A stretch of 64,000 nt of DNA, from assembly GCA_002708715.1 (NCBI GenBank), contig PAPB01000024.1:33320-97319 (forward strand), given 5' to 3'. The position numbers were made by a program, and so were the translations under genes. The notes beneath the pieces are model-generated. The model was given only the letters and a program-made list of their open reading frames with translations. It had not been told where the DNA came from and ran no database searches. Below are positions 1 to 64,000 of the stretch, in pieces (the first letter of the stretch is position 1; each line of letters starts with the position of its first letter). The stretch is from Fidelibacterota bacterium. Its GTDB lineage: Bacteria; Fidelibacterota; Marinisomatia; Marinisomatales; UBA1611.

Positions 1-1044
1 ATAGAGTGGAATGGACTAAAATTTATTAGGGAGGATAGTACTTTTTTTCACCCTGATGATTGTAAAAAACTTTTTGAAATTGTTGATAAAGACCCGGCTA
101 TTGAATTAGCTAAGGTGCCAGGAATGATTTGGCCAGAGCAGAATGCAGTGCAAAAGCATGTAATCTCTTGTGTTAGTTTAAAGTGTATTATGTTGAATCG
201 TATTCAAAAAAGAAAGTTTAAAGTTATTATTGATTCAGTTAATGGGGCTGGTTCGCATGCACTACCAATAATGTTGCAAGCGTTAGGGTGTGAAGTGATA
301 AAATTAAATTGTGAACCAGATGGGAATTTCAATAGAGGAACTGAGCCATTACCTGAAAACTTAATGGATCTCTGTCAGATGGTTAGAGATCATCATGCTG
401 ATGTAGGTTTTGCGATAGACCCAGATGCTGATAGATTAGCAATCGTTAATGAGAAGGGAGAACCTTTAGGAGAGGAATATACAATAGTGTTAGCTGCTGA
501 TGGCTATTTAGATGAAACGAATCGGAGTGAAAAATTTGTTCTTAATCTTTCTTCTTCTTTAGCATTAGAGAAACTTGCGGAAATTAAAAAAAGTTCTGTA
601 GTTCGTTCTGCGGTGGGTGAGATAAACGTTGTTAATAAAATGAATGAAGTTAATTCTAATTTTGGAGGAGAAGGGAATGGTGGTGTTATTTTACGTGAAT
701 GCCATTTAGGACGTGATTCATTAGTTGGAGTTACAATGATTTTGAACCGGATGTCTCAATCAAATGATCCATTGAGCGTAATACATCAATCGTTACCTCA
801 GTTTAAAATTGTAAAAGACAAACTAAGCCTTGAAAGCATAGATGCTGATGAAATTATAACAAAAGCAATAGAGCTTTTTAAAAGTGCAGAAAAAAATACT
901 TTAGATGGAATAAAATTTACTTGGGATGATAGTTGGATACATCTTCGTAAATCTAACACAGAACCAATAATGCGGATTTATGCCGAGGCTCCTGATGAAC
1001 TTCGAGCAATAAAATTAGTAGATAAGATAAAGAATCTTATTTGA
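1..1044 (+). CDS. alpha-D-phosphohexomutase family protein (phosphoglucosamine/phosphomannomutase-like), 5' end outside window
   Basis: The frame is open from base 1, with no stop before the GTG at 115. It carries the metal-binding loop GFAIDPDADRLAIV and the C-terminal phosphate-binding loop RKSNTEPIMRIY typical of the family. Confidence 0.8.
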   Translation: MEWNGLKFIREDSTFFHPDDCKKLFEIVDKDPAIELAKVPGMIWPEQNAVQKHVISCVSLKCIMLNRIQKRKFKVIIDSVNGAGSHALPIMLQALGCEVIKLNCEPDGNFNRGTEPLPENLMDLCQMVRDHHADVGFAIDPDADRLAIVNEKGEPLGEEYTIVLAADGYLDETNRSEKFVLNLSSSLALEKLAEIKKSSVVRSAVGEINVVNKMNEVNSNFGGEGNGGVILRECHLGRDSLVGVTMILNRMSQSNDPLSVIHQSLPQFKIVKDKLSLESIDADEIITKAIELFKSAEKNTLDGIKFTWDDSWIHLRKSNTEPIMRIYAEAPDELRAIKLVDKIKNLI

Positions 1045-1686
1045 ATGAAAAGTTTAGCCCATTTTATTGATCACACAAACCTAAGCCCTGTTGCACAGGA
1101 GAGAGATATTAAGGTGTTGTGTGATGAAGCTATTAAATATGATTTTGTTTCTGTGTGTTTAAATCCTGTTTATGTTCCAATTGCAAAATCGTTTTTGAAA
1201 AATAAAAACATAAGGGTTTGTTCTGTTGTTGGTTTTCCTCTTGGCGCTGACTCAGCGGAAATGAAATATGCAGAAGCACGATTTTTAATTTTTAATGGTG
1301 TCGATGAAATAGATATGGTAATGAATATTGGTTCTTTGAAAGAGAAAAGAACTAATATTGTTAAAAATGAAATAAAAAAAGTGGTTGATGCTGCAGAGGG
1401 AAAGATTGTAAAAGTAATTATAGAGACTTCTTTATTAGATAATGATGAAAAAATTTTAGCTAGTAATTTAGTAGAAGATTGTGGCGCAAATTTTGTTAAA
1501 ACTTCTACTGGGTTTTCTGATGGTGGTGCAACTATTGAAGACGTAAAATTAATAAAAAAAGCTGTTGGTAGCCAGATAGGTGTTAAAGCTAGTGGGGGTA
1601 TAAAAACAAAGGCATCAGCTATTTCATTTATTGAGGCTGGCGCTGATCGTATTGGGACTAGCAGCGGGGTGAAAATAATTTCATGA
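1045..1686 (+). CDS. deoC: deoxyribose-phosphate aldolase
   Basis: 213 aa with FVKTSTGF (Schiff-base Lys region) and GVKASGGI motifs. The N-terminal IDHTNL is typical of DeoC. Confidence 0.9.
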   Translation: MKSLAHFIDHTNLSPVAQERDIKVLCDEAIKYDFVSVCLNPVYVPIAKSFLKNKNIRVCSVVGFPLGADSAEMKYAEARFLIFNGVDEIDMVMNIGSLKEKRTNIVKNEIKKVVDAAEGKIVKVIIETSLLDNDEKILASNLVEDCGANFVKTSTGFSDGGATIEDVKLIKKAVGSQIGVKASGGIKTKASAISFIEAGADRIGTSSGVKIIS

Positions 1687-3089
1687 ATGATACAGTTGTG
1701 CTAAAACGTGGTACAGAATTAGAATTAGATATTCAATCCTTAGCTTATGGTGGAATGGGTGTAGCAAAGATTGATAATTTTGTAATATTTGTAAAAAATG
1801 CAATTCCAGGGCAAAAAGTATTTGCCTATGTATACAAAAAGAGGAAGGGATACGCCGAGGCGAGTGTAAAAGAGGTCCTTAAAGAATCTGAATATGCTGA
1901 AAAAGTTCACTGTAATCATTATTACATATGTAGCAAACTTCAAAGTCTATCATACGATCAGCAAATAATTGAAAAAGCGAATCAGGTCGAAGATACTTTT
2001 CGAAGATTAGGGGGTTTTTTAAAATTCTCTTTAGATAATACGGTAATTGCGAAACAAATTTTTAATTATCGTAATAAAATGGAGTTTACTTTTTCACCAC
2101 ATAGATGGGTACTTGATAGTGAACCAGAAGGTGTGGATCGTTCTTTTGCGTTGGGTTTACATATGACTGGTAGGTATGATAAAATACTTGATATTCATAG
2201 CTGTCACATACAGCCAAAAATTGGTGATCGGATATTATCGATTGCAAGAGATGTTTGTTTAAAAAACCCTCAACTTAGACCATATGATCCTAAAACACAT
2301 ATTGGTTTTTTACGTTTTTTGATGATTCGATATGGCTTTAATACTCCTGATCTCATGGTAAATATAGTTACCTCTTATAATGATATGAATAAACTATCTC
2401 CACTTACCGATAGGTTATTAGAAGAAGTACCAGAGATTACCTCCATGGTTAATAATGTTAACACACGTAAAGCAGATGTAGCTTTTGGTGAGTATGAAAC
2501 ATTATTATATGGGAACCCATACATTCATGAAAAGTTAGGTGATTTAACTTATGAAATCTCTGCTAATTCTTTTTTTCAGACAAATACATTACAAGGAGAA
2601 GTCCTTTACAAAGAGGTAGAAAAATTAATTGATTTTAAAGGTGATGAAATAGTTTATGATTTATATTGTGGCACTGGAACTATAGGTTTATTTCTAGCGC
2701 AAAATGCAAAAGAGGTTTACGGGTTTGAAGTGATTAGATCTGCATTAGAAGATGCTGAAAAGAATGCTGATTTTAATAACATAGAAAATGTTCAATTTTT
2801 AAAAGCAAATCTTGATACTTATTTTAAATCTGGTCAACTTCCAAAAAAGATACCAAGACCAGATGTAGTTATTGTAGACCCTCCTCGAGCAGGAATGCAT
2901 CCAGATATGACGCAATATTTACCGAAGTTGAAAGCAAAAAAAATAGTTTATGTATCATGTAATCCAACGACTCAGGCTAGAGATGCGAAGATATTACATG
3001 ATAAAGGATACAAAATAAATAAAGCTGTTATGGTTGATATGTTTCCTCATACTCCACATATTGAAAATATAGTATTATTTTCTAAGTAA
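1683..3089 (+). CDS. rlmD: 23S rRNA (uracil-C5)-methyltransferase, RlmD/RumA family (TRAM domain + SAM methyltransferase)
   Basis: N-terminal TRAM-like segment (LAYGGMGVAKIDNFVIFVKNAIPGQKV). SAM motif DLYCGTGTIG, VVIVDPPRAGMH, and catalytic Cys in YVSCNPTTQARD. ATGA overlap with the deoC stop. Confidence 0.85.
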   Translation: MNDTVVLKRGTELELDIQSLAYGGMGVAKIDNFVIFVKNAIPGQKVFAYVYKKRKGYAEASVKEVLKESEYAEKVHCNHYYICSKLQSLSYDQQIIEKANQVEDTFRRLGGFLKFSLDNTVIAKQIFNYRNKMEFTFSPHRWVLDSEPEGVDRSFALGLHMTGRYDKILDIHSCHIQPKIGDRILSIARDVCLKNPQLRPYDPKTHIGFLRFLMIRYGFNTPDLMVNIVTSYNDMNKLSPLTDRLLEEVPEITSMVNNVNTRKADVAFGEYETLLYGNPYIHEKLGDLTYEISANSFFQTNTLQGEVLYKEVEKLIDFKGDEIVYDLYCGTGTIGLFLAQNAKEVYGFEVIRSALEDAEKNADFNNIENVQFLKANLDTYFKSGQLPKKIPRPDVVIVDPPRAGMHPDMTQYLPKLKAKKIVYVSCNPTTQARDAKILHDKGYKINKAVMVDMFPHTPHIENIVLFSK

Positions 3090-3815
3090 AGCTTTTGAAA
3101 AACGTGATTTTGGTATTGCTTTATCAAACTCAACTTCATCAATAATCCACTCGGTACCTTTGCTATTTCTTTTTAGCTCATCCTTGTATCTGAATTTTGA
3201 GGGAAACCAACGATCCTGTATTTTTTTAAAATAACTTAATGTAGAGGTTTTTAATAGTTTTCCACTTTTAGCATACAGCTCTTCTTTCACAGGGAGAAAA
3301 TATTCTTTATCTATCCAAGACTTTCGTTTTGGGTATGGAAGACCTTTTACTTTTGCCTCCATAGTTATAACCCAATGATCTCTATCAGCTATTATTTCTG
3401 ACCCAGATATATTTGCTTCATAAATTTCTCCCATAGGGCGATCTTCCATCATATCATTGTAAGACATATCTGAACCCATAACAGACTGACGTAACATATG
3501 TCCTGATATTTGAATGACTCGATCTGTTTGTGGTGAATAGGTCCATAGTTTATCATCCAATTTCAACATTTTTGTCCCCGCCTCACGAGCTGGTGAAAGA
3601 TATTCGGTAAATGATTTGTCTGTTCCGATAACCCAGCTTTTAGATTCAATCGTGCGACTAGATCGTCTTCCATGTACCACCATTTTACTTTTTAAAATTC
3701 TACTTTTTGCATTTAAGTTTTTATCCATTTTTGCGATGATTTCATCAACGGTTATATCTTCAGTTTGACCAGTTAGAAATGATAAAGATATAATATATAT
3801 AAGTATTTTTATCAT
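3075..3815 (-). CDS. LolA-like outer-membrane lipoprotein-sorting / hydrophobic-cargo carrier protein (secreted)
   Basis: 246 aa with an N-terminal signal peptide (MIKILIYIISLSFLTGQ). Length and sequence pattern resemble the LolA_like family that is commonly encoded next to FtsX permeases and MMPL genes. 4-nt overlap with the upstream permease. Confidence 0.6.
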   Translation of the reverse strand: MIKILIYIISLSFLTGQTEDITVDEIIAKMDKNLNAKSRILKSKMVVHGRRSSRTIESKSWVIGTDKSFTEYLSPAREAGTKMLKLDDKLWTYSPQTDRVIQISGHMLRQSVMGSDMSYNDMMEDRPMGEIYEANISGSEIIADRDHWVITMEAKVKGLPYPKRKSWIDKEYFLPVKEELYAKSGKLLKTSTLSYFKKIQDRWFPSKFRYKDELKRNSKGTEWIIDEVEFDKAIPKSRFSKALLRK

Positions 3816-5098
3816 GCTTCAAGTTCCTTAAATAATTGTGCCATTTCTCGTTTATATATGGCGACTCCGGATAACATAGTCCCTAATACAGTCGCGATTA
3901 CCCCAGGTATAAAACCGATATAGTACAGATCTGGGGTAATCTGTGCATAGAATATATTTGGCATTACCATTGAGGATGTTGACATAGTTGAAACAACCTC
4001 AGAATAATCTATCCCATATTCTTGCACATAATAGGTAAGCATTAGTCCTATGCTTGTTCCAAAAATGGTACCCGTAAAACCAACGATTAATGCTTCAACT
4101 ATCATGGAACGATAGACGTCACCTTTTGATTCGCCCATTGCAAGACGTAAACCAAATTCACCATGACGTCTAAGCCCATTCATAAGTCCCATATTCCAAA
4201 GAACTATCGTAACAATTATTAAAAATACGCCTCCGATTATTAATAAAAATGCATCGACCATATCAACCATAGTACCCATTTGCTGGCTAGAATTACGTAA
4301 TGCTATCATAACTGGGCTGAATATATCAGAGGTGTCAGAGTGGCTATTATTGTAATCATTACTGATATCTATGGCTTTCTTATCATTATAAAATAGTGAA
4401 TTGGTAAAACCGAAAATTTCCGAGGCTGCGTTCTCCATATCTAAAGCTTTTCTAGCGCCTGAGATATCAACAAGCATCATTTGCTTATCTGCTTGCCCTT
4501 TACGTAAGTCAAATGTTCCCACTACTAAAAAATTATATGTAGTGAACGCGTTATGCATTGTTGTGCCAATGTAGGTTGCTATATCTCCAATAGTAATATT
4601 TAGCTTGTTTGCTAGTTTTTCACTTATCAGTACTTCTTCTGAAGTTTTCGGGATTCTACCGTTGACTAGATTATTTTCAAGTTCCCATAGTTCTTTCATT
4701 CTTGAATTTTTATTTAGTAAATCAATCCCCATGGCAATAACTGGTCCTTGGTCTTTTGTTTCGCCATTAGAATCTGGCATGTCTAATAGTCCCCCGAAGG
4801 TTATTCTGGGGCTCCAAAAATGATCAGGGTATTCTTTATTAAGATTTACTATTATTTGATCAACATCTAAAAGAGCAAGGTCATTTGGAAGCATTTGACT
4901 TTCTTCTTTATAAGCACGAGTCACTACTTTTTCATGCCCTGAAATAATTACAGCGGTATCTAAAAATACATTGTTCATACCACCTTTCATGAAACCTATT
5001 GCAAAAATAACAATAGTCACAGTTATCGTAATAATGATAACTGGGAATAGGCTACGAGAGCGATCCCGTAGAAGGCCTTTTGTAAGAAACTGTATCAT
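3812..5098 (-). CDS. ABC transporter permease, FtsX/MacB type (TM1, large periplasmic domain, 3 C-terminal TM)
   Basis: 428 aa with the N-terminal motif LLRDRSRSLFPVIIITITV followed by a roughly 230-aa soluble domain. The C-terminal FtsX-like region has FGLRLAMGESKGDVYR. Confidence 0.8.
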   Translation of the reverse strand: MIQFLTKGLLRDRSRSLFPVIIITITVTIVIFAIGFMKGGMNNVFLDTAVIISGHEKVVTRAYKEESQMLPNDLALLDVDQIIVNLNKEYPDHFWSPRITFGGLLDMPDSNGETKDQGPVIAMGIDLLNKNSRMKELWELENNLVNGRIPKTSEEVLISEKLANKLNITIGDIATYIGTTMHNAFTTYNFLVVGTFDLRKGQADKQMMLVDISGARKALDMENAASEIFGFTNSLFYNDKKAIDISNDYNNSHSDTSDIFSPVMIALRNSSQQMGTMVDMVDAFLLIIGGVFLIIVTIVLWNMGLMNGLRRHGEFGLRLAMGESKGDVYRSMIVEALIVGFTGTIFGTSIGLMLTYYVQEYGIDYSEVVSTMSTSSMVMPNIFYAQITPDLYYIGFIPGVIATVLGTMLSGVAIYKREMAQLFKELEA

Positions 5099-6270
5099 AT
5101 TCCTGTTTTTCCTCTCAAAGCATCTGTGGGCTTCATTTTAGCAATACGTCTAGATGGTAAATAGCTGACGATAATAACAATTGAAAAAACTAAAATTGTT
5201 GTGGTGATGATTAGGCCAAAAGAATAGATGGGCATAAGTCGTTTCGCTATCATAAACCCCATTTCTGTATAGTCCATTGGCATAGGAACACCATGCTTTG
5301 CTGTCCACCAAAGGATTATACCAAAGGGGAATACTGTTAATGCTGAGGCTAAAATAGCATTGATCCCACCTTCTAATGTAAAAAGCCCAACTACTTTTGC
5401 CCGTGTCATTCCAAGGGCCATTAGTGTTCCAATTTCTTTTCCACGTCTAAAAATAGATAAAACCTGTGCATTAAATATTCCCATGGCTGCTAGTGATAGT
5501 AGAATTGTAAACATGATTTGAATACTAGGTTTATCTGCCTCAATAGCTGCTTCAATATCTTGTATCAGATAGTTTACGTCCCGATGAATCCAACCATCAG
5601 ATTTTTTTACTTTTTTTTCGCCTATTGCATAGGAAACGTATGTGACCTCATCCTTCATGGCTAGCATCTCTTGAGCTTTTTTGATAGGAATCCAAATATG
5701 GCCTATATCTAATTTAAAGTTTTCAGTATCCATAATATGAACCACGGTACCTTCATCTGCATCGTAAGTTCCATCAGAGTCTAGCCAGCGAATTGTAAAA
5801 GAATCTCCAACGTTTAATTTTGCATTATTTGCCATTCCTTTTCCAATTAATACAGGTATGTTAATATCCTTGTTATTATTTAGGGTATTCGTTGGCATGT
5901 TTACAATATTTTGTCCAGGGTCAATTCCTTTCATAATGACAGGCATAATTCGACCATTTGGATAGATCGCTGCTTGGCTTACGAGTATAGGAACTGCTTT
6001 ATTTTTTTCTACTAAAGAACGGATATCTTGAGGTAGAGTGGAATGAGAATCTTCAAATAATATTGGTTCCATTGGATCATATAGTGGATGCCAATAGGCT
6101 CCGCCAGCGATTTCTGTATCAATTGTGACTTGCTTTGCGTGTTGCCGCATTCCATCATACAATCCTGTCATAAAAATAATCATAAAAAACGATATTGCTG
6201 TAACGAAGACATTTAAAAAAGTTCTAAGTTTAGCTCCTAATAAATTTTTTAATGCTATTTTAAATAACAT
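5095..6270 (-). CDS. ABC transporter permease, FtsX/MacB type (second, non-identical copy)
   Basis: 391 aa starting IALKNLLGAKLRTFLNV, typical of MacB/LolC-type permeases. The C-terminal FtsX region has IGTLMALGMTRAKV and ends PSRRIAKMKPTDALRG. Confidence 0.8.
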   Translation of the reverse strand: MLFKIALKNLLGAKLRTFLNVFVTAISFFMIIFMTGLYDGMRQHAKQVTIDTEIAGGAYWHPLYDPMEPILFEDSHSTLPQDIRSLVEKNKAVPILVSQAAIYPNGRIMPVIMKGIDPGQNIVNMPTNTLNNNKDINIPVLIGKGMANNAKLNVGDSFTIRWLDSDGTYDADEGTVVHIMDTENFKLDIGHIWIPIKKAQEMLAMKDEVTYVSYAIGEKKVKKSDGWIHRDVNYLIQDIEAAIEADKPSIQIMFTILLSLAAMGIFNAQVLSIFRRGKEIGTLMALGMTRAKVVGLFTLEGGINAILASALTVFPFGIILWWTAKHGVPMPMDYTEMGFMIAKRLMPIYSFGLIITTTILVFSIVIIVSYLPSRRIAKMKPTDALRGKTGI

Positions 6271-6977
6271 TATACATCTTCTTTTTTTATTTTTTTATCA
6301 TTAATGATATTGCCATCTTCTAAACGAATAATACGTTTTAAATATCCCATGATTTTTTCATCGTGAGTAGCAAACACAAAAGAAGTGTCAAGCTCATTAT
6401 TAAGTTTCGTTAGTATTCTCATGATGTTGTGAGAGTTTTCTGCATCCAGATTAGCGGTAGGTTCATCAGCCATGACAAGCACTGGCTCATGTACAAGTGC
6501 CCTTGCAATAGCAGTTCTCTGACACTCCCCACCACTTAGCATATTAGGTTTGGAGTTGCGTTTATTAGTAAGTCCAACCCATTCGATAGCTTGATTCACT
6601 CTTTTTATTCGATTGGCTTGGTCTATTTTGTTGAGTATAAGGGGTAGTTCGATGTTTTCAAAAACAGTATATACTGGTAGCAGGTTATAACTCTGAAAAA
6701 TAAATCCCATGTATTTTCTCCGCAATTTGGCGCGTTCGTTATGGGTAGTATTATCTAATGACTGATCTAAAACACGTACCGTTCCTTCACTCGCAGAGTC
6801 TAGACCTCCTATAATATTCAGCAAGGTCGTTTTTCCTGAGCCTGATGGACCTATAAGACCAGTAAATTCACCTTTGTGAAGTTTGAGATCCACATTTTTT
6901 AAGGCAGTAAAAAAATCTCCACCTACTGGAAAACGTTTTACTAGATTTTGTATTGAGATGACAGTATTGCTCTCCAT
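6270..6977 (-). CDS. ABC transporter ATP-binding protein (LolD/MacB-ATPase-like)
   Basis: Walker A GPSGSGKTT, signature LSGGECQR, Walker B VLVMADEPT, H-loop ATHD. Confidence 0.9.
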   Translation of the reverse strand: MESNTVISIQNLVKRFPVGGDFFTALKNVDLKLHKGEFTGLIGPSGSGKTTLLNIIGGLDSASEGTVRVLDQSLDNTTHNERAKLRRKYMGFIFQSYNLLPVYTVFENIELPLILNKIDQANRIKRVNQAIEWVGLTNKRNSKPNMLSGGECQRTAIARALVHEPVLVMADEPTANLDAENSHNIMRILTKLNNELDTSFVFATHDEKIMGYLKRIIRLEDGNIINDKKIKKEDV

Positions 6978-6986
6978 ATTATTTCC

Positions 6987-8054
6987 TTAGTGATTGTAGA
7001 TGAACATAAATTGTATGCCCGCACCAAATCCAGAGAGTGATTTTGGGAGCGCATTTTCTGGTATATTATATTGATTTCTTTTTGGATTTAGTGAAAGTAT
7101 CATATTTAAACTATAGCTATCAAAAGTACTACTCCATCGAAAATAATGATAGGATTTTTCTTCTGACCAATCAAATTGAGATATATACATAGCCGCATGC
7201 ATGATACCAATAGGGAAACTTGCCATGATCCCAGAGTAGTTTTGGGTTTCATTTTTTGTTGATATAGACATCGTCTCTGCCATTATTAAAATTCCATTAG
7301 CCACGGGTAATGTATAGTCCGCTCCTATTGATGATAATAGAATTTCTTCATTTTTTGATTTAATCAGTGCACTTTCATTCCAAAAACCAATAAATCCATC
7401 ATATCTGTAGTCAATAGCTGTTCTTGTATGGGAGTTATTAATAGGGACGCCTGGTTGCCCAATCATTTTTTTTGAATTTAAAGGATCTAGATGTAATGTG
7501 AAACCAAATTCACCAAAAGACGAAGAGATTTCGGCTCTCCCACCATAAGATTGAGTGTCTAATTCATTTTGTATAAACCAGGACCATACTGAAATATTAT
7601 TTGATGGGAACCATTTAAGTCTAAATGCTTCTACACCATTAGTTTCACCAGCTGGATCTTTTACGTCAAAAGTGTCAAACCAAGAAAGAGGACGAAGAAT
7701 CTGGGTTGGGCCAAATATAATTTTTTGTAGTCCAAGTCTAGCCTCTAATTTTTCGTTTGAATAGCGTGCCCAAAGGCGATAAGGTTTTTCAATTGTGTTG
7801 TAAAGTGAGTCTCCCGAGTAATCTTTTTGTAGTCGATAACCCCATTCAAAATCTAATAAACCCTGAGTTGGCATTTCTTTTTTTAGGGAAAGAGTGGGGA
7901 TATAGCCGATAATTGATTGATATTTTGACCAATTTTTTGGGATATTATTTCCAGTCATAGCCCCGATTGTCAACATTCCTTTTGTTGAAAACTGGGCGCA
8001 GATAATTGCAGAATTCAAAATTAATCCAAATATTATGTATTTAGAACCATGCAT
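6987..8054 (-). CDS. hypothetical secreted protein, candidate outer-membrane beta-barrel
   Basis: 355 aa with a signal peptide (IIFGLILNSAIICAQ). It is rich in aromatic/Gly alternating stretches (FGFTLHL, IDYRYDGFIGFW, GAGIQFMFIY). The C-terminus ends in NH rather than a canonical aromatic residue, so the barrel call is tentative. Confidence 0.4.
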   Translation of the reverse strand: MHGSKYIIFGLILNSAIICAQFSTKGMLTIGAMTGNNIPKNWSKYQSIIGYIPTLSLKKEMPTQGLLDFEWGYRLQKDYSGDSLYNTIEKPYRLWARYSNEKLEARLGLQKIIFGPTQILRPLSWFDTFDVKDPAGETNGVEAFRLKWFPSNNISVWSWFIQNELDTQSYGGRAEISSSFGEFGFTLHLDPLNSKKMIGQPGVPINNSHTRTAIDYRYDGFIGFWNESALIKSKNEEILLSSIGADYTLPVANGILIMAETMSISTKNETQNYSGIMASFPIGIMHAAMYISQFDWSEEKSYHYFRWSSTFDSYSLNMILSLNPKRNQYNIPENALPKSLSGFGAGIQFMFIYNH

Positions 8055-8086
8055 AAGTAGATATTATAAAAATTTAAAATTGAATA

Positions 8087-10330
8087 TTATTTTTTGTTTG
8101 TATTTGGCAATACTAAACAAAGAGCTGGTAATAGTGTAAGGTCGCAGATTAGGGCAGTTCCGATCATTGCAGATGAAAGTAGTCCAAATTGATAGGTAGG
8201 TAGGAATGCCGATAGTAATAGAACAGAAAAACCTGTGACAAGAACGGATGTAGTAATTAACAAGGCTGAACCTGTATTCATAATGGTTGCTTTAATTGCA
8301 TTTGTTCGATTTTGCCCCATACGTAGTTCTTTTCTGTAGCGAAGTAGAAAGTGCAAACTGTCATCAACTGCAATCCCAAGAGCAACAGCAAATGTCATCG
8401 CAGTTGGAGGACGAATTGATATCCCCATCCATGCTAAAATCCCGAGCACTGTAAATATAGGAATAAGGTTTGTTATGAGACTTGCAAAAAGAATAGAGTT
8501 AGCTCGAAACATAAATGCCATTATAATGCTGATTAAAATCAAAGCGAGTCCCAGACTATTGATAAGCGATTGAACAAGATAGTCATTTGTTTTTAATGCA
8601 ACTACAGTTGTTCCCGTATACTCGAGATCAATATAATTAGAGAACACTTTTGAAATTGAATCTAGTTTAGAATAAATAATTTTCATTTCATCAGAAGTCT
8701 TATCCTCGATAAGTCCTGTTATTCTCAAAATAGTCTGCTTATCATTTACAAGCTTCATTTGTTGATTTGACTGATTTTTTACAATTTGCTTGATAAGTTG
8801 TTCATCATTTATTTTTTCAAGGTTTTTTGAATATATTCTTTTTGCAGATGCAATGAGGTTGTTTATTGAAAAGAACCGGCTGTTTTTCAATTCTGATTTA
8901 AGAAGAGTTTCAACTTCTTTGGATATTTCCAAAATTTTTTGATTAAGTACCGAAGTATTTTTATCATTTCTTTGCTCATTTATTTTTATTAAAACTTCAA
9001 AAGGTAAAACTCCTCCGAAATATTTTTCTGTGAGTTTAAGGTCTTGATATAATTTGTTTTTTGGTCTTAGATCATCCATTAAAGATGAATTTGTGGATAT
9101 ATCTTTTATTTTGTAAGTACATGTAATCACAATTACGCTAGGTATTAAAATAAACATCCAGGGATTTTTTGGGATGGAATTGGATAACCAAGAAAGAACA
9201 GGCAGAAAAAAATCTTTCTTTTTTACATGGAAATTTTTAGAAAAAATTATTCCAGAAGGAACAACCAATATAGAAACTAACCAAGCAATCATAACTCCAA
9301 TAGAGATCTCCATTCCAAATTCTTGAACAATTTTAATTGATGTTGTCATCAAGGCTAAAAACCCAATTGAAGTAGTTATGCTTGTTAAAAATATGACCCT
9401 AGACATTTGAGACATGGTTTGGAACATTGCCTTCTTGGGATTAGAAGGGTTCATTAAGAAGTTTTCTCTAAATCTAGCTTGAATATGTATGGCATCTCCT
9501 ATCCCAATAATAAAAAGAAGTGTAGGAACAATATAGGTCATAATATTTATTTCTAATCCTGTTAAACCCATAATCCCGAGGAGCCAAATAACTGTTATTA
9601 AAACTGTAAGCATTGGTAAAAAAACGTATACCCAGTTTCTAAAAACAAATGTTAGAATTGAGATCAATAGAAAAGCTATTGGTGGTAAAAATAGAAAATT
9701 ATCTCTAAGCATATAACGAACATATTCGCTTCGCAAAACAGATACTCCTGAAAATGTCCATTCCGCGAATTGATCTGTGGTTAATTGTTTTATTTCTTCA
9801 ACTAGAGCAGTTCGGTTTTTATGATTATTTGCATTATCTTTAAGAGAAACTATTATTGCCCCATATTGCAAATCTTTTGATAGTACTCGTGATCCAATCG
9901 ATGGATCCTGCTGGATATATTTTAATTTTTCCGTAATATGTTTTTCATTCCAATTATAGGAGTTGTTATAGAAATCTCCTAGCCATGCATTTTCGTCAAC
10001 ATCACTAAGAGTGAAAATGGAGGCAATACTTTCCACTCCATTTAACGACTCGATTTTATAGGTTAAATCTTCTAGCTCGATATATAAATTTTTTTCATAA
10101 ACATTATATGGTTTATAGATAATAGTTATTACATTATCTTCTCTTCCAAATGTATCTCTAAAAGAAAAATATTTTTCTACGTTGGGATCATTTTTGGAAA
10201 ATAAATGTTCAATGGAGAAATCAATCTTTAGTTTTGGAATAGATAGTGCCAGAACTATGGTAATAACAAATACAATAGACAGAGTGATTTTGGGATGATC
10301 AATAACAGAATGGAAAAATCGATTTAACAT
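8087..10330 (-). CDS. MMPL / RND-superfamily membrane transporter
   Basis: 747 aa with two hydrophobic 5-6 TM bundles, each preceded by a large soluble loop. Sequence around GIGDAIHI and ALGIAVDDSLHFL is typical of MMPL/SSD exporters. Confidence 0.8.
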   Translation of the reverse strand: MLNRFFHSVIDHPKITLSIVFVITIVLALSIPKLKIDFSIEHLFSKNDPNVEKYFSFRDTFGREDNVITIIYKPYNVYEKNLYIELEDLTYKIESLNGVESIASIFTLSDVDENAWLGDFYNNSYNWNEKHITEKLKYIQQDPSIGSRVLSKDLQYGAIIVSLKDNANNHKNRTALVEEIKQLTTDQFAEWTFSGVSVLRSEYVRYMLRDNFLFLPPIAFLLISILTFVFRNWVYVFLPMLTVLITVIWLLGIMGLTGLEINIMTYIVPTLLFIIGIGDAIHIQARFRENFLMNPSNPKKAMFQTMSQMSRVIFLTSITTSIGFLALMTTSIKIVQEFGMEISIGVMIAWLVSILVVPSGIIFSKNFHVKKKDFFLPVLSWLSNSIPKNPWMFILIPSVIVITCTYKIKDISTNSSLMDDLRPKNKLYQDLKLTEKYFGGVLPFEVLIKINEQRNDKNTSVLNQKILEISKEVETLLKSELKNSRFFSINNLIASAKRIYSKNLEKINDEQLIKQIVKNQSNQQMKLVNDKQTILRITGLIEDKTSDEMKIIYSKLDSISKVFSNYIDLEYTGTTVVALKTNDYLVQSLINSLGLALILISIIMAFMFRANSILFASLITNLIPIFTVLGILAWMGISIRPPTAMTFAVALGIAVDDSLHFLLRYRKELRMGQNRTNAIKATIMNTGSALLITTSVLVTGFSVLLLSAFLPTYQFGLLSSAMIGTALICDLTLLPALCLVLPNTNKK

Positions 10331-10382
10331 ATTTTAAATTGAATTTTTTATTATGAATAAGGTATTTTTTAAAAAGAATTAT

Positions 10383-11168
10383 TTAAAAAGATTTTTTAGA
10401 CCATAAACTAAAAAGTTCTAGCAGTTTAAATGTTATTGGACCCGGAAAACCTTTATTAATTATAATTGAATTTACCTTTGTAACAGGAATAATTCCTGAT
10501 CCGCTATTTGTTAAGAATAATTCATCTACCCGATTAATATCAAATATATTAAGCTTCCCATAATGAATAGGGATCGGTGAGTTCTTAATTATTGTTTTTC
10601 TTGTTATTCCAGGGAGCACATTATTCTTCCGGGTGAATAGGGAATTAGAGATCACCCAAAAAATGTTACTTCGGCTACCTTCTAAAATATTATTTTTTTT
10701 ATCTAGCAATATTGCTTCAAAGCAGTTCTTCCTCTTTGCTATTTCATATGCATTTAAGCAGCCTTTATAATCAGTTGTTTTAATGTGAGGAGAGTCTCTT
10801 GTATAAGAAATAGTTAACGTATCCACACCTTTATAGATTTTTTTATCAAGATTTAAAGAGGTAGAATAAATAATAACCTTATTTTGTGTGACAATAATGC
10901 GTGCTCTTTGATTTTCATCATGGAAATGATTTATAACTATATTTATCATGTTTTTAATTTCTTGCTTTGAATAAATTATTTTTAAATTTATTCTTTGAGC
11001 AGAATTAAAAAGTCGGTCCAAGTGTGGTTCTAGTAAAATAGGTTTATAGTTTTTAGTTCGAAATGTTTCATATAATCCATAGGAAAAGCCAAAAGAATCT
11101 GTCCCAGGTTGAAGTTCATCATCATTAAATGATTCCCAGTTTCCATTTATCAGTGCTTTAATCATCAA
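10383..11168 (-). CDS. class IV aminotransferase family protein (aminodeoxychorismate lyase / branched-chain aminotransferase-like)
   Basis: 261 aa with YGLYETFR, HLDRLFNSA, a candidate catalytic Lys in HIKTTDY, EGSRSNIF and LPGITR motifs of PLP fold-type IV. Confidence 0.75.
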   Translation of the reverse strand: MMIKALINGNWESFNDDELQPGTDSFGFSYGLYETFRTKNYKPILLEPHLDRLFNSAQRINLKIIYSKQEIKNMINIVINHFHDENQRARIIVTQNKVIIYSTSLNLDKKIYKGVDTLTISYTRDSPHIKTTDYKGCLNAYEIAKRKNCFEAILLDKKNNILEGSRSNIFWVISNSLFTRKNNVLPGITRKTIIKNSPIPIHYGKLNIFDINRVDELFLTNSGSGIIPVTKVNSIIINKGFPGPITFKLLELFSLWSKKSF

Positions 11169-11194
11169 CTCTAAATAAAAAAAATGTTAGTATT

Positions 11195-12337
11195 TTAATT
11201 TTTAGTAACCTTCCCATCTGTTTTTAGTTTTTTGTTTCGTTTCCATTCAGACTTAGCGTAAAGCAACAAGGGGAATCCAATAAACATACAAAAAATACCC
11301 TGTATGAGAAATCTAAAATCAATTCTAACAAAAAACACAAACAGTAAAAATAATGCAAATAAAGTTAATAGAGTACCACAGCCTATTAAAAATCCAAAGG
11401 TAGTCATTCGTTTATTATATAATTTTTTATCTATAATCTCTTTTGGTGTATCTGATTCTATTTCATCTTTTGAGGGAAGTGCATTAGTATTCGTTTTATT
11501 CAGTTTATTGTGTAGTAAAGACAATTCCTTAAAAGAGTGTTTTATATCATTCATATCCTTTATGTTGTGATTAATAATCCTATATTTTATTAAAATTGAA
11601 TTATTATCAAATTTCCATGTCCAATTAGGATTTTTAATTATTTGTTTACGAATATTTTTGTTAAATAGTGCTCTAATTTTTGCTTGGTCTTCTCCAGCTA
11701 AATCAAATTTTTTTGAAAATTCTTCATCAGAAATAAAATTAATATCATCGGGGTTAGGGGATATGCTGTCTATCCATTCATGTATTGGGTCAACGCTGCA
11801 TTTTGGAAAGTTAAGAGTATCTGATTTAAAATGAATAACACGATAGTAGGTGGAATTATTTTTTCCTTTTGGGATTCGTTGCGTTCCAATCATTATATAT
11901 GGCTTAACGGAATCTTTAGTGCATAAAATATTTATTAGGGTTTGTCTTGAAAAAATTGCTCCATAGAAACACCTTAGGATTGAGTCAGGTTTTATTTTTT
12001 TATCAGAGTTCCATATATCATTTTCTAGTTTCCCAATATCATTTGCATAGGGGGTGTAATAATCTCTAACTTTTTTTTGGTAAACTAACCAAGAAAAAAA
12101 ATTTAAATTTTTTTGTGGCGCTACCGTTCTATTATCTAAATCCAGATCATTCGCAATAGACTCCAGTTCTCTATATCTTTTTTCTTTTCTTTCTTTTGGA
12201 TCGAAATAACCATTTATAAGCCATTGGGGAATAATAATTAATAAAAGTGTGATATGCGATAGAATAAATATTGCAGGAATAAAAAGTATCCAGAAATTAA
12301 GATCGCTTAAGATCTGTCCATGTGATGATAGAAACAT
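11195..12337 (-). CDS. hypothetical membrane protein (1 N-terminal TM, about 270-aa soluble middle, 2 C-terminal TM)
   Basis: 380-aa uninterrupted ORF. Hydrophobic segments are FWILFIPAIFILSHITLLLIIIP, FGFLIGCGTLLTLFALFLLFVFFV and IFCMFIGFPLLLY. I recognise no family motif. Confidence 0.5.
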   Translation of the reverse strand: MFLSSHGQILSDLNFWILFIPAIFILSHITLLLIIIPQWLINGYFDPKERKEKRYRELESIANDLDLDNRTVAPQKNLNFFSWLVYQKKVRDYYTPYANDIGKLENDIWNSDKKIKPDSILRCFYGAIFSRQTLINILCTKDSVKPYIMIGTQRIPKGKNNSTYYRVIHFKSDTLNFPKCSVDPIHEWIDSISPNPDDINFISDEEFSKKFDLAGEDQAKIRALFNKNIRKQIIKNPNWTWKFDNNSILIKYRIINHNIKDMNDIKHSFKELSLLHNKLNKTNTNALPSKDEIESDTPKEIIDKKLYNKRMTTFGFLIGCGTLLTLFALFLLFVFFVRIDFRFLIQGIFCMFIGFPLLLYAKSEWKRNKKLKTDGKVTKN

Positions 12338-12504
12338 AAATTATATCCTATGCACTGGTTATTCAATATTACGAAACATCTAAGAAAATATTCTATTTGC
12401 GATAGTTTTTATTATTAATGATCTTTCGAATGTATGAACATTTGAAATGTTGTAAAATATTGACCAATATTTCAACATGATATCTTATTTAATACTTAAT
12501 AAAT

Positions 12505-15138
12505 ATGTCTAGACAAAAATTAGAAAAGACCTATAATCCTGAACCAGTTGAAAAAAAATGGTATAAGCATTGGCTTTCTAAAGATTATTTTTCTGCAGAT
12601 TCAAAATCAAGCAAAGAGGCCTATACGATTGTTATCCCGCCTCCAAATGTAACTGGTATGTTAACGGTGGGTCATGTTTTGAATAATACAATACAAGATA
12701 TTTTAATTCGAAAAGCAAGGATGGAGGGAAAAGAAGCGTGTTGGATCCCAGGCACAGATCATGCTTCTATTGCAACTGAAACGAAAGTTGTTGAAATGCT
12801 TCAGGGCAAAGGGATTAATAAAAAAGATTTATCTCGAGAAGAATTTTTAGAACATGCCTGGGACTGGAAAGAAAAATATGGTGGTATTATTATTGAGCAA
12901 CTTAAAAGGCTTGGTTGTTCATGCGATTGGGATAAAGAAATTTTTACGATGGATGATGATTATAATCAAGCGGTGTTAACTGCTTTTGTTAAATTATATG
13001 AAAAAGGTTTTATCTATAAAGGTTATAGGTTAGTTAATTGGTGTCCTATTTCTAAATCGGCGATTAGTGATGAAGAGGTAATTCACAAAGAAAAAAATGG
13101 TTCTCTTTGGTATTTTCGTTATCCAATAAAAAATTCAAATGAATATGTAGTTGTAGTTACGACAAGGCCCGAAACGATGCTTGGAGATACTGCTGTAGCA
13201 ATTAATCCCGATGATGATAGATATCAGCATTTGATAGGAGAGAATATTATCCTTCCTTTTGTTAAAAGAGAGATTCCTATTATCGCAGATAAATATGTTG
13301 ATCCTGAATTTGGTACAGGGTGTGTTAAGATTACTCCTGCGCATGATCCAAATGATTTTTTAATTGGTGAAAGGCATAACCTTGAGTTTATAAATATTAT
13401 GAAAGAAGATGCTTCAATGAATTCGAATGTGCCAGAAAAATATGTAGGGATGTCACGTGAGCAAGCTCGCAAAGCGATTGTAAAAGATTTTGAATTAAAT
13501 GGTCTCTTAGAGAAAAAAGAAGATTATCAAACAAAAGTAGGATACTCAGAACGAGGTCAAGTGCCTATTGAATTTTATATGTCTGAGCAATGGTTCATGA
13601 AAATGGATGAGCTTATAAAGCCAGCTATAGATGCGGTAAGCAATGGAAAAATTAACTTTCATCCGAAGCATTGGACTAAAACCTATAATCATTGGATGTC
13701 AAATATCAAAGATTGGTGTATTAGTCGTCAGTTATTGTGGGGGCATCAAATACCTGTTTGGTATCACAAAGATGATAAAACAAAAATACATGTTTCTATT
13801 GATGAGCCAAATGATTCTGAAAATTGGATTCGTGATAAAGATGTTCTTGATACTTGGGCAAGTTCCTGGCTCTGGCCAATGGGGGTGCATTCCTGGCCTA
13901 ATACGGATGAAAGTTTGGAAAAGTTTTACCCTACTAATACTTTAGTTACTGGACCAGACATCATATTTTTTTGGGTAGCTAGAATGATAATGTCAGGATA
14001 TGAATTTATGGGCGAATTACCATTTAAAGATGTTTATTTCACCTCTATCCTTAGAGATGAGACTGGAAAAAAATTAAGCAAATCTCTTGGCAATTCTCCT
14101 AATCCACTTGATTTGTTTGATGAATATGGAACTGATGCTGTTCGTTTTGGAGTTATGTTAATGGCGCCACAAGGCTTAGATGTACTTTTTTCAAAAGAAA
14201 GGCTTGAAATTGGGCGAAATTTTATGAACAAACTTTGGAATGCTTGTAGATTTTTGCAGATGAATATGCCTGACCAAGATTTTCCTAATGTGGAATTAGA
14301 TCATAAAAATATAGACCTACCTGAGCAATGGATTTTGAGCAGGCTCTCAAAGACGATTAATGATTACAATAACCATTTAGACAGGTTTCATTTTAATGAA
14401 GCTGCTAAATCTTTATATGATTTTACATGGAATGATTTTTGTGATTGGTATGTAGAAATAGCAAAAACTCGATTTTATGGTAATGATGATAAAAAGGCTG
14501 ATATGGCAAGATCAATTTCGCTTGAGTGTGTTCGTACGGTTTTAATATTATTGCATCCATTTTCACCTTTTATTACAGAAGAACTTTGGTCTTATTTTAG
14601 AAATAAAGATTCAAGTGACATTATTATTTCTGAGTGGAAAAAAACTGGCGGTTGTGAAAATATGGTTGCTGAAAAAAATATGGGTATTTTAAAAGATATT
14701 ATAATAGCCATTAGATCTGTTCGAAGTCGGATGAATGTGGCTCCATCGAAGTATTCAGATTTAGTAATACAATGCAAAGATAATGAACAAGTGTTTTTGA
14801 ATAATCATATAGATTTACTTAAATCTTTAGGAAGAATTGATGAGGTTTCAATGGGTTCGGCTATTGATAAGCCAACACAATCTGCAACAATAATATCGGG
14901 TGGTATGGAGTTGTATATTCCACTTGGAGGTTTAGTAAATTTGGAAGAGGAAAAAACTAGGATGGAAAAAAGAATTATAGATATTAATAGATTATTATCA
15001 AGTATCGATTCAAAATTATCCAATGAAAATTTTTTAAAAAGAGCTCCAGAATCTGTTGTCGAAAGAGAACGATCTAATAAAGAAAAGTTGAATGAAGAAT
15101 TCAAAAAAATCACTAAAAATATGGAGATGATTCAATGA
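12505..15138 (+). CDS. valS: valine--tRNA ligase
   Basis: 877 aa with PPPNVTGMLTVGHVLN (HIGH region), KLSKSLGN (KMSKS), a class Ia editing domain and a C-terminal coiled coil. Confidence 0.95.
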   Translation: MSRQKLEKTYNPEPVEKKWYKHWLSKDYFSADSKSSKEAYTIVIPPPNVTGMLTVGHVLNNTIQDILIRKARMEGKEACWIPGTDHASIATETKVVEMLQGKGINKKDLSREEFLEHAWDWKEKYGGIIIEQLKRLGCSCDWDKEIFTMDDDYNQAVLTAFVKLYEKGFIYKGYRLVNWCPISKSAISDEEVIHKEKNGSLWYFRYPIKNSNEYVVVVTTRPETMLGDTAVAINPDDDRYQHLIGENIILPFVKREIPIIADKYVDPEFGTGCVKITPAHDPNDFLIGERHNLEFINIMKEDASMNSNVPEKYVGMSREQARKAIVKDFELNGLLEKKEDYQTKVGYSERGQVPIEFYMSEQWFMKMDELIKPAIDAVSNGKINFHPKHWTKTYNHWMSNIKDWCISRQLLWGHQIPVWYHKDDKTKIHVSIDEPNDSENWIRDKDVLDTWASSWLWPMGVHSWPNTDESLEKFYPTNTLVTGPDIIFFWVARMIMSGYEFMGELPFKDVYFTSILRDETGKKLSKSLGNSPNPLDLFDEYGTDAVRFGVMLMAPQGLDVLFSKERLEIGRNFMNKLWNACRFLQMNMPDQDFPNVELDHKNIDLPEQWILSRLSKTINDYNNHLDRFHFNEAAKSLYDFTWNDFCDWYVEIAKTRFYGNDDKKADMARSISLECVRTVLILLHPFSPFITEELWSYFRNKDSSDIIISEWKKTGGCENMVAEKNMGILKDIIIAIRSVRSRMNVAPSKYSDLVIQCKDNEQVFLNNHIDLLKSLGRIDEVSMGSAIDKPTQSATIISGGMELYIPLGGLVNLEEEKTRMEKRIIDINRLLSSIDSKLSNENFLKRAPESVVERERSNKEKLNEEFKKITKNMEMIQ

Positions 15139-16481
15139 AAATAATTTACATCTCATTTTTATTTATCATTTTTCTTTGCGCTCAATCTCAAAATGCTACT
15201 CTTACAATTTATAAAGATGGGACTGCCCTAGTGAAACAGCCAGTGGGTTGGACAACAAAACCTGGATATAACTATATAACATGGAATAAGCTTCCTAATG
15301 GTATTGATCGTGATACACCATTCTTAAATCTTTCTGGAGCTGATATTGTTTCTCAACGTTTTAATGATGATGTTTTTTCGGGGGCTGAGTATTTTAATGG
15401 ACTGCGTGGTAAACAAATCCAGGTAAAGCCCAGAGACGGAAAGCTTATAAAAGGTACCCTTTTAGAAATTACTAAAGAGTCTATTACATTATCGCGGCAA
15501 TCCGCAGGAATAATTTCTTTTAATAGAAGTGAAATTCAATCTCTTGGCACTAAATCTCAAAAAGAAAATCCAACTTTTAATCCGTATCTTTCATGGAAAT
15601 TAAAATCTAAAGGGAATAGTGATGTATCTGGTGAACTGGTATATAAATCTAGTAATTTTTTATGGACTACAGTTTATCGATTAAAAATGTTAAATGAAGA
15701 GAAAGGTGAATTAATCGCTGAGGCAGTTATTTCAAATAGTTCTAATATGGATTTTGAAAATGTCAGTTTGCAATTAGTTGAAGGTAATTTAAATAAGATT
15801 AATACTAGACGGCCAAAGCCTGATTCAGTAAATAGACCCTTAAAAATGTCTATGCAGAATGATGCAATGCAAAATATGGATAAGAATGAATTGGGAGATT
15901 ATCATATTTATTCTTTAAATGATAAACATAATCTTGGGGCGAAAGAGAGTATAACAGTAAGGATGTATGGACCATTAGAAGTTGGTTATAATAAAAAATA
16001 TGTTTTTGAAAATAGTGAAAGAAGACAAAAAGAAGAGCCTTTAGAAGTTCAGCTTACGATGCAAAACACAGAATCAAATGGTCTTGGAATTTCCTTGCCT
16101 GGGGGGAAAGTAGAAATTTATTCCTCTACTGGATCAACAGGTCTAGAGTATATAGGTGCAGATAGAATGGGTCAAGTTCCAAAAGGAAGGTCTACTACTT
16201 TAATTTCAGGAAGAGCTTTTGATGTAGTTGGTAATCGAAAAGTTCTTAATTATGATAGGCAAAGAAAAAGTGAAGAGGCCGTTATTGAGATTAAGGTTAC
16301 CAATGCAAGAAATGAAGAAGTTGAGATATTGCTTGTTGAACATATTAATGGAGACTGGATAATTAAAGATCCTTCTTTAAATTATCAAAAGAAAGATGCC
16401 TCCACAATTCATTTTGTTTTTAAAGTCCAGGCAAGTGAGACAAAAAGCGTTTATTATACTTATCGAAAAGAGTGGAAATAA
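15135..16481 (+). CDS. DUF4139-like secreted protein (MuiA-like family), function unknown
   Basis: 448 aa with a signal peptide. The N-terminal ATLTIYKDGTALVKQ pattern and overall length resemble DUF4139 proteins. ATGA overlap with the valS stop. Confidence 0.5.
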   Translation: MKIIYISFLFIIFLCAQSQNATLTIYKDGTALVKQPVGWTTKPGYNYITWNKLPNGIDRDTPFLNLSGADIVSQRFNDDVFSGAEYFNGLRGKQIQVKPRDGKLIKGTLLEITKESITLSRQSAGIISFNRSEIQSLGTKSQKENPTFNPYLSWKLKSKGNSDVSGELVYKSSNFLWTTVYRLKMLNEEKGELIAEAVISNSSNMDFENVSLQLVEGNLNKINTRRPKPDSVNRPLKMSMQNDAMQNMDKNELGDYHIYSLNDKHNLGAKESITVRMYGPLEVGYNKKYVFENSERRQKEEPLEVQLTMQNTESNGLGISLPGGKVEIYSSTGSTGLEYIGADRMGQVPKGRSTTLISGRAFDVVGNRKVLNYDRQRKSEEAVIEIKVTNARNEEVEILLVEHINGDWIIKDPSLNYQKKDASTIHFVFKVQASETKSVYYTYRKEWK

Positions 16482-16501
16482 TCCACTAAAGGTATAAAAC
16501 A

Positions 16502-18574
16502 TTGGAGCTTTCTTCCCCTCTTTCCATTGTTAAAGGTTTGGGACCTGCAAGGGAGAAGGTTTTAAATGAGCAAGGTCTTTTCACTGTAAGTGATATTCTA
16601 TATTATTTCCCCAGAAGACACTTAGATCGAACAGTATTAACCGCAATAAAAAAATTAGAAAAAGGAAATATTGTAAATATAATTGCTTCAGTAGAGACTT
16701 ATGGAGAAAGATCTATACGTCGAGGTAAAATTTTTCAGGTAATAGTTTCAGATGGAACTGGTTTATTGACATTGTCTTGGTTTAATGGTGTACGTTATAT
16801 AAAAAATATGATTAAGAAAGGCCAAAGATTAGCAATTTTTGGTAAAGTTGATTGGTATAAGGGCTTTACTATTACCCATCCTGAATTTGAAATATTAGAT
16901 GATACTGATGATGTTAGTATATTGGGAGGGGTGATACCTATTTATCCGTTAACAAAAGAATTCCATTCTGTGGGCTTAGAACAACGGAGATTAAGGAGTA
17001 TTATAAAGAAGGTTCTTGAATCTAAGTTATTAATTCCTGAAATATTTTCTCAATTAGCATTAAATAAATTAAATTTAATTCCTCTAGAAAAAGCTTTAAA
17101 TCTTATTCATTTTTCGGAAAATATTGGTGAGTTAGATTTGGCTATCAGAAGGTTAAAGTTTGATGAGCACTTTTTTTTACAATTACTTGTTGCGCTAAAA
17201 AAAAATGAAATCAAATCTAATGGAACAAAGGCCTTATCTGATATTGGTCCATATTTTAAAAAGATTTCTAAAAGTCTCGATTTTGAATTAACAAATGCTC
17301 AAAAAAGAGTAATTCAAGACATTCATAAAGATTTAAAATTTTCGCGACCCATGAATCGGTTGATCCAAGGTGATGTAGGTTGTGGAAAAACTGTAATCGC
17401 AATTTTAATTGCGGCATTAGCTATTGGTAATAATGTGCAAGTGGCGGTTTTGGTGCCGACAGAAATATTAGCTGTTCAACATTTTTTATCATTTAAAAGT
17501 GAATTTGATAAAGTTAATATTGCTTGTTCTCTTTTAGTGGGAAAAATGAAAAAAATTGAAAGAGAACCGATTCTAAATGGATTGAAAACGGGAAGAGTAT
17601 CGGCGGTAATTGGTACCCATGCGTTAATTCAGAAGGATGTGAATTTTAAAAATTTAGGATTGGTGATCATTGATGAACAACACCGTTTTGGTGTAAATCA
17701 GCGCGCCCAGATTTTAAAAAAAGGTTTTAATCCACATTTAATGTCTATGACAGCAACACCTATCCCTAGAACCCTCGCTATAACTTATCATGGGGATATG
17801 GATTTATCTATAATTGATGAATTACCTTCTAATAGATTGCCTGTTAAGACAAAAGTAGTAGACCCAATGAGAATGAAAAAAGTTTATGATTTTATAAAAG
17901 ACAAAATATCATTAGGGAAACAATGTATTATTGTGTATCCATTAGTAGAAGAATCAGAAAAGTCTGATCTGGCAGCATCAGTAGAAGCATATGAGATATT
18001 ATCAAATTCTCATTTTTTAAATATTCATGTTGGACTTTTGCATGGTAAAATGAAAACTAATGAGAAAGAAAATATTATTCGACAGTTTAAGGATAATAAA
18101 ATAAAAATTCTTGTATCTACCACTGTAGTTGAAGTTGGTCTTGATATTCCTAATGCAACTATTATGCTTGTAGAGCATGCCGAAAGATTTGGGTTAACTC
18201 AGTTACACCAATTAAGAGGTAGAGTGGGGAGAGGATCCGAAAAGAGTTATTGTATATTAGTTAAGAGAAATATTACTGATGTTTCTCAAACACGACTTGC
18301 AATAATGGAGCAAACAAATGATGGATTTGAAATTGCTGACGCAGATTTACAGCTTAGGGGTCCAGGAGAGTTTTTTGGTTTAAGGCAATCTGGTTTTGTT
18401 CAATATAAGATAGCAAATCTAGCCACAGATGGAGAAATAATTCGAGAAGCTAGACAATTTGCATTTGACTTAGTTAAAGCAGATCCAAATCTTCAAAGTC
18501 AATCAAATAAAGAGATTAGGAAAATATTTAAAAATAATTACGCAGATCAGATAAAAAATTTAAAATTAATTTAA
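16502..18574 (+). CDS. recG: ATP-dependent DNA helicase RecG
   Basis: 690 aa with a wedge/OB N-terminal domain, Walker A GDVGCGKT, DEQHRFGV, TATPIPRTL and QLRGRVGRG. Uses a TTG start. Confidence 0.93.
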   Translation: MELSSPLSIVKGLGPAREKVLNEQGLFTVSDILYYFPRRHLDRTVLTAIKKLEKGNIVNIIASVETYGERSIRRGKIFQVIVSDGTGLLTLSWFNGVRYIKNMIKKGQRLAIFGKVDWYKGFTITHPEFEILDDTDDVSILGGVIPIYPLTKEFHSVGLEQRRLRSIIKKVLESKLLIPEIFSQLALNKLNLIPLEKALNLIHFSENIGELDLAIRRLKFDEHFFLQLLVALKKNEIKSNGTKALSDIGPYFKKISKSLDFELTNAQKRVIQDIHKDLKFSRPMNRLIQGDVGCGKTVIAILIAALAIGNNVQVAVLVPTEILAVQHFLSFKSEFDKVNIACSLLVGKMKKIEREPILNGLKTGRVSAVIGTHALIQKDVNFKNLGLVIIDEQHRFGVNQRAQILKKGFNPHLMSMTATPIPRTLAITYHGDMDLSIIDELPSNRLPVKTKVVDPMRMKKVYDFIKDKISLGKQCIIVYPLVEESEKSDLAASVEAYEILSNSHFLNIHVGLLHGKMKTNEKENIIRQFKDNKIKILVSTTVVEVGLDIPNATIMLVEHAERFGLTQLHQLRGRVGRGSEKSYCILVKRNITDVSQTRLAIMEQTNDGFEIADADLQLRGPGEFFGLRQSGFVQYKIANLATDGEIIREARQFAFDLVKADPNLQSQSNKEIRKIFKNNYADQIKNLKLI

Positions 18575-18646
18575 TTAATACTCGTTTTCTATAGATACTG
18601 ATAGAACTAAATTTGCCGGTTTGTGATTTTAGATAAATAACTTTTA

Positions 18647-18952
18647 ATGATTATGGCAAAAACTTTTTTAGATAAAGATGAAAATTTATTTTCTTATATT
18701 GTTGATACCTTTAGATCTAGTGCAAGTATTTCAATGGGGAAGATGAAAAATCCTGTAACAAATAAAACAGATATTAATCTTGACCAGGCTAAGTATTACA
18801 TGGATTTATTGAATATGTTACAAAGAAAAACAAAGAATAATTTAACAGATTATGAGGAACAAATGCTCATTAATACCGTTAGTGAATTAAAGATGAATTT
18901 TATTGAGGTAAAAAACTCTGTAGATAATATTAATTCTTCTTTAGAAAATTGA
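18647..18952 (+). CDS. DUF1844-like small protein
   Basis: 101 aa. The pattern F..IV..F..SA...MGK..NP.T....INLDQAKYYMDLLNMLQRKTKNNL matches the DUF1844 signature as I recall it. Confidence 0.55.
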   Translation: MIMAKTFLDKDENLFSYIVDTFRSSASISMGKMKNPVTNKTDINLDQAKYYMDLLNMLQRKTKNNLTDYEEQMLINTVSELKMNFIEVKNSVDNINSSLEN

Positions 18953-18975
18953 ATAAATAAAAAGAAAAAAATAAA

Positions 18976-21954
18976 ATGATTCATCCAAATTATATTTCTA
19001 TCAATCGAGTTTTTGCTGGGATAACTTTTTTAATATCTTTCATTGTTTACTTTGATACGATGGCGCCTACTGTCTCCTATTGGGATTGCGGTGAATTTAT
19101 TGCTGTTTCATATACTCTTGGAGTACCTCATCCACCAGGAAGTCCTCTGTTTTTATTATTAGGGCGGATAGCATCTATGTTGCCTATTAGTGAAGATATA
19201 GCATTTCGAGTAAATCTTATGTCTCCATTAGTAAGTGCATTTGCTGTAATGTTTTTATATCTAATTATTGTTAAGGTGGTGAATCATTGGCGTGGAAAAA
19301 TTGAATCCACTACTGATGCATTGATATCATTTGGCGCTGGAGTTGTAGGGTCATTGACATTTGCTTTTACTGATAGCCATTGGTTTAATGCCGTTGAGGC
19401 GGAAGTCTATGCTTTTAGCACATTTTTTACGGCAATAGTTGTTTGGCTTATATTGATTTGGAGTGAAAAAGCAGATAATAGAGGTCATGAGAGATATATA
19501 TTAATAATTGCATATATGATAGGCCTTGCGACGGGTTTGCATTTGCTTAATTTGCTTACATTGCCTTTTGTAGCTTTAATAATTTATTTTAGAAAATATA
19601 ATTTTGAGTGGATTTCTTTTGGAATTATGGTTGTTCTTACAGGACTTGTTTTTTTTATAATTCATAATGTAATCATAAAAGGAATGCCTAAAATAGCTGA
19701 TTCTATTGGAGTGCTGTCAACAGGTTTATTAATTATTGCGGTTTTTGCGGGGATGGTCTGGGCTATTATAAATCAAAAGCAGTTGATGTCAGTTTTATTA
19801 ACATCTTTGGTTTTAGTACTCATTGGTTATTCAACTTATGCATTAATATTTATTAGGTCTAATCAAGACCCTGGCATTGATGAAAATGACCCTGAAACCG
19901 TTGAAGCATTTATTTCCTATTTAGAGCGAGAACAGTATGGAGATGTTGGTCTTTTCCCTCGTCGTTTTAAAGGTATTAAACCGATACATGAAGTAGTAGG
20001 TTATCCAGAGGGGCCAGGAAGAAAATTTTCACCTAAGCAAGAAAGTGATTATAGAAGCCATCAAGCAGGAAAACAATGGGCTTTCTTTTGGGATTACCAA
20101 GTTCGGAAAATGTATAATCGTTATTTTTTATGGCAGTTCGCTGGTCGTGGTCCATCCGCAGAATCAGGAGTAATATCAATGGGGGCAAATAACAGAGAAG
20201 ATGGAATTGATATAACGCAATTTGGTTTGCCACTTGCATTTATTCTTGGAGTAATAGGTATGTTGTATCATGGATACCGTGATGAAAAAATGGCATTCTC
20301 TGTAATGGCGTTATTTATAATGACTGGATATGCAATAATATTATACCTTAACCAAGATAATCCCCAACCAAGAGAAAGAGATTACTCATATGTTGGTAGC
20401 TTTTTTGCTTTTTCTATTTGGATAGGTGCAGGTACTGCTGCAATTAGTGAATGGATTAGTAAAAGTTTAGAAAATAAAGACTTAAGTAAAAGACTAATTA
20501 TTATAGCTTTAGTTTTGCAAATTGTTTTTGTGCCAACTGTAATGGCTAGAGCTAATTATCATTCACATGATAGATCAGGGAATTTTGTGGCATGGGACTA
20601 TAGTTATAATATCCTTCAGTCCTGTGGACCAAATGGAATTATTTTTACTAATGGTGATAATGATACATTTCCATTGTGGTATTTACAAGAGGTCGAAAAA
20701 GTAAGGACGGATGTGGCGGTTGTAAATTTAAGTTTGTTAAATACTCCATGGTATATAAAACAGTGGAGAGATAAAAGACCTAAGCAAACCAAATTTATAA
20801 ATCTGAGTGATCCTCAAATTGATAAGCTTACATCTACTCTTCAGCAATGGAAAACAAGAACAGTTCAAGTTCCTGTGTATAATGACCCAGAAAATAAAGA
20901 AGGATATATAGAGTGGGAGATGAAGCCAACATATGCGGGACAAGCATTGCGAGTTCAAGATATGATGATTATGAAAATTATTGATGATGCTGCTTGGAGA
21001 GTCCCAATATATTTTGCTGTAACTGTTTCTCAACAGAATCGAATTGGGCTAGATCAATATTTAGATATGCAGGGTCTTACTTTTCAATTGAAAAGTCATA
21101 AAACAAAACCTGTGGATACAGAAAAAATGTTTGCAAATCTTATGACTGATATTGGTGAAAAAGATTGGTCAATTAATTTTGATCATGACGAATTTTATGA
21201 TTATAATAAAGAAATAAAACAAGATAAACTAGAACAAGACAATGGCTATATAAATTGGTCAAGAGATTATCAGCCTGGCTATATGTTTCGCAATTTGGGA
21301 AATGAAAAAATATTTTATAATAAACAGACAAAACGATTACTCCAGAACTATCGTAGTGCCTATATGCAATTAGCTGTAACCTATTATATGGAGTATCAGA
21401 GAAAAGATAAAAAGAAAAAAAATAGGTCTGATTCAGATTTAAATGATTTAAAAAATAAGATAATTCAAGTTTTAGATAAAATGGAAAAAAATATTCCTTC
21501 GAATGTCATTCCAATTCAATCTGAAGATTTACATTATCAGGTTGCTAGGATTTATGGTGATCTTGAAGATACAGGCGCTATGCGAAAGATACTTGAAAAT
21601 TTAGTAAGTCGTATTAATGGCCGGCCTCTAAATAGAGTTGAATATGCAAACACATTTTATAAAGAATTAGGTGATACTGAAAAAGCTATTAATATTCTTG
21701 AAGATATGCGTGGTGATTATTTAAGGAAAGAGAGTATGGTAAGTGTGCGTGGATTTAGTAAAGAAACTGTAAAAAAAGGTGAATGGTCAAGATGGCAAAA
21801 AGCATATCCTGAAATAATTTCTTCTTTAGTTTATATTTACAGAGAAAATAATCAATTAACGGATGCTGAAATTATATTATCTGAATGGGTTAATCGTAAC
21901 CCAAGTGATGGGAATGCTAAAAAAATATTGGAAGAGGTTCGCTCCGGCGAATAA
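18976..21954 (+). CDS. DUF2723 family membrane protein (GT-C-like glycosyltransferase fold) with a C-terminal helical/TPR-like domain
   Basis: 992 aa. The N-terminal motif YWDCGEFIAVSYTLGVPHPPGSPLF is characteristic of DUF2723. About 10 TM segments are followed by a large soluble C-terminal half. Confidence 0.75.
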   Translation: MIHPNYISINRVFAGITFLISFIVYFDTMAPTVSYWDCGEFIAVSYTLGVPHPPGSPLFLLLGRIASMLPISEDIAFRVNLMSPLVSAFAVMFLYLIIVKVVNHWRGKIESTTDALISFGAGVVGSLTFAFTDSHWFNAVEAEVYAFSTFFTAIVVWLILIWSEKADNRGHERYILIIAYMIGLATGLHLLNLLTLPFVALIIYFRKYNFEWISFGIMVVLTGLVFFIIHNVIIKGMPKIADSIGVLSTGLLIIAVFAGMVWAIINQKQLMSVLLTSLVLVLIGYSTYALIFIRSNQDPGIDENDPETVEAFISYLEREQYGDVGLFPRRFKGIKPIHEVVGYPEGPGRKFSPKQESDYRSHQAGKQWAFFWDYQVRKMYNRYFLWQFAGRGPSAESGVISMGANNREDGIDITQFGLPLAFILGVIGMLYHGYRDEKMAFSVMALFIMTGYAIILYLNQDNPQPRERDYSYVGSFFAFSIWIGAGTAAISEWISKSLENKDLSKRLIIIALVLQIVFVPTVMARANYHSHDRSGNFVAWDYSYNILQSCGPNGIIFTNGDNDTFPLWYLQEVEKVRTDVAVVNLSLLNTPWYIKQWRDKRPKQTKFINLSDPQIDKLTSTLQQWKTRTVQVPVYNDPENKEGYIEWEMKPTYAGQALRVQDMMIMKIIDDAAWRVPIYFAVTVSQQNRIGLDQYLDMQGLTFQLKSHKTKPVDTEKMFANLMTDIGEKDWSINFDHDEFYDYNKEIKQDKLEQDNGYINWSRDYQPGYMFRNLGNEKIFYNKQTKRLLQNYRSAYMQLAVTYYMEYQRKDKKKKNRSDSDLNDLKNKIIQVLDKMEKNIPSNVIPIQSEDLHYQVARIYGDLEDTGAMRKILENLVSRINGRPLNRVEYANTFYKELGDTEKAINILEDMRGDYLRKESMVSVRGFSKETVKKGEWSRWQKAYPEIISSLVYIYRENNQLTDAEIILSEWVNRNPSDGNAKKILEEVRSGE

Positions 21955-21957
21955 AAT

Positions 21958-23007
21958 TTGGCTAAATATGATGTGAAAGTTTCAATTATTATTCCGCATT
22001 GGAATGGTATTGAAACACTCTCAGAATGTATTAAATCAATTTTAAAAACACAGTTTGACTCTTATGAAATTATAGTAGTTGATAATGCTTCTACTGATGG
22101 TAGTCAGGATTGGATAAAAGAAGAATACCCTCAAATTATATTAATAGAAAATGATAAAAATTATGGCTATGCAGGAGGTTGTAATCGCGGTGCTGATTAT
22201 GCTAATGGTGAGTTTATTATTTTTCTCAATAATGATACAATACAAGATCCTGAATGGATAAAATATCTTATCAATCTTGTTGAAACAAATAAAAATATCG
22301 CGGCCGCTCAACCTAAAGTTTTAAATTATTTTAATAAAAATATTTTTGATTATGCAGGAGGATCTGGAGGACATATGGATGTGTTTTGTTTCCCTTTTGC
22401 TCGTGGAAGAATTTTTTTAAATCAAGAAATTGATCTTGGCCAATATAATGATTCTAGGCAGTGTTTTTGGGCATCAGGAACAGCTTTTTTAATTAGAAAA
22501 GAGTTATTCCTTAAAGCTGGCAAGTTTGATGAAGTGTTTTTTTCACATATGGAAGAGATAGACTTGTGTTGGCGTTTACGGGCAATGGGATTTCAGATAT
22601 GGGTTGCTCCTAAATCAATAGTATACCATAAGAATGCATTATCAATGCCAATGCATAGTCATAAAAAATATTACCTTAACCATCGTAACTCTTTGCTAAT
22701 GCTTTTTGGTAATTATTCTTTTATAAATACTATTTTAATAGGTACAGTTAGAATAATCTTAGAGTATGTTGCTTTTTTTTATTCTATTTTTAAGTTTGAT
22801 TGGAATCATGCTTCTGCAATTATCAGATCATTATGTTGGATAGCATTTCATCCACATATTATTTTAAAAAAGCGTTCTAGATTTAAAATGATACGTAAGG
22901 AAAAAGATAACAATCTTTTTAAGAATTTTTTTAAAAATTCTATTGTTTATAATTATTATATAAAAGGTAAAAAAACTTATTTAGAGATAGAGTCTATTGA
23001 TTCTTGA
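21958..23007 (+). CDS. family 2 glycosyltransferase
   Basis: VSIIIPHWNG, VVDNASTDGS, FLNNDT (DxD-like) and EEIDLCWR motifs. TTG start 3 nt after the DUF2723 stop. Confidence 0.85.
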   Translation: MAKYDVKVSIIIPHWNGIETLSECIKSILKTQFDSYEIIVVDNASTDGSQDWIKEEYPQIILIENDKNYGYAGGCNRGADYANGEFIIFLNNDTIQDPEWIKYLINLVETNKNIAAAQPKVLNYFNKNIFDYAGGSGGHMDVFCFPFARGRIFLNQEIDLGQYNDSRQCFWASGTAFLIRKELFLKAGKFDEVFFSHMEEIDLCWRLRAMGFQIWVAPKSIVYHKNALSMPMHSHKKYYLNHRNSLLMLFGNYSFINTILIGTVRIILEYVAFFYSIFKFDWNHASAIIRSLCWIAFHPHIILKKRSRFKMIRKEKDNNLFKNFFKNSIVYNYYIKGKKTYLEIESIDS

Positions 23008-23825
23008 TATACATCTCTTCTATCTGGGTCTAAGTTTTTCATATCTTCTAATAATTCTCGTTGACCGAGCATCTCTAATAGGTGTGTAATTTCTTCAGAA
23101 TGAATTTTTAAAAAAAATTGTGTATGACTATCTCTACCAATATCTTGGAAAGATTGTTCAAGTCCATCTAGCATGATATTTAATTCTTTAAGGACTTCAT
23201 CCACATTCCCATCTTTAAATAAATCTAAAGATATATACCATGCAAGCCGAGCTTTGCGAAGACCCATATTGCGATTAAGATTATCAACAAGTGTGATTCG
23301 AAATCCCCATCCTTTTTTATAATCTGAAGATGATCCTCTTAGAGCTATATCGCGAGCAAGCTCTAGAGATTCATTCCCACCATTGAATTCATATGTGTCT
23401 ATTTCTCCAGCTAAAATTAAATAAGCATAGTATGCTAAAAATCCAGTAACTGGTTCAAAAAGTACAGGGTCATAATATAGGCTACTTCCAGAGTTATAAT
23501 AGAACTGAACACTTTTATCAAAATATCTTAAATCTTGTCCATTTGAAAACAGTGCCTGACAGTTATAAATTGTTTCACTACCTTTTTGGGTAACACCTTC
23601 AAATATTATTTGTACATATAATTTAATATCTAAATCATTATAGCGATCATCCCAGGTTGTATTTACAAAAAAATTAGTTATGTCATTTTTTAAATTTATC
23701 AGTTCATGCTTTTCATCGCTTCTTAATAGTCGATCATCTAATGTAACATCAACTGAAAGAAATTGACCGAAAAGAATATTGGTATAAATAATTGTGATTA
23801 TGAAGGATGTGGTGATTTTTAACAT
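22977..23825 (-). CDS. DUF4835-like secreted protein
   Basis: 282 aa with a signal peptide. The pattern of the N-terminal beta region followed by GFLAYYAYLILAGEIDT resembles Bacteroidota DUF4835 proteins. Assignment is from memory only. Confidence 0.4.
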   Translation of the reverse strand: MLKITTSFIITIIYTNILFGQFLSVDVTLDDRLLRSDEKHELINLKNDITNFFVNTTWDDRYNDLDIKLYVQIIFEGVTQKGSETIYNCQALFSNGQDLRYFDKSVQFYYNSGSSLYYDPVLFEPVTGFLAYYAYLILAGEIDTYEFNGGNESLELARDIALRGSSSDYKKGWGFRITLVDNLNRNMGLRKARLAWYISLDLFKDGNVDEVLKELNIMLDGLEQSFQDIGRDSHTQFFLKIHSEEITHLLEMLGQRELLEDMKNLDPDRRDVYQESIDSISK

Positions 23826-23896
23826 GATAAGAAATTGAACAAAACGTTTTTACTTTACAAGGTGTTTGTTTTTAATGTATAAAAGTAATTTAGAGT

Positions 23897-25330
23897 ATGG
23901 AAAACATAAAATATTTACTTGATTTAGATAAATATAAATCTGTTAAGTCAATTTTATTTATTGCAGGGGAATTAGGTAAAAAAGAAAATATTGATATATA
24001 TGTAGTTGGAGGTTTTGTACGTGATCTGTTAATGGATAATAATATAAATGATATTGATATTATGGTAGTAGGGGATGGTATTGGTTTTGCAAAAAAATTA
24101 GCGTTAAAACTAGGACAAAAAAAGATTGTTCCATTTCCAAAATTTGGGACTGCAATTATTCCAAATAAAAATATAAATGTTGAGATAGCAAGTGCTCGGA
24201 CTGAATCATATTTGAATGATTCAAGAAAGCCAACAAAAGTTGTTTATACAGATTTAAAAGGAGATTTATGTCGCAGAGATTTTACAATAAATGCTATGGC
24301 AATGGATATCCATCCTACATATTTTGGGAATTTAACTGATTTATTTAATGGGAAAATTGATATTAATAAAAAGATTATTAAAACCCCATTAGATCCAGAT
24401 GAAACCTTTTCAGAAGATCCTCTGAGGATGATGCGAGCAGCTTATTTTTCTTCTAAACTCGATTTTAAAATAGAACAATCTTTGCTTGATTCTATAAAAA
24501 GAACTTCTCATAGAATTGAAATTGTATCAAGTGAACGGATACGAGATGAGTTTATAAAAATATTAAAAACAAACAAACCATCAATTGGTATTATTATATT
24601 GCAAAAATCAGGATTGCTTAAATATATATTCCCAGAAATTGATATTATGTATGGAATGGATCAGACCTCTGAATGGCATCATAAAGATATATTTACACAC
24701 ACACTACAAGTGGTAGATAATGCTGCTAGATTAACTAAAAAAATGGAAATTCGTTTTGCTGCATTAGTGCATGATATTGCTAAACCGCAGACTAGAAGAA
24801 TTGATAAAAATAAAGGATATACTTTTCATGGGCATGATGCTGTCGGAGAGAAGATGATTGATAAAATTGCAGTGAGAATGAAGCTTCCAAATGCATTAAA
24901 ATTTTATTTAAAAAAACTTACGTTGTTACATTTGCGTCCTATTGCTCTTGTAAAAGATATTGTAACTGATTCCGCAGTAAGGCGATTAATGGTTGCCGCT
25001 GGTGAGGATTTAGATGATTTGATGATTCTTTGTCGAGCTGATATAACTACAAAAAATTCAAAACGAGTAAAAAAGTATTTAAAAAACTTTGAAAATGTAG
25101 AACAAAAAATGAATAGTGTATTAGAAAAAGATTCTATGAAAGCTTTTCAATCACCCGTTAGAGGTAATAAGATTATGGAAATTTGTGGTATTGGTGAAGG
25201 GCCTAGTATTGGTCAAATTAAGAAAAATATTGAAGAAGCTATTTTAAATGGAGATATTCAAAATAATTATGAAGATGCGTTAGAATATTTGAATAAAATA
25301 AAAGAAAATTTCCTAGAAAAACCCAACTAA
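23897..25330 (+). CDS. cca: CCA tRNA nucleotidyltransferase / poly(A) polymerase family with HD domain
   Basis: GGFVRDLL, DIDIMV and RRDFTINAMA (class II nucleotidyltransferase head). HD region HHKDIFTHTL...ALVHDIAKP. Confidence 0.85.
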   Translation: MENIKYLLDLDKYKSVKSILFIAGELGKKENIDIYVVGGFVRDLLMDNNINDIDIMVVGDGIGFAKKLALKLGQKKIVPFPKFGTAIIPNKNINVEIASARTESYLNDSRKPTKVVYTDLKGDLCRRDFTINAMAMDIHPTYFGNLTDLFNGKIDINKKIIKTPLDPDETFSEDPLRMMRAAYFSSKLDFKIEQSLLDSIKRTSHRIEIVSSERIRDEFIKILKTNKPSIGIIILQKSGLLKYIFPEIDIMYGMDQTSEWHHKDIFTHTLQVVDNAARLTKKMEIRFAALVHDIAKPQTRRIDKNKGYTFHGHDAVGEKMIDKIAVRMKLPNALKFYLKKLTLLHLRPIALVKDIVTDSAVRRLMVAAGEDLDDLMILCRADITTKNSKRVKKYLKNFENVEQKMNSVLEKDSMKAFQSPVRGNKIMEICGIGEGPSIGQIKKNIEEAILNGDIQNNYEDALEYLNKIKENFLEKPN

Positions 25331-25398
25331 ATTTTTGTTTAATTAAAGTCTTATTAAGGATCAATGAAACTTCCCAATAAATATATTGTATACAGTTG

Positions 25399-26748
25399 AT
25401 GAAAAATATTGTTTTTATAATTTTTATTTTATTTCAATATTTATTTGGACAAGATTATAGCTTAAATGATTGTATCCAAACTGCATTAGGTCAGAAGAAA
25501 ACAATTCTTTCTGCAACCCTTGAGGTAGCATCAGCTGAAAAAGCTGTAAAAGCTTCTTACAGTGGAATCTTACCTTCTATACAGGCAATAAGTGGAGTAG
25601 CGCAAAATCGTTTTCCTGAAAGACAAGCTATTTCATATGATTTTAGCAGTCTTACAGATTTTAATTTTTTGGATCCACAGATACCTTCAGATACTTCAGT
25701 CTCAAGTAGCTTTAATAATTTATCGGCAGGTTTATCATTAAATCAGTTAGTGTATGATGGCGGTAGGTCAAAGGTTCAAATACAACAGGCACGAGTCAAT
25801 TTAGACATAGCACATTTTAATGAAAGATTAATAAAGACAAATGTCATTCAAAAAGTAATTCAATCCTATTACAATCTTTTGCAAGCTCAAAAATTATATG
25901 ATGTGGCAGAAAAAAACTTAGAAATGTCCAAGGGTCAGGTTTCTCTCGTAGAAAAACAATTTGAACTAGGTGTAGTTAAAAAAACCGATCTTTTAAAAGC
26001 AAATGTAGCGTACGGTCAGGCTCGCGTTGATGCGCTTAATAAAAAGGTTAATTATGAGAACAATAGAAGAGTCTTATTCAATGATATGGGCTTGCAAGAC
26101 TTTGGACAAAAAATCACTGCTATGGATGACAAATGGGTTGCCCCAACAATACCTACAAAAACTGAAATTTTAAAATTTTTAAAGGATAAGAATCCTTCTA
26201 TAGCTATTTCAAAACAACAGATTAAAGTTCGAGACTTATCTATTAAGCTAGCCAAAGGTCTAAGGATGCCACTTATAAACACTTCTATTAATTACTCAGC
26301 AAATGGTGAAAATTCGGAAAAATTAATTGATTCTTTTCAGGATGATTGGTCTTTGGGATTTAATTTATCTTTTAGCATCCCTATTTATTCTGGTAATAGT
26401 TTATCAATTCAACACCAACAGACCTTGCTATCTAAGCAGCAATCTGAATATTCTTATATTACTCTTTTAAATGATTTACGTGTCCAGGCAGAATTAATTC
26501 GTGAAACTTTGACAAATTATACGGAAATAATTCCCATTAATCAGGAAATTGTTTTATCCGCTGAGGAAGACTTAAAGCTTGTCACAGAACGGTATAGTCT
26601 TGGATCTGCTACAATATTAGAAGTGTTAGATGCACAGGTATCTCTAATGCGTTCAAAATCATCTCTTATTAATATCATTCATGATGCCAGAATTCAGGAG
26701 GCGAGTTTAAATGCGCTACTAGGTGTTTTGGATGGCAAATACCAATAG
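25399..26748 (+). CDS. TolC-family outer membrane efflux protein
   Basis: About 449 aa with a signal peptide. Two repeats show the TolC coiled-coil/barrel pattern (YSGILPSI..., NYSANGEN...). I prefer the ATG at 25399 to the TTG at 25396. Confidence 0.85.
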   Translation: MKNIVFIIFILFQYLFGQDYSLNDCIQTALGQKKTILSATLEVASAEKAVKASYSGILPSIQAISGVAQNRFPERQAISYDFSSLTDFNFLDPQIPSDTSVSSSFNNLSAGLSLNQLVYDGGRSKVQIQQARVNLDIAHFNERLIKTNVIQKVIQSYYNLLQAQKLYDVAEKNLEMSKGQVSLVEKQFELGVVKKTDLLKANVAYGQARVDALNKKVNYENNRRVLFNDMGLQDFGQKITAMDDKWVAPTIPTKTEILKFLKDKNPSIAISKQQIKVRDLSIKLAKGLRMPLINTSINYSANGENSEKLIDSFQDDWSLGFNLSFSIPIYSGNSLSIQHQQTLLSKQQSEYSYITLLNDLRVQAELIRETLTNYTEIIPINQEIVLSAEEDLKLVTERYSLGSATILEVLDAQVSLMRSKSSLINIIHDARIQEASLNALLGVLDGKYQ

Positions 26749-26759
26749 AAGAAAATAAT

Positions 26760-28028
26760 ATGTTTAAAATACTAAAAAAGAAAAAAGTTTGGATTCCTGC
26801 ATTAATTATTTTGATTTTAATAGTTTGGTTTTTTATGACAAAATCAGGGTCTGATGATATAACCTTTGTTGATGCTGAAAAAGTTGAATTAAGAAAAATC
26901 GTGCAAAAAATAAATGCGAGCGGAAAAATTCAGCCTGAGGAATCAGTTCAAATAACCTCCACAATTACTGGTTGGATAACAGAGATTACTGTTATGGAAG
27001 GAGATACTGTAGAACCAGGTCAGCACTTGATCAGTATTGATGAAAAACAAATTAGACCTCGCTATAATAATGCACTTTCCCAAGTTAAATCATCGGAAGC
27101 AAATCTTAAAAAAGTAAAAGCGCAGATGGATCGTACTAAGTCTCTATTCTCCAAGAAGCTTATATCACAGCAAGAACAAGAGCAAGTAGAAGCATCTTTC
27201 CAGATTGCACTTAGCCAGGCAGAGCAGGCAAATGCAAATTTATTATCTGCTGAAGATGAGCTTTCAAAAACACGCTTAACTGCACCCAAATTTGGGATTG
27301 TTACAAGTATTACAAAGGAAGAAGGAGAAATGGCTGTTGGAGGAATGTTTAATCCTGGTGTTTTAATGACGATAGCAGATTTAAGTAGAATGGAAGTTGA
27401 GGTTGATGTAAATGAAAATGATGTCGTTAATATCACTATTGGAGATACAACAGAAATTGAAATAGACGCTTATCCAGATACAATGTTTTTTGGAATTGTT
27501 AGTGAAATTGCACATACAGCTCAATCAATGAATATGGGCTCACAGCAACAGGTCACAAATTTTAAAGTAAAAGTTAAAATGATCACAGTGCCTGATAGGA
27601 TTCGTCCTGGTATGAGTAGTACGGTAAATATTATTACTGAAACCATCAAAAATGCTTTATCTATTCCAATTCAGGCTCTTACGTCTAGGCCTGAAAACTA
27701 TAAAGACAAAGGTGATTCTGATAAAAAACAAAATAAGTGGGAAAAAGATGATGATGATATATCATTTAAAAAAATCAAACCAATTGATGTGGTTTTTGTT
27801 TTGAAGGATGAGTTTGGAGATAATAAAGTAGAAGAAGGAAAAAAATATGCATTAGTTAAACCAATTAAAGTTGGTATTTCTGGTGAAAATTATTATGAAG
27901 TGAAATCAGGGATAGCGAATAATGATATGATTGTAATTGGTGGTTATAGAGTTTTAAGTAAAGATTTGAATCATGGAGATTTAGTTAAAATGAAAAATCA
28001 AAAAGTGCAATCTGTAAATGAAGAGTAG
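26760..28028 (+). CDS. efflux periplasmic adaptor (HlyD/MacA family)
   Basis: N-terminal TM, then a lipoyl/beta-barrel segment (GKIQPEESVQITSTITGWITEI, GDTVEPGQHL), a long coiled-coil hairpin and LTAPKFGIVTSI. Confidence 0.85.
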   Translation: MFKILKKKKVWIPALIILILIVWFFMTKSGSDDITFVDAEKVELRKIVQKINASGKIQPEESVQITSTITGWITEITVMEGDTVEPGQHLISIDEKQIRPRYNNALSQVKSSEANLKKVKAQMDRTKSLFSKKLISQQEQEQVEASFQIALSQAEQANANLLSAEDELSKTRLTAPKFGIVTSITKEEGEMAVGGMFNPGVLMTIADLSRMEVEVDVNENDVVNITIGDTTEIEIDAYPDTMFFGIVSEIAHTAQSMNMGSQQQVTNFKVKVKMITVPDRIRPGMSSTVNIITETIKNALSIPIQALTSRPENYKDKGDSDKKQNKWEKDDDDISFKKIKPIDVVFVLKDEFGDNKVEEGKKYALVKPIKVGISGENYYEVKSGIANNDMIVIGGYRVLSKDLNHGDLVKMKNQKVQSVNEE

Positions 28029-28056
28029 AGGTGTCTTTTATAAATAGGAGATTGTT

Positions 28057-28746
28057 TTGGTTTTAATTGCACTTAATAATATTTATAAAATTTATAATGT
28101 AGGCGGTGAAGAGGTTCGAGCTTTAGATGGTATTAATTTAGAAATTAAGGAAAATGAATATTTAGCAATCATGGGTCCATCTGGATCAGGTAAGTCTACC
28201 TTAATGAATATGATTGGTTGTTTAGATACTCCTTCTTCAGGAGTCTATCAATTTGAGGGTGAAATGGTACAGGAAATGGATGACGACCAGCTAGCATCTA
28301 TAAGAAATCGGAAGATAGGCTTTGTTTTTCAAACATTCAACTTATTACCTAAAGCAACCGCACAGCATAATGTTGAAATTCCACTTATTTATGGTAATAT
28401 AAGAAAAAATGAAAGAATAAAAATGGCCTCAAAAGCTTTGATAGATGTTGGTTTGGCAGATCGTATGCATCATAAACCAAATGAGTTATCTGGGGGGCAG
28501 AGACAAAGAGTTGCTATTGCTCGCGCACTAGTAAATAGTCCTTCTATCATTTTGGCTGATGAGCCCACAGGTAACTTAGATTCAAAAAGTGGTCATGAAA
28601 TTATGGGGATACTTGATCAATTACATCAACGAGGGAATACAATTATTCTTGTTACTCATGAAGATAACATCGCACAGCATGCGCATCGAGTTATTAGATT
28701 ATTTGATGGGAAAATCACAGAAGATTCGAAAGTCAAAAGCGAATGA
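28057..28746 (+). CDS. MacB-type ABC exporter ATP-binding protein (stand-alone ATPase)
   Basis: Walker [40 protein letters not shown]. An AGGAG Shine-Dalgarno sequence lies upstream. Confidence 0.92.
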
Positions 28747-29954
28747 TTTTATTATTTATAGAAAATTTATTTATTTCGTTATCATCTGTTTTTGCAAACA
28801 AAACTAGATCCATATTAACGGCTCTTGGTATTATAATTGGAGTTGTATCTGTTACAATGATGGGAACCCTTATTTCAGGGCTCGATAAAACATTTGAGAA
28901 TAGTATGTCTTGGCTTGGAAAGGATATTTTATACGTTAGCCGTTATGAATGGTTTGGAGATATGGAGTGGTGGGAAGTAAGAAATAGGCCAAGAATAAGG
29001 CCAGAGTATGTTGATAAAATAAAGGTAAGATCAAAATACGCGCTTGCAGTAGCGCCTGTTATGCAGCGCGGAGCATCTCTTTCTTATGGAGAAAAAGAAA
29101 CTAGAACAGAAATATTTGGGACAAATGAAGATTATATGGAAACAATAACAACAAATATTGTTCAGGGTAGATTCTTTTCTAAAAATGAAGATAGATCAGG
29201 CTCAAGAGTAACCGTAATTGGAGATGGAATTAAAGAAGCATTTTTTGGAGATCAAGATCCAATTGGTAAATACATTAAAATAGATAATATTAAATTCCGC
29301 GTGATAGGTGTTTTAGAGAAACAGGGAAAATTTTTGGGATTATTTAGTGTCGATAAACAGGCAATTCTTCCTATTGGAGCCTATAATAGAATTTTTTCAA
29401 AAAGAGGGTGGATGAGATTAAGTATTAAAATTCCAGAAAATAAAATAGAGGAAGGTTTAGATGAAATTTCCTCCGTGATGCGACATATTCGAGGCTTAAA
29501 ACCAAATCAAAAAAATGATTTTGCTATTAATCAGACGAAGGCTTTTGAAAAAAATTACAATACTTTGAAATTAGCAATAGGTGGAACAGGAACTTTTATT
29601 ACCCTTTTATCTCTAATTGTAGGTGGTATTGGAGTGATGAATATTATGTTCGTCTCTGTAAAAGAAAGAACAAGAGAGATAGGTGTTCGTAAAGCTATTG
29701 GCGCAACGAAAGGAATGATTTTAGGGCAATTCCTAATGGAAGCAGTTTTGATTTGTTTAATAGCTGGACTAATAGGTTTATTAATATCTTATATATTTAG
29801 TATTCTTTTAAACAAAATTTTTCCATCTACCATGGATATATGGTTGGCAACATTTTCAATTTTAATGAGTATTGTTGTTGGTGTTGTTTCAGGATTGATA
29901 CCATCATATCGAGCTGCGAATCTTGATCCCATAGACTCTTTAAGGTACGAATGA
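28743..29954 (+). CDS. MacB-type ABC permease (MacB periplasmic core domain + FtsX)
   Basis: 403 aa with [16 protein letters not shown] at the N-terminus, [13 protein letters not shown] in the FtsX domain, and the C-terminal [17 protein letters not shown]. Confidence 0.9.
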
Positions 29955-29955
29955 T

Positions 29956-31200
29956 ATGGGTTCAAGAAGTATAAAAAATATTGTAACAGAAAGTTTTTGG
30001 ATGGCTATTGATGCAATTCGCAAAAATAAACTTCGATCAAGCTTAACATTGTTAGGAATTAGCATAGGTGTATTTTCGGTAATAGGTGTTATGACAGCAA
30101 TCCGGACTCTTGAATCTTCAGTTGCTTCAGGTCTTAATGTATTTGCCACTAATACTTTTGTTATTCAAAAATATCCTGAAATATCATTTGGAGATAACAG
30201 GAAATATAGAAAAAGAAAAAATATTGATTTTTCTCAATATCAAAAATTAAAAGCACGATCAACCCTCCCTATTTTAGTTAGTGTACTTGAAGGTAAATCA
30301 GTAAGAAATGTAAAATATAAAGATAAAGTTGTAAAGAACTATGTAAGCCTTATTGGAGGCGATGATGGTACCATTAGGTTTTACAATACATATCTTTCAG
30401 ACGGTAGAAATTTTATTGATGATGATATTCATTTCGGAAGAAATGTATGTATTTTAGGAATGGATGTTGTAGATCGGCTATTTCCTTTTGAAGACCCTAT
30501 TAGTAAAAAAATAAAAATCGAGGGTCTTGACTATTTCGTTGTCGGTGTAACAGAAAGACAGGGTGAAGCTTTTGGTGAAAGCAAAGATAATTTTATTGCC
30601 ATTCCTATATCAACCTTTTTAAAAAGATTCTCAGATCGATGGACAACTTTAAGTATACATGTGGAATCTTCATCAGAAAGTACTTTTGAAAAAACTAAAG
30701 ATGAAGCTATTGGGCTTATGAGGTCTATTCGAAAGGTGAATCCTGAAGAAGAAAATGATTTTGAAGTAGTGACTAATACAGAAATGATTGAGCAATTTTC
30801 TGGATTTACAAGTGGGATAAAACTTTTTGCTTTGTGTGTTAGTGTCATTGCTTTAGTTGTTGCTGGGATCGGGATAATGAACATAATGCTAGTTTCTGTA
30901 ACCGAACGTATTAAAGAGATTGGTATCCGTAAGGCAATTGGAGCCACAAAAAAAGATATTTTAACTCAATTTTTAATGGAAGCGATATTCCTAAGTGAAT
31001 TTGGTGGCGTTGTAGGAATTGTTTTGGGAATTGCTGGAGGGAATATTGTTTCAATAATATTTAATATTCCAGCTGTTATTCCTATAGATTGGACCATTAT
31101 TGGATTGATCGTTTGTTCAGTTATTGGTATTGGTTTTGGTATATATCCAGCATGGAGGGCTGCACAATTAGACCCTATTGAATCATTAAGATTTGAATAA
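29956..31200 (+). CDS. MacB-type ABC permease (second, paralogous)
   Basis: 414 aa with [30 protein letters not shown] and the C-terminal PAWRAAQLDPIESLRFE. Confidence 0.9.
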   Translation: MGSRSIKNIVTESFWMAIDAIRKNKLRSSLTLLGISIGVFSVIGVMTAIRTLESSVASGLNVFATNTFVIQKYPEISFGDNRKYRKRKNIDFSQYQKLKARSTLPILVSVLEGKSVRNVKYKDKVVKNYVSLIGGDDGTIRFYNTYLSDGRNFIDDDIHFGRNVCILGMDVVDRLFPFEDPISKKIKIEGLDYFVVGVTERQGEAFGESKDNFIAIPISTFLKRFSDRWTTLSIHVESSSESTFEKTKDEAIGLMRSIRKVNPEEENDFEVVTNTEMIEQFSGFTSGIKLFALCVSVIALVVAGIGIMNIMLVSVTERIKEIGIRKAIGATKKDILTQFLMEAIFLSEFGGVVGIVLGIAGGNIVSIIFNIPAVIPIDWTIIGLIVCSVIGIGFGIYPAWRAAQLDPIESLRFE

Positions 31201-31268
31201 AATTCAGCTTTAATTCTAATATATCATACTATTCTTTTATTTCTGGTATAGGTAATTTTTACGATATC

Positions 31269-32018
31269 ATGAATATCGGAATAATACCAGCTCGTCTTGA
31301 TTCGAAACGTTTTCCAAAAAAAATATTAGAGCCTATAAATGGTAAACCAATGATTGCGAATACTGTTGAAAGGACATTAATGTCAAAAAAACTTGAGCGA
31401 GTGATTCTTGCAATTGATTCAGAAGAGACAAAGCATGCTTTAAGAGATTTTAATTTTGAAATTGTTATGACCTCTTCTGAGCATCAATCAGGAACAGATA
31501 GGATTGCGGAAGTTGCTTGTGATTTTGAAGATCTGGATATCATCATAAATATACAAGGAGATGAACCTTTAATTGATCCCAAAGTAATTGATTCTTTAGT
31601 AAGTAAACTTGAAGATCCGAATGTTGATTTTGCCACGGTCTTAAGTACCAATTTAACTACAAGTGATTTTTTAGATCCAAATGTTGTTAAAGCCATTATT
31701 AATGAAAAGCAGGAAGCTATAGAATTTAAACGGAATATTGATGATTTCGAAATTGGTGGAGTATATCGCCATGTTGGTTTATATGGTTATACAAAAAAAA
31801 TGCTTATGAGGTTTACAGCGCTTGCACAATCACAAAATGAAATAGCTCAAAAATTAGAGCAATTAAGAGCCCTTGATAATAATATTACTATAGATGTTAT
31901 AATCGATTCTTGTAATAGTTTATCTGTTGATACTAAAGAAGATTTTGAAAAAATTACTAAGTTAGTTGATTCTATATCTGAAATTGAATTAATTGAGGAC
32001 GGCTATGAAGAGCAATAA
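31269..32018 (+). CDS. kdsB: 3-deoxy-manno-octulosonate cytidylyltransferase
   Basis: GIIPARLDSKRFPKKIL, SGTDRIAEV, NIQGDEPLI. Confidence 0.9.
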   Translation: MNIGIIPARLDSKRFPKKILEPINGKPMIANTVERTLMSKKLERVILAIDSEETKHALRDFNFEIVMTSSEHQSGTDRIAEVACDFEDLDIIINIQGDEPLIDPKVIDSLVSKLEDPNVDFATVLSTNLTTSDFLDPNVVKAIINEKQEAIEFKRNIDDFEIGGVYRHVGLYGYTKKMLMRFTALAQSQNEIAQKLEQLRALDNNITIDVIIDSCNSLSVDTKEDFEKITKLVDSISEIELIEDGYEEQ

Positions 32019-33621
32019 TAATCATATTAAATATATTTTTGTTGTTGGCGGAGTTATGTCAGGCCTAGGCAAAGGTATAGCAGCAGCATCTATTGGATAT
32101 TTATTAAAACAGGCTGGAGTAAGAGTAACAATTCTTAAGTTAGATCCCTACTTAAACGTAGATCCTGGCACCATGAATCCCTATCAGCATGGAGAGGTAT
32201 TTGTTTTAGATGATGGATCTGAAACAGATCTAGATTTAGGTCATTATGAACGGTTTATTGATGTAAATATGACTAAAGATAATAATGCAACAGCAGGTCA
32301 GATTTATAGTACGGTTTTAGACAGGGAGAGAAAAGGTGCATATCTTGGTGATACTGTTCAGGTAATACCTCATGTAACAGATGAGATCAAAAATAGAATT
32401 CAGCGTGTTAATGCGAAAAATCAATACGATGTTATCATATGTGAAGTTGGTGGGACTGTTGGAGATATTGAAAGTTTACCTTTTATGGAGTCTATACGTC
32501 AGCTTTCTATAGAAGTTGGATATCATAATCACATGTTGGTACATGTTACCTTATTGCCTTATGTAAGAGCTAGTGGAGAATTAAAATCGAAGCCAACACA
32601 GCATTCGGTAATGAAACTTCGAGAGATTGGCCTTTCTCCAGATATGATTTTATGTAGGTCTGAGTTTCCAATTGAACAATCTGTGAGAGATAAGATTGCA
32701 CTGTTTTGTAATGTTCCACCAAATCATGTTATTGAAGGTAGAGATGTCTCTAGTATATATGAAGTGCCTTTAGCTATATACAAACAAAATGCTGGTCATT
32801 TGATAAAAGATCGTTTAAAAATAAATAAAACACCTCAACTTGGTGCTTTAAGAAAGTTTATTAAAAATTTTAATAATCCTAAGTTTGATGTTACGATAGC
32901 AATGTGTGGAAAGTATACTGAGCTTATTGATTCATATAAAAGTGTAATGGAAGCATTTGTACATGCTGGAGTAGAGAATAAGGCAAGGGTAAACATAAAA
33001 TGGGTTCAAGCAGAAAAAATTAAAAATGAAAAATCTATTAAAAAGCTTTTTTCTAATATTAACGGCGTTTTAATTCTACCAGGATTTGGTGCTCGTGGTT
33101 CTGAAGGTAAAATTCGAATTGCAAAATTTTCTCGTGAAAACAAAATCCCATTTTTAGGTATATGCCTAGGTTTGCAGTGTGCTGTAATTGAATTTGCACG
33201 TAATGTATGTAATATGGAAGGTGCAGATTCAACAGAGTTTAATAAGCGTACAAAATTTCCAGTGATTGATTTGATGGAGTCTCAGCGTGCAATAAAAATT
33301 AAAGGTGGAACTATGAGGCTTGGAGCCTATGATTGTGAAATAAAGACAGGAACAAAGACATATGCTGCGTATAGAAAAAAAAGAATTACCGAAAGACATA
33401 GACATAGATATGAGGTTAACAATCGCTATAAAAAGAAGCTCGAAAAAAATGGTTTAATATTTTCTGGAGTTAATAAAGATCTAGGAGTTGTAGAAGCTAT
33501 AGAAATTAAAGGTCATCCTTGGTATATAGCAGGTCAATTTCATCCAGAGCTGAAGAGTAGAGTTAATAAGGCCCATCCACTTTTTAGAGAATTTGTTAAA
33601 GCTGCGGTGAAAACTTTATGA
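32005..33621 (+). CDS. pyrG: CTP synthase
   Basis: KYIFVVGGVMSGLGKGI, DPYLNVDPGTMNPYQHGEVFV, and a glutaminase domain with GICLGLQ and RHRHRYEVN. The ATG at 32005 is preferred over the ORF-track TTG at 31993. It overlaps the kdsB end by 14 nt. Confidence 0.95.
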   Translation: MKSNNNHIKYIFVVGGVMSGLGKGIAAASIGYLLKQAGVRVTILKLDPYLNVDPGTMNPYQHGEVFVLDDGSETDLDLGHYERFIDVNMTKDNNATAGQIYSTVLDRERKGAYLGDTVQVIPHVTDEIKNRIQRVNAKNQYDVIICEVGGTVGDIESLPFMESIRQLSIEVGYHNHMLVHVTLLPYVRASGELKSKPTQHSVMKLREIGLSPDMILCRSEFPIEQSVRDKIALFCNVPPNHVIEGRDVSSIYEVPLAIYKQNAGHLIKDRLKINKTPQLGALRKFIKNFNNPKFDVTIAMCGKYTELIDSYKSVMEAFVHAGVENKARVNIKWVQAEKIKNEKSIKKLFSNINGVLILPGFGARGSEGKIRIAKFSRENKIPFLGICLGLQCAVIEFARNVCNMEGADSTEFNKRTKFPVIDLMESQRAIKIKGGTMRLGAYDCEIKTGTKTYAAYRKKRITERHRHRYEVNNRYKKKLEKNGLIFSGVNKDLGVVEAIEIKGHPWYIAGQFHPELKSRVNKAHPLFREFVKAAVKTL

Positions 33622-34430
33622 TGAAAAATGTTATTGTTGAAAAAGTTAGTTTTGGTGGTGATTCTTTAGGTTTAATTATGGGTCCTTGTGTTATTGAGAG
33701 TAGAGATCATTCAATGATTATGGCTGAATCTCTTTTTGAAATAACAAATCGTCTTGGTTTAAATATGATTTTTAAAAGTTCATTTGATAAGGCTAATAGA
33801 TCTTCTATTTCTTCTTTTAGAGGATTAGGTATTGATGAAGGGTTAAAAGTTCTTGAGGATGTGAAAAGAGAAATAGGGTGTCCTATATTGACTGATATTC
33901 ATGAATCCTCGCAAGCAAAATATGTGTCTGAAATAGTAGATATTATTCAAATACCTGCATTCTTATGTCGTCAAACTGATTTGCTACGATCATCTGCCGA
34001 AACAGGTAGACCAGTAAATGTAAAAAAAGGGCAGTTTTTATCACCTTGGGATATGAAAAACGTAGTAACAAAATTAAAAGAATTTGGATGCGAGAATATT
34101 CTATTAACTGATCGTGGAACACAATTTGGTTATAACAATCTTGTTGGCGATATGAGGGCAATTCCGATCATGCAAGATTTTGGATATCCAGTTATTTTTG
34201 ATGCAACTCATAGTGCTCAGTTACCAGGTGGGAATGGTTTAACTTCTTCAGGCATGCGCGATATGATCCCTACTTTAGCAAAATCAGCAGTAGCAGCTGG
34301 TTGCAATGGTCTTTTTATGGAAGTTCATAATAATGTAAAGTCGGCAAAATCTGATGCTGCAACACAATGGCCTTTGTCAGAACTCGAATCTTTATTGGTA
34401 ACTCTTAAAAAAATTCGGGAGGTTTTATGA
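33618..34430 (+). CDS. kdsA: 3-deoxy-8-phosphooctulonate synthase
   Basis: GPCVIES, FKSSFDKANRSS, QIPAFLCRQTDLL, DATHS. Confidence 0.93.
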   Translation: MMKNVIVEKVSFGGDSLGLIMGPCVIESRDHSMIMAESLFEITNRLGLNMIFKSSFDKANRSSISSFRGLGIDEGLKVLEDVKREIGCPILTDIHESSQAKYVSEIVDIIQIPAFLCRQTDLLRSSAETGRPVNVKKGQFLSPWDMKNVVTKLKEFGCENILLTDRGTQFGYNNLVGDMRAIPIMQDFGYPVIFDATHSAQLPGGNGLTSSGMRDMIPTLAKSAVAAGCNGLFMEVHNNVKSAKSDAATQWPLSELESLLVTLKKIREVL

Positions 34431-34957
34431 GTCCTGATATAAAAAATTTAAAGATGTTGATTTCGGATGTAGATGGTGTTTGGACTGACGGTACATTTTA
34501 TAAAGGTACTGATGGCCAGGAATTTAAAAAGTTCAATGTTAATGATGGAGTAGGTGTTGCTATGGCTAGAGCTGCAAATTTAAAAATTGCTTTAATATCT
34601 GGAAGACACTCTGAAGCAACTAAATATCGTGCTCAAGAATTAAAAATTGATGATGTTTATAATGGAGGACTTAATAAAATTCCAGCGTATGAGGAATTGA
34701 AAGAGAAATATGACTTTATTGATTCTGAAATAGCATATATAGGAGATGATCTTATTGATATACCTATAATGAGCAAAGTAGGATTTCCAATCGCAGTAGA
34801 AAATGCAATAACAAAAGTAAAGAATATATCAGTATATACGACAAAGGTATCAGGAGGCTATGGGGCTTTCCGAGAAGCAGTTACTTGGATACTTGAGAAA
34901 CAAGATCGATTGGATGATGTGATAAGAATTATGAAAGAAAAAATACTAAATAATTAA
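34427..34957 (+). CDS. kdsC: KDO 8-phosphate phosphatase (YrbI family HAD)
   Basis: SDVDGVWTDG, ISGR, YIGDDLIDIP. Confidence 0.88.
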   Translation: MSPDIKNLKMLISDVDGVWTDGTFYKGTDGQEFKKFNVNDGVGVAMARAANLKIALISGRHSEATKYRAQELKIDDVYNGGLNKIPAYEELKEKYDFIDSEIAYIGDDLIDIPIMSKVGFPIAVENAITKVKNISVYTTKVSGGYGAFREAVTWILEKQDRLDDVIRIMKEKILNN

Positions 34958-34961
34958 TTAT

Positions 34962-35483
34962 ATGGTGCATTTGTTATCTATTTGTATTATGATAATTTTA
35001 TCTTGTAATAAGGATATAAGTAAAGTTTTACCTTCAAGTGAAGGTTTACCTGACCAAGAGAGTTGGGGAGTTACTATTATATTAACTAATGAGGGTCTTA
35101 TTCGAGCAAAGGTGATGTCTGGTCATTTAGAAAAATATAATGAAAAGGAATTTATAATATTAGATAGTAGCGTTTTTGTGGATTTTTATGATTTAAAAGA
35201 GAACCATACCTCTACCCTTAATTCTGATAAAGCAGAAATAAATGAAAAATCTAATGATATGTTAGCAATGGGAAATGTTATTGCTAAATCAGATAGCGGC
35301 ATTACTCTTTTTTCAGAAACATTAAAATGGTTAGCAAGGGAAGAGAAATTTATTACAAAAGACAGTCTCATGATTACTACTCTTGATAAGGATACATTAT
35401 ATGGTATTGGGTTTGAATCAAATGCAGATTTGAAAAATTGGAAAATTTTAAACCCATCAGGAATTACAGGTGAAAGTTTTTGA
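34962..35483 (+). CDS. lptC: LPS export periplasmic protein LptC (lipoprotein-anchored variant)
   Basis: 173 aa with a lipobox-like ILSC. An OstA/LptC-like beta-jellyroll pattern is present (VFVDFYD...GNVIAKSDSGITLFSETLKW). It sits directly upstream of lptB. Confidence 0.7.
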   Translation: MVHLLSICIMIILSCNKDISKVLPSSEGLPDQESWGVTIILTNEGLIRAKVMSGHLEKYNEKEFIILDSSVFVDFYDLKENHTSTLNSDKAEINEKSNDMLAMGNVIAKSDSGITLFSETLKWLAREEKFITKDSLMITTLDKDTLYGIGFESNADLKNWKILNPSGITGESF

Positions 35484-36223
35484 TAAGAGATAGGCATAAT
35501 ACTCTTCGAGCTGAAGGTTTGCAAAAAATTTATGGCAAGCGGTTGGTTGTTAAGGGTGTGGATATATCAGTAGATCGTGGTGAAATTGTAGGTCTTTTAG
35601 GTCCTAACGGAGCTGGGAAGACCACGTCTTTTTATATGATAACGGGAATGATAAAACCTAATAAAGGCCATGTTTTTTTAGATGAATCTGATATTACTAA
35701 TGATGCAATGTATAAAAGAGCGCGAAAAGGAATTGGATATCTTGCTCAAGAACCATCTATTTTTGGAAAACTTACCGTCGAAGATAATCTAAAATTAGTT
35801 TTAGAAATGAGGAAAGATTTAAAACAACAAGATCAAAATAAAAAAATAAAAAATCTCCTTGAAGATTTTTCTATTTTTCATTTATCACAGAGTAAAGGGA
35901 ATACATTATCTGGTGGTGAACGGCGTAGAGTAGAAATAGCAAGAAGTCTTTGTATGGATCCTGATTTTATTTTATTAGATGAACCTTTTGCAGGTGTTGA
36001 CCCAATAGCTGTTGAAGAAATTCAAGAGATTGTACATAATCTTAAAGAAAAAGAAATTGGTGTTTTAATTACAGATCATAATGTTAGAGAAACTTTATCA
36101 ATAACAGATAGATCTTATTTATTATTTGATGGCCAAATATTAAAATCTGGGACTTCTGAATATCTTGCAAGTGATAAGGATGCTAGGAGACTTTACCTTG
36201 GGGAAAAATTTAAATTAGATTAA
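35480..36223 (+). CDS. lptB: LPS export ABC transporter ATP-binding protein
   Basis: GPNGAGKTT, LSGGERRRVEIARSL, ILLDEPFAGVDP, ITDHNVRETL. Confidence 0.92.
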   Translation: MIRDRHNTLRAEGLQKIYGKRLVVKGVDISVDRGEIVGLLGPNGAGKTTSFYMITGMIKPNKGHVFLDESDITNDAMYKRARKGIGYLAQEPSIFGKLTVEDNLKLVLEMRKDLKQQDQNKKIKNLLEDFSIFHLSQSKGNTLSGGERRRVEIARSLCMDPDFILLDEPFAGVDPIAVEEIQEIVHNLKEKEIGVLITDHNVRETLSITDRSYLLFDGQILKSGTSEYLASDKDARRLYLGEKFKLD

Positions 36224-37569
36224 TGGCTACTTCATTAAAACAGATACAATCTCAAAAACAAAAACTTGCACCACGACAAGTTTTGAATGCAAGATTACTT
36301 CAATTAAATATAGTAAACCTTGAACAAACAATAATAAAAGAATTAGAACAGAATCCAACACTTGAACAAATAGAGTCTATGGAATCACAATCAGATGAGA
36401 CGGAAGAAAAAAGTATTATCGAAGATATGGATGTTTCTCTTGAGGATATGTATAGTAACGAATCAAATTATTATCTTACTGAAGAGAAAAAAGAGATGCC
36501 ATTACCAGATCAAAGTACTTTTCTTGAGAAGGTTATTAATCAATTGCAAGATATAAAATTAAATGAAGATGAACGTGAAATTGCAGAAGAAATTATTTGG
36601 AATACAAATGAGCGAGGTTATTTAGATACTGATCTTATCTTAATAGCAGATCGTTATAATTTACTTGAAGAAGAAATAGAGCCTGTTCTTTTTAAGGTTC
36701 AAAGATTGGAACCTAAAGGCATTGGATCGAGAAATTTAAAAGAATGTCTTATGATTCAATTAGAAGACAAAAAATCATCATTGCCTTATAAGATACTTAA
36801 TAAATCTTTTGATGATTTTATGCACAAAAGGTATGAAAAAATTAAAGATAAATTAAAATGTTCTAATCAGGATTTACATGAGGCAGTTGAAATTATAGCC
36901 AATTTAAATCCTCGACCTGGTGAGGGATATAGAGATAAATTTCAGACTGTGATTCCCGATTTAATCATTAGAGAAGATGGTAGTGATTGGGTTATTACAA
37001 CAAATGATTCAGGTATTCCAGAATTAAGAATTAGTCATTTTTATGAAAATCAGATACAGAATAATAAGTTTGAAGGAGAAGCGAAAAAGTTTATTAGAGA
37101 GAAGATTGATTCTGCAAAATGGTTTATTGAGGCAATTCATCAACGAAGACTAACAATGGTGAATGTTATGTATTCAATTATTAAATTTCAACCAGAATGG
37201 TTTAGTGGAAATATGAACTTTCTGCGTCCATTAAAATTGCAAGATGTTGCTGATCATATTAGTATGGATATTTCAACTATTAGTAGGTCTACTAGAGGAA
37301 AATTTGTAGATACGCCATATGGTATTTTTGAATTAAAATATTATTTTTCAGATTCTTTAGAATTATCTGATGGTAATATTGTGAGCACGTTTATAATAAA
37401 ACGAACTTTGGAAAAAATTATATGTTCTGAAGATAAAAGTGCTCCATATAGTGATGATGTTTTAGTAAAAAAGCTTAGCGATAAAGGGTTTCTTATGGCT
37501 AGAAGGACTATTGCAAAATATCGTGATCAAATGGGTTATCCTGTTGCACGATTAAGAAAAACAATATAA
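36223..37569 (+). CDS. rpoN: RNA polymerase sigma-54 factor
   Basis: N-terminal Gln/Leu-rich region I, a core-binding domain, and the C-terminal RpoN box ARRTIAKYR. Confidence 0.93.
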   Translation: MATSLKQIQSQKQKLAPRQVLNARLLQLNIVNLEQTIIKELEQNPTLEQIESMESQSDETEEKSIIEDMDVSLEDMYSNESNYYLTEEKKEMPLPDQSTFLEKVINQLQDIKLNEDEREIAEEIIWNTNERGYLDTDLILIADRYNLLEEEIEPVLFKVQRLEPKGIGSRNLKECLMIQLEDKKSSLPYKILNKSFDDFMHKRYEKIKDKLKCSNQDLHEAVEIIANLNPRPGEGYRDKFQTVIPDLIIREDGSDWVITTNDSGIPELRISHFYENQIQNNKFEGEAKKFIREKIDSAKWFIEAIHQRRLTMVNVMYSIIKFQPEWFSGNMNFLRPLKLQDVADHISMDISTISRSTRGKFVDTPYGIFELKYYFSDSLELSDGNIVSTFIIKRTLEKIICSEDKSAPYSDDVLVKKLSDKGFLMARRTIAKYRDQMGYPVARLRKTI

Positions 37570-37582
37570 TAAGGAGTATTAA

Positions 37583-38557
37583 ATGTCACCTAGACGCATA
37601 ATGGTTGGGGATCAAGAAGTTCAGATCCCTGATTTTAATTTTAAATTAACACCAATCATAATTGGCCTTTTTGTTCTTTGGCTTGCAACAGGTGTTTATA
37701 TTGTTGGTCCTGATGAGGTTGGGGTTGTTCGTACATTTGGAAAATTTACGCGTGTTGTTCAATCAGGGTTAAATTGGAAATTTCCAGCTCCTATAGAGGT
37801 TGTTAATACTCCAAAAGTAACAGAAGTAAAACGCATTGAAATAGGTTTCCGTACACTAAAAAATGGACAGTATCGAACAGTAGAAAAAGAAAGTTTAATG
37901 CTTACTGGGGATGAAAATATAGTAGATGCTGAAATGATTGTACAATATAAAATCAAAGATCCAGTTTCATATTTATTTAAAATTGTTGGACCTGAGTTAA
38001 CAGTTCGTGAAGCAGCGGAAGCAAGTTTAAGAACGGTTGTGGGTAGAAATAAAATTGATGAAACATTGACTACAGGAAAATTCACTATTCAAGAAGAAAC
38101 AAAAACCCAATTACAATTAATCTTAGATATTTATAATTCTGGGATACATGTTGTCGCTGTGCAGTTGCAAGATGTTTCTCCTCCAAAAGAAGTGATTGGT
38201 GCTTTTAAAGATGTCGCTTCTGCTAAAGAAGATAAAAATAGAATGATAAATCAAGCTGAAGGATATCGTAATGATGTAATACCAAAAGCACGTGGTGAAG
38301 CTGAAGCAATGATTCGTGATGCGGAAGGATTTAAAGAATCTAGAATAAAGAGATCGGAAGGTGATGCGGCCAAGTTCACGACAATTCTAAAAGAATATAG
38401 AAAAGCAAAAAATATAACAGAAAAAAGACTGTATTTAGAGACAATGGAAAAAGTACTTCCAGATATTGAAAAAATTATTGTCCCAGATAAGAATAGTGGA
38501 AATATGTTAAATCTATTGAATCTTAACACAGGTAAAGATAAGGGAGGGAAAAAATAA
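37583..38557 (+). CDS. hflK: FtsH protease modulator HflK (SPFH/band-7)
   Basis: N-terminal TM and an SPFH domain (VGPDEVGVVRTFGKF...). It is followed by its hflC partner. An AAGGAG Shine-Dalgarno sequence lies upstream. Confidence 0.88.
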   Translation: MSPRRIMVGDQEVQIPDFNFKLTPIIIGLFVLWLATGVYIVGPDEVGVVRTFGKFTRVVQSGLNWKFPAPIEVVNTPKVTEVKRIEIGFRTLKNGQYRTVEKESLMLTGDENIVDAEMIVQYKIKDPVSYLFKIVGPELTVREAAEASLRTVVGRNKIDETLTTGKFTIQEETKTQLQLILDIYNSGIHVVAVQLQDVSPPKEVIGAFKDVASAKEDKNRMINQAEGYRNDVIPKARGEAEAMIRDAEGFKESRIKRSEGDAAKFTTILKEYRKAKNITEKRLYLETMEKVLPDIEKIIVPDKNSGNMLNLLNLNTGKDKGGKK

Positions 38558-39402
38558 TGAAAAATTTATCTATAGGATTATTATTTATTTTAATATTTTT
38601 TGGTCTTTCAACTATTATTATTGTTGATGAAACTGAGCAGATAGTGATTCTTCAATTTGGAAAACCAATCAAGACATTGAAAGAACCAGGGCTTAATTGG
38701 AAACTTCCAGCACCTTTACAAACAGCAAACTCATTTGAGAAAAGATTATTAGAGTACGATGTTCCGCCTGAGGAGATTCTTAGTAGGGATAAAAAATCTT
38801 TAATTATTGATAATTATGTCCGTTGGAAGATTGTAGATCCTTTACTTTTTCTTCAAACAGTTGCGGCTGTACCTACGGCAAAAACTAGATTAGATGATAT
38901 CGTATATTCAGAACTTAGGCAGGAATTAGGTACTCATGATATGGTTGAAATTATTACTGAGAATCGAGAGCTTATAATGGATAAAGTAACAAAAGCTAGT
39001 AATGAAGAAACCAGTAAATATGGAATTGAAGTAATTGATGTTCGTATAAGAAGAGTTGATTTGCCTAAAGAGAATGAAGCGTCAATTTATGCTAGGATGG
39101 AAGCAGAGCGGAAAAGACAGGCAAATAAATTTAGATCTGAAGGTGAAGAAGAAGCACAAAAAATTAGGGCTGCTACAGATCGTGATAAAACTGTAATTCT
39201 TGCTGATGCATATAAAACTTCCCAGAAAATTCGTGGCGAAGGAGAGGCGAAAGCTCTTGATGTTTACGCAACTTCTTTTTCAAAAGATCCTAAATTTTAT
39301 GAATTTATAAGGACGCTAGAAACATTTGAGAAAGTTATAGATGATAAGACTACGCTTGTTCTGCCAGGTGATTCAAAATTATTTAAAGAATTAATTCAAT
39401 AG
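38557..39402 (+). CDS. hflC: FtsH protease modulator HflC (SPFH/band-7)
   Basis: N-terminal TM and an SPFH domain (VDETEQIVILQFGKP...). 1-nt overlap with the hflK stop. Confidence 0.88.
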   Translation: MKNLSIGLLFILIFFGLSTIIIVDETEQIVILQFGKPIKTLKEPGLNWKLPAPLQTANSFEKRLLEYDVPPEEILSRDKKSLIIDNYVRWKIVDPLLFLQTVAAVPTAKTRLDDIVYSELRQELGTHDMVEIITENRELIMDKVTKASNEETSKYGIEVIDVRIRRVDLPKENEASIYARMEAERKRQANKFRSEGEEEAQKIRAATDRDKTVILADAYKTSQKIRGEGEAKALDVYATSFSKDPKFYEFIRTLETFEKVIDDKTTLVLPGDSKLFKELIQ

Positions 39403-39407
39403 GGTTT

Positions 39408-39947
39408 ATGAAAAAAATAAAATCAACAACTATAGTTGGAGTGCGTCTAAAAGGTAAAGTAGCAATGGCGGGAGATGGTCAGGTAACCTTTGGCGATATG
39501 TCTTTTAAACAAAAGGCTGTAAAAGTCCGTGAATTTAATCATCAGCAAAACAAGGTTTTGGGAGGGTTTGCTGGTGCTGCAGCTGATGCACTTACGTTGT
39601 TTGAAAAATTTGAGCAAAAGTTAGAACAATTTGAAGGTGATTTAAAAAGAGCTACTGTTGAATTAGCAAAAGATTGGAGATTGGATAAAATGTTAAGGCA
39701 TCTTGATGCTATGCTTGTTGTAATGGATAAAAGATATAGTTTTATTATTTCTGGTGATGGAAATGTTATTGAACCAGATGGTCCTATTGTATCAATTGGA
39801 TCAGGAGGAGGCTATGCACACGCAGCGGCGACTGCATTTTTAAAATCAGCTCAATATTCAGCTAAAAAGACTGCACAAGAATCATTAAAAATTGCTTCAA
39901 ACCTTTGTATTTATACTAATGATTCAATATCTGTAATAGAAATTTGA
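39408..39947 (+). CDS. hslV: ATP-dependent protease subunit HslV
   Basis: TTIVGVR...GDGQVT...GFAGAAADA...GSGG motifs. Six residues (MKKIKS) precede the Thr-Thr. Confidence 0.9.
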   Translation: MKKIKSTTIVGVRLKGKVAMAGDGQVTFGDMSFKQKAVKVREFNHQQNKVLGGFAGAAADALTLFEKFEQKLEQFEGDLKRATVELAKDWRLDKMLRHLDAMLVVMDKRYSFIISGDGNVIEPDGPIVSIGSGGGYAHAAATAFLKSAQYSAKKTAQESLKIASNLCIYTNDSISVIEI

Positions 39948-41287
39948 TGAAACAAAGTACACCTAAACAAATTGTAAAAGAATTAGATCGCTATATTATT
40001 GGGCAAAAAAATGCAAAAAAAGCAGTTGCTATAGCTCTAAGAAATCGATGGAGAAGACAGCAAGTCGAGGGAAAGCTTCGAGAAGAAATAATGCCCAATA
40101 ATATTATTATGATTGGATCAACTGGAGTAGGTAAGACTGAGATAGCTCGTAGGCTAGCTGCACTTGCCAATGCTCCATTTATAAAAGTAGAAGCAAGTAA
40201 GTTTACAGAGGTCGGGTATGTGGGTAGAGATGTTGAATCCATTGTTAGAGATTTAATGGATACTGCTGTATCCATGGTAGCAAGAGAAAAGGAAGAAGAA
40301 GTCGCTGAAATTGCTGAACATTTAGCGAATGAAAGAATAATAGATATTTTATTTCCAGATGGGCCAAAGGGAGACTCTAAACAATCAGAAGAAGCAAAAA
40401 AACGTTATGAAAGAACAAGAGAAAGAATTAGAAAAAAATTAAAAAAAGGTGAATTTGAAGAAAAGATTATTGAACTAGAATTAGCAGATGAACCTGCAAT
40501 AGGTATGCAAGTTTTTGGTCCTATGGGAATGGAAGATATAGGAATGAATATTAAAGATATGCTTTCAGGTGCACTTCCTAAAACAAAACGAACTAAGAAA
40601 ATGTCAGTTATTGAAGCAAGAGAGGTATTGATAGAGAATGAATCTTCAAAATTAATTGATCAGGATGAAGTATACCGACAGGCGAGAGATAGAACAGAGA
40701 ATAATGGTATAGTTTTTTTAGATGAAATAGATAAAGTCGTTGGAAGTAATGGAGGCTCAGGGCCTGATGTTAGTAGAGAGGGAGTGCAACGAGATTTATT
40801 ACCAATTGTAGAAGGAAGCAATGTAAATACAAAATATGGTGTAGTATCAACAGACCATATTTTATTTATTGCTGCAGGGGCTTTTCATGTAAGTGCTCCA
40901 TCAGATATGATTCCTGAATTACAAGGTCGTTTTCCAATTAGAGTAGAATTAGATAAACTTTCAACAGAGGATTTTGTAAAAATACTTACTCATCCTAGAT
41001 CAGCATTAATAAAACAATATACTGCATTACTTAGTTCTGAAAATGTAGAGCTAGAATTCAATGATGCTGCTATCAGATCAGTTGCAGAATTAGCATCAAA
41101 TGTAAATAATAAAATGGAAAATATTGGAGCAAGAAGATTACATACTATTATGTCAACGCTACTTGAGAAACCTTTATTTGAGCATCCAAAGAGAGGACAG
41201 AAAAAAATAAAAATAACAGCAAAAATTGTGAAAGAGTCATTAGATGGAATTTTGGAAGATCCAGACTTGAGTCGCTATATACTATGA
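39944..41287 (+). CDS. hslU: ATP-dependent protease ATPase subunit HslU
   Basis: PKQIVKELDRYIIGQ, Walker A GSTGVGKTEIARRLA, IVFLDEIDK, PELQGRFPIRVEL. Confidence 0.95.
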   Translation: MMKQSTPKQIVKELDRYIIGQKNAKKAVAIALRNRWRRQQVEGKLREEIMPNNIIMIGSTGVGKTEIARRLAALANAPFIKVEASKFTEVGYVGRDVESIVRDLMDTAVSMVAREKEEEVAEIAEHLANERIIDILFPDGPKGDSKQSEEAKKRYERTRERIRKKLKKGEFEEKIIELELADEPAIGMQVFGPMGMEDIGMNIKDMLSGALPKTKRTKKMSVIEAREVLIENESSKLIDQDEVYRQARDRTENNGIVFLDEIDKVVGSNGGSGPDVSREGVQRDLLPIVEGSNVNTKYGVVSTDHILFIAAGAFHVSAPSDMIPELQGRFPIRVELDKLSTEDFVKILTHPRSALIKQYTALLSSENVELEFNDAAIRSVAELASNVNNKMENIGARRLHTIMSTLLEKPLFEHPKRGQKKIKITAKIVKESLDGILEDPDLSRYIL

Positions 41288-41297
41288 GGAAATTATA

Positions 41298-42209
41298 TTG
41301 AGACATTTTTTACACCTTACAGATTATTCAAATCATGAATTATGGGAATTGTTACATTTAGCAAAAGAATTAAAAATAAAATTTCATAATAAAGAAGATT
41401 TTAAACCTTTTAAAGATCGTTCTCTTGCAATGATTTTTGCCAAACCATCTGCTCGAACAAGAGTATCATTTGAAACTGGTTTTGAATGGATGGGGGGTCA
41501 TGCTCTTTTTCTTGGTCCAAAGGATATTGGAATTGGAAAGCGTGAAGCTATTAAGGATATATCCCGTTTATTTAGTCGTTATAATGATATGATTATGGCT
41601 AGGCTTTTTGATCATGCACATATTTTAGAATTAGCAGAGTATTCTGGTATTCCTGTCATTAATGGATTAACTGATTATAATCATCCATGTCAAATATTGG
41701 CGGATATAATGACAGTTTGGGAACGAAGGGGGAATTTAGATAATCTAAAAGTTACATATATGGGTGATGGTAATAATATTGTTCATTCATGGTTACAATT
41801 AGCTTGCAGATTACCTATGCATTTTGTTTGTTGTAATCCTTCTGGATTTGACCCTGATGATAAAACTGTTCAGATGGTAAATGATTCTAAGATATCAACA
41901 TATGAATCCTCTAATGACCCTGTATCAGCTGTTATTGGAGCTGATGTAATTTATACCGATGTTTGGGCGTCTATGGGACAAAAAGAAGAGACCGAAGAGC
42001 GAACTAAAATTTTTGCTGATTATCAAGTTAATATGGAATTACTTGAGAAATCAGGTAAAGAGACATTTTTTATGCATTGTCTTCCAGCTGAAAGGGGAAG
42101 AGAAGTAACGGATGAAGTAATGGAATCAAAAAACTCAATAGTTTTTGATGAAGCTGAGAATCGAATGCACGCACAAAATGCTATTATGGTTTATTTACAT
42201 GAAAATTAA
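41298..42209 (+). CDS. argF: ornithine carbamoyltransferase
   Basis: SARTRVSFE (STRTR-type carbamoyl-phosphate motif), HPCQILAD, DVWASMG (ornithine-binding DxxxSMG) and HCLPA. Uses a TTG start. Confidence 0.85.
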   Translation: MRHFLHLTDYSNHELWELLHLAKELKIKFHNKEDFKPFKDRSLAMIFAKPSARTRVSFETGFEWMGGHALFLGPKDIGIGKREAIKDISRLFSRYNDMIMARLFDHAHILELAEYSGIPVINGLTDYNHPCQILADIMTVWERRGNLDNLKVTYMGDGNNIVHSWLQLACRLPMHFVCCNPSGFDPDDKTVQMVNDSKISTYESSNDPVSAVIGADVIYTDVWASMGQKEETEERTKIFADYQVNMELLEKSGKETFFMHCLPAERGREVTDEVMESKNSIVFDEAENRMHAQNAIMVYLHEN

Positions 42210-42211
42210 TT

Positions 42212-42958
42212 TTAATCCAATTTTTTCTTTTTAAAAATTCTATCTGGAATATTTTTATTTATTTTATAATCTAAATAACTAACCGTAATCGATCCTTTTA
42301 TTACGTCATTGTTAGCACCTAACTCTTTAGTATTCATGAGAGTTTTTACATCTTTTTTTAACCATCCAGCTAACCGAGCATCTTTAATGAAATATTCTAC
42401 TTTTGATTTTTGAGGCAAATAAAATGCTCCCTCGTATAAATTGTAATTATTTGTTATCTCAAATAATTTTACTGTATCAATCCGACTAGTTACTGTTTTA
42501 ATTACCCATCTATTTGTATCAATAACAACATCAACTAAAGGATCAAAGGTTAGCTTAGCATATTCGCTTGGAAATTGAGCTTTAAGACTATCTGGAATTA
42601 AGGTTCCAGTGATCATCAGACAATGCCCTTCTCTATCAAGAAATTTATTATTTATTTCAAGGTCTTTTAAATTGTCAAAATTATCTTTAGGCGAAGTAAA
42701 AATACCCGTATTGGGAAGTATCCCAAATCCTTTAGTGTCTGCTTTAAAATTATTAGGGTATTTATAGTATACTTTATAAGATTTTTTAGGCATTCTTAGA
42801 CCAGGTACATTAAGCTTAACACTCATTTTTGCTTGAAAATCTCTGACTTTTTCATATTGATTATTCGTTTTATTTATTAATCGTATAATTACTTTATCAT
42901 CAGCTTTCAATCCTAAAAATAAAAAACTAATTATAAGGGTTATTACAACATTTTTCAT
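42212..42958 (-). CDS. secreted LolA-like/outer-membrane lipoprotein-sorting-like protein (tentative)
   Basis: The ATG at 42958 gives a signal peptide (MKNVVITLIISFLFLGLKA) and a TAATG overlap with the upstream permease stop. About 248 aa, beta-rich, and last in an ABC operon. The fold assignment is inferred, not shown. Confidence 0.4.
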   Translation of the reverse strand: MKNVVITLIISFLFLGLKADDKVIIRLINKTNNQYEKVRDFQAKMSVKLNVPGLRMPKKSYKVYYKYPNNFKADTKGFGILPNTGIFTSPKDNFDNLKDLEINNKFLDREGHCLMITGTLIPDSLKAQFPSEYAKLTFDPLVDVVIDTNRWVIKTVTSRIDTVKLFEITNNYNLYEGAFYLPQKSKVEYFIKDARLAGWLKKDVKTLMNTKELGANNDVIKGSITVSYLDYKINKNIPDRIFKKKKLD

Positions 42959-43797
42959 TAGTCTGTTATATCCTTTTTGATAAAATGGTTGAACGCCAGT
43001 CCTAAAAAAATTACAGTCCAAATAAAACATACAGCTATTAATCTTATAATTGTATCAAAAGGTATGGGATCATGGAAAGCACTTAAATATGAATTTATGT
43101 AACCTGTAAAAAGATATGGGTTTAGTATTTCAAAAAATTCAATTGGGATAATTGAAATTGCTGTACCGACAAAAACTGTACTAATAGTAATTATGATGGG
43201 TGTAACGCTGTTTTTTGAAATAGTAGATATAAAAAAACATAAAGAGGAGACCGTTAACATGACTACTGTTGACGTAAGGAAAGCAATAAAAAATCGAATT
43301 AATGCATCATCTTCTGATAAAAATAATAAACCCATATGAAAAACGGCGAGTTCTCCAGTTCCAAGCCAAATAATACTTATTAAAAGAGCATAGCTGATAA
43401 AGAAACCCATCAATATAATAGTGTATCCATAAACAATTATTAGCTTACTCAGGAGTATCTTTGACCTTGGAATAGGACGAGAAAGGTATAATCTAAAAGT
43501 TCCTTTAGAGTATTCTCCCGATACGATATCAGCAGCAACGATTGTTGATAAAAAAGGCATATGAGTAATTAATACTGCTATGATTATGTACGTTGCTAGG
43601 TAACCATTTATTAAAGATCCTACAAAAAAAAAGGAATCAGATAATTGCCCATAGATGGTTTTTTCTAACATATTCCCACCATTATCAATTGCTCCAACAA
43701 TGAACGGAATTAAAATTCCGATCAAAATAAACCCAATATACGTACGTTTTCGATAGATTATTTTTTGAAATTCATTGTATACTAAAAATTTAATCAT
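42958..43797 (-). CDS. ABC-2 type transporter permease
   Basis: 279 aa with about 6 TM segments and no large periplasmic domain. ATGA overlap with the ATPase gene upstream. Confidence 0.7.
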   Translation of the reverse strand: MIKFLVYNEFQKIIYRKRTYIGFILIGILIPFIVGAIDNGGNMLEKTIYGQLSDSFFFVGSLINGYLATYIIIAVLITHMPFLSTIVAADIVSGEYSKGTFRLYLSRPIPRSKILLSKLIIVYGYTIILMGFFISYALLISIIWLGTGELAVFHMGLLFLSEDDALIRFFIAFLTSTVVMLTVSSLCFFISTISKNSVTPIIITISTVFVGTAISIIPIEFFEILNPYLFTGYINSYLSAFHDPIPFDTIIRLIAVCFIWTVIFLGLAFNHFIKKDITD

Positions 43798-44672
43798 TTG
43801 AAAAGATCAGTAAGGTTTGGTTCTTTTGCAATAGAGCGAACGGAAATTTTCTTTGGGAGCAATTGACTTATGGAGTGAATATCTAGATTGGTTTTAATAA
43901 CAAGCTTTTCGTGTTCCAAAGATATTAGTTTACAAGTATTTGATTGGGTAAGATATTTTTCAATTAATCGAGCATCCTTACCTTTAATTACAATTACGCG
44001 GCTCTTATCTAAAAGGTCTTCCATAGAAATATTAAGGATAAGTTTACCTTCCTTTAATATTATAATATCTGAACATAATTCTTCTACATCGTTTAGAATA
44101 TGGGTACTAACACAAATAGTCTTCCCTTTTTTATGTAATCCTAAAATAGTTTTATTCATTTCTTTAATACCCAAAGGATCAAGCCCATTGTTTGGTTCAT
44201 CAAGAAAAAGTATGTCGGGATCATGGAGAATTGCTTGAGCAATTCCAAGTCTTTGTTTCATACCATAAGAATAGTCTCCTACTTTCCTGTGGGCATCTTC
44301 GATGAGGTTAACATCGGCTAAGACTTTATCTATTGAATTCGGACTACAGTTAGATATTCTAGCTAATAAAGATAAATTTTGATGTGCAGATAAATATTCA
44401 TAAAATGTTGGATTCTCAATCAAAAAGCCACATTGTTGTAAAAAATATTTTTGATTTAAAGTTACATTTTTATTTTTGAAAAAAATTTCTCCTTTCCAAT
44501 TTATTATTAAGCCAGAAAGAATACGCATCAAAGTTGATTTTCCACTACCGTTTGGGCCTAACAATCCAAAAATAGAGTTTTCAGGTATGGAAAAAGACAC
44601 ATTATCTAACGCTCTTGTTTTTCCAAAAGTTTTGATAACATGGTTTAATTTAATTAAATCATTATTTTTCAT
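43794..44672 (-). CDS. ABC transporter ATP-binding protein (ABC-2/DrrA-like)
   Basis: GPNGSGKST, YSYGMKQRLGIAQA, ILFLDEPNNGLDP, STHIL, plus a C-terminal accessory domain. Confidence 0.88.
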   Translation of the reverse strand: MKNNDLIKLNHVIKTFGKTRALDNVSFSIPENSIFGLLGPNGSGKSTLMRILSGLIINWKGEIFFKNKNVTLNQKYFLQQCGFLIENPTFYEYLSAHQNLSLLARISNCSPNSIDKVLADVNLIEDAHRKVGDYSYGMKQRLGIAQAILHDPDILFLDEPNNGLDPLGIKEMNKTILGLHKKGKTICVSTHILNDVEELCSDIIILKEGKLILNISMEDLLDKSRVIVIKGKDARLIEKYLTQSNTCKLISLEHEKLVIKTNLDIHSISQLLPKKISVRSIAKEPNLTDLFK

Positions 44673-45799
44673 TTAAGATCCATAATTTCAAGTACTCCAT
44701 TCCCCTGGTAAGTAGTGTCATTTATGGAAATATTTAAATCACTAGCAAATCGGGTGTAGTGAGGGTCAATAGAAGAAAATCTGGAACCTAGTTTTATTAT
44801 AGGTAAAACCCAGCTTAAATATGAAGGTAATGGAGCTCTTTTAAACATGTCTGCATTATCAATAATATTCTTCCCTTCTATCGTCAATTTTTCTCCATCA
44901 ATAGTAATCATATCAAGCTTAGAGAAAAGAGGTTCATTTTTTTTATTATATACATTTTCAATTCTGTTTGAATATCTTGTAAATAATCCATCAACACCAA
45001 ATCTATTCACTATTACTTTGTCTTCATTTGCCATATAGAGAATAGGAATGCTATATCCTCCTCGCTTTTCAGCAGTATTTAATTCAGCAGCTATGACCGT
45101 ATAGCCATCTGATTCTCCCCGAAACCAAACCCAATTTTCAAACATTTTTTGTAAGGGTGTATTTCCCCAATTATGATCATGGTATCCACTGCCTTGAAGA
45201 TTTAAGATTTTTTTATTTCGAAAAATTTTTGCTTTTGCTGTACCATTTGGCACAGCAGCGAGCCATGCAAAATAATCATCACCTGCTTGTATAATTCCAT
45301 CTTGGGGTCTATAGGGTTTTATATTTGAATCTAAATTAATTTGAATTCCAAATCCTTCAAAATCTTCATCAGAAAGATAAATATCATACTCTTCTAGATT
45401 CCCTTTAAAATAATTTTTCCCCATTCTAACATGACAGCTGTCTTTTGCAAAAAACACATCCTGCTCTTTAAAAAATTTCATTATGAATAACTCTTCACCA
45501 TTAGGGCTATTGTAATTCATTCCAATAAAGTAGATGTTCTTTATTGGATGAATTTTGTAAAAGTAACATACAAACAAAGATCCATCATCAAATTTTGCAT
45601 CAAAATACCACCATTCTAATTCACCATTTTTTCCAGAGGTACGTAACCCATCCTCCCATTTATCTACTATTTCTCCAAGTTCATTTGGTTGATCTAGGGT
45701 AAAGTTAGATTGTGAATAGGAGCCAGTATACATTCTCATACAGGAAGAGTTAATAAATATTATAATAAATAAGTAAAATATTTTTATGAAGCAATCCAT
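44669..45799 (-). CDS. AttH/CrtC-like (hydroxyneurosporene synthase-like, lipocalin-like) lipoprotein
   Basis: Lipobox FINSSC. ELEWWYFDAKFDDGS matches the EWWY signature of the CrtC/AttH family. It is encoded immediately upstream of an ABC transporter, as in the att locus. Confidence 0.55.
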   Translation of the reverse strand: MDCFIKIFYLFIIIFINSSCMRMYTGSYSQSNFTLDQPNELGEIVDKWEDGLRTSGKNGELEWWYFDAKFDDGSLFVCYFYKIHPIKNIYFIGMNYNSPNGEELFIMKFFKEQDVFFAKDSCHVRMGKNYFKGNLEEYDIYLSDEDFEGFGIQINLDSNIKPYRPQDGIIQAGDDYFAWLAAVPNGTAKAKIFRNKKILNLQGSGYHDHNWGNTPLQKMFENWVWFRGESDGYTVIAAELNTAEKRGGYSIPILYMANEDKVIVNRFGVDGLFTRYSNRIENVYNKKNEPLFSKLDMITIDGEKLTIEGKNIIDNADMFKRAPLPSYLSWVLPIIKLGSRFSSIDPHYTRFASDLNISINDTTYQGNGVLEIMDLK

Positions 45800-46365
45800 A
45801 TTGATTTAGAATCTTTATCAAAAGAAAAATGTATTCTCTTATGCCCACTATGTTCAAGTTGTAACCAATCTAAATTTTGCAAGTAAATCGTTATTCTACA
45901 AAAATTTTCATATCCCTTTTTATTGCTTTGTGAGGTAATGCTTTGAGCATTGTGATTAGGTAAATTTGGTTGAAATTGATCAAGTCTTTCTCCAGGAGCA
46001 AAAGGACCCATATAGCAGAGTTTGCTTTCTGGTCTCATGAAAGACCATATTTTTTTTAGTCTATTTGAATTTTGGTCTAATTTCGCTATACCTTGCATTC
46101 TAATTTGGATTCTTCTTTTTTTATCATAGAAAAGAGCAGAAACATTTTTATTTAATTGAATTTCTTTAATTTTATTACTTCGTAAATCAGTATGGAATGA
46201 TAAAGTATTTTCATCTTTATTAAGTGCTCTTAGAACCACAGTTCTTAGCTTTGGAATTTCATTATTAATAGTTGCTATGTAGAAGCAATGGTACTCGTGT
46301 TTACCGTCCGTAATAGCTTTTTGTAGTTCTGTATATTCTGTTTCAAGAATTGTATCAAGCTTCAT
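45784..46365 (-). CDS. pyridoxamine 5'-phosphate oxidase-like FMN-binding protein
   Basis: LRTVVLRAL...LSFHTDLRSNKIKEI...QIRMQGIA matches the split-barrel PNPOx-like pattern. I chose the ATG at 46365, 4 nt downstream of the mutM stop, over the longer ORF-track start. Confidence 0.65.
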   Translation of the reverse strand: MKLDTILETEYTELQKAITDGKHEYHCFYIATINNEIPKLRTVVLRALNKDENTLSFHTDLRSNKIKEIQLNKNVSALFYDKKRRIQIRMQGIAKLDQNSNRLKKIWSFMRPESKLCYMGPFAPGERLDQFQPNLPNHNAQSITSQSNKKGYENFCRITIYLQNLDWLQLEHSGHKRIHFSFDKDSKSIWIAS

Positions 46366-46369
46366 TGTA

Positions 46370-47185
46370 TTATTTATATTTTTTTTGACATTTTGAACAA
46401 ATGTAGGTGCCTCGACCGGCAACCCGAATTTTTATTATATGATTATTGCAATTAAAACATTTTATGTCGCGTTTACCATAAACTTTGAGTTCATTCGTAT
46501 ATTTTCCTGATTTACCATTAACTGAAAAATCTATGATCGTTGTCCCATTTTGTTCAATTGCATTAGTTAAAATGATTTTGATGTTTTTATAAAGATTTTC
46601 AATTCGTTTTTTTGGTATTTTGTGTGAAAGAGAATTTGGATGAATTTTACTTTTCCAAAGACTTTCATCAGCGTAAATATTTCCAAGTCCTGCAATCATG
46701 GATTGATCTAAAAGCAAAGCTTTAATATTCCTTTTTTTTGATTTAATTAAATTGATAAGAATTTTAGATGTAAAGCTTTTTTCAAGTGGCTCAGGGCCAT
46801 GTCTTTCATCAATCGGACCTGTATTTTTATATAAATAAATTCTTCCAAATTTACGAACATCATCAAATATTAATTTTCCCCCATTTTTTAAGGTAAAATA
46901 AGCAGTTGTATATTTTGACAAAGTCTCATGGTCTCGTAATAGGTATAGTTTACCAGTCATTCTTAGATGAATGGCTATGATATTTTCTGTGAATTTTATA
47001 ATGATAAATTTTGCCCTTCGGCTTACATCAATTATTCGCCCTCTCTTTATTTTTTGCTGCGCTTTTTCACTGGTAAAATTATGAAATACTTTAGGCCAAA
47101 CTGGTGTTATAGATTCTACAGTCTTATGAATTAAAATTGGCTTTATTTGATTTACTACTGTTTGTACTTCTGGAAGTTCAGGCAT
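46370..47185 (-). CDS. mutM: formamidopyrimidine-DNA glycosylase
   Basis: The N-terminal MPELPEV carries the catalytic Pro2/Glu3. H2TH region GLGNIYADE. C-terminal zinc finger CFNC...CSKCQ. Confidence 0.93.
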   Translation of the reverse strand: MPELPEVQTVVNQIKPILIHKTVESITPVWPKVFHNFTSEKAQQKIKRGRIIDVSRRAKFIIIKFTENIIAIHLRMTGKLYLLRDHETLSKYTTAYFTLKNGGKLIFDDVRKFGRIYLYKNTGPIDERHGPEPLEKSFTSKILINLIKSKKRNIKALLLDQSMIAGLGNIYADESLWKSKIHPNSLSHKIPKKRIENLYKNIKIILTNAIEQNGTTIIDFSVNGKSGKYTNELKVYGKRDIKCFNCNNHIIKIRVAGRGTYICSKCQKKYK

Positions 47186-48410
47186 TATATGAAACCTTTA
47201 AGAAAATATTTTTTCCATTTTTCCAAGTCATTTGAATTATAAAAACCCCCAATAATGCAATAGTGAAATGACCAAATGTAAAATAGGTTGCTAGAGATAT
47301 ATTATGATATTCAATTGCCCATCCTGCGTAAAGAGAGCTAAGGATAACCATCGCTCTAGTATAAACCCCTAATATAGTTTGAACTCTACCCATTATATAG
47401 TTTGGTATGTTTTCCATAAAAATTGTTCGTACAATAATTCGAGCGGAATTGTTATGTAATCCCATTATGAAATAGGCTACACCTGCGAAGTATATATTTG
47501 CCATAATCGGAGAAAATAAACACATAAAACCTGCAACAGCATAACAAAACATTAGGTAAGAAGCTTTTCCAAATTTTGATAAGACAATTCCAACTAAAAT
47601 TGTGGAAAGTAATGCTCCAATTCCATAAAAACCATCCATTATTCCATATCCCAGGCTCCCTTTTTGAAATACTTCTTTTGAAATAGTAATAGTTAGCACA
47701 GAAAGAGAACCCCAAATAGCGACATCAGATAATATTGTTGTTAATCCAAGAATTAGTACATCACTTCTTCCTTTTAAATATGAGAACCCTTTAATCATAG
47801 ATTTATATAAACTTTTTTCTTCAATCGTTGATTTTTTTCTTTGAAAAGGTGCTAGTGATATAAATATCGCAGAAAAAAAATAGGTAATTATATTAACCCA
47901 AAGTGCTATTATAGGACTATAAATATGAACGATTACCCCTCCAATACCAGCACCTAATATTGAGCCTACTTGGTAGCTTGCTGAAAGTAATTTGTTAGCA
48001 TTAAAGTAATCTTTATCTGAAACAAGTTCCTGTACAAATGCTTGAGCTGTAGGCCAGAACAATGAATTTCCCAGACCCATAAAAAGAGCGACTGGATATA
48101 AAAGCGAAATTTTAAATCCATGATTTAATAAATAATATAAAAAACTAATAATAACAAACATTCTAAAAATATCTAGGAACACTAATAACCATTTACGATT
48201 GACCTTATCAATTATTAACCCAGCAAAAATAGCAAGCAGAAGACCTGGTGCAGTCGCAGATGCCATGATTTTTCCTAAAAGGTATTCCGAACCACTCTCT
48301 TCTAATACCATCCAACTAATTGCAATCAGATTAACTCCAAAACCAATGAGTGAGGTAATATTTCCGATAAAAAAAAGTAAAAATGTTTTATTTTTGAGTA
48401 ATCTAAACAT
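47178..48410 (-). CDS. MFS transporter
   Basis: 410 aa with about 12 TM segments and the loop motif GLIIDKVNRK between TM2 and TM3. Confidence 0.8.
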   Translation of the reverse strand: MFRLLKNKTFLLFFIGNITSLIGFGVNLIAISWMVLEESGSEYLLGKIMASATAPGLLLAIFAGLIIDKVNRKWLLVFLDIFRMFVIISFLYYLLNHGFKISLLYPVALFMGLGNSLFWPTAQAFVQELVSDKDYFNANKLLSASYQVGSILGAGIGGVIVHIYSPIIALWVNIITYFFSAIFISLAPFQRKKSTIEEKSLYKSMIKGFSYLKGRSDVLILGLTTILSDVAIWGSLSVLTITISKEVFQKGSLGYGIMDGFYGIGALLSTILVGIVLSKFGKASYLMFCYAVAGFMCLFSPIMANIYFAGVAYFIMGLHNNSARIIVRTIFMENIPNYIMGRVQTILGVYTRAMVILSSLYAGWAIEYHNISLATYFTFGHFTIALLGVFIIQMTWKNGKNIFLKVSYNA

Positions 48411-48533
48411 TTTTATAAAACCTTAGAAATAAAAAGCAGGATAAAAATTATTAAGCTAAATAATAATATAATTGGTAGGGCCCATTTGATAAATGTAAAA
48501 ATAAAGTAATTCAAAATGAATTTAATTTTTTTT

Positions 48534-49175
48534 TTAATTTTCATTTTTGATATTTTTTTCAGAATAGATGATTATCTTATTTTCAATTGAACTTTTTGAA
48601 TTTTTATCTAAGGGTATCTTATTATTTGTAACTTTATAAAGAATAGATTTGAATTTTACAGGTTGACTTTTTGATCTATTTAGATTTGTTAGTTTTGTAT
48701 TATTAAAAAAAATATTTTTTATGAATTTTTGTTTAATCAAGGGGAATTTTATGGTTTCAATACCTACATTATTAATATCAAAACTTCTATAATTGACTTT
48801 TTCTATTTCAGATTCAAAAGTACATCCATAAAAAGTAGTATATGTGATTAAGCCATAATTATTTAATTTAATTTTATTTTTTAAAGATGATGCCTTATCA
48901 GCGAGTTTATGAATTTTTTCACGAAAAAATGAAAATCCTTCATCATAATAGTTTTTTTTAGAAAAAGACGTAGCTATAAGTTCAGAATTATCAGTAATAA
49001 TTGGCAAAGAGTGGTTATCAATATTCTTAAAACTATATTCATTGGTATTTAACAAAACTTCAGCAAGGGTACGTTTTGTTGATCTAATATTATCTACTAA
49101 TAACTCTTTCTCATTTGCAATTAATGAATTTACTTTAATTGATGCATGGAATCCTCTTATTTGCAAGTTTATCAT
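48534..49175 (-). CDS. hypothetical protein (orphan, Asn/Lys/Ile-rich)
   Basis: 213-aa ORF with no signal peptide, no TM and no recognisable motif. It is flanked by the two largest spacers on this side of the window (123 and 236 bp). Confidence 0.45.
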   Translation of the reverse strand: MINLQIRGFHASIKVNSLIANEKELLVDNIRSTKRTLAEVLLNTNEYSFKNIDNHSLPIITDNSELIATSFSKKNYYDEGFSFFREKIHKLADKASSLKNKIKLNNYGLITYTTFYGCTFESEIEKVNYRSFDINNVGIETIKFPLIKQKFIKNIFFNNTKLTNLNRSKSQPVKFKSILYKVTNNKIPLDKNSKSSIENKIIIYSEKNIKNEN

Positions 49176-49411
49176 GTATTATAATTATTTGTTAATGAAA
49201 GGTGTAAAATTTATTTGAAATAGATATGTTTTGAAACAAAAATTTGAGCGTTTTGAGCGAATTTTATAATTATTTACAATATGATTTATTTAAATCTTAT
49301 ATTGAATGAAAATAGTAAATTTTAATTTAGTTTCATCCTAGGAATATTATCCATTAATATATTACTATTATATCTACAAATTAGATGTAAAATAAAAAAT
49401 AAGAAAATATT

Positions 49412-49996
49412 ATGCTTACTATACCTTTGTTTCCACTTAATCTTGTCATCCTTCCATACGAATATTTACCTTTACATATTTTTGAACCACGCTATAAAAC
49501 TATGATAAAGAATTCAATTGAAGAAGATACGCCTTTTGGTATCATCTTAAGTCAAGATGATGAAATGTATTCTAAAGGTTGTAGAGTAAAAGTGACTGAG
49601 GTTTATAAAAAATATCATACTGGAGAATATGATATATTGGTAAAAGGCGTTGAACGATTTAAAGTATTTGATACTAAAAAAGATGGTGAAACTGTAATCG
49701 GCGAAATAGAATATATTCCATTAATTCAAAATCAAGACAATGCTTTGATTGATTTACTTCAAGATTCCTATCTTAGAGTATTATTAAAACTTGGAATTAA
49801 TACAGATCTTGAGTTACACATGAAGAAAAAAATATCTTATGAGTTTGTTCAAGGATTTGAATTGCCACTCCAAATAAAGAAAAAATTGATATCAATTGAT
49901 AATGAGAATAAAAGACTTCATTTTATTAATAATATTTTTGAAAATATTTTAAGCAGTGAATTGAAAATAAAAAATTCTGATCTACCAGAAGCATAA
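49412..49996 (+). CDS. LON N-terminal (substrate-binding) domain protein
   Basis: LPLFPLNLVILPYEYLPLHIFEPRYKTMI is the classic LON_substr_bdg opening. At 194 aa it has no ATPase or protease domain. Confidence 0.8.
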   Translation: MLTIPLFPLNLVILPYEYLPLHIFEPRYKTMIKNSIEEDTPFGIILSQDDEMYSKGCRVKVTEVYKKYHTGEYDILVKGVERFKVFDTKKDGETVIGEIEYIPLIQNQDNALIDLLQDSYLRVLLKLGINTDLELHMKKKISYEFVQGFELPLQIKKKLISIDNENKRLHFINNIFENILSSELKIKNSDLPEA

Positions 49997-50022
49997 TTAT
50001 TATATATTTTTTTTAATTAATT

Positions 50023-50274
50023 ATGAATAAAAATCAAACGTATTGGTCGGAGAACATTAATCTTATTATCAGATGTTTATCAGTATGGTTTATTGTTTCA
50101 TATGGCTGCAGTATTATCTTTGTAGAGTATTTGAATGTTATAAGGCTAGGTGGTTATAAATTAGGATTTTGGTTTGCGCAGCAAGGATCGATATATACTT
50201 TTGTTGTTTTGATTTTTTATTATGTATACAAGATCGATAAAATTGATCAACGTTATGGGGCCTCTGATGAATAA
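50023..50274 (+). CDS. DUF4212 small membrane subunit of a sodium:solute symporter
   Basis: 83 aa with two TM segments and the YW..N pattern at the N-terminus. It sits directly upstream of an SSS-family permease, the usual arrangement. Confidence 0.7.
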   Translation: MNKNQTYWSENINLIIRCLSVWFIVSYGCSIIFVEYLNVIRLGGYKLGFWFAQQGSIYTFVVLIFYYVYKIDKIDQRYGASDE

Positions 50275-50289
50275 AATTTTAAAATTTTA

Positions 50290-51990
50290 ATGGGGCTTCA
50301 AGCTCTTACATTTTTCATTGTTGGTTTTACGTTTGCTATTTATATAGGTATTGCTTTTTGGGCTCGAGCACGTAGTACAGATGAATTTTATGTAGCTGGT
50401 GGTGATATCCATCCTATTGCCAATGGGATGGCAACTGCTGCGGATTGGATGTCAGCTGCATCTTTTATTTCTATGGCAGGTTTGATCGCTTTTTTAGGGT
50501 ATGGTGGTTCAGTATTTTTAATGGGCTGGACAGGAGGTTATGTTCTTTTAGCGCTCTTACTTGCTCCATATCTTAGAAAACATGGCTCTTTTACCGTTCC
50601 TCAGTTTATAAGTGATCGATACTATTCAAAAACAGCGAGAGTAGTTGCAGTTTTGTGTTTAATCATTGCCTCGGTGACATATGTAATTGGACAAATGAAG
50701 GGAATTGGTGTTGCATTTTCTAGATTTTTAGAAGTGGATTATGATCAAGGTCTCATGGTTGGAATGGTAATTGTTTTTATTTATGCTGTTATGGGTGGAA
50801 TGAAAGGGATTACTTATACTCAGATAGCACAGTATGTTATTATGATAATTGCATATACAATTCCTGCTATTTTTATTTCTTTTATGTTAACAGGTAATCC
50901 AATTCCACAATTAGGCCTTGGTAGTACAATACAAGATGGTACTTATCTTTTGGATACTTTAGATCAAATAGTAAAAGATCTTGGCTTTAAAGAGTATACA
51001 ACAAATGCTCGACTTAGTCTTTTTAATATGTTTTTTTATACATTATCACTAATGATTGGTACAGCAGGATTGCCTCATGTTATCATGAGATTTTTTACTG
51101 TTCCTTCTGTGAAAGCAGCACGTTTATCTGCTGGATGGGCATTATTGTTTATTGCATTATTATATACTACGGCACCTGCTGTAGCTGCAATGGCTCGATT
51201 AAATTTTATGACTACTATAGATCAACCAAATCAGGAAAATAATTTAGCATATGAAAATCGTCCTTCTTGGTTTAGAAATTGGGAAAAAACAGGATTGTTA
51301 CAGTTCGAAGATAAAAACCAAGATGGATTAATTCAGTATAATGGGAATGAAACAAATGAAATGGTAAAAGTAGATCGAGATATTATGGTTTTAGCAAATC
51401 CAGAAATTGCAGGGTTGCCAAACTGGGTCATTGCGTTAGTTGCAGCAGGAGGCCTAGCCGCTGCTTTATCAACTGCTGCTGGATTATTGTTGGCCATATC
51501 ATCTGCTATTTCTCATGATTTATTAAAAGGTGTGTTTAGGCCAAATATCACAGAAAAAGATGAGTTGAAAGCGAGTCGTATTGCTATGGCTGGTTCTATT
51601 GCAGTTGCTGGTTATTTTGGTTTTAATCCACCCGACTTTGCTGCAGGAACGGTGGCTTTAGCTTTTGGTTTAGCTGCATCTTCTATTTTCCCTGCATTAA
51701 TGATGGGAATTTTTTCTAAAAATATGAATAAAGAGGGTGCAATTGCTGGTATGCTTTCTGGAATTGGAGTTACTCTTTTATATGTATTTCAACATAAAGG
51801 AGTTATGTTTATTCAGTCAACTTCTTTTCTTGGTGGTATGGAGCCAAACTGGTTTTTAGGAATCGAACCAAATGCATTTGGAGCTATTGGGGCAATGGTG
51901 AATTTTATTGTTGCATATACTGTATCAAAAAATAATGAATCTCCACCAGAAGAGATTAAGGACATGGTTGAACGTATTCGTCTACCATAG
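50290..51990 (+). CDS. sodium:solute symporter family permease (ActP/VC_2705-like)
   Basis: 566 aa with 13-14 TM segments, FYVAGGDIHPIANGMATAADWMSAASFI and GLPHVIMRFFT motifs. Confidence 0.85.
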   Translation: MGLQALTFFIVGFTFAIYIGIAFWARARSTDEFYVAGGDIHPIANGMATAADWMSAASFISMAGLIAFLGYGGSVFLMGWTGGYVLLALLLAPYLRKHGSFTVPQFISDRYYSKTARVVAVLCLIIASVTYVIGQMKGIGVAFSRFLEVDYDQGLMVGMVIVFIYAVMGGMKGITYTQIAQYVIMIIAYTIPAIFISFMLTGNPIPQLGLGSTIQDGTYLLDTLDQIVKDLGFKEYTTNARLSLFNMFFYTLSLMIGTAGLPHVIMRFFTVPSVKAARLSAGWALLFIALLYTTAPAVAAMARLNFMTTIDQPNQENNLAYENRPSWFRNWEKTGLLQFEDKNQDGLIQYNGNETNEMVKVDRDIMVLANPEIAGLPNWVIALVAAGGLAAALSTAAGLLLAISSAISHDLLKGVFRPNITEKDELKASRIAMAGSIAVAGYFGFNPPDFAAGTVALAFGLAASSIFPALMMGIFSKNMNKEGAIAGMLSGIGVTLLYVFQHKGVMFIQSTSFLGGMEPNWFLGIEPNAFGAIGAMVNFIVAYTVSKNNESPPEEIKDMVERIRLP

Positions 51991-51991
51991 A

Positions 51992-54577
51992 TTAATAGTC
52001 CATATCCATCCCGCCTCCGCCCATTCCACCGGATCTACCAGAAAAATTTCCTCTGCTCCATTTTTTCTTTTGCTGTTTACCGAAATTATAGTTTAAAACA
52101 ACAGAAGCATATCGTTTTTGTCTTTGTCGCTCTGCATACATTAATTGCCTATATTTTTCACCTGTTAATGCATTGGTGACTTCGCTGTCTGTATCAATAA
52201 TAAATTTTCCAGTGTTAAAAATATCATCAATCTTAAAGGTTGCAGATAATCTATTTTGAAGAAAAGATTTTTGGATACCAAGGTTTATTCGATAATTGGC
52301 AGGTATTTCTCCAGTTGAAATCTTCATTTTAGCTCTACCATTTCCTGAAAGTTCAAGTCTCGCAATGGTAGGGATATTCAGTGTTAATCTTCCTCCAAAT
52401 CCAAATCCTCTACTTTTTCCATCACCATCAACGCGTTGTCCTTCTTGAAAAGAGTTCCAGCCCCAACCCCAGACCATAATACTCGCTAGGGGCATAGGTC
52501 TATACATAATGTTACCACTGAAATTTTGACTCACTGATTTGTCAGCATTCCCTGCGGTCATTATCTCATATATGGTGGTATCGTATATGGTGGTATCAGG
52601 TTCATTCAGTTTTGCAGAGTTAATGAATGTTACATTTTCACGGTCCCACCACATAATCACATCTTTTGTATTTTTATATGAAGTGGATAAATTCAAATTC
52701 AATTTTCTTGAATTGTTAGAAAAGGTTAACTCCATAACATCGCTAAATTCTGGTCTTAAGTACGGATTACCACTTCGCAACCTAGTTATGTCTAAAGTAT
52801 TATCAGGGAATGGGCTAATGGTTCTTCTTCCTGGCCTATTTACTTTTTTGGAGTACCCAAATTGAATAGTTTGCCTATTTGTAAGTTTATAAAGTAAAAA
52901 AGCACTAGGATACAACTTAAAATAATTTGGGTCATAAGGTCCCTCTACAATGCCTCTTTCAAAAAGATAGGTAAGAACATTTACTGAGTCATTTGCTGTT
53001 AATATTGGTCCTTTCAGATCAGCAAAAGTCTTTACTTGTTCAGCTCTTGCGCCAAATTTAAAACCAAACCTATCAGTCAGTTCATATTGAGTAACCATGT
53101 ATGCTGCATAAATATCTTCCTCATAGTCGTTCCCATAAATATTCTGTAAATAAGTGAGATCCTTCTTAAAGTCTCGGATTGTGGCTTTTGCCCCTATTTC
53201 ATAGCCTAATTTATCCCCAAAATTATTTTCATAATCGATGGATGCTGTAAAGTTATTATTGTCTTCAGATGCTTTTGTTGAATTTCCAGAAAAGTTTGCA
53301 CCATAATCTGAATCCATTGTTCCAACCTCATTTACATCATCAACTTCATAAGAATAGCTTATATATGCTTTTAACAATTCAGTTTCAGAATCGAATTTGT
53401 TTTCATACGAAAAAACATGATCCATGTGAAGCCCATCATCAGTCTCAGTAGTTTCTAGGTTCCCGAGTAAGCTAGGGTTAATCGTGTTATCTCTATAATT
53501 AAACTTTTGGACTGTTGTTTCATTATGTTGAGAAATATCAAATGTATAGCCAATAGTGCTTGTCTTTGAAGGGTAATAATCTCCACCAAATCTCATACCA
53601 AAATCATTAGGGGTTCTTTTACGGTAGGTGTCAGTATTTATTGAATCTCTCGAAGATGGGTAAATATAATCAAATTCTCTTTTACCATCTCCTATTCTAT
53701 TACCTGTTCGGTAGTTAGCATTTGTAAATACATTGAATTTATCTGTTCTATAATTAAGATTTCCATTGAGGTTTTGTTTTTTATATTCACCTACCATTGA
53801 GGATACTGTCCCATTGAAGCCATCTAGAGCACCCCTCTTCATTACAATATTGATAATACCGCCTACTCCATCTGGATCATATTTAGCAGATGGGTTTGTT
53901 ATAACTTCCACTTTCTCTATCATTGCGGCATTAATATGATCTACATTTCCTCGTCTGCCACTACCTGTTCTCCCGCTGCGTTTTCCATCAATAAGAACAG
54001 TGACATTAGCATCTCCTGCAATGGTTACCACACCATCAATATCTACATCTACTGATGGGACTTTTCTTAATACATCTGTCCCCGTTCCTCCAGCAGAGGA
54101 CAGGTCTCGTCCAACATTAAATATTTTTTTGTCAATCGTTTGAATGAAAGTACTTTCTTCGCCAACAACTTCTACAGCTTCTAGATTAACTGCAGAAATA
54201 TTTAATTTTACTTTACCAAGGTTATGTTGTATTCCAGCTCCTTGACCTGGGAAAAGGTTTATAGGACCTATTTCTTTTTTTTCATAGCCAATGAATTCAA
54301 CAACCGCCACATATCTACCAAGAGGGATTTCGGTAATATTGAGGTATCCGTTTTTATCAGTAAGTCCTCCTGTTACTAGTTCGTTATGTTCAAGCTCAAC
54401 TAAAGATACGGAAGCATATTCGAGTGGTGAAGATGAGATAGAGTCTATAACTGTACCTTGTAATACTCCAATTGCTGGCATTTTAGGTTTACTTGAATGA
54501 TCTTTATGTGCAACAAGACTTGTGAATGTAAATAAGCATATAAATATTGAATGGGTAAGGGTTGAATTATTTCTCAT
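51992..54577 (-). CDS. TonB-dependent receptor-like outer-membrane beta-barrel protein (CarboxypepD_reg + plug + barrel)
   Basis: The ATG at 54577 gives a signal peptide (NSTLTHSIFICLFTFTSLVA). A CarboxypepD_reg-like domain is present (GTVIDSISSSPLEYASVSL...TDKNGYLNI). The plug has DVLRKVPSVDVDIDG...VLIDGKRSG. A long beta-rich C-terminus follows. Confidence 0.85.
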   Translation of the reverse strand: MRNNSTLTHSIFICLFTFTSLVAHKDHSSKPKMPAIGVLQGTVIDSISSSPLEYASVSLVELEHNELVTGGLTDKNGYLNITEIPLGRYVAVVEFIGYEKKEIGPINLFPGQGAGIQHNLGKVKLNISAVNLEAVEVVGEESTFIQTIDKKIFNVGRDLSSAGGTGTDVLRKVPSVDVDIDGVVTIAGDANVTVLIDGKRSGRTGSGRRGNVDHINAAMIEKVEVITNPSAKYDPDGVGGIINIVMKRGALDGFNGTVSSMVGEYKKQNLNGNLNYRTDKFNVFTNANYRTGNRIGDGKREFDYIYPSSRDSINTDTYRKRTPNDFGMRFGGDYYPSKTSTIGYTFDISQHNETTVQKFNYRDNTINPSLLGNLETTETDDGLHMDHVFSYENKFDSETELLKAYISYSYEVDDVNEVGTMDSDYGANFSGNSTKASEDNNNFTASIDYENNFGDKLGYEIGAKATIRDFKKDLTYLQNIYGNDYEEDIYAAYMVTQYELTDRFGFKFGARAEQVKTFADLKGPILTANDSVNVLTYLFERGIVEGPYDPNYFKLYPSAFLLYKLTNRQTIQFGYSKKVNRPGRRTISPFPDNTLDITRLRSGNPYLRPEFSDVMELTFSNNSRKLNLNLSTSYKNTKDVIMWWDRENVTFINSAKLNEPDTTIYDTTIYEIMTAGNADKSVSQNFSGNIMYRPMPLASIMVWGWGWNSFQEGQRVDGDGKSRGFGFGGRLTLNIPTIARLELSGNGRAKMKISTGEIPANYRINLGIQKSFLQNRLSATFKIDDIFNTGKFIIDTDSEVTNALTGEKYRQLMYAERQRQKRYASVVLNYNFGKQQKKKWSRGNFSGRSGGMGGGGMDMDY
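52569..52598 (-). repeat. in-frame 15-bp tandem duplication inside the TonB-dependent receptor gene
   Basis: tatatggtggtatcg is followed directly by tatatggtggtatca (14/15 identical). It encodes DTTIY-DTTIY. Confidence 0.9.
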
Positions 54578-54626
54578 ATTATTTATAATAGTACTCCGCA
54601 AATTGAAAAAGATTGAGTTGATAAAA

Positions 54627-54640
54627 ACTAAATATTTAGT
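54627..54640. promoter_or_regulatory. perfect 14-bp palindrome ACTAAATATTTAGT, candidate dimeric-regulator operator upstream of the receptor gene
   Basis: Read directly from the sequence. It lies in the 83-bp spacer between the PHP gene stop (54661) and the receptor ATG (54577). With no loop it is unlikely to be a hairpin terminator. Confidence 0.25.
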
Positions 54641-54660
54641 CTGTGAATTTAAATTAGAAA

Positions 54661-55773
54661 TTATTGTTTTGGTCTAACAATTAAGTTTACAACAGGATGA
54701 GTATTGGGAGCTGTCAGTGCACTTAATATTTCAAATTGAAGTTCAAATTTTCTCAATTTTTCAATTGTTCTCACATCAATATTTACTTCTCCATGAGCAG
54801 GAATCATTACTAAGTCTGTTAAATTATAAAAATCGTATTTGCTTTGATTCCTCAAGGTGAAGGGTGCATCTGAGCTATTAGAAATAGTAACATGTGCAAC
54901 CGTTGTATTTGTAAAATATTTAGCAGAATTTACTTTTAGGCTAGAATTAACTAGAGGGATAAGGAAGTCTTCTTTACCTATTAATTTCTTTTTAAACCAA
55001 ACAACAGTTTGTCCTTTTTGCAGTGCTCTTTTTAAAGATGTTTTTGTTTTTTCTCGACAAAAAACTAATGTAACTGGTCTGTGCCCTCCAGAAGGAATTC
55101 TATACTGCCAGTCCACAATCCCATGTATATCTGATGTCCCTAGTATTGTTAGGTTATAATCTAGCGCTATTTGTAATGCTTCATTAGAAAAAGTTGTATC
55201 GTTGACGATTTCAATTCCTTCAATGAGGCCTTCATCAATAAGTTTTTTATGCATTTCGCTAAGTGGAACACTTGCATCGGGTGATTGACTTGCCCAATAT
55301 GGATGATTCCAAAAGATAAATGCATCTTGCTTACGTGCTTCAAGGTATGCATCTATAGGATCTTTAGTAATCAGTTTGTTTGCATCATTAATGAAAATAG
55401 CATTTGCATGTCCTGGTGGCATATCCCTTGTTATTTCTGAACCATTAATTACCATTACATTTGACCCTTTTGCAAAATTACTATGATACTCATATGATCT
55501 ATTTCTATCTGGATTTGGGATATCGGCTTTCCATGGTTGGTATTCTATATGTTCAGTTGTTGCAATAACATCTAGACCATCTTTTTTTGCTTCTTGAATC
55601 CGTATATCAGGCCACACGCTACCATCTGAAAATACCGAGTGCATATGTAAATCACAGACCAGAGTTATAAACCCTGGAATATTAGGGAATTCAATTTGAC
55701 GATTTTTCCCATGATCATGAGCGGTTATGATGGCTAAAATAATAAAGAAAAATTTTATTGAATAATATTTCAC
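54661..55773 (-). CDS. secreted PHP-family metal-dependent phosphoesterase
   Basis: CDLHMHSVFSDGSVWP...ATTEH...HP...DIHG are the PHP His/Asp motifs. The GTG at 55773 gives signal peptide MKYYSIKFFFIILAIITA and a GTGA overlap with the upstream stop. The ORF-track TTG at 55788 is the alternative. Confidence 0.75.
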   Translation of the reverse strand: MKYYSIKFFFIILAIITAHDHGKNRQIEFPNIPGFITLVCDLHMHSVFSDGSVWPDIRIQEAKKDGLDVIATTEHIEYQPWKADIPNPDRNRSYEYHSNFAKGSNVMVINGSEITRDMPPGHANAIFINDANKLITKDPIDAYLEARKQDAFIFWNHPYWASQSPDASVPLSEMHKKLIDEGLIEGIEIVNDTTFSNEALQIALDYNLTILGTSDIHGIVDWQYRIPSGGHRPVTLVFCREKTKTSLKRALQKGQTVVWFKKKLIGKEDFLIPLVNSSLKVNSAKYFTNTTVAHVTISNSSDAPFTLRNQSKYDFYNLTDLVMIPAHGEVNIDVRTIEKLRKFELQFEILSALTAPNTHPVVNLIVRPKQ

Positions 55774-56798
55774 TTTGTTTGCTCCCAATGGATGTCCATT
55801 ATATGGTATTCTGCCTTTTTACCTTTTTTTATTGGTACTGTTAGGGTAAATGAAGCAGTTTTCCCAGGCTTAAGTGCTGTGTCTGCTATTACATTTGTTT
55901 CATACACTGTCCGATCTCCTTTTACAAAAACAGAGTCGGTTCCAGTATTCGTTGTTGTTTGATCAAATAGTTTAGCAATTACTCTTACAAAATCAGCACG
56001 AATTTCACCTATATTTTTTACTGTACCTGTAAAAATTTGTTTATTTGGATAATAATCAATAAATGGTTCTCCCTGGAAAACTACTTTTGGTCCTGGCTTT
56101 TTTAACTCATCCATTCTTACAACCATTTCTTTTTTTAAAACAAGTGTCCCAATTTGAGTTTTTAGTGTTAATGTTGAGTCTGATTCTTCAAGAAGAGCTC
56201 CCGAAACGACTGTCCCATTTTGTAATTCTACTTGGTGCTGATAGTCGGGTATGACTATCAGGTCAAGAAGATCTCTGCTTACGTTTGGCATATTTTGTTT
56301 TTTTTCGTAACCTTTTACCACACTCTTCAAAGAATCTATCTCTTCTTTTAAAGCATCTAAATTTGATTCATATTCAAAAAAGTAATCTTCAAACTTCAAG
56401 GTTTCCTTTTTAGTCTCTTTTCTTTGTTGAGGTAATTTCTCTGGTAAGACAGCTTTGGGTTTTGCTATCTTGCTGGGTATAACGAGTGTTAGCTCTACAT
56501 CTACGCTATCAACGATAAATTTTACTTTGCCACTTCCATTTTTTTTATGGATTCCATTTAAAGAATATTCACCTGGTAATATTTTCACTTTTTTAAATTT
56601 AAATTCACCGTTTTTCCCTGATTTTCCTTTTTCAACTACTTCTCCATTTAAGTCTTCTATCGTAAGTTTTGCACCTTTTAAACCAGAAACATTTTTATCA
56701 AGCACCTTCCCTAGAATATTTATTTTTATAGGATCATCCTGAGAAAAGATGGGTGCCATAAAAAATAATACAAGAATTAGTTGCAGGTATTTAATCAT
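55770..56798 (-). CDS. hypothetical secreted protein (N-terminal CarboxypepD_reg-like beta-sandwich, Lys/Glu coiled-coil linker, C-terminal beta domains)
   Basis: 342 aa with a signal peptide. ILGKVLDKNVSGLKGAKLTIEDLNG...SGKNGEFKF resembles a carboxypeptidase-regulatory-like fold. The remainder is unassigned. Confidence 0.5.
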   Translation of the reverse strand: MIKYLQLILVLFFMAPIFSQDDPIKINILGKVLDKNVSGLKGAKLTIEDLNGEVVEKGKSGKNGEFKFKKVKILPGEYSLNGIHKKNGSGKVKFIVDSVDVELTLVIPSKIAKPKAVLPEKLPQQRKETKKETLKFEDYFFEYESNLDALKEEIDSLKSVVKGYEKKQNMPNVSRDLLDLIVIPDYQHQVELQNGTVVSGALLEESDSTLTLKTQIGTLVLKKEMVVRMDELKKPGPKVVFQGEPFIDYYPNKQIFTGTVKNIGEIRADFVRVIAKLFDQTTTNTGTDSVFVKGDRTVYETNVIADTALKPGKTASFTLTVPIKKGKKAEYHIMDIHWEQTK

Positions 56799-57924
56799 GT
56801 TCTCTTTTAGAAAAATGTGCTTTATATGCCATACGTCTTACCGATTCAGCATTCTTTTTTTCTTCTCCTAGTTTGTAGACCATATTTATTATATTATCAT
56901 AGTAAATGTAATTATCCTTATTTGCTAACATAGGTAATAAACCATTAAGTACAGATGGATCATTGAAAGCCGCGAGATTATCGATTGCTTTTTTTCTGAT
57001 ATCCATTGGATAATCTTTGCTATGTGCAATTTCTATTACAGCTTTTTTTACTTCTGGGTCATCAAACTCGCCTAAAGCTGCAAGCATTGTATTTAAGAGA
57101 CTATAATATTCTGTTTTTCCCATATTGTAAGTGTTTAATAATGCTAATACAAGGTTCTCTTCCTTGACTCCTTTCATGGTATTCAATGCAAATTCACGTA
57201 CCTCAAGATTTGTATTTGGGTCTCCTAATAGTTCAGCAAAAGCGACCGCTACATCATCAGGATTTTTTTTACCTAATATTTCAACAGCCTTGTTTCGCAC
57301 TCCAATATTTATTTTAGGGTCTTTTGCAACTTGAGTTAAAATGGGAATTACTTGGTCACTGCCTAATGCTCCCATTGTCTCCGTGAGTAATTTTTCAGTT
57401 CTTGACATATTACTTTTTGCTACTTCATAAAGATCTAAAAGAGCAAGAATTTGATCCTTTGTCCTTACACGCACGAGATTTTTGACTAAAGTTATATGAA
57501 TTTCGTTTGTTTTTTCTTCCATAGTATGCATGGATCGTACTAATGCATCAGCCGCTTTTGGATTTTCTTCAAACATCCCTAGTAGTTTAATTGATTCTTT
57601 AAGTAAAGCATAGTCTAGCGCAGTTGTTGTTGCGACCATTTCAGATATTGAGTGGAGCGCTCTAGGATGTTGTGATTGAGAAAGGGTTTTTCCTGCTGCG
57701 ATTCGTAATTTTATATGTAGATCTTCATCCTCATAAATTTCAATTAGTTCATCTAATGCTTGTATATTACCCTCTCTGTATGCGCTTTTTAATTCTTGGA
57801 CCCTATTTAAGAAATCAGGATCATTAGGATCTCCTATAGCTTTTTTACCGAATAGGCCCTTGACCATTGAGCACCCTTGGAAAACAAATATTAAAGAAAA
57901 AGTAAATGCAATTGTTTTAAACAT
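56791..57924 (-). CDS. HEAT/armadillo-repeat lipoprotein, function unknown
   Basis: The ATG at 57924 gives MFKTIAFTFSLIFVFQGC, a lipobox-like signal. The rest is repeated about 30-aa helical units (..IRIAAGKTL.., ..VRNKAVEILG.., ..IRKKAIDNLA..). Confidence 0.55.
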   Translation of the reverse strand: MFKTIAFTFSLIFVFQGCSMVKGLFGKKAIGDPNDPDFLNRVQELKSAYREGNIQALDELIEIYEDEDLHIKLRIAAGKTLSQSQHPRALHSISEMVATTTALDYALLKESIKLLGMFEENPKAADALVRSMHTMEEKTNEIHITLVKNLVRVRTKDQILALLDLYEVAKSNMSRTEKLLTETMGALGSDQVIPILTQVAKDPKINIGVRNKAVEILGKKNPDDVAVAFAELLGDPNTNLEVREFALNTMKGVKEENLVLALLNTYNMGKTEYYSLLNTMLAALGEFDDPEVKKAVIEIAHSKDYPMDIRKKAIDNLAAFNDPSVLNGLLPMLANKDNYIYYDNIINMVYKLGEEKKNAESVRRMAYKAHFSKREHD

Positions 57925-58657
57925 CACTCTCCCATAATTGAAATGATAAGTCTTTCCCATCAAATTTTGCATAACTTGGTCGATAAAACCAGTCCCCTAA
58001 AACAGCTAATTTGCCTTGATTTATGTTATACATCTCTCCCAGATGATAATGCCCTGAGATCATGAAGTCAAAGCCATTTTCAAATTGTTTTTTTGCAAAA
58101 CTTTGAAGTTCAATTTTGACATCATTGTAATAATCAGCCTGATGCGTCTCTTCTTTACCACTTCTTGAAACAAACCTTGCAATTTTATAAGCAATGGTAG
58201 GGTGTATCCAACGGAACAGGTTTATGAAAAATTTTGAACGAATAATTTTTTTCAAGATCCGATATCCATGATCCCAGCTCAGGAGACCATCACCATGGGT
58301 AATGAAAAACTTTTTGCCTGCTATCATGATATCAAGATCTTCTGTGTAAATTTTATCCATAATTTTTTTATCTAAAAAATCTTGAAACCAATAATCATGA
58401 TTACCAGTTTGAAAATGAAGATTAACACCTTTTGTTTTCATTTCGAGTGCTTTATTATAGAAATCACTATAAGCTTTGGGAATTACATCAGGGTATTCGA
58501 AGTAAAAATCAAAAAGATCTCCAACAAAAAAACAAGTCCCTCCAGTTTTACATATTTTATCTAGCAGACGAAATAATTTTTCACGTCGCAGTTGCTCAGC
58601 GTTATCTACATTGAGCTTTAAATGTATATCAGAAATAAAATAGACGGGTGTTTTCAT
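57917..58657 (-). CDS. lpxH: UDP-2,3-diacylglucosamine diphosphatase
   Basis: Calcineurin-like motifs FISDIHL, VGDLFDF, GNHD and THGD in a 246-aa protein. Confidence 0.85.
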   Translation of the reverse strand: MKTPVYFISDIHLKLNVDNAEQLRREKLFRLLDKICKTGGTCFFVGDLFDFYFEYPDVIPKAYSDFYNKALEMKTKGVNLHFQTGNHDYWFQDFLDKKIMDKIYTEDLDIMIAGKKFFITHGDGLLSWDHGYRILKKIIRSKFFINLFRWIHPTIAYKIARFVSRSGKEETHQADYYNDVKIELQSFAKKQFENGFDFMISGHYHLGEMYNINQGKLAVLGDWFYRPSYAKFDGKDLSFQLWESDV

Positions 58658-58784
58658 TTGGGTAGAAAATTAGCTCATTATTAGTACGATAATTTAAATT
58701 ATTTTTAAATATTGTATTTGATTAACAATACTGTCTTCTTTAGATGTAATTGGTTGAATATTCCTATATTTGTAAGTTTGTATT

Positions 58785-59936
58785 ATGAAATATCTAAGGT
58801 ATTATATATCAACAGGGACCCTAATAGCAGGTTTTTTATTATGCCTCACAGGTTCAAATGGTCCCACTTTATTATTTGTAGGTTTTTCTCTGTTAATTAT
58901 TTTTGGTGATATTTTAATAGATGAGGAAAATTTGAAATTAGAATATTCGAATACAATATATCTTAACCTCCCCATGTACATTAATCTTCCACTGTTAATA
59001 ATCTTTGTTTTTATGGCAATAAGTCTACTAAGTCAGAGTTTAAATGTATTTATATTATTTCCAATTCTTAGCGAAGTTGCTTTTAATCAAATCAAGAGTT
59101 CTTTACATCTTATTGATAAAATTTCTCTTGTAGCTATATCAAGTTTATTTATTGGTGTGATGGGTACCGTGCCAGGACATGAACTTGTGCATAGGAAAAC
59201 AAATAAATTTGATATGTTTATCGGTAATTGGTTATTGTCCTTATCATGGGACTGTGCATTTGCGATTGAGCATGTGTATGGGCACCATAAAAATGTAGGC
59301 CTTAAAATTGATCCAGCTACTGCAAAACGCGGAGAAAACATTTATATGTTTATTTTAAGAGCAATTGTAAATGAGCAGAAAGACGCTTGGAAGATTGTTA
59401 AAAAACAATTGAAGAAGAGTAAAAAGGCATTATTTATTGTTAATAATAAATTAATGATTGGTTATCTAAGAAGTGCTATTATTTCTTTTTTTTCCTATTT
59501 GATTGGAGGTTTTAGCGGGTTGATGTTTTTTTTCCTTTGTGCATTTATTGCTAAGGCGCTTTTGGAAGTGATTAATTACACAGAGCATTATGGTTTAGTT
59601 AGAGCTAATGGTGAGCCAGTTCAACCCCATCATTCATGGAACTCCAACAGTACTATGAGTAGTATATATTTATATAATGTTACCAGACATTCCTCTCATC
59701 ATGAGAGAGCAAGCTTGAAATATTGGGAATTAAATCCATACAAAGATGCTCCTATGATGCCTTATGGATATCTTTCAATGTTATATTTAGCTTTATTCCT
59801 TCCACCGGTTTTTCACAAGATCATGAGTAAAAAATTGGTTGATTGGGATAATAAATATGCAACAAAAAAAGAACAGGCATTGGCATCAGAGCAAAATAAA
59901 AGAAGTGGTATAAGGTATCTTCAAAATAATGTTTAA
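58785..59936 (+). CDS. alkB: alkane 1-monooxygenase (AlkB-type integral-membrane di-iron hydroxylase)
   Basis: All four family signatures are present: HELVHR (His box 1), EHVYGHH (His box 2), NYTEHYGL (HYG motif) and RHSSHHE (His box 3). There are about 6 TM segments. Confidence 0.8.
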   Translation: MKYLRYYISTGTLIAGFLLCLTGSNGPTLLFVGFSLLIIFGDILIDEENLKLEYSNTIYLNLPMYINLPLLIIFVFMAISLLSQSLNVFILFPILSEVAFNQIKSSLHLIDKISLVAISSLFIGVMGTVPGHELVHRKTNKFDMFIGNWLLSLSWDCAFAIEHVYGHHKNVGLKIDPATAKRGENIYMFILRAIVNEQKDAWKIVKKQLKKSKKALFIVNNKLMIGYLRSAIISFFSYLIGGFSGLMFFFLCAFIAKALLEVINYTEHYGLVRANGEPVQPHHSWNSNSTMSSIYLYNVTRHSSHHERASLKYWELNPYKDAPMMPYGYLSMLYLALFLPPVFHKIMSKKLVDWDNKYATKKEQALASEQNKRSGIRYLQNNV

Positions 59937-59945
59937 TCTAAAGCG

Positions 59946-61112
59946 ATGAGAATAATAAGAAAATTGATTGGCAAAAAGATGGTTGAAAAAGCAAAAAGTG
60001 CTGGTCATATAGCTGCTGAGTTGCCACAAAATGAGTATGAGAGGATCAATGATCTTAAGCGATTGCAGATGATTGAAAAGAATATAGAGAAAGATAAACG
60101 TTTTTCAAGTTTTCCAATTCTGGCTGCTACGATTACAGATTGTGAAAAAGCAGCAATCAATATCATTGATAATGACACCCAGTATTGCAAAATTAATTAT
60201 GGAATGGATATTACTGAATCAGTAATGATGAAAGAGGTCCCTAGGGAGCTGACAGTGTGTGCACACGTTATAAACAATGGATCGAAGCCCCTAGTAATCA
60301 ATGATATGACTAAAGATGAAAGAACAAAAAATATTTTCTTGGTGAATAAATCCTTGCCAAAATTTTACGCAGGTAGTCCTATAATAACTAAAAAAGGTTT
60401 TACTCTTGGTTCTTTTTGTGTTTTTAATTCGGAGCCTAAAACTTTAGATCAATCAAAAATTAATGGTCTTCGAATGTTAACAGATCAATTTATTGACTTA
60501 TATGAGCACACAATCCATTCGCAGGTTGATGAGATAGATACAGTTGCTCTTAATGAAAAAATAAGCGGGGAATTTTATTCCTCTGCAACTGTTCTATTTG
60601 CTGATTTTGTAGGGTTTACTAAAAAAACAGAGGAGCTACAACCTGGCGAGTTATTAGATATATTAGATTCGTTTTTTAAGGGTTTTGACAAAATAATCGA
60701 AAGGTATGATTTAAAAAAAGTAAAAACAATTGGTGACGCATATATGGCTGTTGGAGGTGTACCAGATTTAAATTCTAATCACGCTGAGCGAATAGTCTTA
60801 GCTGGAAAACAAATGATAAACTTTGTAAGTGGTATTAATCTACAACAGGAGGCTGTAGGTAATGAGCCATGGCATATTAGAATTGGTGTGCACACTGGAC
60901 CAATAATTGCTGGTACAACAAGTAGTCAGTTTGACATTTGGGGAGACACAGTAAATATAGCAGCAAGACTAGAAAGTAGTAGTGATGATATGAAAATTCA
61001 TTTTTCTAAGGAAACCAAGGATAGTTTACCTCAAAATATAGAAGTTTGTGGTAGCCAAAATACTGAATTAAAGGGTAAAGGCAGTTTTAAAACTTTTCAT
61101 TTGGCTGGATAG
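59946..61112 (+). CDS. GAF-domain sensor fused to a class III adenylate/guanylate cyclase
   Basis: N-terminal NEYERINDLKRLQMI...FYAGSPI...LGSFCVF (GAF). C-terminal cyclase homology domain with ATVLFADFVGFT, KTIGDAYMAVGG, RIGVHTGPIIAG and DIWGDTVNIAARLES. Confidence 0.85.
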   Translation: MRIIRKLIGKKMVEKAKSAGHIAAELPQNEYERINDLKRLQMIEKNIEKDKRFSSFPILAATITDCEKAAINIIDNDTQYCKINYGMDITESVMMKEVPRELTVCAHVINNGSKPLVINDMTKDERTKNIFLVNKSLPKFYAGSPIITKKGFTLGSFCVFNSEPKTLDQSKINGLRMLTDQFIDLYEHTIHSQVDEIDTVALNEKISGEFYSSATVLFADFVGFTKKTEELQPGELLDILDSFFKGFDKIIERYDLKKVKTIGDAYMAVGGVPDLNSNHAERIVLAGKQMINFVSGINLQQEAVGNEPWHIRIGVHTGPIIAGTTSSQFDIWGDTVNIAARLESSSDDMKIHFSKETKDSLPQNIEVCGSQNTELKGKGSFKTFHLAG

Positions 61113-61315
61113 ATGCCTTCATTAATTAATTCTTTTTTTTCCCATTTTTCAAGCTGTTTTAAAACTTCTTTTCTAATCACATTGGATTTTCCGCTGTGCA
61201 TTTTTTCATATGGACACATTAAACACTTATGCCCGCAACAACGTCCTTGTTTGATTAAAAATAATTTAGATAACATTCTAAAAGAATATGAATAATGATC
61301 TTTTTTAACAAACAT
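61097..61315 (-). CDS. DUF5522-like small cysteine-rich protein
   Basis: 72 aa. GRCCGHKCLMCPY matches the CCxxxCxxCPY signature I associate with DUF5522. Confidence 0.55.
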   Translation of the reverse strand: MFVKKDHYSYSFRMLSKLFLIKQGRCCGHKCLMCPYEKMHSGKSNVIRKEVLKQLEKWEKKELINEGIYPAK

Positions 61316-61520
61316 AACTTTTTCAATTAAAATTAGTAAGCAAAATTTTTTTCATTGGTATATAAGTCATAGTGAATATATTAGATGTAAGCCATCTAAA
61401 ATATGGGAATTAATTTCAACTCCGTCAAACCTAGAATTATTTCATCCTTTTTGTAAAAGAAATGATATTCTGAAATGGCCAGGTATTCAATCTGAGGATG
61501 TAATCACTTATTTAAACGGT

Positions 61521-61841
61521 ATGGTTCTAAAAAGAAAATTTATTCAATGGAAGGAGAGGGTAGGATATGATTTATATATCACTACAAGCAATGGAAAATC
61601 TTCTTTTGTGAAATGGAGTATTGAAGAATTAGACGAAACATCTAAAATCACAATTACTATCTATCCTTACATATACAATCAAGGATATAAAATATTTAAC
61701 TGGATACCATTTAACCTTTTTGTAAAACCGAATCTTAAAAAATATTTAATTTCTGTTCTATGTGGCCTTAAGTATTATCTTGATCATAGTAAACAAGTGA
61801 AGAAAAATCAATTTGGTCAGCATCCGTGGTTTTCATTATAG
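61521..61841 (+). CDS. SRPBCC (START/polyketide-cyclase-like) family protein. The annotated ATG probably truncates the real N-terminus.
   Basis: The ORF-track ORF is 106 aa. The same frame is open for 74 more codons upstream (from 61299) and encodes YISHSEYIRCKPSKIWELISTPSNLELFHPF, a typical SRPBCC first strand and helix. Confidence 0.55.
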   Translation: MVLKRKFIQWKERVGYDLYITTSNGKSSFVKWSIEELDETSKITITIYPYIYNQGYKIFNWIPFNLFVKPNLKKYLISVLCGLKYYLDHSKQVKKNQFGQHPWFSL

Positions 61842-61865
61842 ATAATACTATCAATTTTTCATTTT

Positions 61866-64000
61866 TTAGGGTATAAAAACTTCTTTATTTGATTTTATTG
61901 AATCTATGATCATATCAGAAATTTCTGGTCTCATATACCATGTTGGAGGTTTATTGAGTTGAGACAGCATTTCTCGTGCTTCAGTACCACTTATAGCCAT
62001 AAAACTTTTTTTATTCTTTAAGTTAGTTTTAGAGGCTTGTTCAATATACTTCTGATCATTAGTTGAATAATGAACGTTGTTAAACTTAATGATTTCTATA
62101 TCTAGGTTGGGAATTTTGGAAAAAATATCATGAGCATTATTTTTATTATTACCTACCCCAGTATGATCACGGCCGATAATAAAGTGACTACATCCATAGT
62201 TCTTTCTACAAATTGCAGTAAAAATAGCTTCCCTTTCTTGAGCATACCTTGAATATGTTGATAAAACACCAAAAACAACTTTATTGTCAGGATAAAAGTC
62301 TCGCATTATCTCGTAACTTTTTATTATGATATTTGAGTTGTAATCGCCTGATTTTTTTTGTCCAATAACTGGGTGGATAAATAAACCATCACACTTACTC
62401 TTATCTAGGGCAGATAATTGTATATGCTCATGAGCTCTATGAATTACATTTCTTGTATGAAAGCCTACTACTTTTGACCAATTTTTTTCATCAAATAATC
62501 GTCTAGTTTGTCGAGGAGTTAAATTGTAATGGTTATGCTCCATATTTATTTTGTTAAATAAATGTATTTTTCCTCCAATAAATATTGGTTTAAATGTATT
62601 CACCTGTCTTACTCCAGGATGGGTGATATCATTTGTATGATACAATTTTTTTTGAATTAGTTTTTTATCAAATTTATATAAATCTTCAATCTTCATAATA
62701 CCGATCACACTATTAGAATTATCAGTTAATGCAACGGTTTCACCAATATTCATCTTATTAGTCTGATGCTCTTCAATATCAAGTAGAATTGGTATGGGCC
62801 AGATAATATCATTTGGCAAAATCATATTTTCTAATACAGTTTCAAGTTCTATTTTTGTCATAAAACCTTTTAATGGGCTATAGGCTCCAACTGCGATTTG
62901 GAATGCATCTAGTTTTTGATTTTCAGTAAGTTGAATTTTTTTTAGTGAACTTAATTCATTCTTTGTTAATGATGATGAATTATATCTATTAATTAATTCT
63001 CCACCATGTGGTTTGATCAAGGATGATGAAATAGTATCATCCAGCAAATAATCTTTGCTTTCTAAAAATGAAATAAATTCTTTTTCTTTGTTTATTGTTT
63101 TTTTTGTATCGATAATTGCAGTTGAATGTTTTATTATTTTATATAACATATTTATACATCCAATTGGATATTTCCCTATTGCTGTTTCAGCAGCTAGGGT
63201 TAAGCCATATGCTCCATCAACAATCGTATTAATTATGTCATGTACTTCTGCTCTGGTTGGTTTTCTATTTAATATCATTGATTCTAGGAGGTTGGTTGCT
63301 ACAAACACTTTTTTATTGTGCGACTTTGCTCTATCAATTATTATTTTTTGAGTGAATGGTATTTTTTCAATTGGAATCTCTTTACTAAGGTCGCCTCTAT
63401 CGATTAGTAAAAAGTCAGATTCTAGAATTATATCGTTTAGGTTATGAAGAGCATCTTTACATTCGATTTTTGAAATAATTTTCATTTTATTTTTCGAAAT
63501 ACGTCGTACATATTTTACTGAATTTTTATCTCGCATGAATGATGCTGCAACATGAGAAATGTTATTTTTTAAACCAAGTTTAATTGCTTCAATATCTTTT
63601 GCAGTTAATACTGGTAAGTTTATTTCTCTATTTATTTGAGGGTCGATTACAATACCTTTATTACTACCTAGAGAACCAGAGGAAATAATTTTAGCTTTTA
63701 TAAAGCCATGGGTTATAGTTTTTGTATCAGTTATTAATAGAGCAAGGGTGTCAAAGTCTACGTATAAAATATCACCAACTTTTAGCTGATCAATTATTTC
63801 CGAGGGTCTGATACTTATTTTCTGTTTATTACCTATAAATTCATTTTTATGTAACTCTACAGTTTGATTTTCAGAAAAACTTATAGATTTTGAATTTAAA
63901 TTTCCTGTTCTTACTTGAGAACCTTCGGTGTCAATTATAAATGGTATATTAGCTTTTTTGGATAAGTAGATAAAATAATTTAAATCTTCTATGCTTGAAT
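61866..64000 (-). CDS. fusion protein: pyruvate kinase catalytic (A/B) domains + PUA-like/ATP sulfurylase (sulfate adenylyltransferase), N-terminus outside window
   Basis: The minus-strand frame stays open from 63536 up to base 64000 and encodes the PK motifs IIDTEGSQVRTG, HVAASFMRD, LIDRGDLSKEIP, ATNLLESM, PTRAEVHDIINTIVDG and AAETAIGKYP. It then encodes the Sat motifs PHGGELINR, FHTRNVIHRAHEHI, HPVIGQKKSGDY and HFIIGRDHTGVG. Confidence 0.8.
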   Translation of the reverse strand, partial: SSIEDLNYFIYLSKKANIPFIIDTEGSQVRTGNLNSKSISFSENQTVELHKNEFIGNKQKISIRPSEIIDQLKVGDILYVDFDTLALLITDTKTITHGFIKAKIISSGSLGSNKGIVIDPQINREINLPVLTAKDIEAIKLGLKNNISHVAASFMRDKNSVKYVRRISKNKMKIISKIECKDALHNLNDIILESDFLLIDRGDLSKEIPIEKIPFTQKIIIDRAKSHNKKVFVATNLLESMILNRKPTRAEVHDIINTIVDGAYGLTLAAETAIGKYPIGCINMLYKIIKHSTAIIDTKKTINKEKEFISFLESKDYLLDDTISSSLIKPHGGELINRYNSSSLTKNELSSLKKIQLTENQKLDAFQIAVGAYSPLKGFMTKIELETVLENMILPNDIIWPIPILLDIEEHQTNKMNIGETVALTDNSNSVIGIMKIEDLYKFDKKLIQKKLYHTNDITHPGVRQVNTFKPIFIGGKIHLFNKINMEHNHYNLTPRQTRRLFDEKNWSKVVGFHTRNVIHRAHEHIQLSALDKSKCDGLFIHPVIGQKKSGDYNSNIIIKSYEIMRDFYPDNKVVFGVLSTYSRYAQEREAIFTAICRKNYGCSHFIIGRDHTGVGNNKNNAHDIFSKIPNLDIEIIKFNNVHYSTNDQKYIEQASKTNLKNKKSFMAISGTEAREMLSQLNKPPTWYMRPEISDMIIDSIKSNKEVFIP

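What the first reader, a model, noticed from the sequence alone, without database searches (positions are those of the whole stretch)
3075..10330. Six-gene envelope module: MMPL + putative OM barrel + LolCDE-like ABC (1 ATPase, 2 FtsX permeases) + LolA-like carrier
The sequence shows six co-directional minus-strand genes with junctions of 32 bp, 9 bp, -1, -4 and -4 nt, so they are almost certainly one translationally coupled operon.

The products are:
- an MMPL/RND-superfamily transporter (747 aa)
- a signal-peptide protein with beta-barrel-like sequence texture (355 aa)
- an ABC ATPase (GPSGSGKTT / LSGGECQR)
- two different FtsX/MacB-type permeases, each with a large periplasmic domain
- a secreted 246-aa LolA-like protein

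By established knowledge, FtsX/MacB-type (type VII) ABC systems act by mechanotransmission on periplasmic substrates. MMPL proteins move lipids using the proton-motive force. LolA-fold proteins shield acyl chains in the periplasm.

My inference is that these parts make a complete inner-membrane to outer-membrane route for a lipid or lipoprotein cargo. It is neither canonical LolCDE/LolA/LolB (no MMPL or barrel there) nor MacAB-TolC, which is encoded separately at 25.4-31.2 kb with its own adaptor. I know of no experimentally characterised system with this composition, so this is the best candidate in the window for an undescribed transport machine.
Basis: partly seen in the sequence, partly recalled or inferred. 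Interest (0 to 1): 0.7.

Follow-up and report, generated by a model that had tools for sequence, protein, structure and literature searches.

The report
Barrel, ABC extractor, LolA-like carrier cassette
A marine Marinimicrobia genome carries a widespread but experimentally unstudied five-gene cassette (outer-membrane barrel, ATP-driven membrane extractor, soluble lipid-carrier protein), here sitting next to an optional proton-driven lipid pump, that most likely moves a greasy molecule from the inner membrane to or through the outer membrane.

Summary
Six co-directional minus-strand genes lie at 3075-10330 with the stated junctions: an MMPL/HAE3-type RND, a 355-aa protein, an ABC ATPase, two FtsX permeases and a PF17131 LolA-like protein. 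The 355-aa protein has no Pfam or NCBIfam family. AlphaFold2 (pLDDT 95) models it as an 18-strand porin/AlgE-like barrel with a conserved loop L3.

The conserved unit has five genes, not six. Barrel-ATPase-FtsX-FtsX-LolA-like keeps its order in 48 of 51 informative loci, across Marinimicrobia and several other phyla. A TetR gene lies directly upstream in 29 of 75 loci. MMPL is adjacent only in some Marinimicrobia, and its orthologues also occur alone.

A paralogous cassette exists: TetR, LolA-like, a homologous barrel (hhalign 97%) and MMPL. It coexists with the ABC cassette in one Fidelibacterota chromosome. The barrel plus LolA-like pair therefore looks like an outer part that serves two alternative inner-membrane motors.

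The cassette fails the canonical LolCDE/LolA and MacAB-TolC tests. Analogues are already published: AmeABCD (tested experimentally), P. gingivalis PG1178-80 and Borrelia BBJ23-29. It is most likely an exporter of a hydrophobic or amphiphilic cargo, and the cargo is unknown. I rate it a new variant of a known kind.

The parts
6987..8054 (-). Outer-membrane 18-strand beta-barrel of 355 aa, from a family with no Pfam or NCBIfam model. It has an SPI-type signal peptide, a conserved 30-residue loop L3 (residues 111-140, motif GLQKIxFGP..LRPLxWFD..DxxDP) and a [IV][YF]N[HY] C-terminus. First gene of the conserved five-gene core.
   Evidence: No family hit. AF2 pLDDT 95.2 with 18 strands. Foldseek finds AlgE and porins. 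643 and 677 homologue clusters. Invariant charged residues fall at inferred lumen-facing positions. Homologous to the MMPL-associated barrel family (hhalign 97.3%, E 2.5e-11).
6270..6977 (-). ABC ATPase of 235 aa, with Walker A GPSGSGKTT and signature LSGGECQR. It belongs to the MacB/LolD/FtsE-like clade.
   Evidence: PF00005 at 121.9 bits. LolD TIGR02211 scores 229 bits, below its cutoff of 307.75. It follows the barrel gene in 48 of 51 informative loci.
5095..6270 (-). FtsX-type (type VII ABC) permease 1, 391 aa. It has four predicted TM segments and a periplasmic domain of about 205 aa between TM1 and TM2.
   Evidence: FtsX 52.9 bits and MacB_PCD 26.4 bits, just under the cutoff. lolCE TIGR02212 scores 58 bits against a cutoff of 362. 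Hydropathy supports the topology. Only the TM part matches LolF/LolC/MacB in PDB, E about 1e-5.
3812..5098 (-). FtsX-type permease 2, 428 aa. It has four predicted TM segments and a periplasmic domain of about 230 aa. It is the presumed heterodimer partner of permease 1.
   Evidence: FtsX 60 bits and MacB_PCD 17 bits. lolCE scores 38 bits against a cutoff of 362. Hydropathy supports the topology. PDB matches are MacB, TM part only.
3075..3815 (-). Soluble periplasmic LolA-like carrier of 246 aa, family PF17131 / TP_0789-like. It has an SPI signal peptide and no lipobox. Last gene of the core, convergent with rlmD.
   Evidence: PF17131 at 183 bits, plus weak DUF1329 and RseB hits. PDB relatives are 3BK5, 3BUU, 9TP6 (P. 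gingivalis LolA3) and 4Z48. None of 53 orthologues has a lipobox.
8087..10330 (-). MMPL/HAE3-type RND transporter of 747 aa, with RND-like hydropathy (two hydrophobic blocks separated by two large loops). It is a lineage-specific upstream neighbour of the core and a possible second, proton-driven feeder.
   Evidence: PF03176 at 129.7 bits. HAE3 TIGR00921 scores 245 bits, below its cutoff of 351.9. HpnN scores 102 bits. Adjacent in L003-5, L012, L013, L032, L036, L037 and L087, with a 4-nt overlap to the barrel gene in L087. Solitary in L086 and L088.

Best explanation
The unit is a self-contained five-gene envelope cassette. I read it as a shuttle-type exporter that works without a continuous duct across the periplasm.

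Proposed steps:
1. An ATPase dimer drives a heterodimer of two FtsX/MacB-type (type VII) permeases. These use mechanotransmission to pull a hydrophobic or amphiphilic molecule out of the outer leaflet of the inner membrane or the periplasm.
2. The cargo is handed to the soluble PF17131 LolA-like protein, which shields it while crossing the periplasm.
3. The carrier delivers it to an 18-strand porin/AlgE-like outer-membrane barrel. The barrel's conserved loop L3 and charged lumen gate release into or across the outer membrane.

In most phyla the cassette sits behind a TetR repressor gene and has no conserved biosynthetic neighbours. The cargo is therefore more likely an inducing small hydrophobe or amphiphile (a tolerance or efflux function) than a housekeeping envelope component.

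In the window's Marinimicrobia lineage the TetR gene is absent. An HAE3-type MMPL sits directly upstream and plausibly feeds the same carrier and barrel using the proton-motive force. A homologous barrel plus PF17131 pair serves an MMPL in a paralogous cassette.

Shown here: gene content, folds, topology, conservation of the five-gene order, the TetR association, the paralogous MMPL cassette, and the failure of the Lol and MacB equivalog tests.

Inferred: the heterodimer, direction of transport, hand-off order, the MMPL sharing the outer-membrane part, and the nature of the cargo.
For: - Domain and fold assignments.
- The order barrel-ATPase-FtsX-FtsX-LolA-like is kept in 48 of 51 informative loci, in Marinimicrobia/Fidelibacterota, Zixibacteria, Aminicenantes, Calditrichia, Latescibacterota, Ignavibacteria, Bacteroidales, Poribacteria and a deltaproteobacterial MAG.
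- A TetR gene lies directly upstream in 29 of 75 loci.
- Flanking genes are otherwise unrelated.
- All 53 LolA-like orthologues have a signal peptide and no lipobox.
- The paralogous cassette TetR, PF17131, barrel2, MMPL occurs in L059, L083 and L085. In chromosome CP070638 it coexists with the ABC cassette.
- The two barrel families are homologous (hhalign prob 97.3%, E 2.5e-11). Both models have 18 strands with a 30-residue insert between strands 5 and 6.
- AmeABCD (HAE3 RND, outer-membrane protein, LolA-superfamily protein) is a genetically supported hydrophobe exporter.
- The window carries kdsA/B/C, lptC and lptB, so the organism has an LPS outer membrane.
Against: - No experiment exists on any member of this cassette.
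- Direction and cargo rest on analogy with other type VII ABC systems and with AmeABCD.
- The window's own lineage lacks the TetR gene, so the 'inducible' argument does not apply to it directly.
- The barrel lumen carries conserved charged residues, which is unexpected for a purely hydrophobic cargo. This may point to an amphiphile with a polar head, or to a different role.
- The window's MMPL belongs to a different subfamily (747 aa, 23-29% identity) from the 910-927-aa MMPLs of the paralogous cassette, and its orthologues are often solitary. Its cooperation with the cassette is therefore weakly supported.
- No protein-protein contacts could be modelled with these tools.
Confidence: 0.5

Rival explanations
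1. The cassette is a dedicated trafficking route for an endogenous envelope component. This could be a specific membrane lipid or glycolipid, or a subset of (surface) lipoproteins. It would be an alternative Lol-like pathway, with the barrel acting as the outer-membrane insertase or flippase in place of LolB.
For: - The parts parallel LolCDE-LolA: a heterodimeric FtsX permease pair, a LolD-like ATPase and a LolA-fold carrier.
- The Borrelia BBJ23-29 authors propose exactly this for an analogous cluster.
- The conserved polar lumen and L3 loop would suit an amphiphile with a polar head.
- In L059 and L081 a family-3 membrane acyltransferase gene is inserted inside the cassette.
- One homologue (P0227) carries SPOR peptidoglycan-binding domains fused to the barrel.
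- The window's lineage has no TetR gene.
Against: - TetR control in 29 of 75 loci, and a patchy distribution of 297 loci among 185,579 species genomes.
- No conserved biosynthetic neighbours.
- P. gingivalis LolA3, of the same PF17131 family, does not bind LolB, and F. johnsoniae lolA3 deletion has no gliding or T9SS phenotype.
- The permeases and ATPase fall far below the LolCE and LolD equivalog cutoffs.
Confidence: 0.22
2. These are simply the housekeeping LolCDE and LolA of this phylum, in a divergent form, lying next to an unrelated porin gene and an unrelated MMPL gene.
For: - The ATPase's best NCBIfam hit is LolD, and both permeases' best hit is lolCE.
- No other Lol-type genes occur in the 64-kb window.
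- In the window's clade the cassette sits in a stable housekeeping neighbourhood, from valS to rlmD.
Against: - Scores are far below the equivalog cutoffs: 58 and 38 against 362, and 229 against 307.75.
- The carrier is PF17131, not the LolA family, and has no PF03548 hit.
- The barrel gene is locked to the cassette in 48 of 51 loci, so it is not an accidental neighbour.
- Relatives are TetR-regulated, some have duplicated permease pairs, and one chromosome carries two PF17131 cassettes.
- Bacteroidales MAGs carry the cassette, although Bacteroidota are reported to carry LolA1/LolB1 in all species analysed.
Confidence: 0.08
3. It is an uptake system for a hydrophobic nutrient such as long-chain alkanes, fatty acids or sterols. 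The barrel would admit the compound, the LolA-like protein would ferry it inward, and the inner-membrane proteins would take it up.
For: - In Thalassolituus oleivorans an MMPL-LolA-like fusion protein and an adjacent predicted porin are induced 42-fold, or exclusively, on n-C28 alkane.
- DUF1302 and DUF1329 genes of P. putida have fitness phenotypes on fatty esters.
Against: - To my knowledge, every characterised type VII (FtsX/MacB) ABC system acts outward or as a mechanotransmitter, and none is an importer.
- AmeABCD genetics indicate export and tolerance.
- No catabolic genes are conserved next to the cassette.
- The barrel resembles AlgE and porins rather than FadL.
Confidence: 0.08

Closest known systems
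AmeABCD of Castellaniella defragrans, with the co-fit DUF1302/DUF1329/BNR/RND genes of Pseudomonas (PMC6394551; bioRxiv 10.1101/2020.07.04.188060)
   Same: Both have an HAE3-type RND transporter encoded with an outer-membrane beta-barrel protein and a periplasmic LolA-superfamily protein. In AmeABCD, deletion lowers tolerance to monoterpenes, which indicates export. The window's LolA-like protein also gives a borderline DUF1329 hit (22.2 bits against a cutoff of 23.1).
   Different: - AmeA is a 605-aa DUF1302 protein, whereas the window barrel is 355 aa with no DUF1302 match (1 of 90 family members at E 0.035).
- AmeB is a 451-aa DUF1329 protein, not PF17131.
- A BNR/Ycf48-like AmeC is present there and absent here.
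- AmeABCD has no ABC transporter, while here the conserved motor is a type VII ABC and the RND is optional.
Porphyromonas gingivalis PG1175-PG1181 (porin PG1178, LolA3 PG1179, MMPL PG1180, TetR PG1181) and the equivalent Prevotella intermedia operons (PMC10434189, PMC13096392, PMC13103446)
   Same: [quoted passage not shown] A LolA3 crystal structure that matches the 9TP6 entry (annotated the same way, similar length) is the third-best PDB match of the window's carrier. LolA3 does not pair with LolB.
   Different: - The ABC genes in those operons are annotated only as 'ABC transporter ATP-binding proteins', and no FtsX was reported.
- Those operons are induced 13-136-fold by iron or haem limitation, and no such link is visible here.
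Borrelia burgdorferi lp38 cluster BBJ23-BBJ29 (PMC13078400; computational prediction only)
   Same: [quoted passage not shown]
   Different: - The barrel there is Omp85/BamA-TamA-like rather than an 18-strand porin/AlgE-like barrel.
- The permease is homodimeric, with one gene rather than two.
- It has two extra chaperone-like proteins.
- It has no MMPL.
LolCDE-LolA-LolB lipoprotein pathway (E. coli; LolA1/LolB1 in Bacteroidota)
   Same: Both have a heterodimeric FtsX-type permease pair, a LolD-like ATPase and a soluble LolA-fold carrier. The logic of extract, shuttle and deliver is shared.
   Different: - All three inner-membrane components fail the equivalog cutoffs.
- The carrier belongs to PF17131, not the LolA family.
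- The outer-membrane partner is an integral barrel rather than a LolB lipoprotein.
- Relatives are TetR-regulated.
MacAB-TolC tripartite efflux pump
   Same: Both use a type VII ABC motor, and export of amphiphiles is plausible for both.
   Different: - There is no membrane-fusion adaptor and no TolC-family duct.
- The permeases score only about 25 bits on the MacB model, whereas the window's genuine MacB-like pair at 28743-31200 scores 188-193 bits.

Membership tests
LolCDE/LolA/LolB lipoprotein-sorting pathway | Permeases are LolC/LolE equivalogs (TIGR02212, cutoff 362.45 bits) | tested here: not met
   58.1 and 37.8 bits. PDB matches to LolC and LolF cover only the C-terminal TM region, at E 1e-4 to 1e-5.
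LolCDE/LolA/LolB lipoprotein-sorting pathway | ATPase is a LolD equivalog (TIGR02211, cutoff 307.75 bits) | tested here: not met
   229.1 bits. The MacB-system ATPase at 28057-28746 scores about the same (231 bits), so this score is generic for the clade.
LolCDE/LolA/LolB lipoprotein-sorting pathway | Periplasmic carrier belongs to the LolA family proper and pairs with a LolB-type outer-membrane lipoprotein receptor | tested here: not met
   The carrier is PF17131 (183 bits) with no LolA-family hit. No LolB-like lipoprotein gene lies in the cassette, and the partner is an integral barrel. PF17131 LolA3 of P. gingivalis binds LolB only very weakly.
LolCDE/LolA/LolB lipoprotein-sorting pathway | Cargo is triacylated lipoproteins, and the system is the genome's only Lol system | not testable with these tools
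   The rest of the genome is not available.
MacAB-TolC tripartite efflux | MacB-type permease, HlyD/MacA adaptor and TolC-family outer-membrane factor encoded together | tested here: not met
   The MacB model gives about 25 bits for both permeases. There is no MFP or OEP gene in the cassette, in the window or in the related loci. A genuine system of this kind lies at 25396-31200.
Type VII (FtsX/MacB-fold) ABC transporter superfamily | FtsX C-terminal domain above the Pfam threshold, four TM helices with a large extracytoplasmic domain between TM1 and TM2, and a separate or fused MacB/LolD/FtsE-clade ATPase | tested here: met
   PF02687 scores 60 and 52.9 bits against a cutoff of 25.5. Hydropathy gives TM1, a loop of about 205 or 230 aa, then three TM segments. 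The ATPase's best hits are LolD, DarD, FtsE, DevA and MacB. The MacB_PCD match is only borderline (26.4 and 17.1 bits against 27).
PF17131 LolA_like / TP_0789-like (LolA3-type) proteins | Pfam match above threshold, secreted, and homologous to the solved LolA-superfamily structures 3BK5, 3BUU and 9TP6 | tested here: met
   183 bits against a cutoff of 30. PDB hits have E 2e-14 to 1.5e-9. An SPI-type signal peptide without a lipobox is found in 53 of 53 orthologues.
HAE3 / MMPL branch of the RND superfamily | MMPL domains, 12 TM segments with two large periplasmic loops, and the HAE3 subfamily model TIGR00921 (cutoff 351.9) | tested here: inconclusive
   PF03176 is met at 129.7 bits in two stretches, and hydropathy is consistent with the RND layout (two hydrophobic blocks separated by two large loops; TM segments were not counted). 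TIGR00921 is the best NCBIfam hit but scores 245 bits, below its cutoff. The closest solved relatives are SecDF, MmpL3 and HpnN, at E 1e-9 to 1e-5.
AmeABCD-type tetrapartite HAE3 systems (DUF1302, DUF1329, BNR, RND) | DUF1302 outer-membrane protein, DUF1329 periplasmic protein and a BNR/Ycf48-like protein encoded with the RND | tested here: not met
   The barrel has no DUF1302 hit (1 of 90 family members at E 0.035). The carrier hits DUF1329 at 22.2 bits against 23.1, but PF17131 is the real match. There is no BNR gene.
Porin / AlgE-like 16-18-strand outer-membrane barrels (structural class) | Closed antiparallel barrel with short periplasmic turns and an inward-folding loop | tested here: met
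   The AF2 model has 18 strands and pLDDT 95. Foldseek gives prob 1.00 to AlgE (TMq 0.62-0.65), OmpU, MOMP and OpdO. The position of the conserved loop (L3) and its inward fold are inferred, because no coordinates were available.

The most novel reading that the evidence does not exclude
The barrel family (no Pfam model, at least 677 clusters at 50% identity) together with the PF17131 carrier forms a common periplasm and outer-membrane 'back end'. It has been coupled repeatedly to two unrelated inner-membrane motors: a divergent heterodimeric type VII ABC extractor and an MMPL/HAE3 RND. This would define an undescribed class of shuttle-type exporters that cross the envelope without a duct, found across the FCB superphylum and beyond. 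In the window's lineage both motors would share one back end. That would make it a natural system for asking how ATP-driven and proton-driven extraction converge on one carrier, and what lipid or amphiphile these abundant ocean bacteria place in or beyond their outer membrane.
Probability: 0.3. Interest if true: 0.75.

Novelty: new variant of a known kind. Interest (0 to 1): 0.55.

Why it matters
Type VII ABC systems and LolA-fold carriers are central to building and defending the Gram-negative envelope. Only a few partner combinations have been studied: MacA-TolC, LolA-LolB, EnvC and TesA.

This cassette pairs a divergent type VII extractor with a PF17131 carrier and a dedicated porin-like barrel from a family that has no database model. 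It is conserved in order across several phyla, including Marinimicrobia (SAR406), a widespread uncultured marine lineage (my background knowledge, not tested here).

The homologous barrel plus carrier pair also serves MMPL pumps. This links scattered observations: the P. gingivalis iron- and haem-induced operon, AmeABCD, the alkane-induced Thalassolituus proteins, and T. pallidum TP0789/TP0790. It gives them one testable model.

If confirmed, it would add a general route for moving hydrophobic molecules across the periplasm without a continuous channel. It would also assign a function to LolA3-type proteins, whose role is currently described as unknown.

Tried and rejected
1. Genome scan with the 90-sequence barrel alignment failed because no stretch was conserved enough. 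It was repeated with an 18-sequence alignment.
2. The sigma-70 promoter and terminator scan of 2900-12700 was not informative. It found 63 promoter-like sites against 51.7±8.3 expected, and no terminator in the intergenic gaps. The organism probably uses other promoter types.
3. The Rfam scan of 1-14000 found nothing at E<=0.1.
4. Pfam on the barrel, alone and for all 90 family members, gave only sporadic Porin_4 hits (5 members, best E 1.4e-4) and one insignificant DUF1302 hit. No family assignment was made.
5. The homologue search with the MMPL returned only Marinimicrobia sequences of at least 66% identity. It could not show whether distant members of this MMPL subfamily keep LolA-like or barrel neighbours.
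6. My recollection that T. pallidum TP0786-TP0788 are the ABC partners of TP0789 was wrong. The literature assigns TP0786 to LptB, so only the TP0789/TP0790 adjacency, inferred from locus tags, is used.
7. I looked for cargo hints in flanking genes of ten diverse loci. The flanks were unrelated enzymes: choloylglycine-hydrolase-like, amidinotransferase-like, peptidase C26, SDR, deaminase, transposase and ABC-2 permeases. No conclusion was drawn.
8. A metal link was considered because of the HMA-MauE gene upstream in L006-L011 and the CopA-like ATPase downstream in L059 and L081. It was left as unexplained because the support is too sparse.
9. Multimer modelling and inspection of model coordinates were not possible with the tools.

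Full report
**1. Observation**

The six ORFs are present on the minus strand exactly as described: 3075-3815, 3812-5098, 5095-6270, 6270-6977, 6987-8054 and 8087-10330. Their junctions are -4, -4, -1, +9 and +32 nt.

GC content across the region is 0.31-0.36, like the rest of the window, so nothing marks it as a recent island.

Pfam and NCBIfam confirm the predicted domains:
- 747-aa protein: MMPL (PF03176, 129.7 bits). Its best NCBIfam hit is the HAE3 model TIGR00921 at 245 bits, below the 351.9 cutoff.
- ATPase: ABC_tran, with GPSGSGKTT and LSGGECQR motifs.
- Both permeases: FtsX above threshold (60 and 52.9 bits), with only borderline MacB_PCD matches.
- 246-aa protein: PF17131 LolA_like (TP_0789-like), 183 bits.
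- 355-aa protein: no hit in either library.

The closest relatives of these proteins come from Candidatus Marinimicrobia (Neomarinimicrobiota, SAR406) MAGs and marine metagenomes.

The same window carries kdsB, kdsA, a kdsC-like phosphatase, lptC, lptB and rpoN at 31.3-37.6 kb. The organism therefore has an LPS-containing outer membrane.

**2. The 355-aa protein is an outer-membrane barrel of an unmodelled family**

The family has 643 homologues in the 90%-clustered collection and 677 clusters at 50% identity. I built a 90-sequence alignment.

AlphaFold2 gave mean pLDDT 95.2 and pTM 0.86. The model has an N-terminal signal helix followed by 18 beta-strands. Foldseek against the PDB returns AlgE (TMq 0.62-0.65), OmpU, MOMP, OpdO and other porins at E about 5e-9 to 1e-7.

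The most conserved stretch of the family is GLQKIxFGP..LRPLxWFD..DxxDP. It falls in the 30-residue unstructured segment between strands 5 and 6. By standard outer-membrane protein topology this is loop L3, the loop that constricts classical porins.

Most invariant charged residues (R93, R173, D215, E227 and others) sit at positions that alternate with hydrophobic residues. They are therefore inferred to face the lumen.

The C-terminus is [IV][YF]N[HY] rather than a terminal Phe.

**3. Which genes belong together**

A scan of one genome per GTDB species found 297 loci encoding a relative of the barrel. The best 80 were fetched with 10-kb flanks. I searched them with tblastn using the six window proteins, and with jackhmmer on called ORFs.

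The order barrel, ATPase, FtsX, FtsX, LolA-like on one strand is the rule:
- 51 loci have at least 4.3 kb after the barrel gene.
- 44 of these were complete by the ORF-based count.
- Four of the seven apparent exceptions (L031, L050, L053, L077) are complete in the tblastn table.
- That gives 48 of 51. The true exceptions are L045, L054 and L076.

The loci come from Marinimicrobia/Fidelibacterota, Zixibacteria, Aminicenantes, Calditrichaceae, Latescibacterota, Ignavibacteria, Bacteroidales, Poribacteria and a deltaproteobacterial MAG. Some Fidelibacterota carry two consecutive permease pairs (L040, L043, L046).

The MMPL gene behaves differently:
- It lies immediately upstream only in L003-5, L012, L013, L032 and L036 (7 of the 78 loci other than the two copies of the window's own sequence), plus L037 with one ORF between. 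All are Marinimicrobia.
- Within the same syntenic frame (valS ... cassette ... rlmD, deoC), other Marinimicrobia carry an HMA-MauE fusion gene in that slot. Other Marinimicrobia lineages have a multihaem cytochrome/TPR protein or a TonB-dependent receptor immediately upstream of the barrel gene.
- Three orthologues of the MMPL at 68-69% identity were looked up. One is adjacent, with a 4-nt overlap to the barrel gene (L087). Two are solitary, with unrelated neighbours (L086, L088).

The conserved module therefore has five genes, and the MMPL is a facultative neighbour.

**4. Regulation and context**

Outside the window's clade, the gene directly upstream of the barrel gene is a TetR-family regulator in 29 of 75 loci with enough upstream sequence. 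None of the close Marinimicrobia relatives (L003-L038) has it.

Apart from TetR, the flanks are heterogeneous and contain no recurring biosynthetic genes. The cassette therefore looks self-contained and, in most lineages, ligand-inducible.

**5. A paralogous cassette with an MMPL motor**

In L059 the ABC cassette is preceded by a PF17131 gene, a 405-aa gene, a 912-aa MMPL gene and TetR. The 405-aa protein shares the L3 motif.

Its family (310 homologues) aligns to the window barrel family with hhalign probability 97.3% and E 2.5e-11. Its AF2 model (pLDDT 88.9) has 18 strands, a 30-residue insert between strands 5 and 6, and the same AlgE and porin neighbours.

The operon TetR, PF17131, barrel2, MMPL (910-927 aa) recurs in L083 and L085. 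L083 lies at 179-196 kb of Fidelibacterota chromosome CP070638. The ABC cassette of the same chromosome lies at 2.63 Mb (L046). One genome can therefore hold both.

It follows that a homologous barrel plus PF17131 pair is combined with two different inner-membrane motors. The window's barrel and carrier are of the ABC-associated type. Its 747-aa MMPL is only 23-29% identical to the 912-aa type. The window is therefore not simply a collapsed copy of both cassettes, and whether its MMPL uses the same barrel and carrier remains an inference.

**6. Not Lol, not MacAB-TolC**

- The permeases score 58 and 38 bits on the LolC/E equivalog model (cutoff 362) and about 25 bits on the MacB model.
- The ATPase scores 229 bits on LolD (cutoff 307.75), the same as the ATPase of the window's MacB-like system (231 bits).
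- PDB matches of the permeases are limited to the C-terminal TM region of LolF, LolC and MacB, at E about 1e-5.
- By contrast, the permeases at 28743-31200 score 188-193 bits on MacB and are preceded by an MFP and a TolC-family protein.
- The carrier's solved relatives are 3BK5, 3BUU, 9TP6 and 4Z48. 9TP6 appears to be the P. gingivalis LolA3 structure: the entry carries the same 'outer membrane lipoprotein-sorting protein' annotation and a similar length, but no tool output states the link. LolA3 lacks the LolA arginine and LolB leucine hallmarks and binds LolB only very weakly. Deleting lolA3 in F. johnsoniae affects neither gliding nor type IX secretion.
- All 53 carrier orthologues have an SPI-type signal peptide and no lipobox, so they are soluble rather than LolB-like anchors.

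I could not check whether this genome has a canonical Lol system elsewhere. The indirect evidence argues against the housekeeping-Lol reading but does not exclude it for Marinimicrobia. That evidence is TetR control, a patchy distribution, duplications, two PF17131 cassettes in one chromosome, and presence in Bacteroidales, which are reported to carry LolA1/LolB1 in all species analysed.

**7. What is already known**

- *AmeABCD of Castellaniella defragrans.* It combines an HAE3 RND (AmeD), a DUF1302 outer-membrane protein (AmeA), a DUF1329 LolA-superfamily protein (AmeB) and a BNR protein. Deletion lowers monoterpene tolerance and raises Nile Red accumulation.
- *Pseudomonas.* DUF1302, DUF1329, BNR and RND genes are co-fit.
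[quoted passage not shown] The operon is TetR-linked and induced 13-136-fold by iron or haem limitation.
- *Thalassolituus.* It induces an MMPL-LolA-like fusion and an adjacent predicted porin on n-C28.
- *T. pallidum.* TP0789, the namesake of PF17131, is numbered next to the RND TP0790. The adjacency is inferred from the locus tags.

The concept is therefore not new. What I did not find in the literature searched is this particular architecture: a divergent heterodimeric type VII ABC, a PF17131 carrier, and an 18-strand barrel of an unmodelled family. Nor did I find its breadth across phyla, or the interchangeability of ABC and MMPL motors on a homologous barrel and carrier pair.

**8. Most likely mechanism**

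The ATPase dimer powers the FtsX1/FtsX2 heterodimer. Each permease has four TM helices and a periplasmic domain of about 205-230 aa.

By analogy with LolCDE, MacB and YbbAP (my knowledge of the type VII family), ATP binding drives periplasmic movements that expel a hydrophobic or amphiphilic molecule from the outer leaflet. The soluble PF17131 protein accepts it and carries it to the barrel, whose L3 loop and charged lumen gate release.

TetR control and the lack of biosynthetic neighbours favour an exogenous or stress-related amphiphile, as for AmeABCD. An endogenous lipid or lipoprotein subset is the main rival. In the window's lineage the MMPL may deliver cargo to the same carrier using the proton-motive force.

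I put about 0.5 on the export-shuttle model as stated, 0.22 on dedicated endogenous lipid or lipoprotein trafficking, and less than 0.1 each on housekeeping Lol and on uptake.

**9. Verdict**

The finding is real and the cassette is genuinely uncharacterised, but it is not unprecedented in kind. I rate it a new variant of a known kind, with moderate interest of 0.55. The main value lies in the cross-phylum conservation and the two-motor, one-back-end pattern, which turn several scattered observations into one testable hypothesis.

Noticed in passing
window 31269-37569 (+): A classical LPS-related gene run: kdsB (CMP-KDO synthetase), pyrG, kdsA, a kdsC-like HAD phosphatase, lptC, lptB and rpoN. 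It shows that the organism is a diderm with LPS transport machinery.
   Followed up: partly
window 25396-31200 (+): A MacAB-TolC-like pump with a TolC-family protein, an MFP, a separate ATPase and two different MacB-like permeases (188-193 bits on the MacB model). The split heterodimeric layout matches the one described for T. pallidum TP0962-TP0965.
   Followed up: partly
L059 11058-12224 and 17555-19783; L081 1635-2813 and 9014-11239; L006-L011 just upstream of the barrel gene: In two loci a family-3 membrane acyltransferase gene is inserted between the barrel and ATPase genes, and a CopA-like HMA P-type ATPase lies two genes after the LolA-like gene. In six Marinimicrobia loci an HMA-MauE fusion gene occupies the slot that MMPL holds in the window. 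This may hint at an acylated cargo or a metal link. It remains unexplained.
   Followed up: partly
proteins P0227 (636 aa) and P0209 (622 aa), homologues of window 6987-8054: Two barrel homologues carry N-terminal extensions. P0227 has two SPOR-like (peptidoglycan-binding) repeats. P0209 has a PlsY-like acyltransferase membrane domain, which may be a gene-calling read-through. Both domain readings come from inspecting the sequences by eye; no domain search was run on them.
   Followed up: no
L040, L043, L046 (Fidelibacterota) downstream of the barrel gene: The cassette has two consecutive FtsX1-FtsX2 pairs (four permease genes) behind one ATPase gene. L048 and L050 have an extra FtsX1-like gene.
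   Followed up: no
L054 5766-9695: A variant locus has TetR and the barrel gene followed by a 1309-aa TamB-like protein instead of the ABC genes and the LolA-like gene.
   Followed up: no
window 6987-6998 (C-terminus of the barrel) and orthologues: The barrel family ends in [IV][YF]N[HY] (IYNH in 37 loci) instead of the usual terminal aromatic beta-signal residue. The MMPL-associated paralogue ends in RAYF.
   Followed up: partly
window 10383-12337 (-): Two further co-directional genes lie upstream of the MMPL: a class IV aminotransferase (261 aa) and a 380-aa protein with N- and C-terminal TM segments and no family. They are conserved only in the closest relatives (L003-L005) and are probably unrelated to the cassette.
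   Followed up: partly
window 18976-21954 (+): A 992-aa protein has a TMEM260-like protein O-mannosyltransferase domain (225.8 bits). A family-2 glycosyltransferase gene follows it.
   Followed up: no
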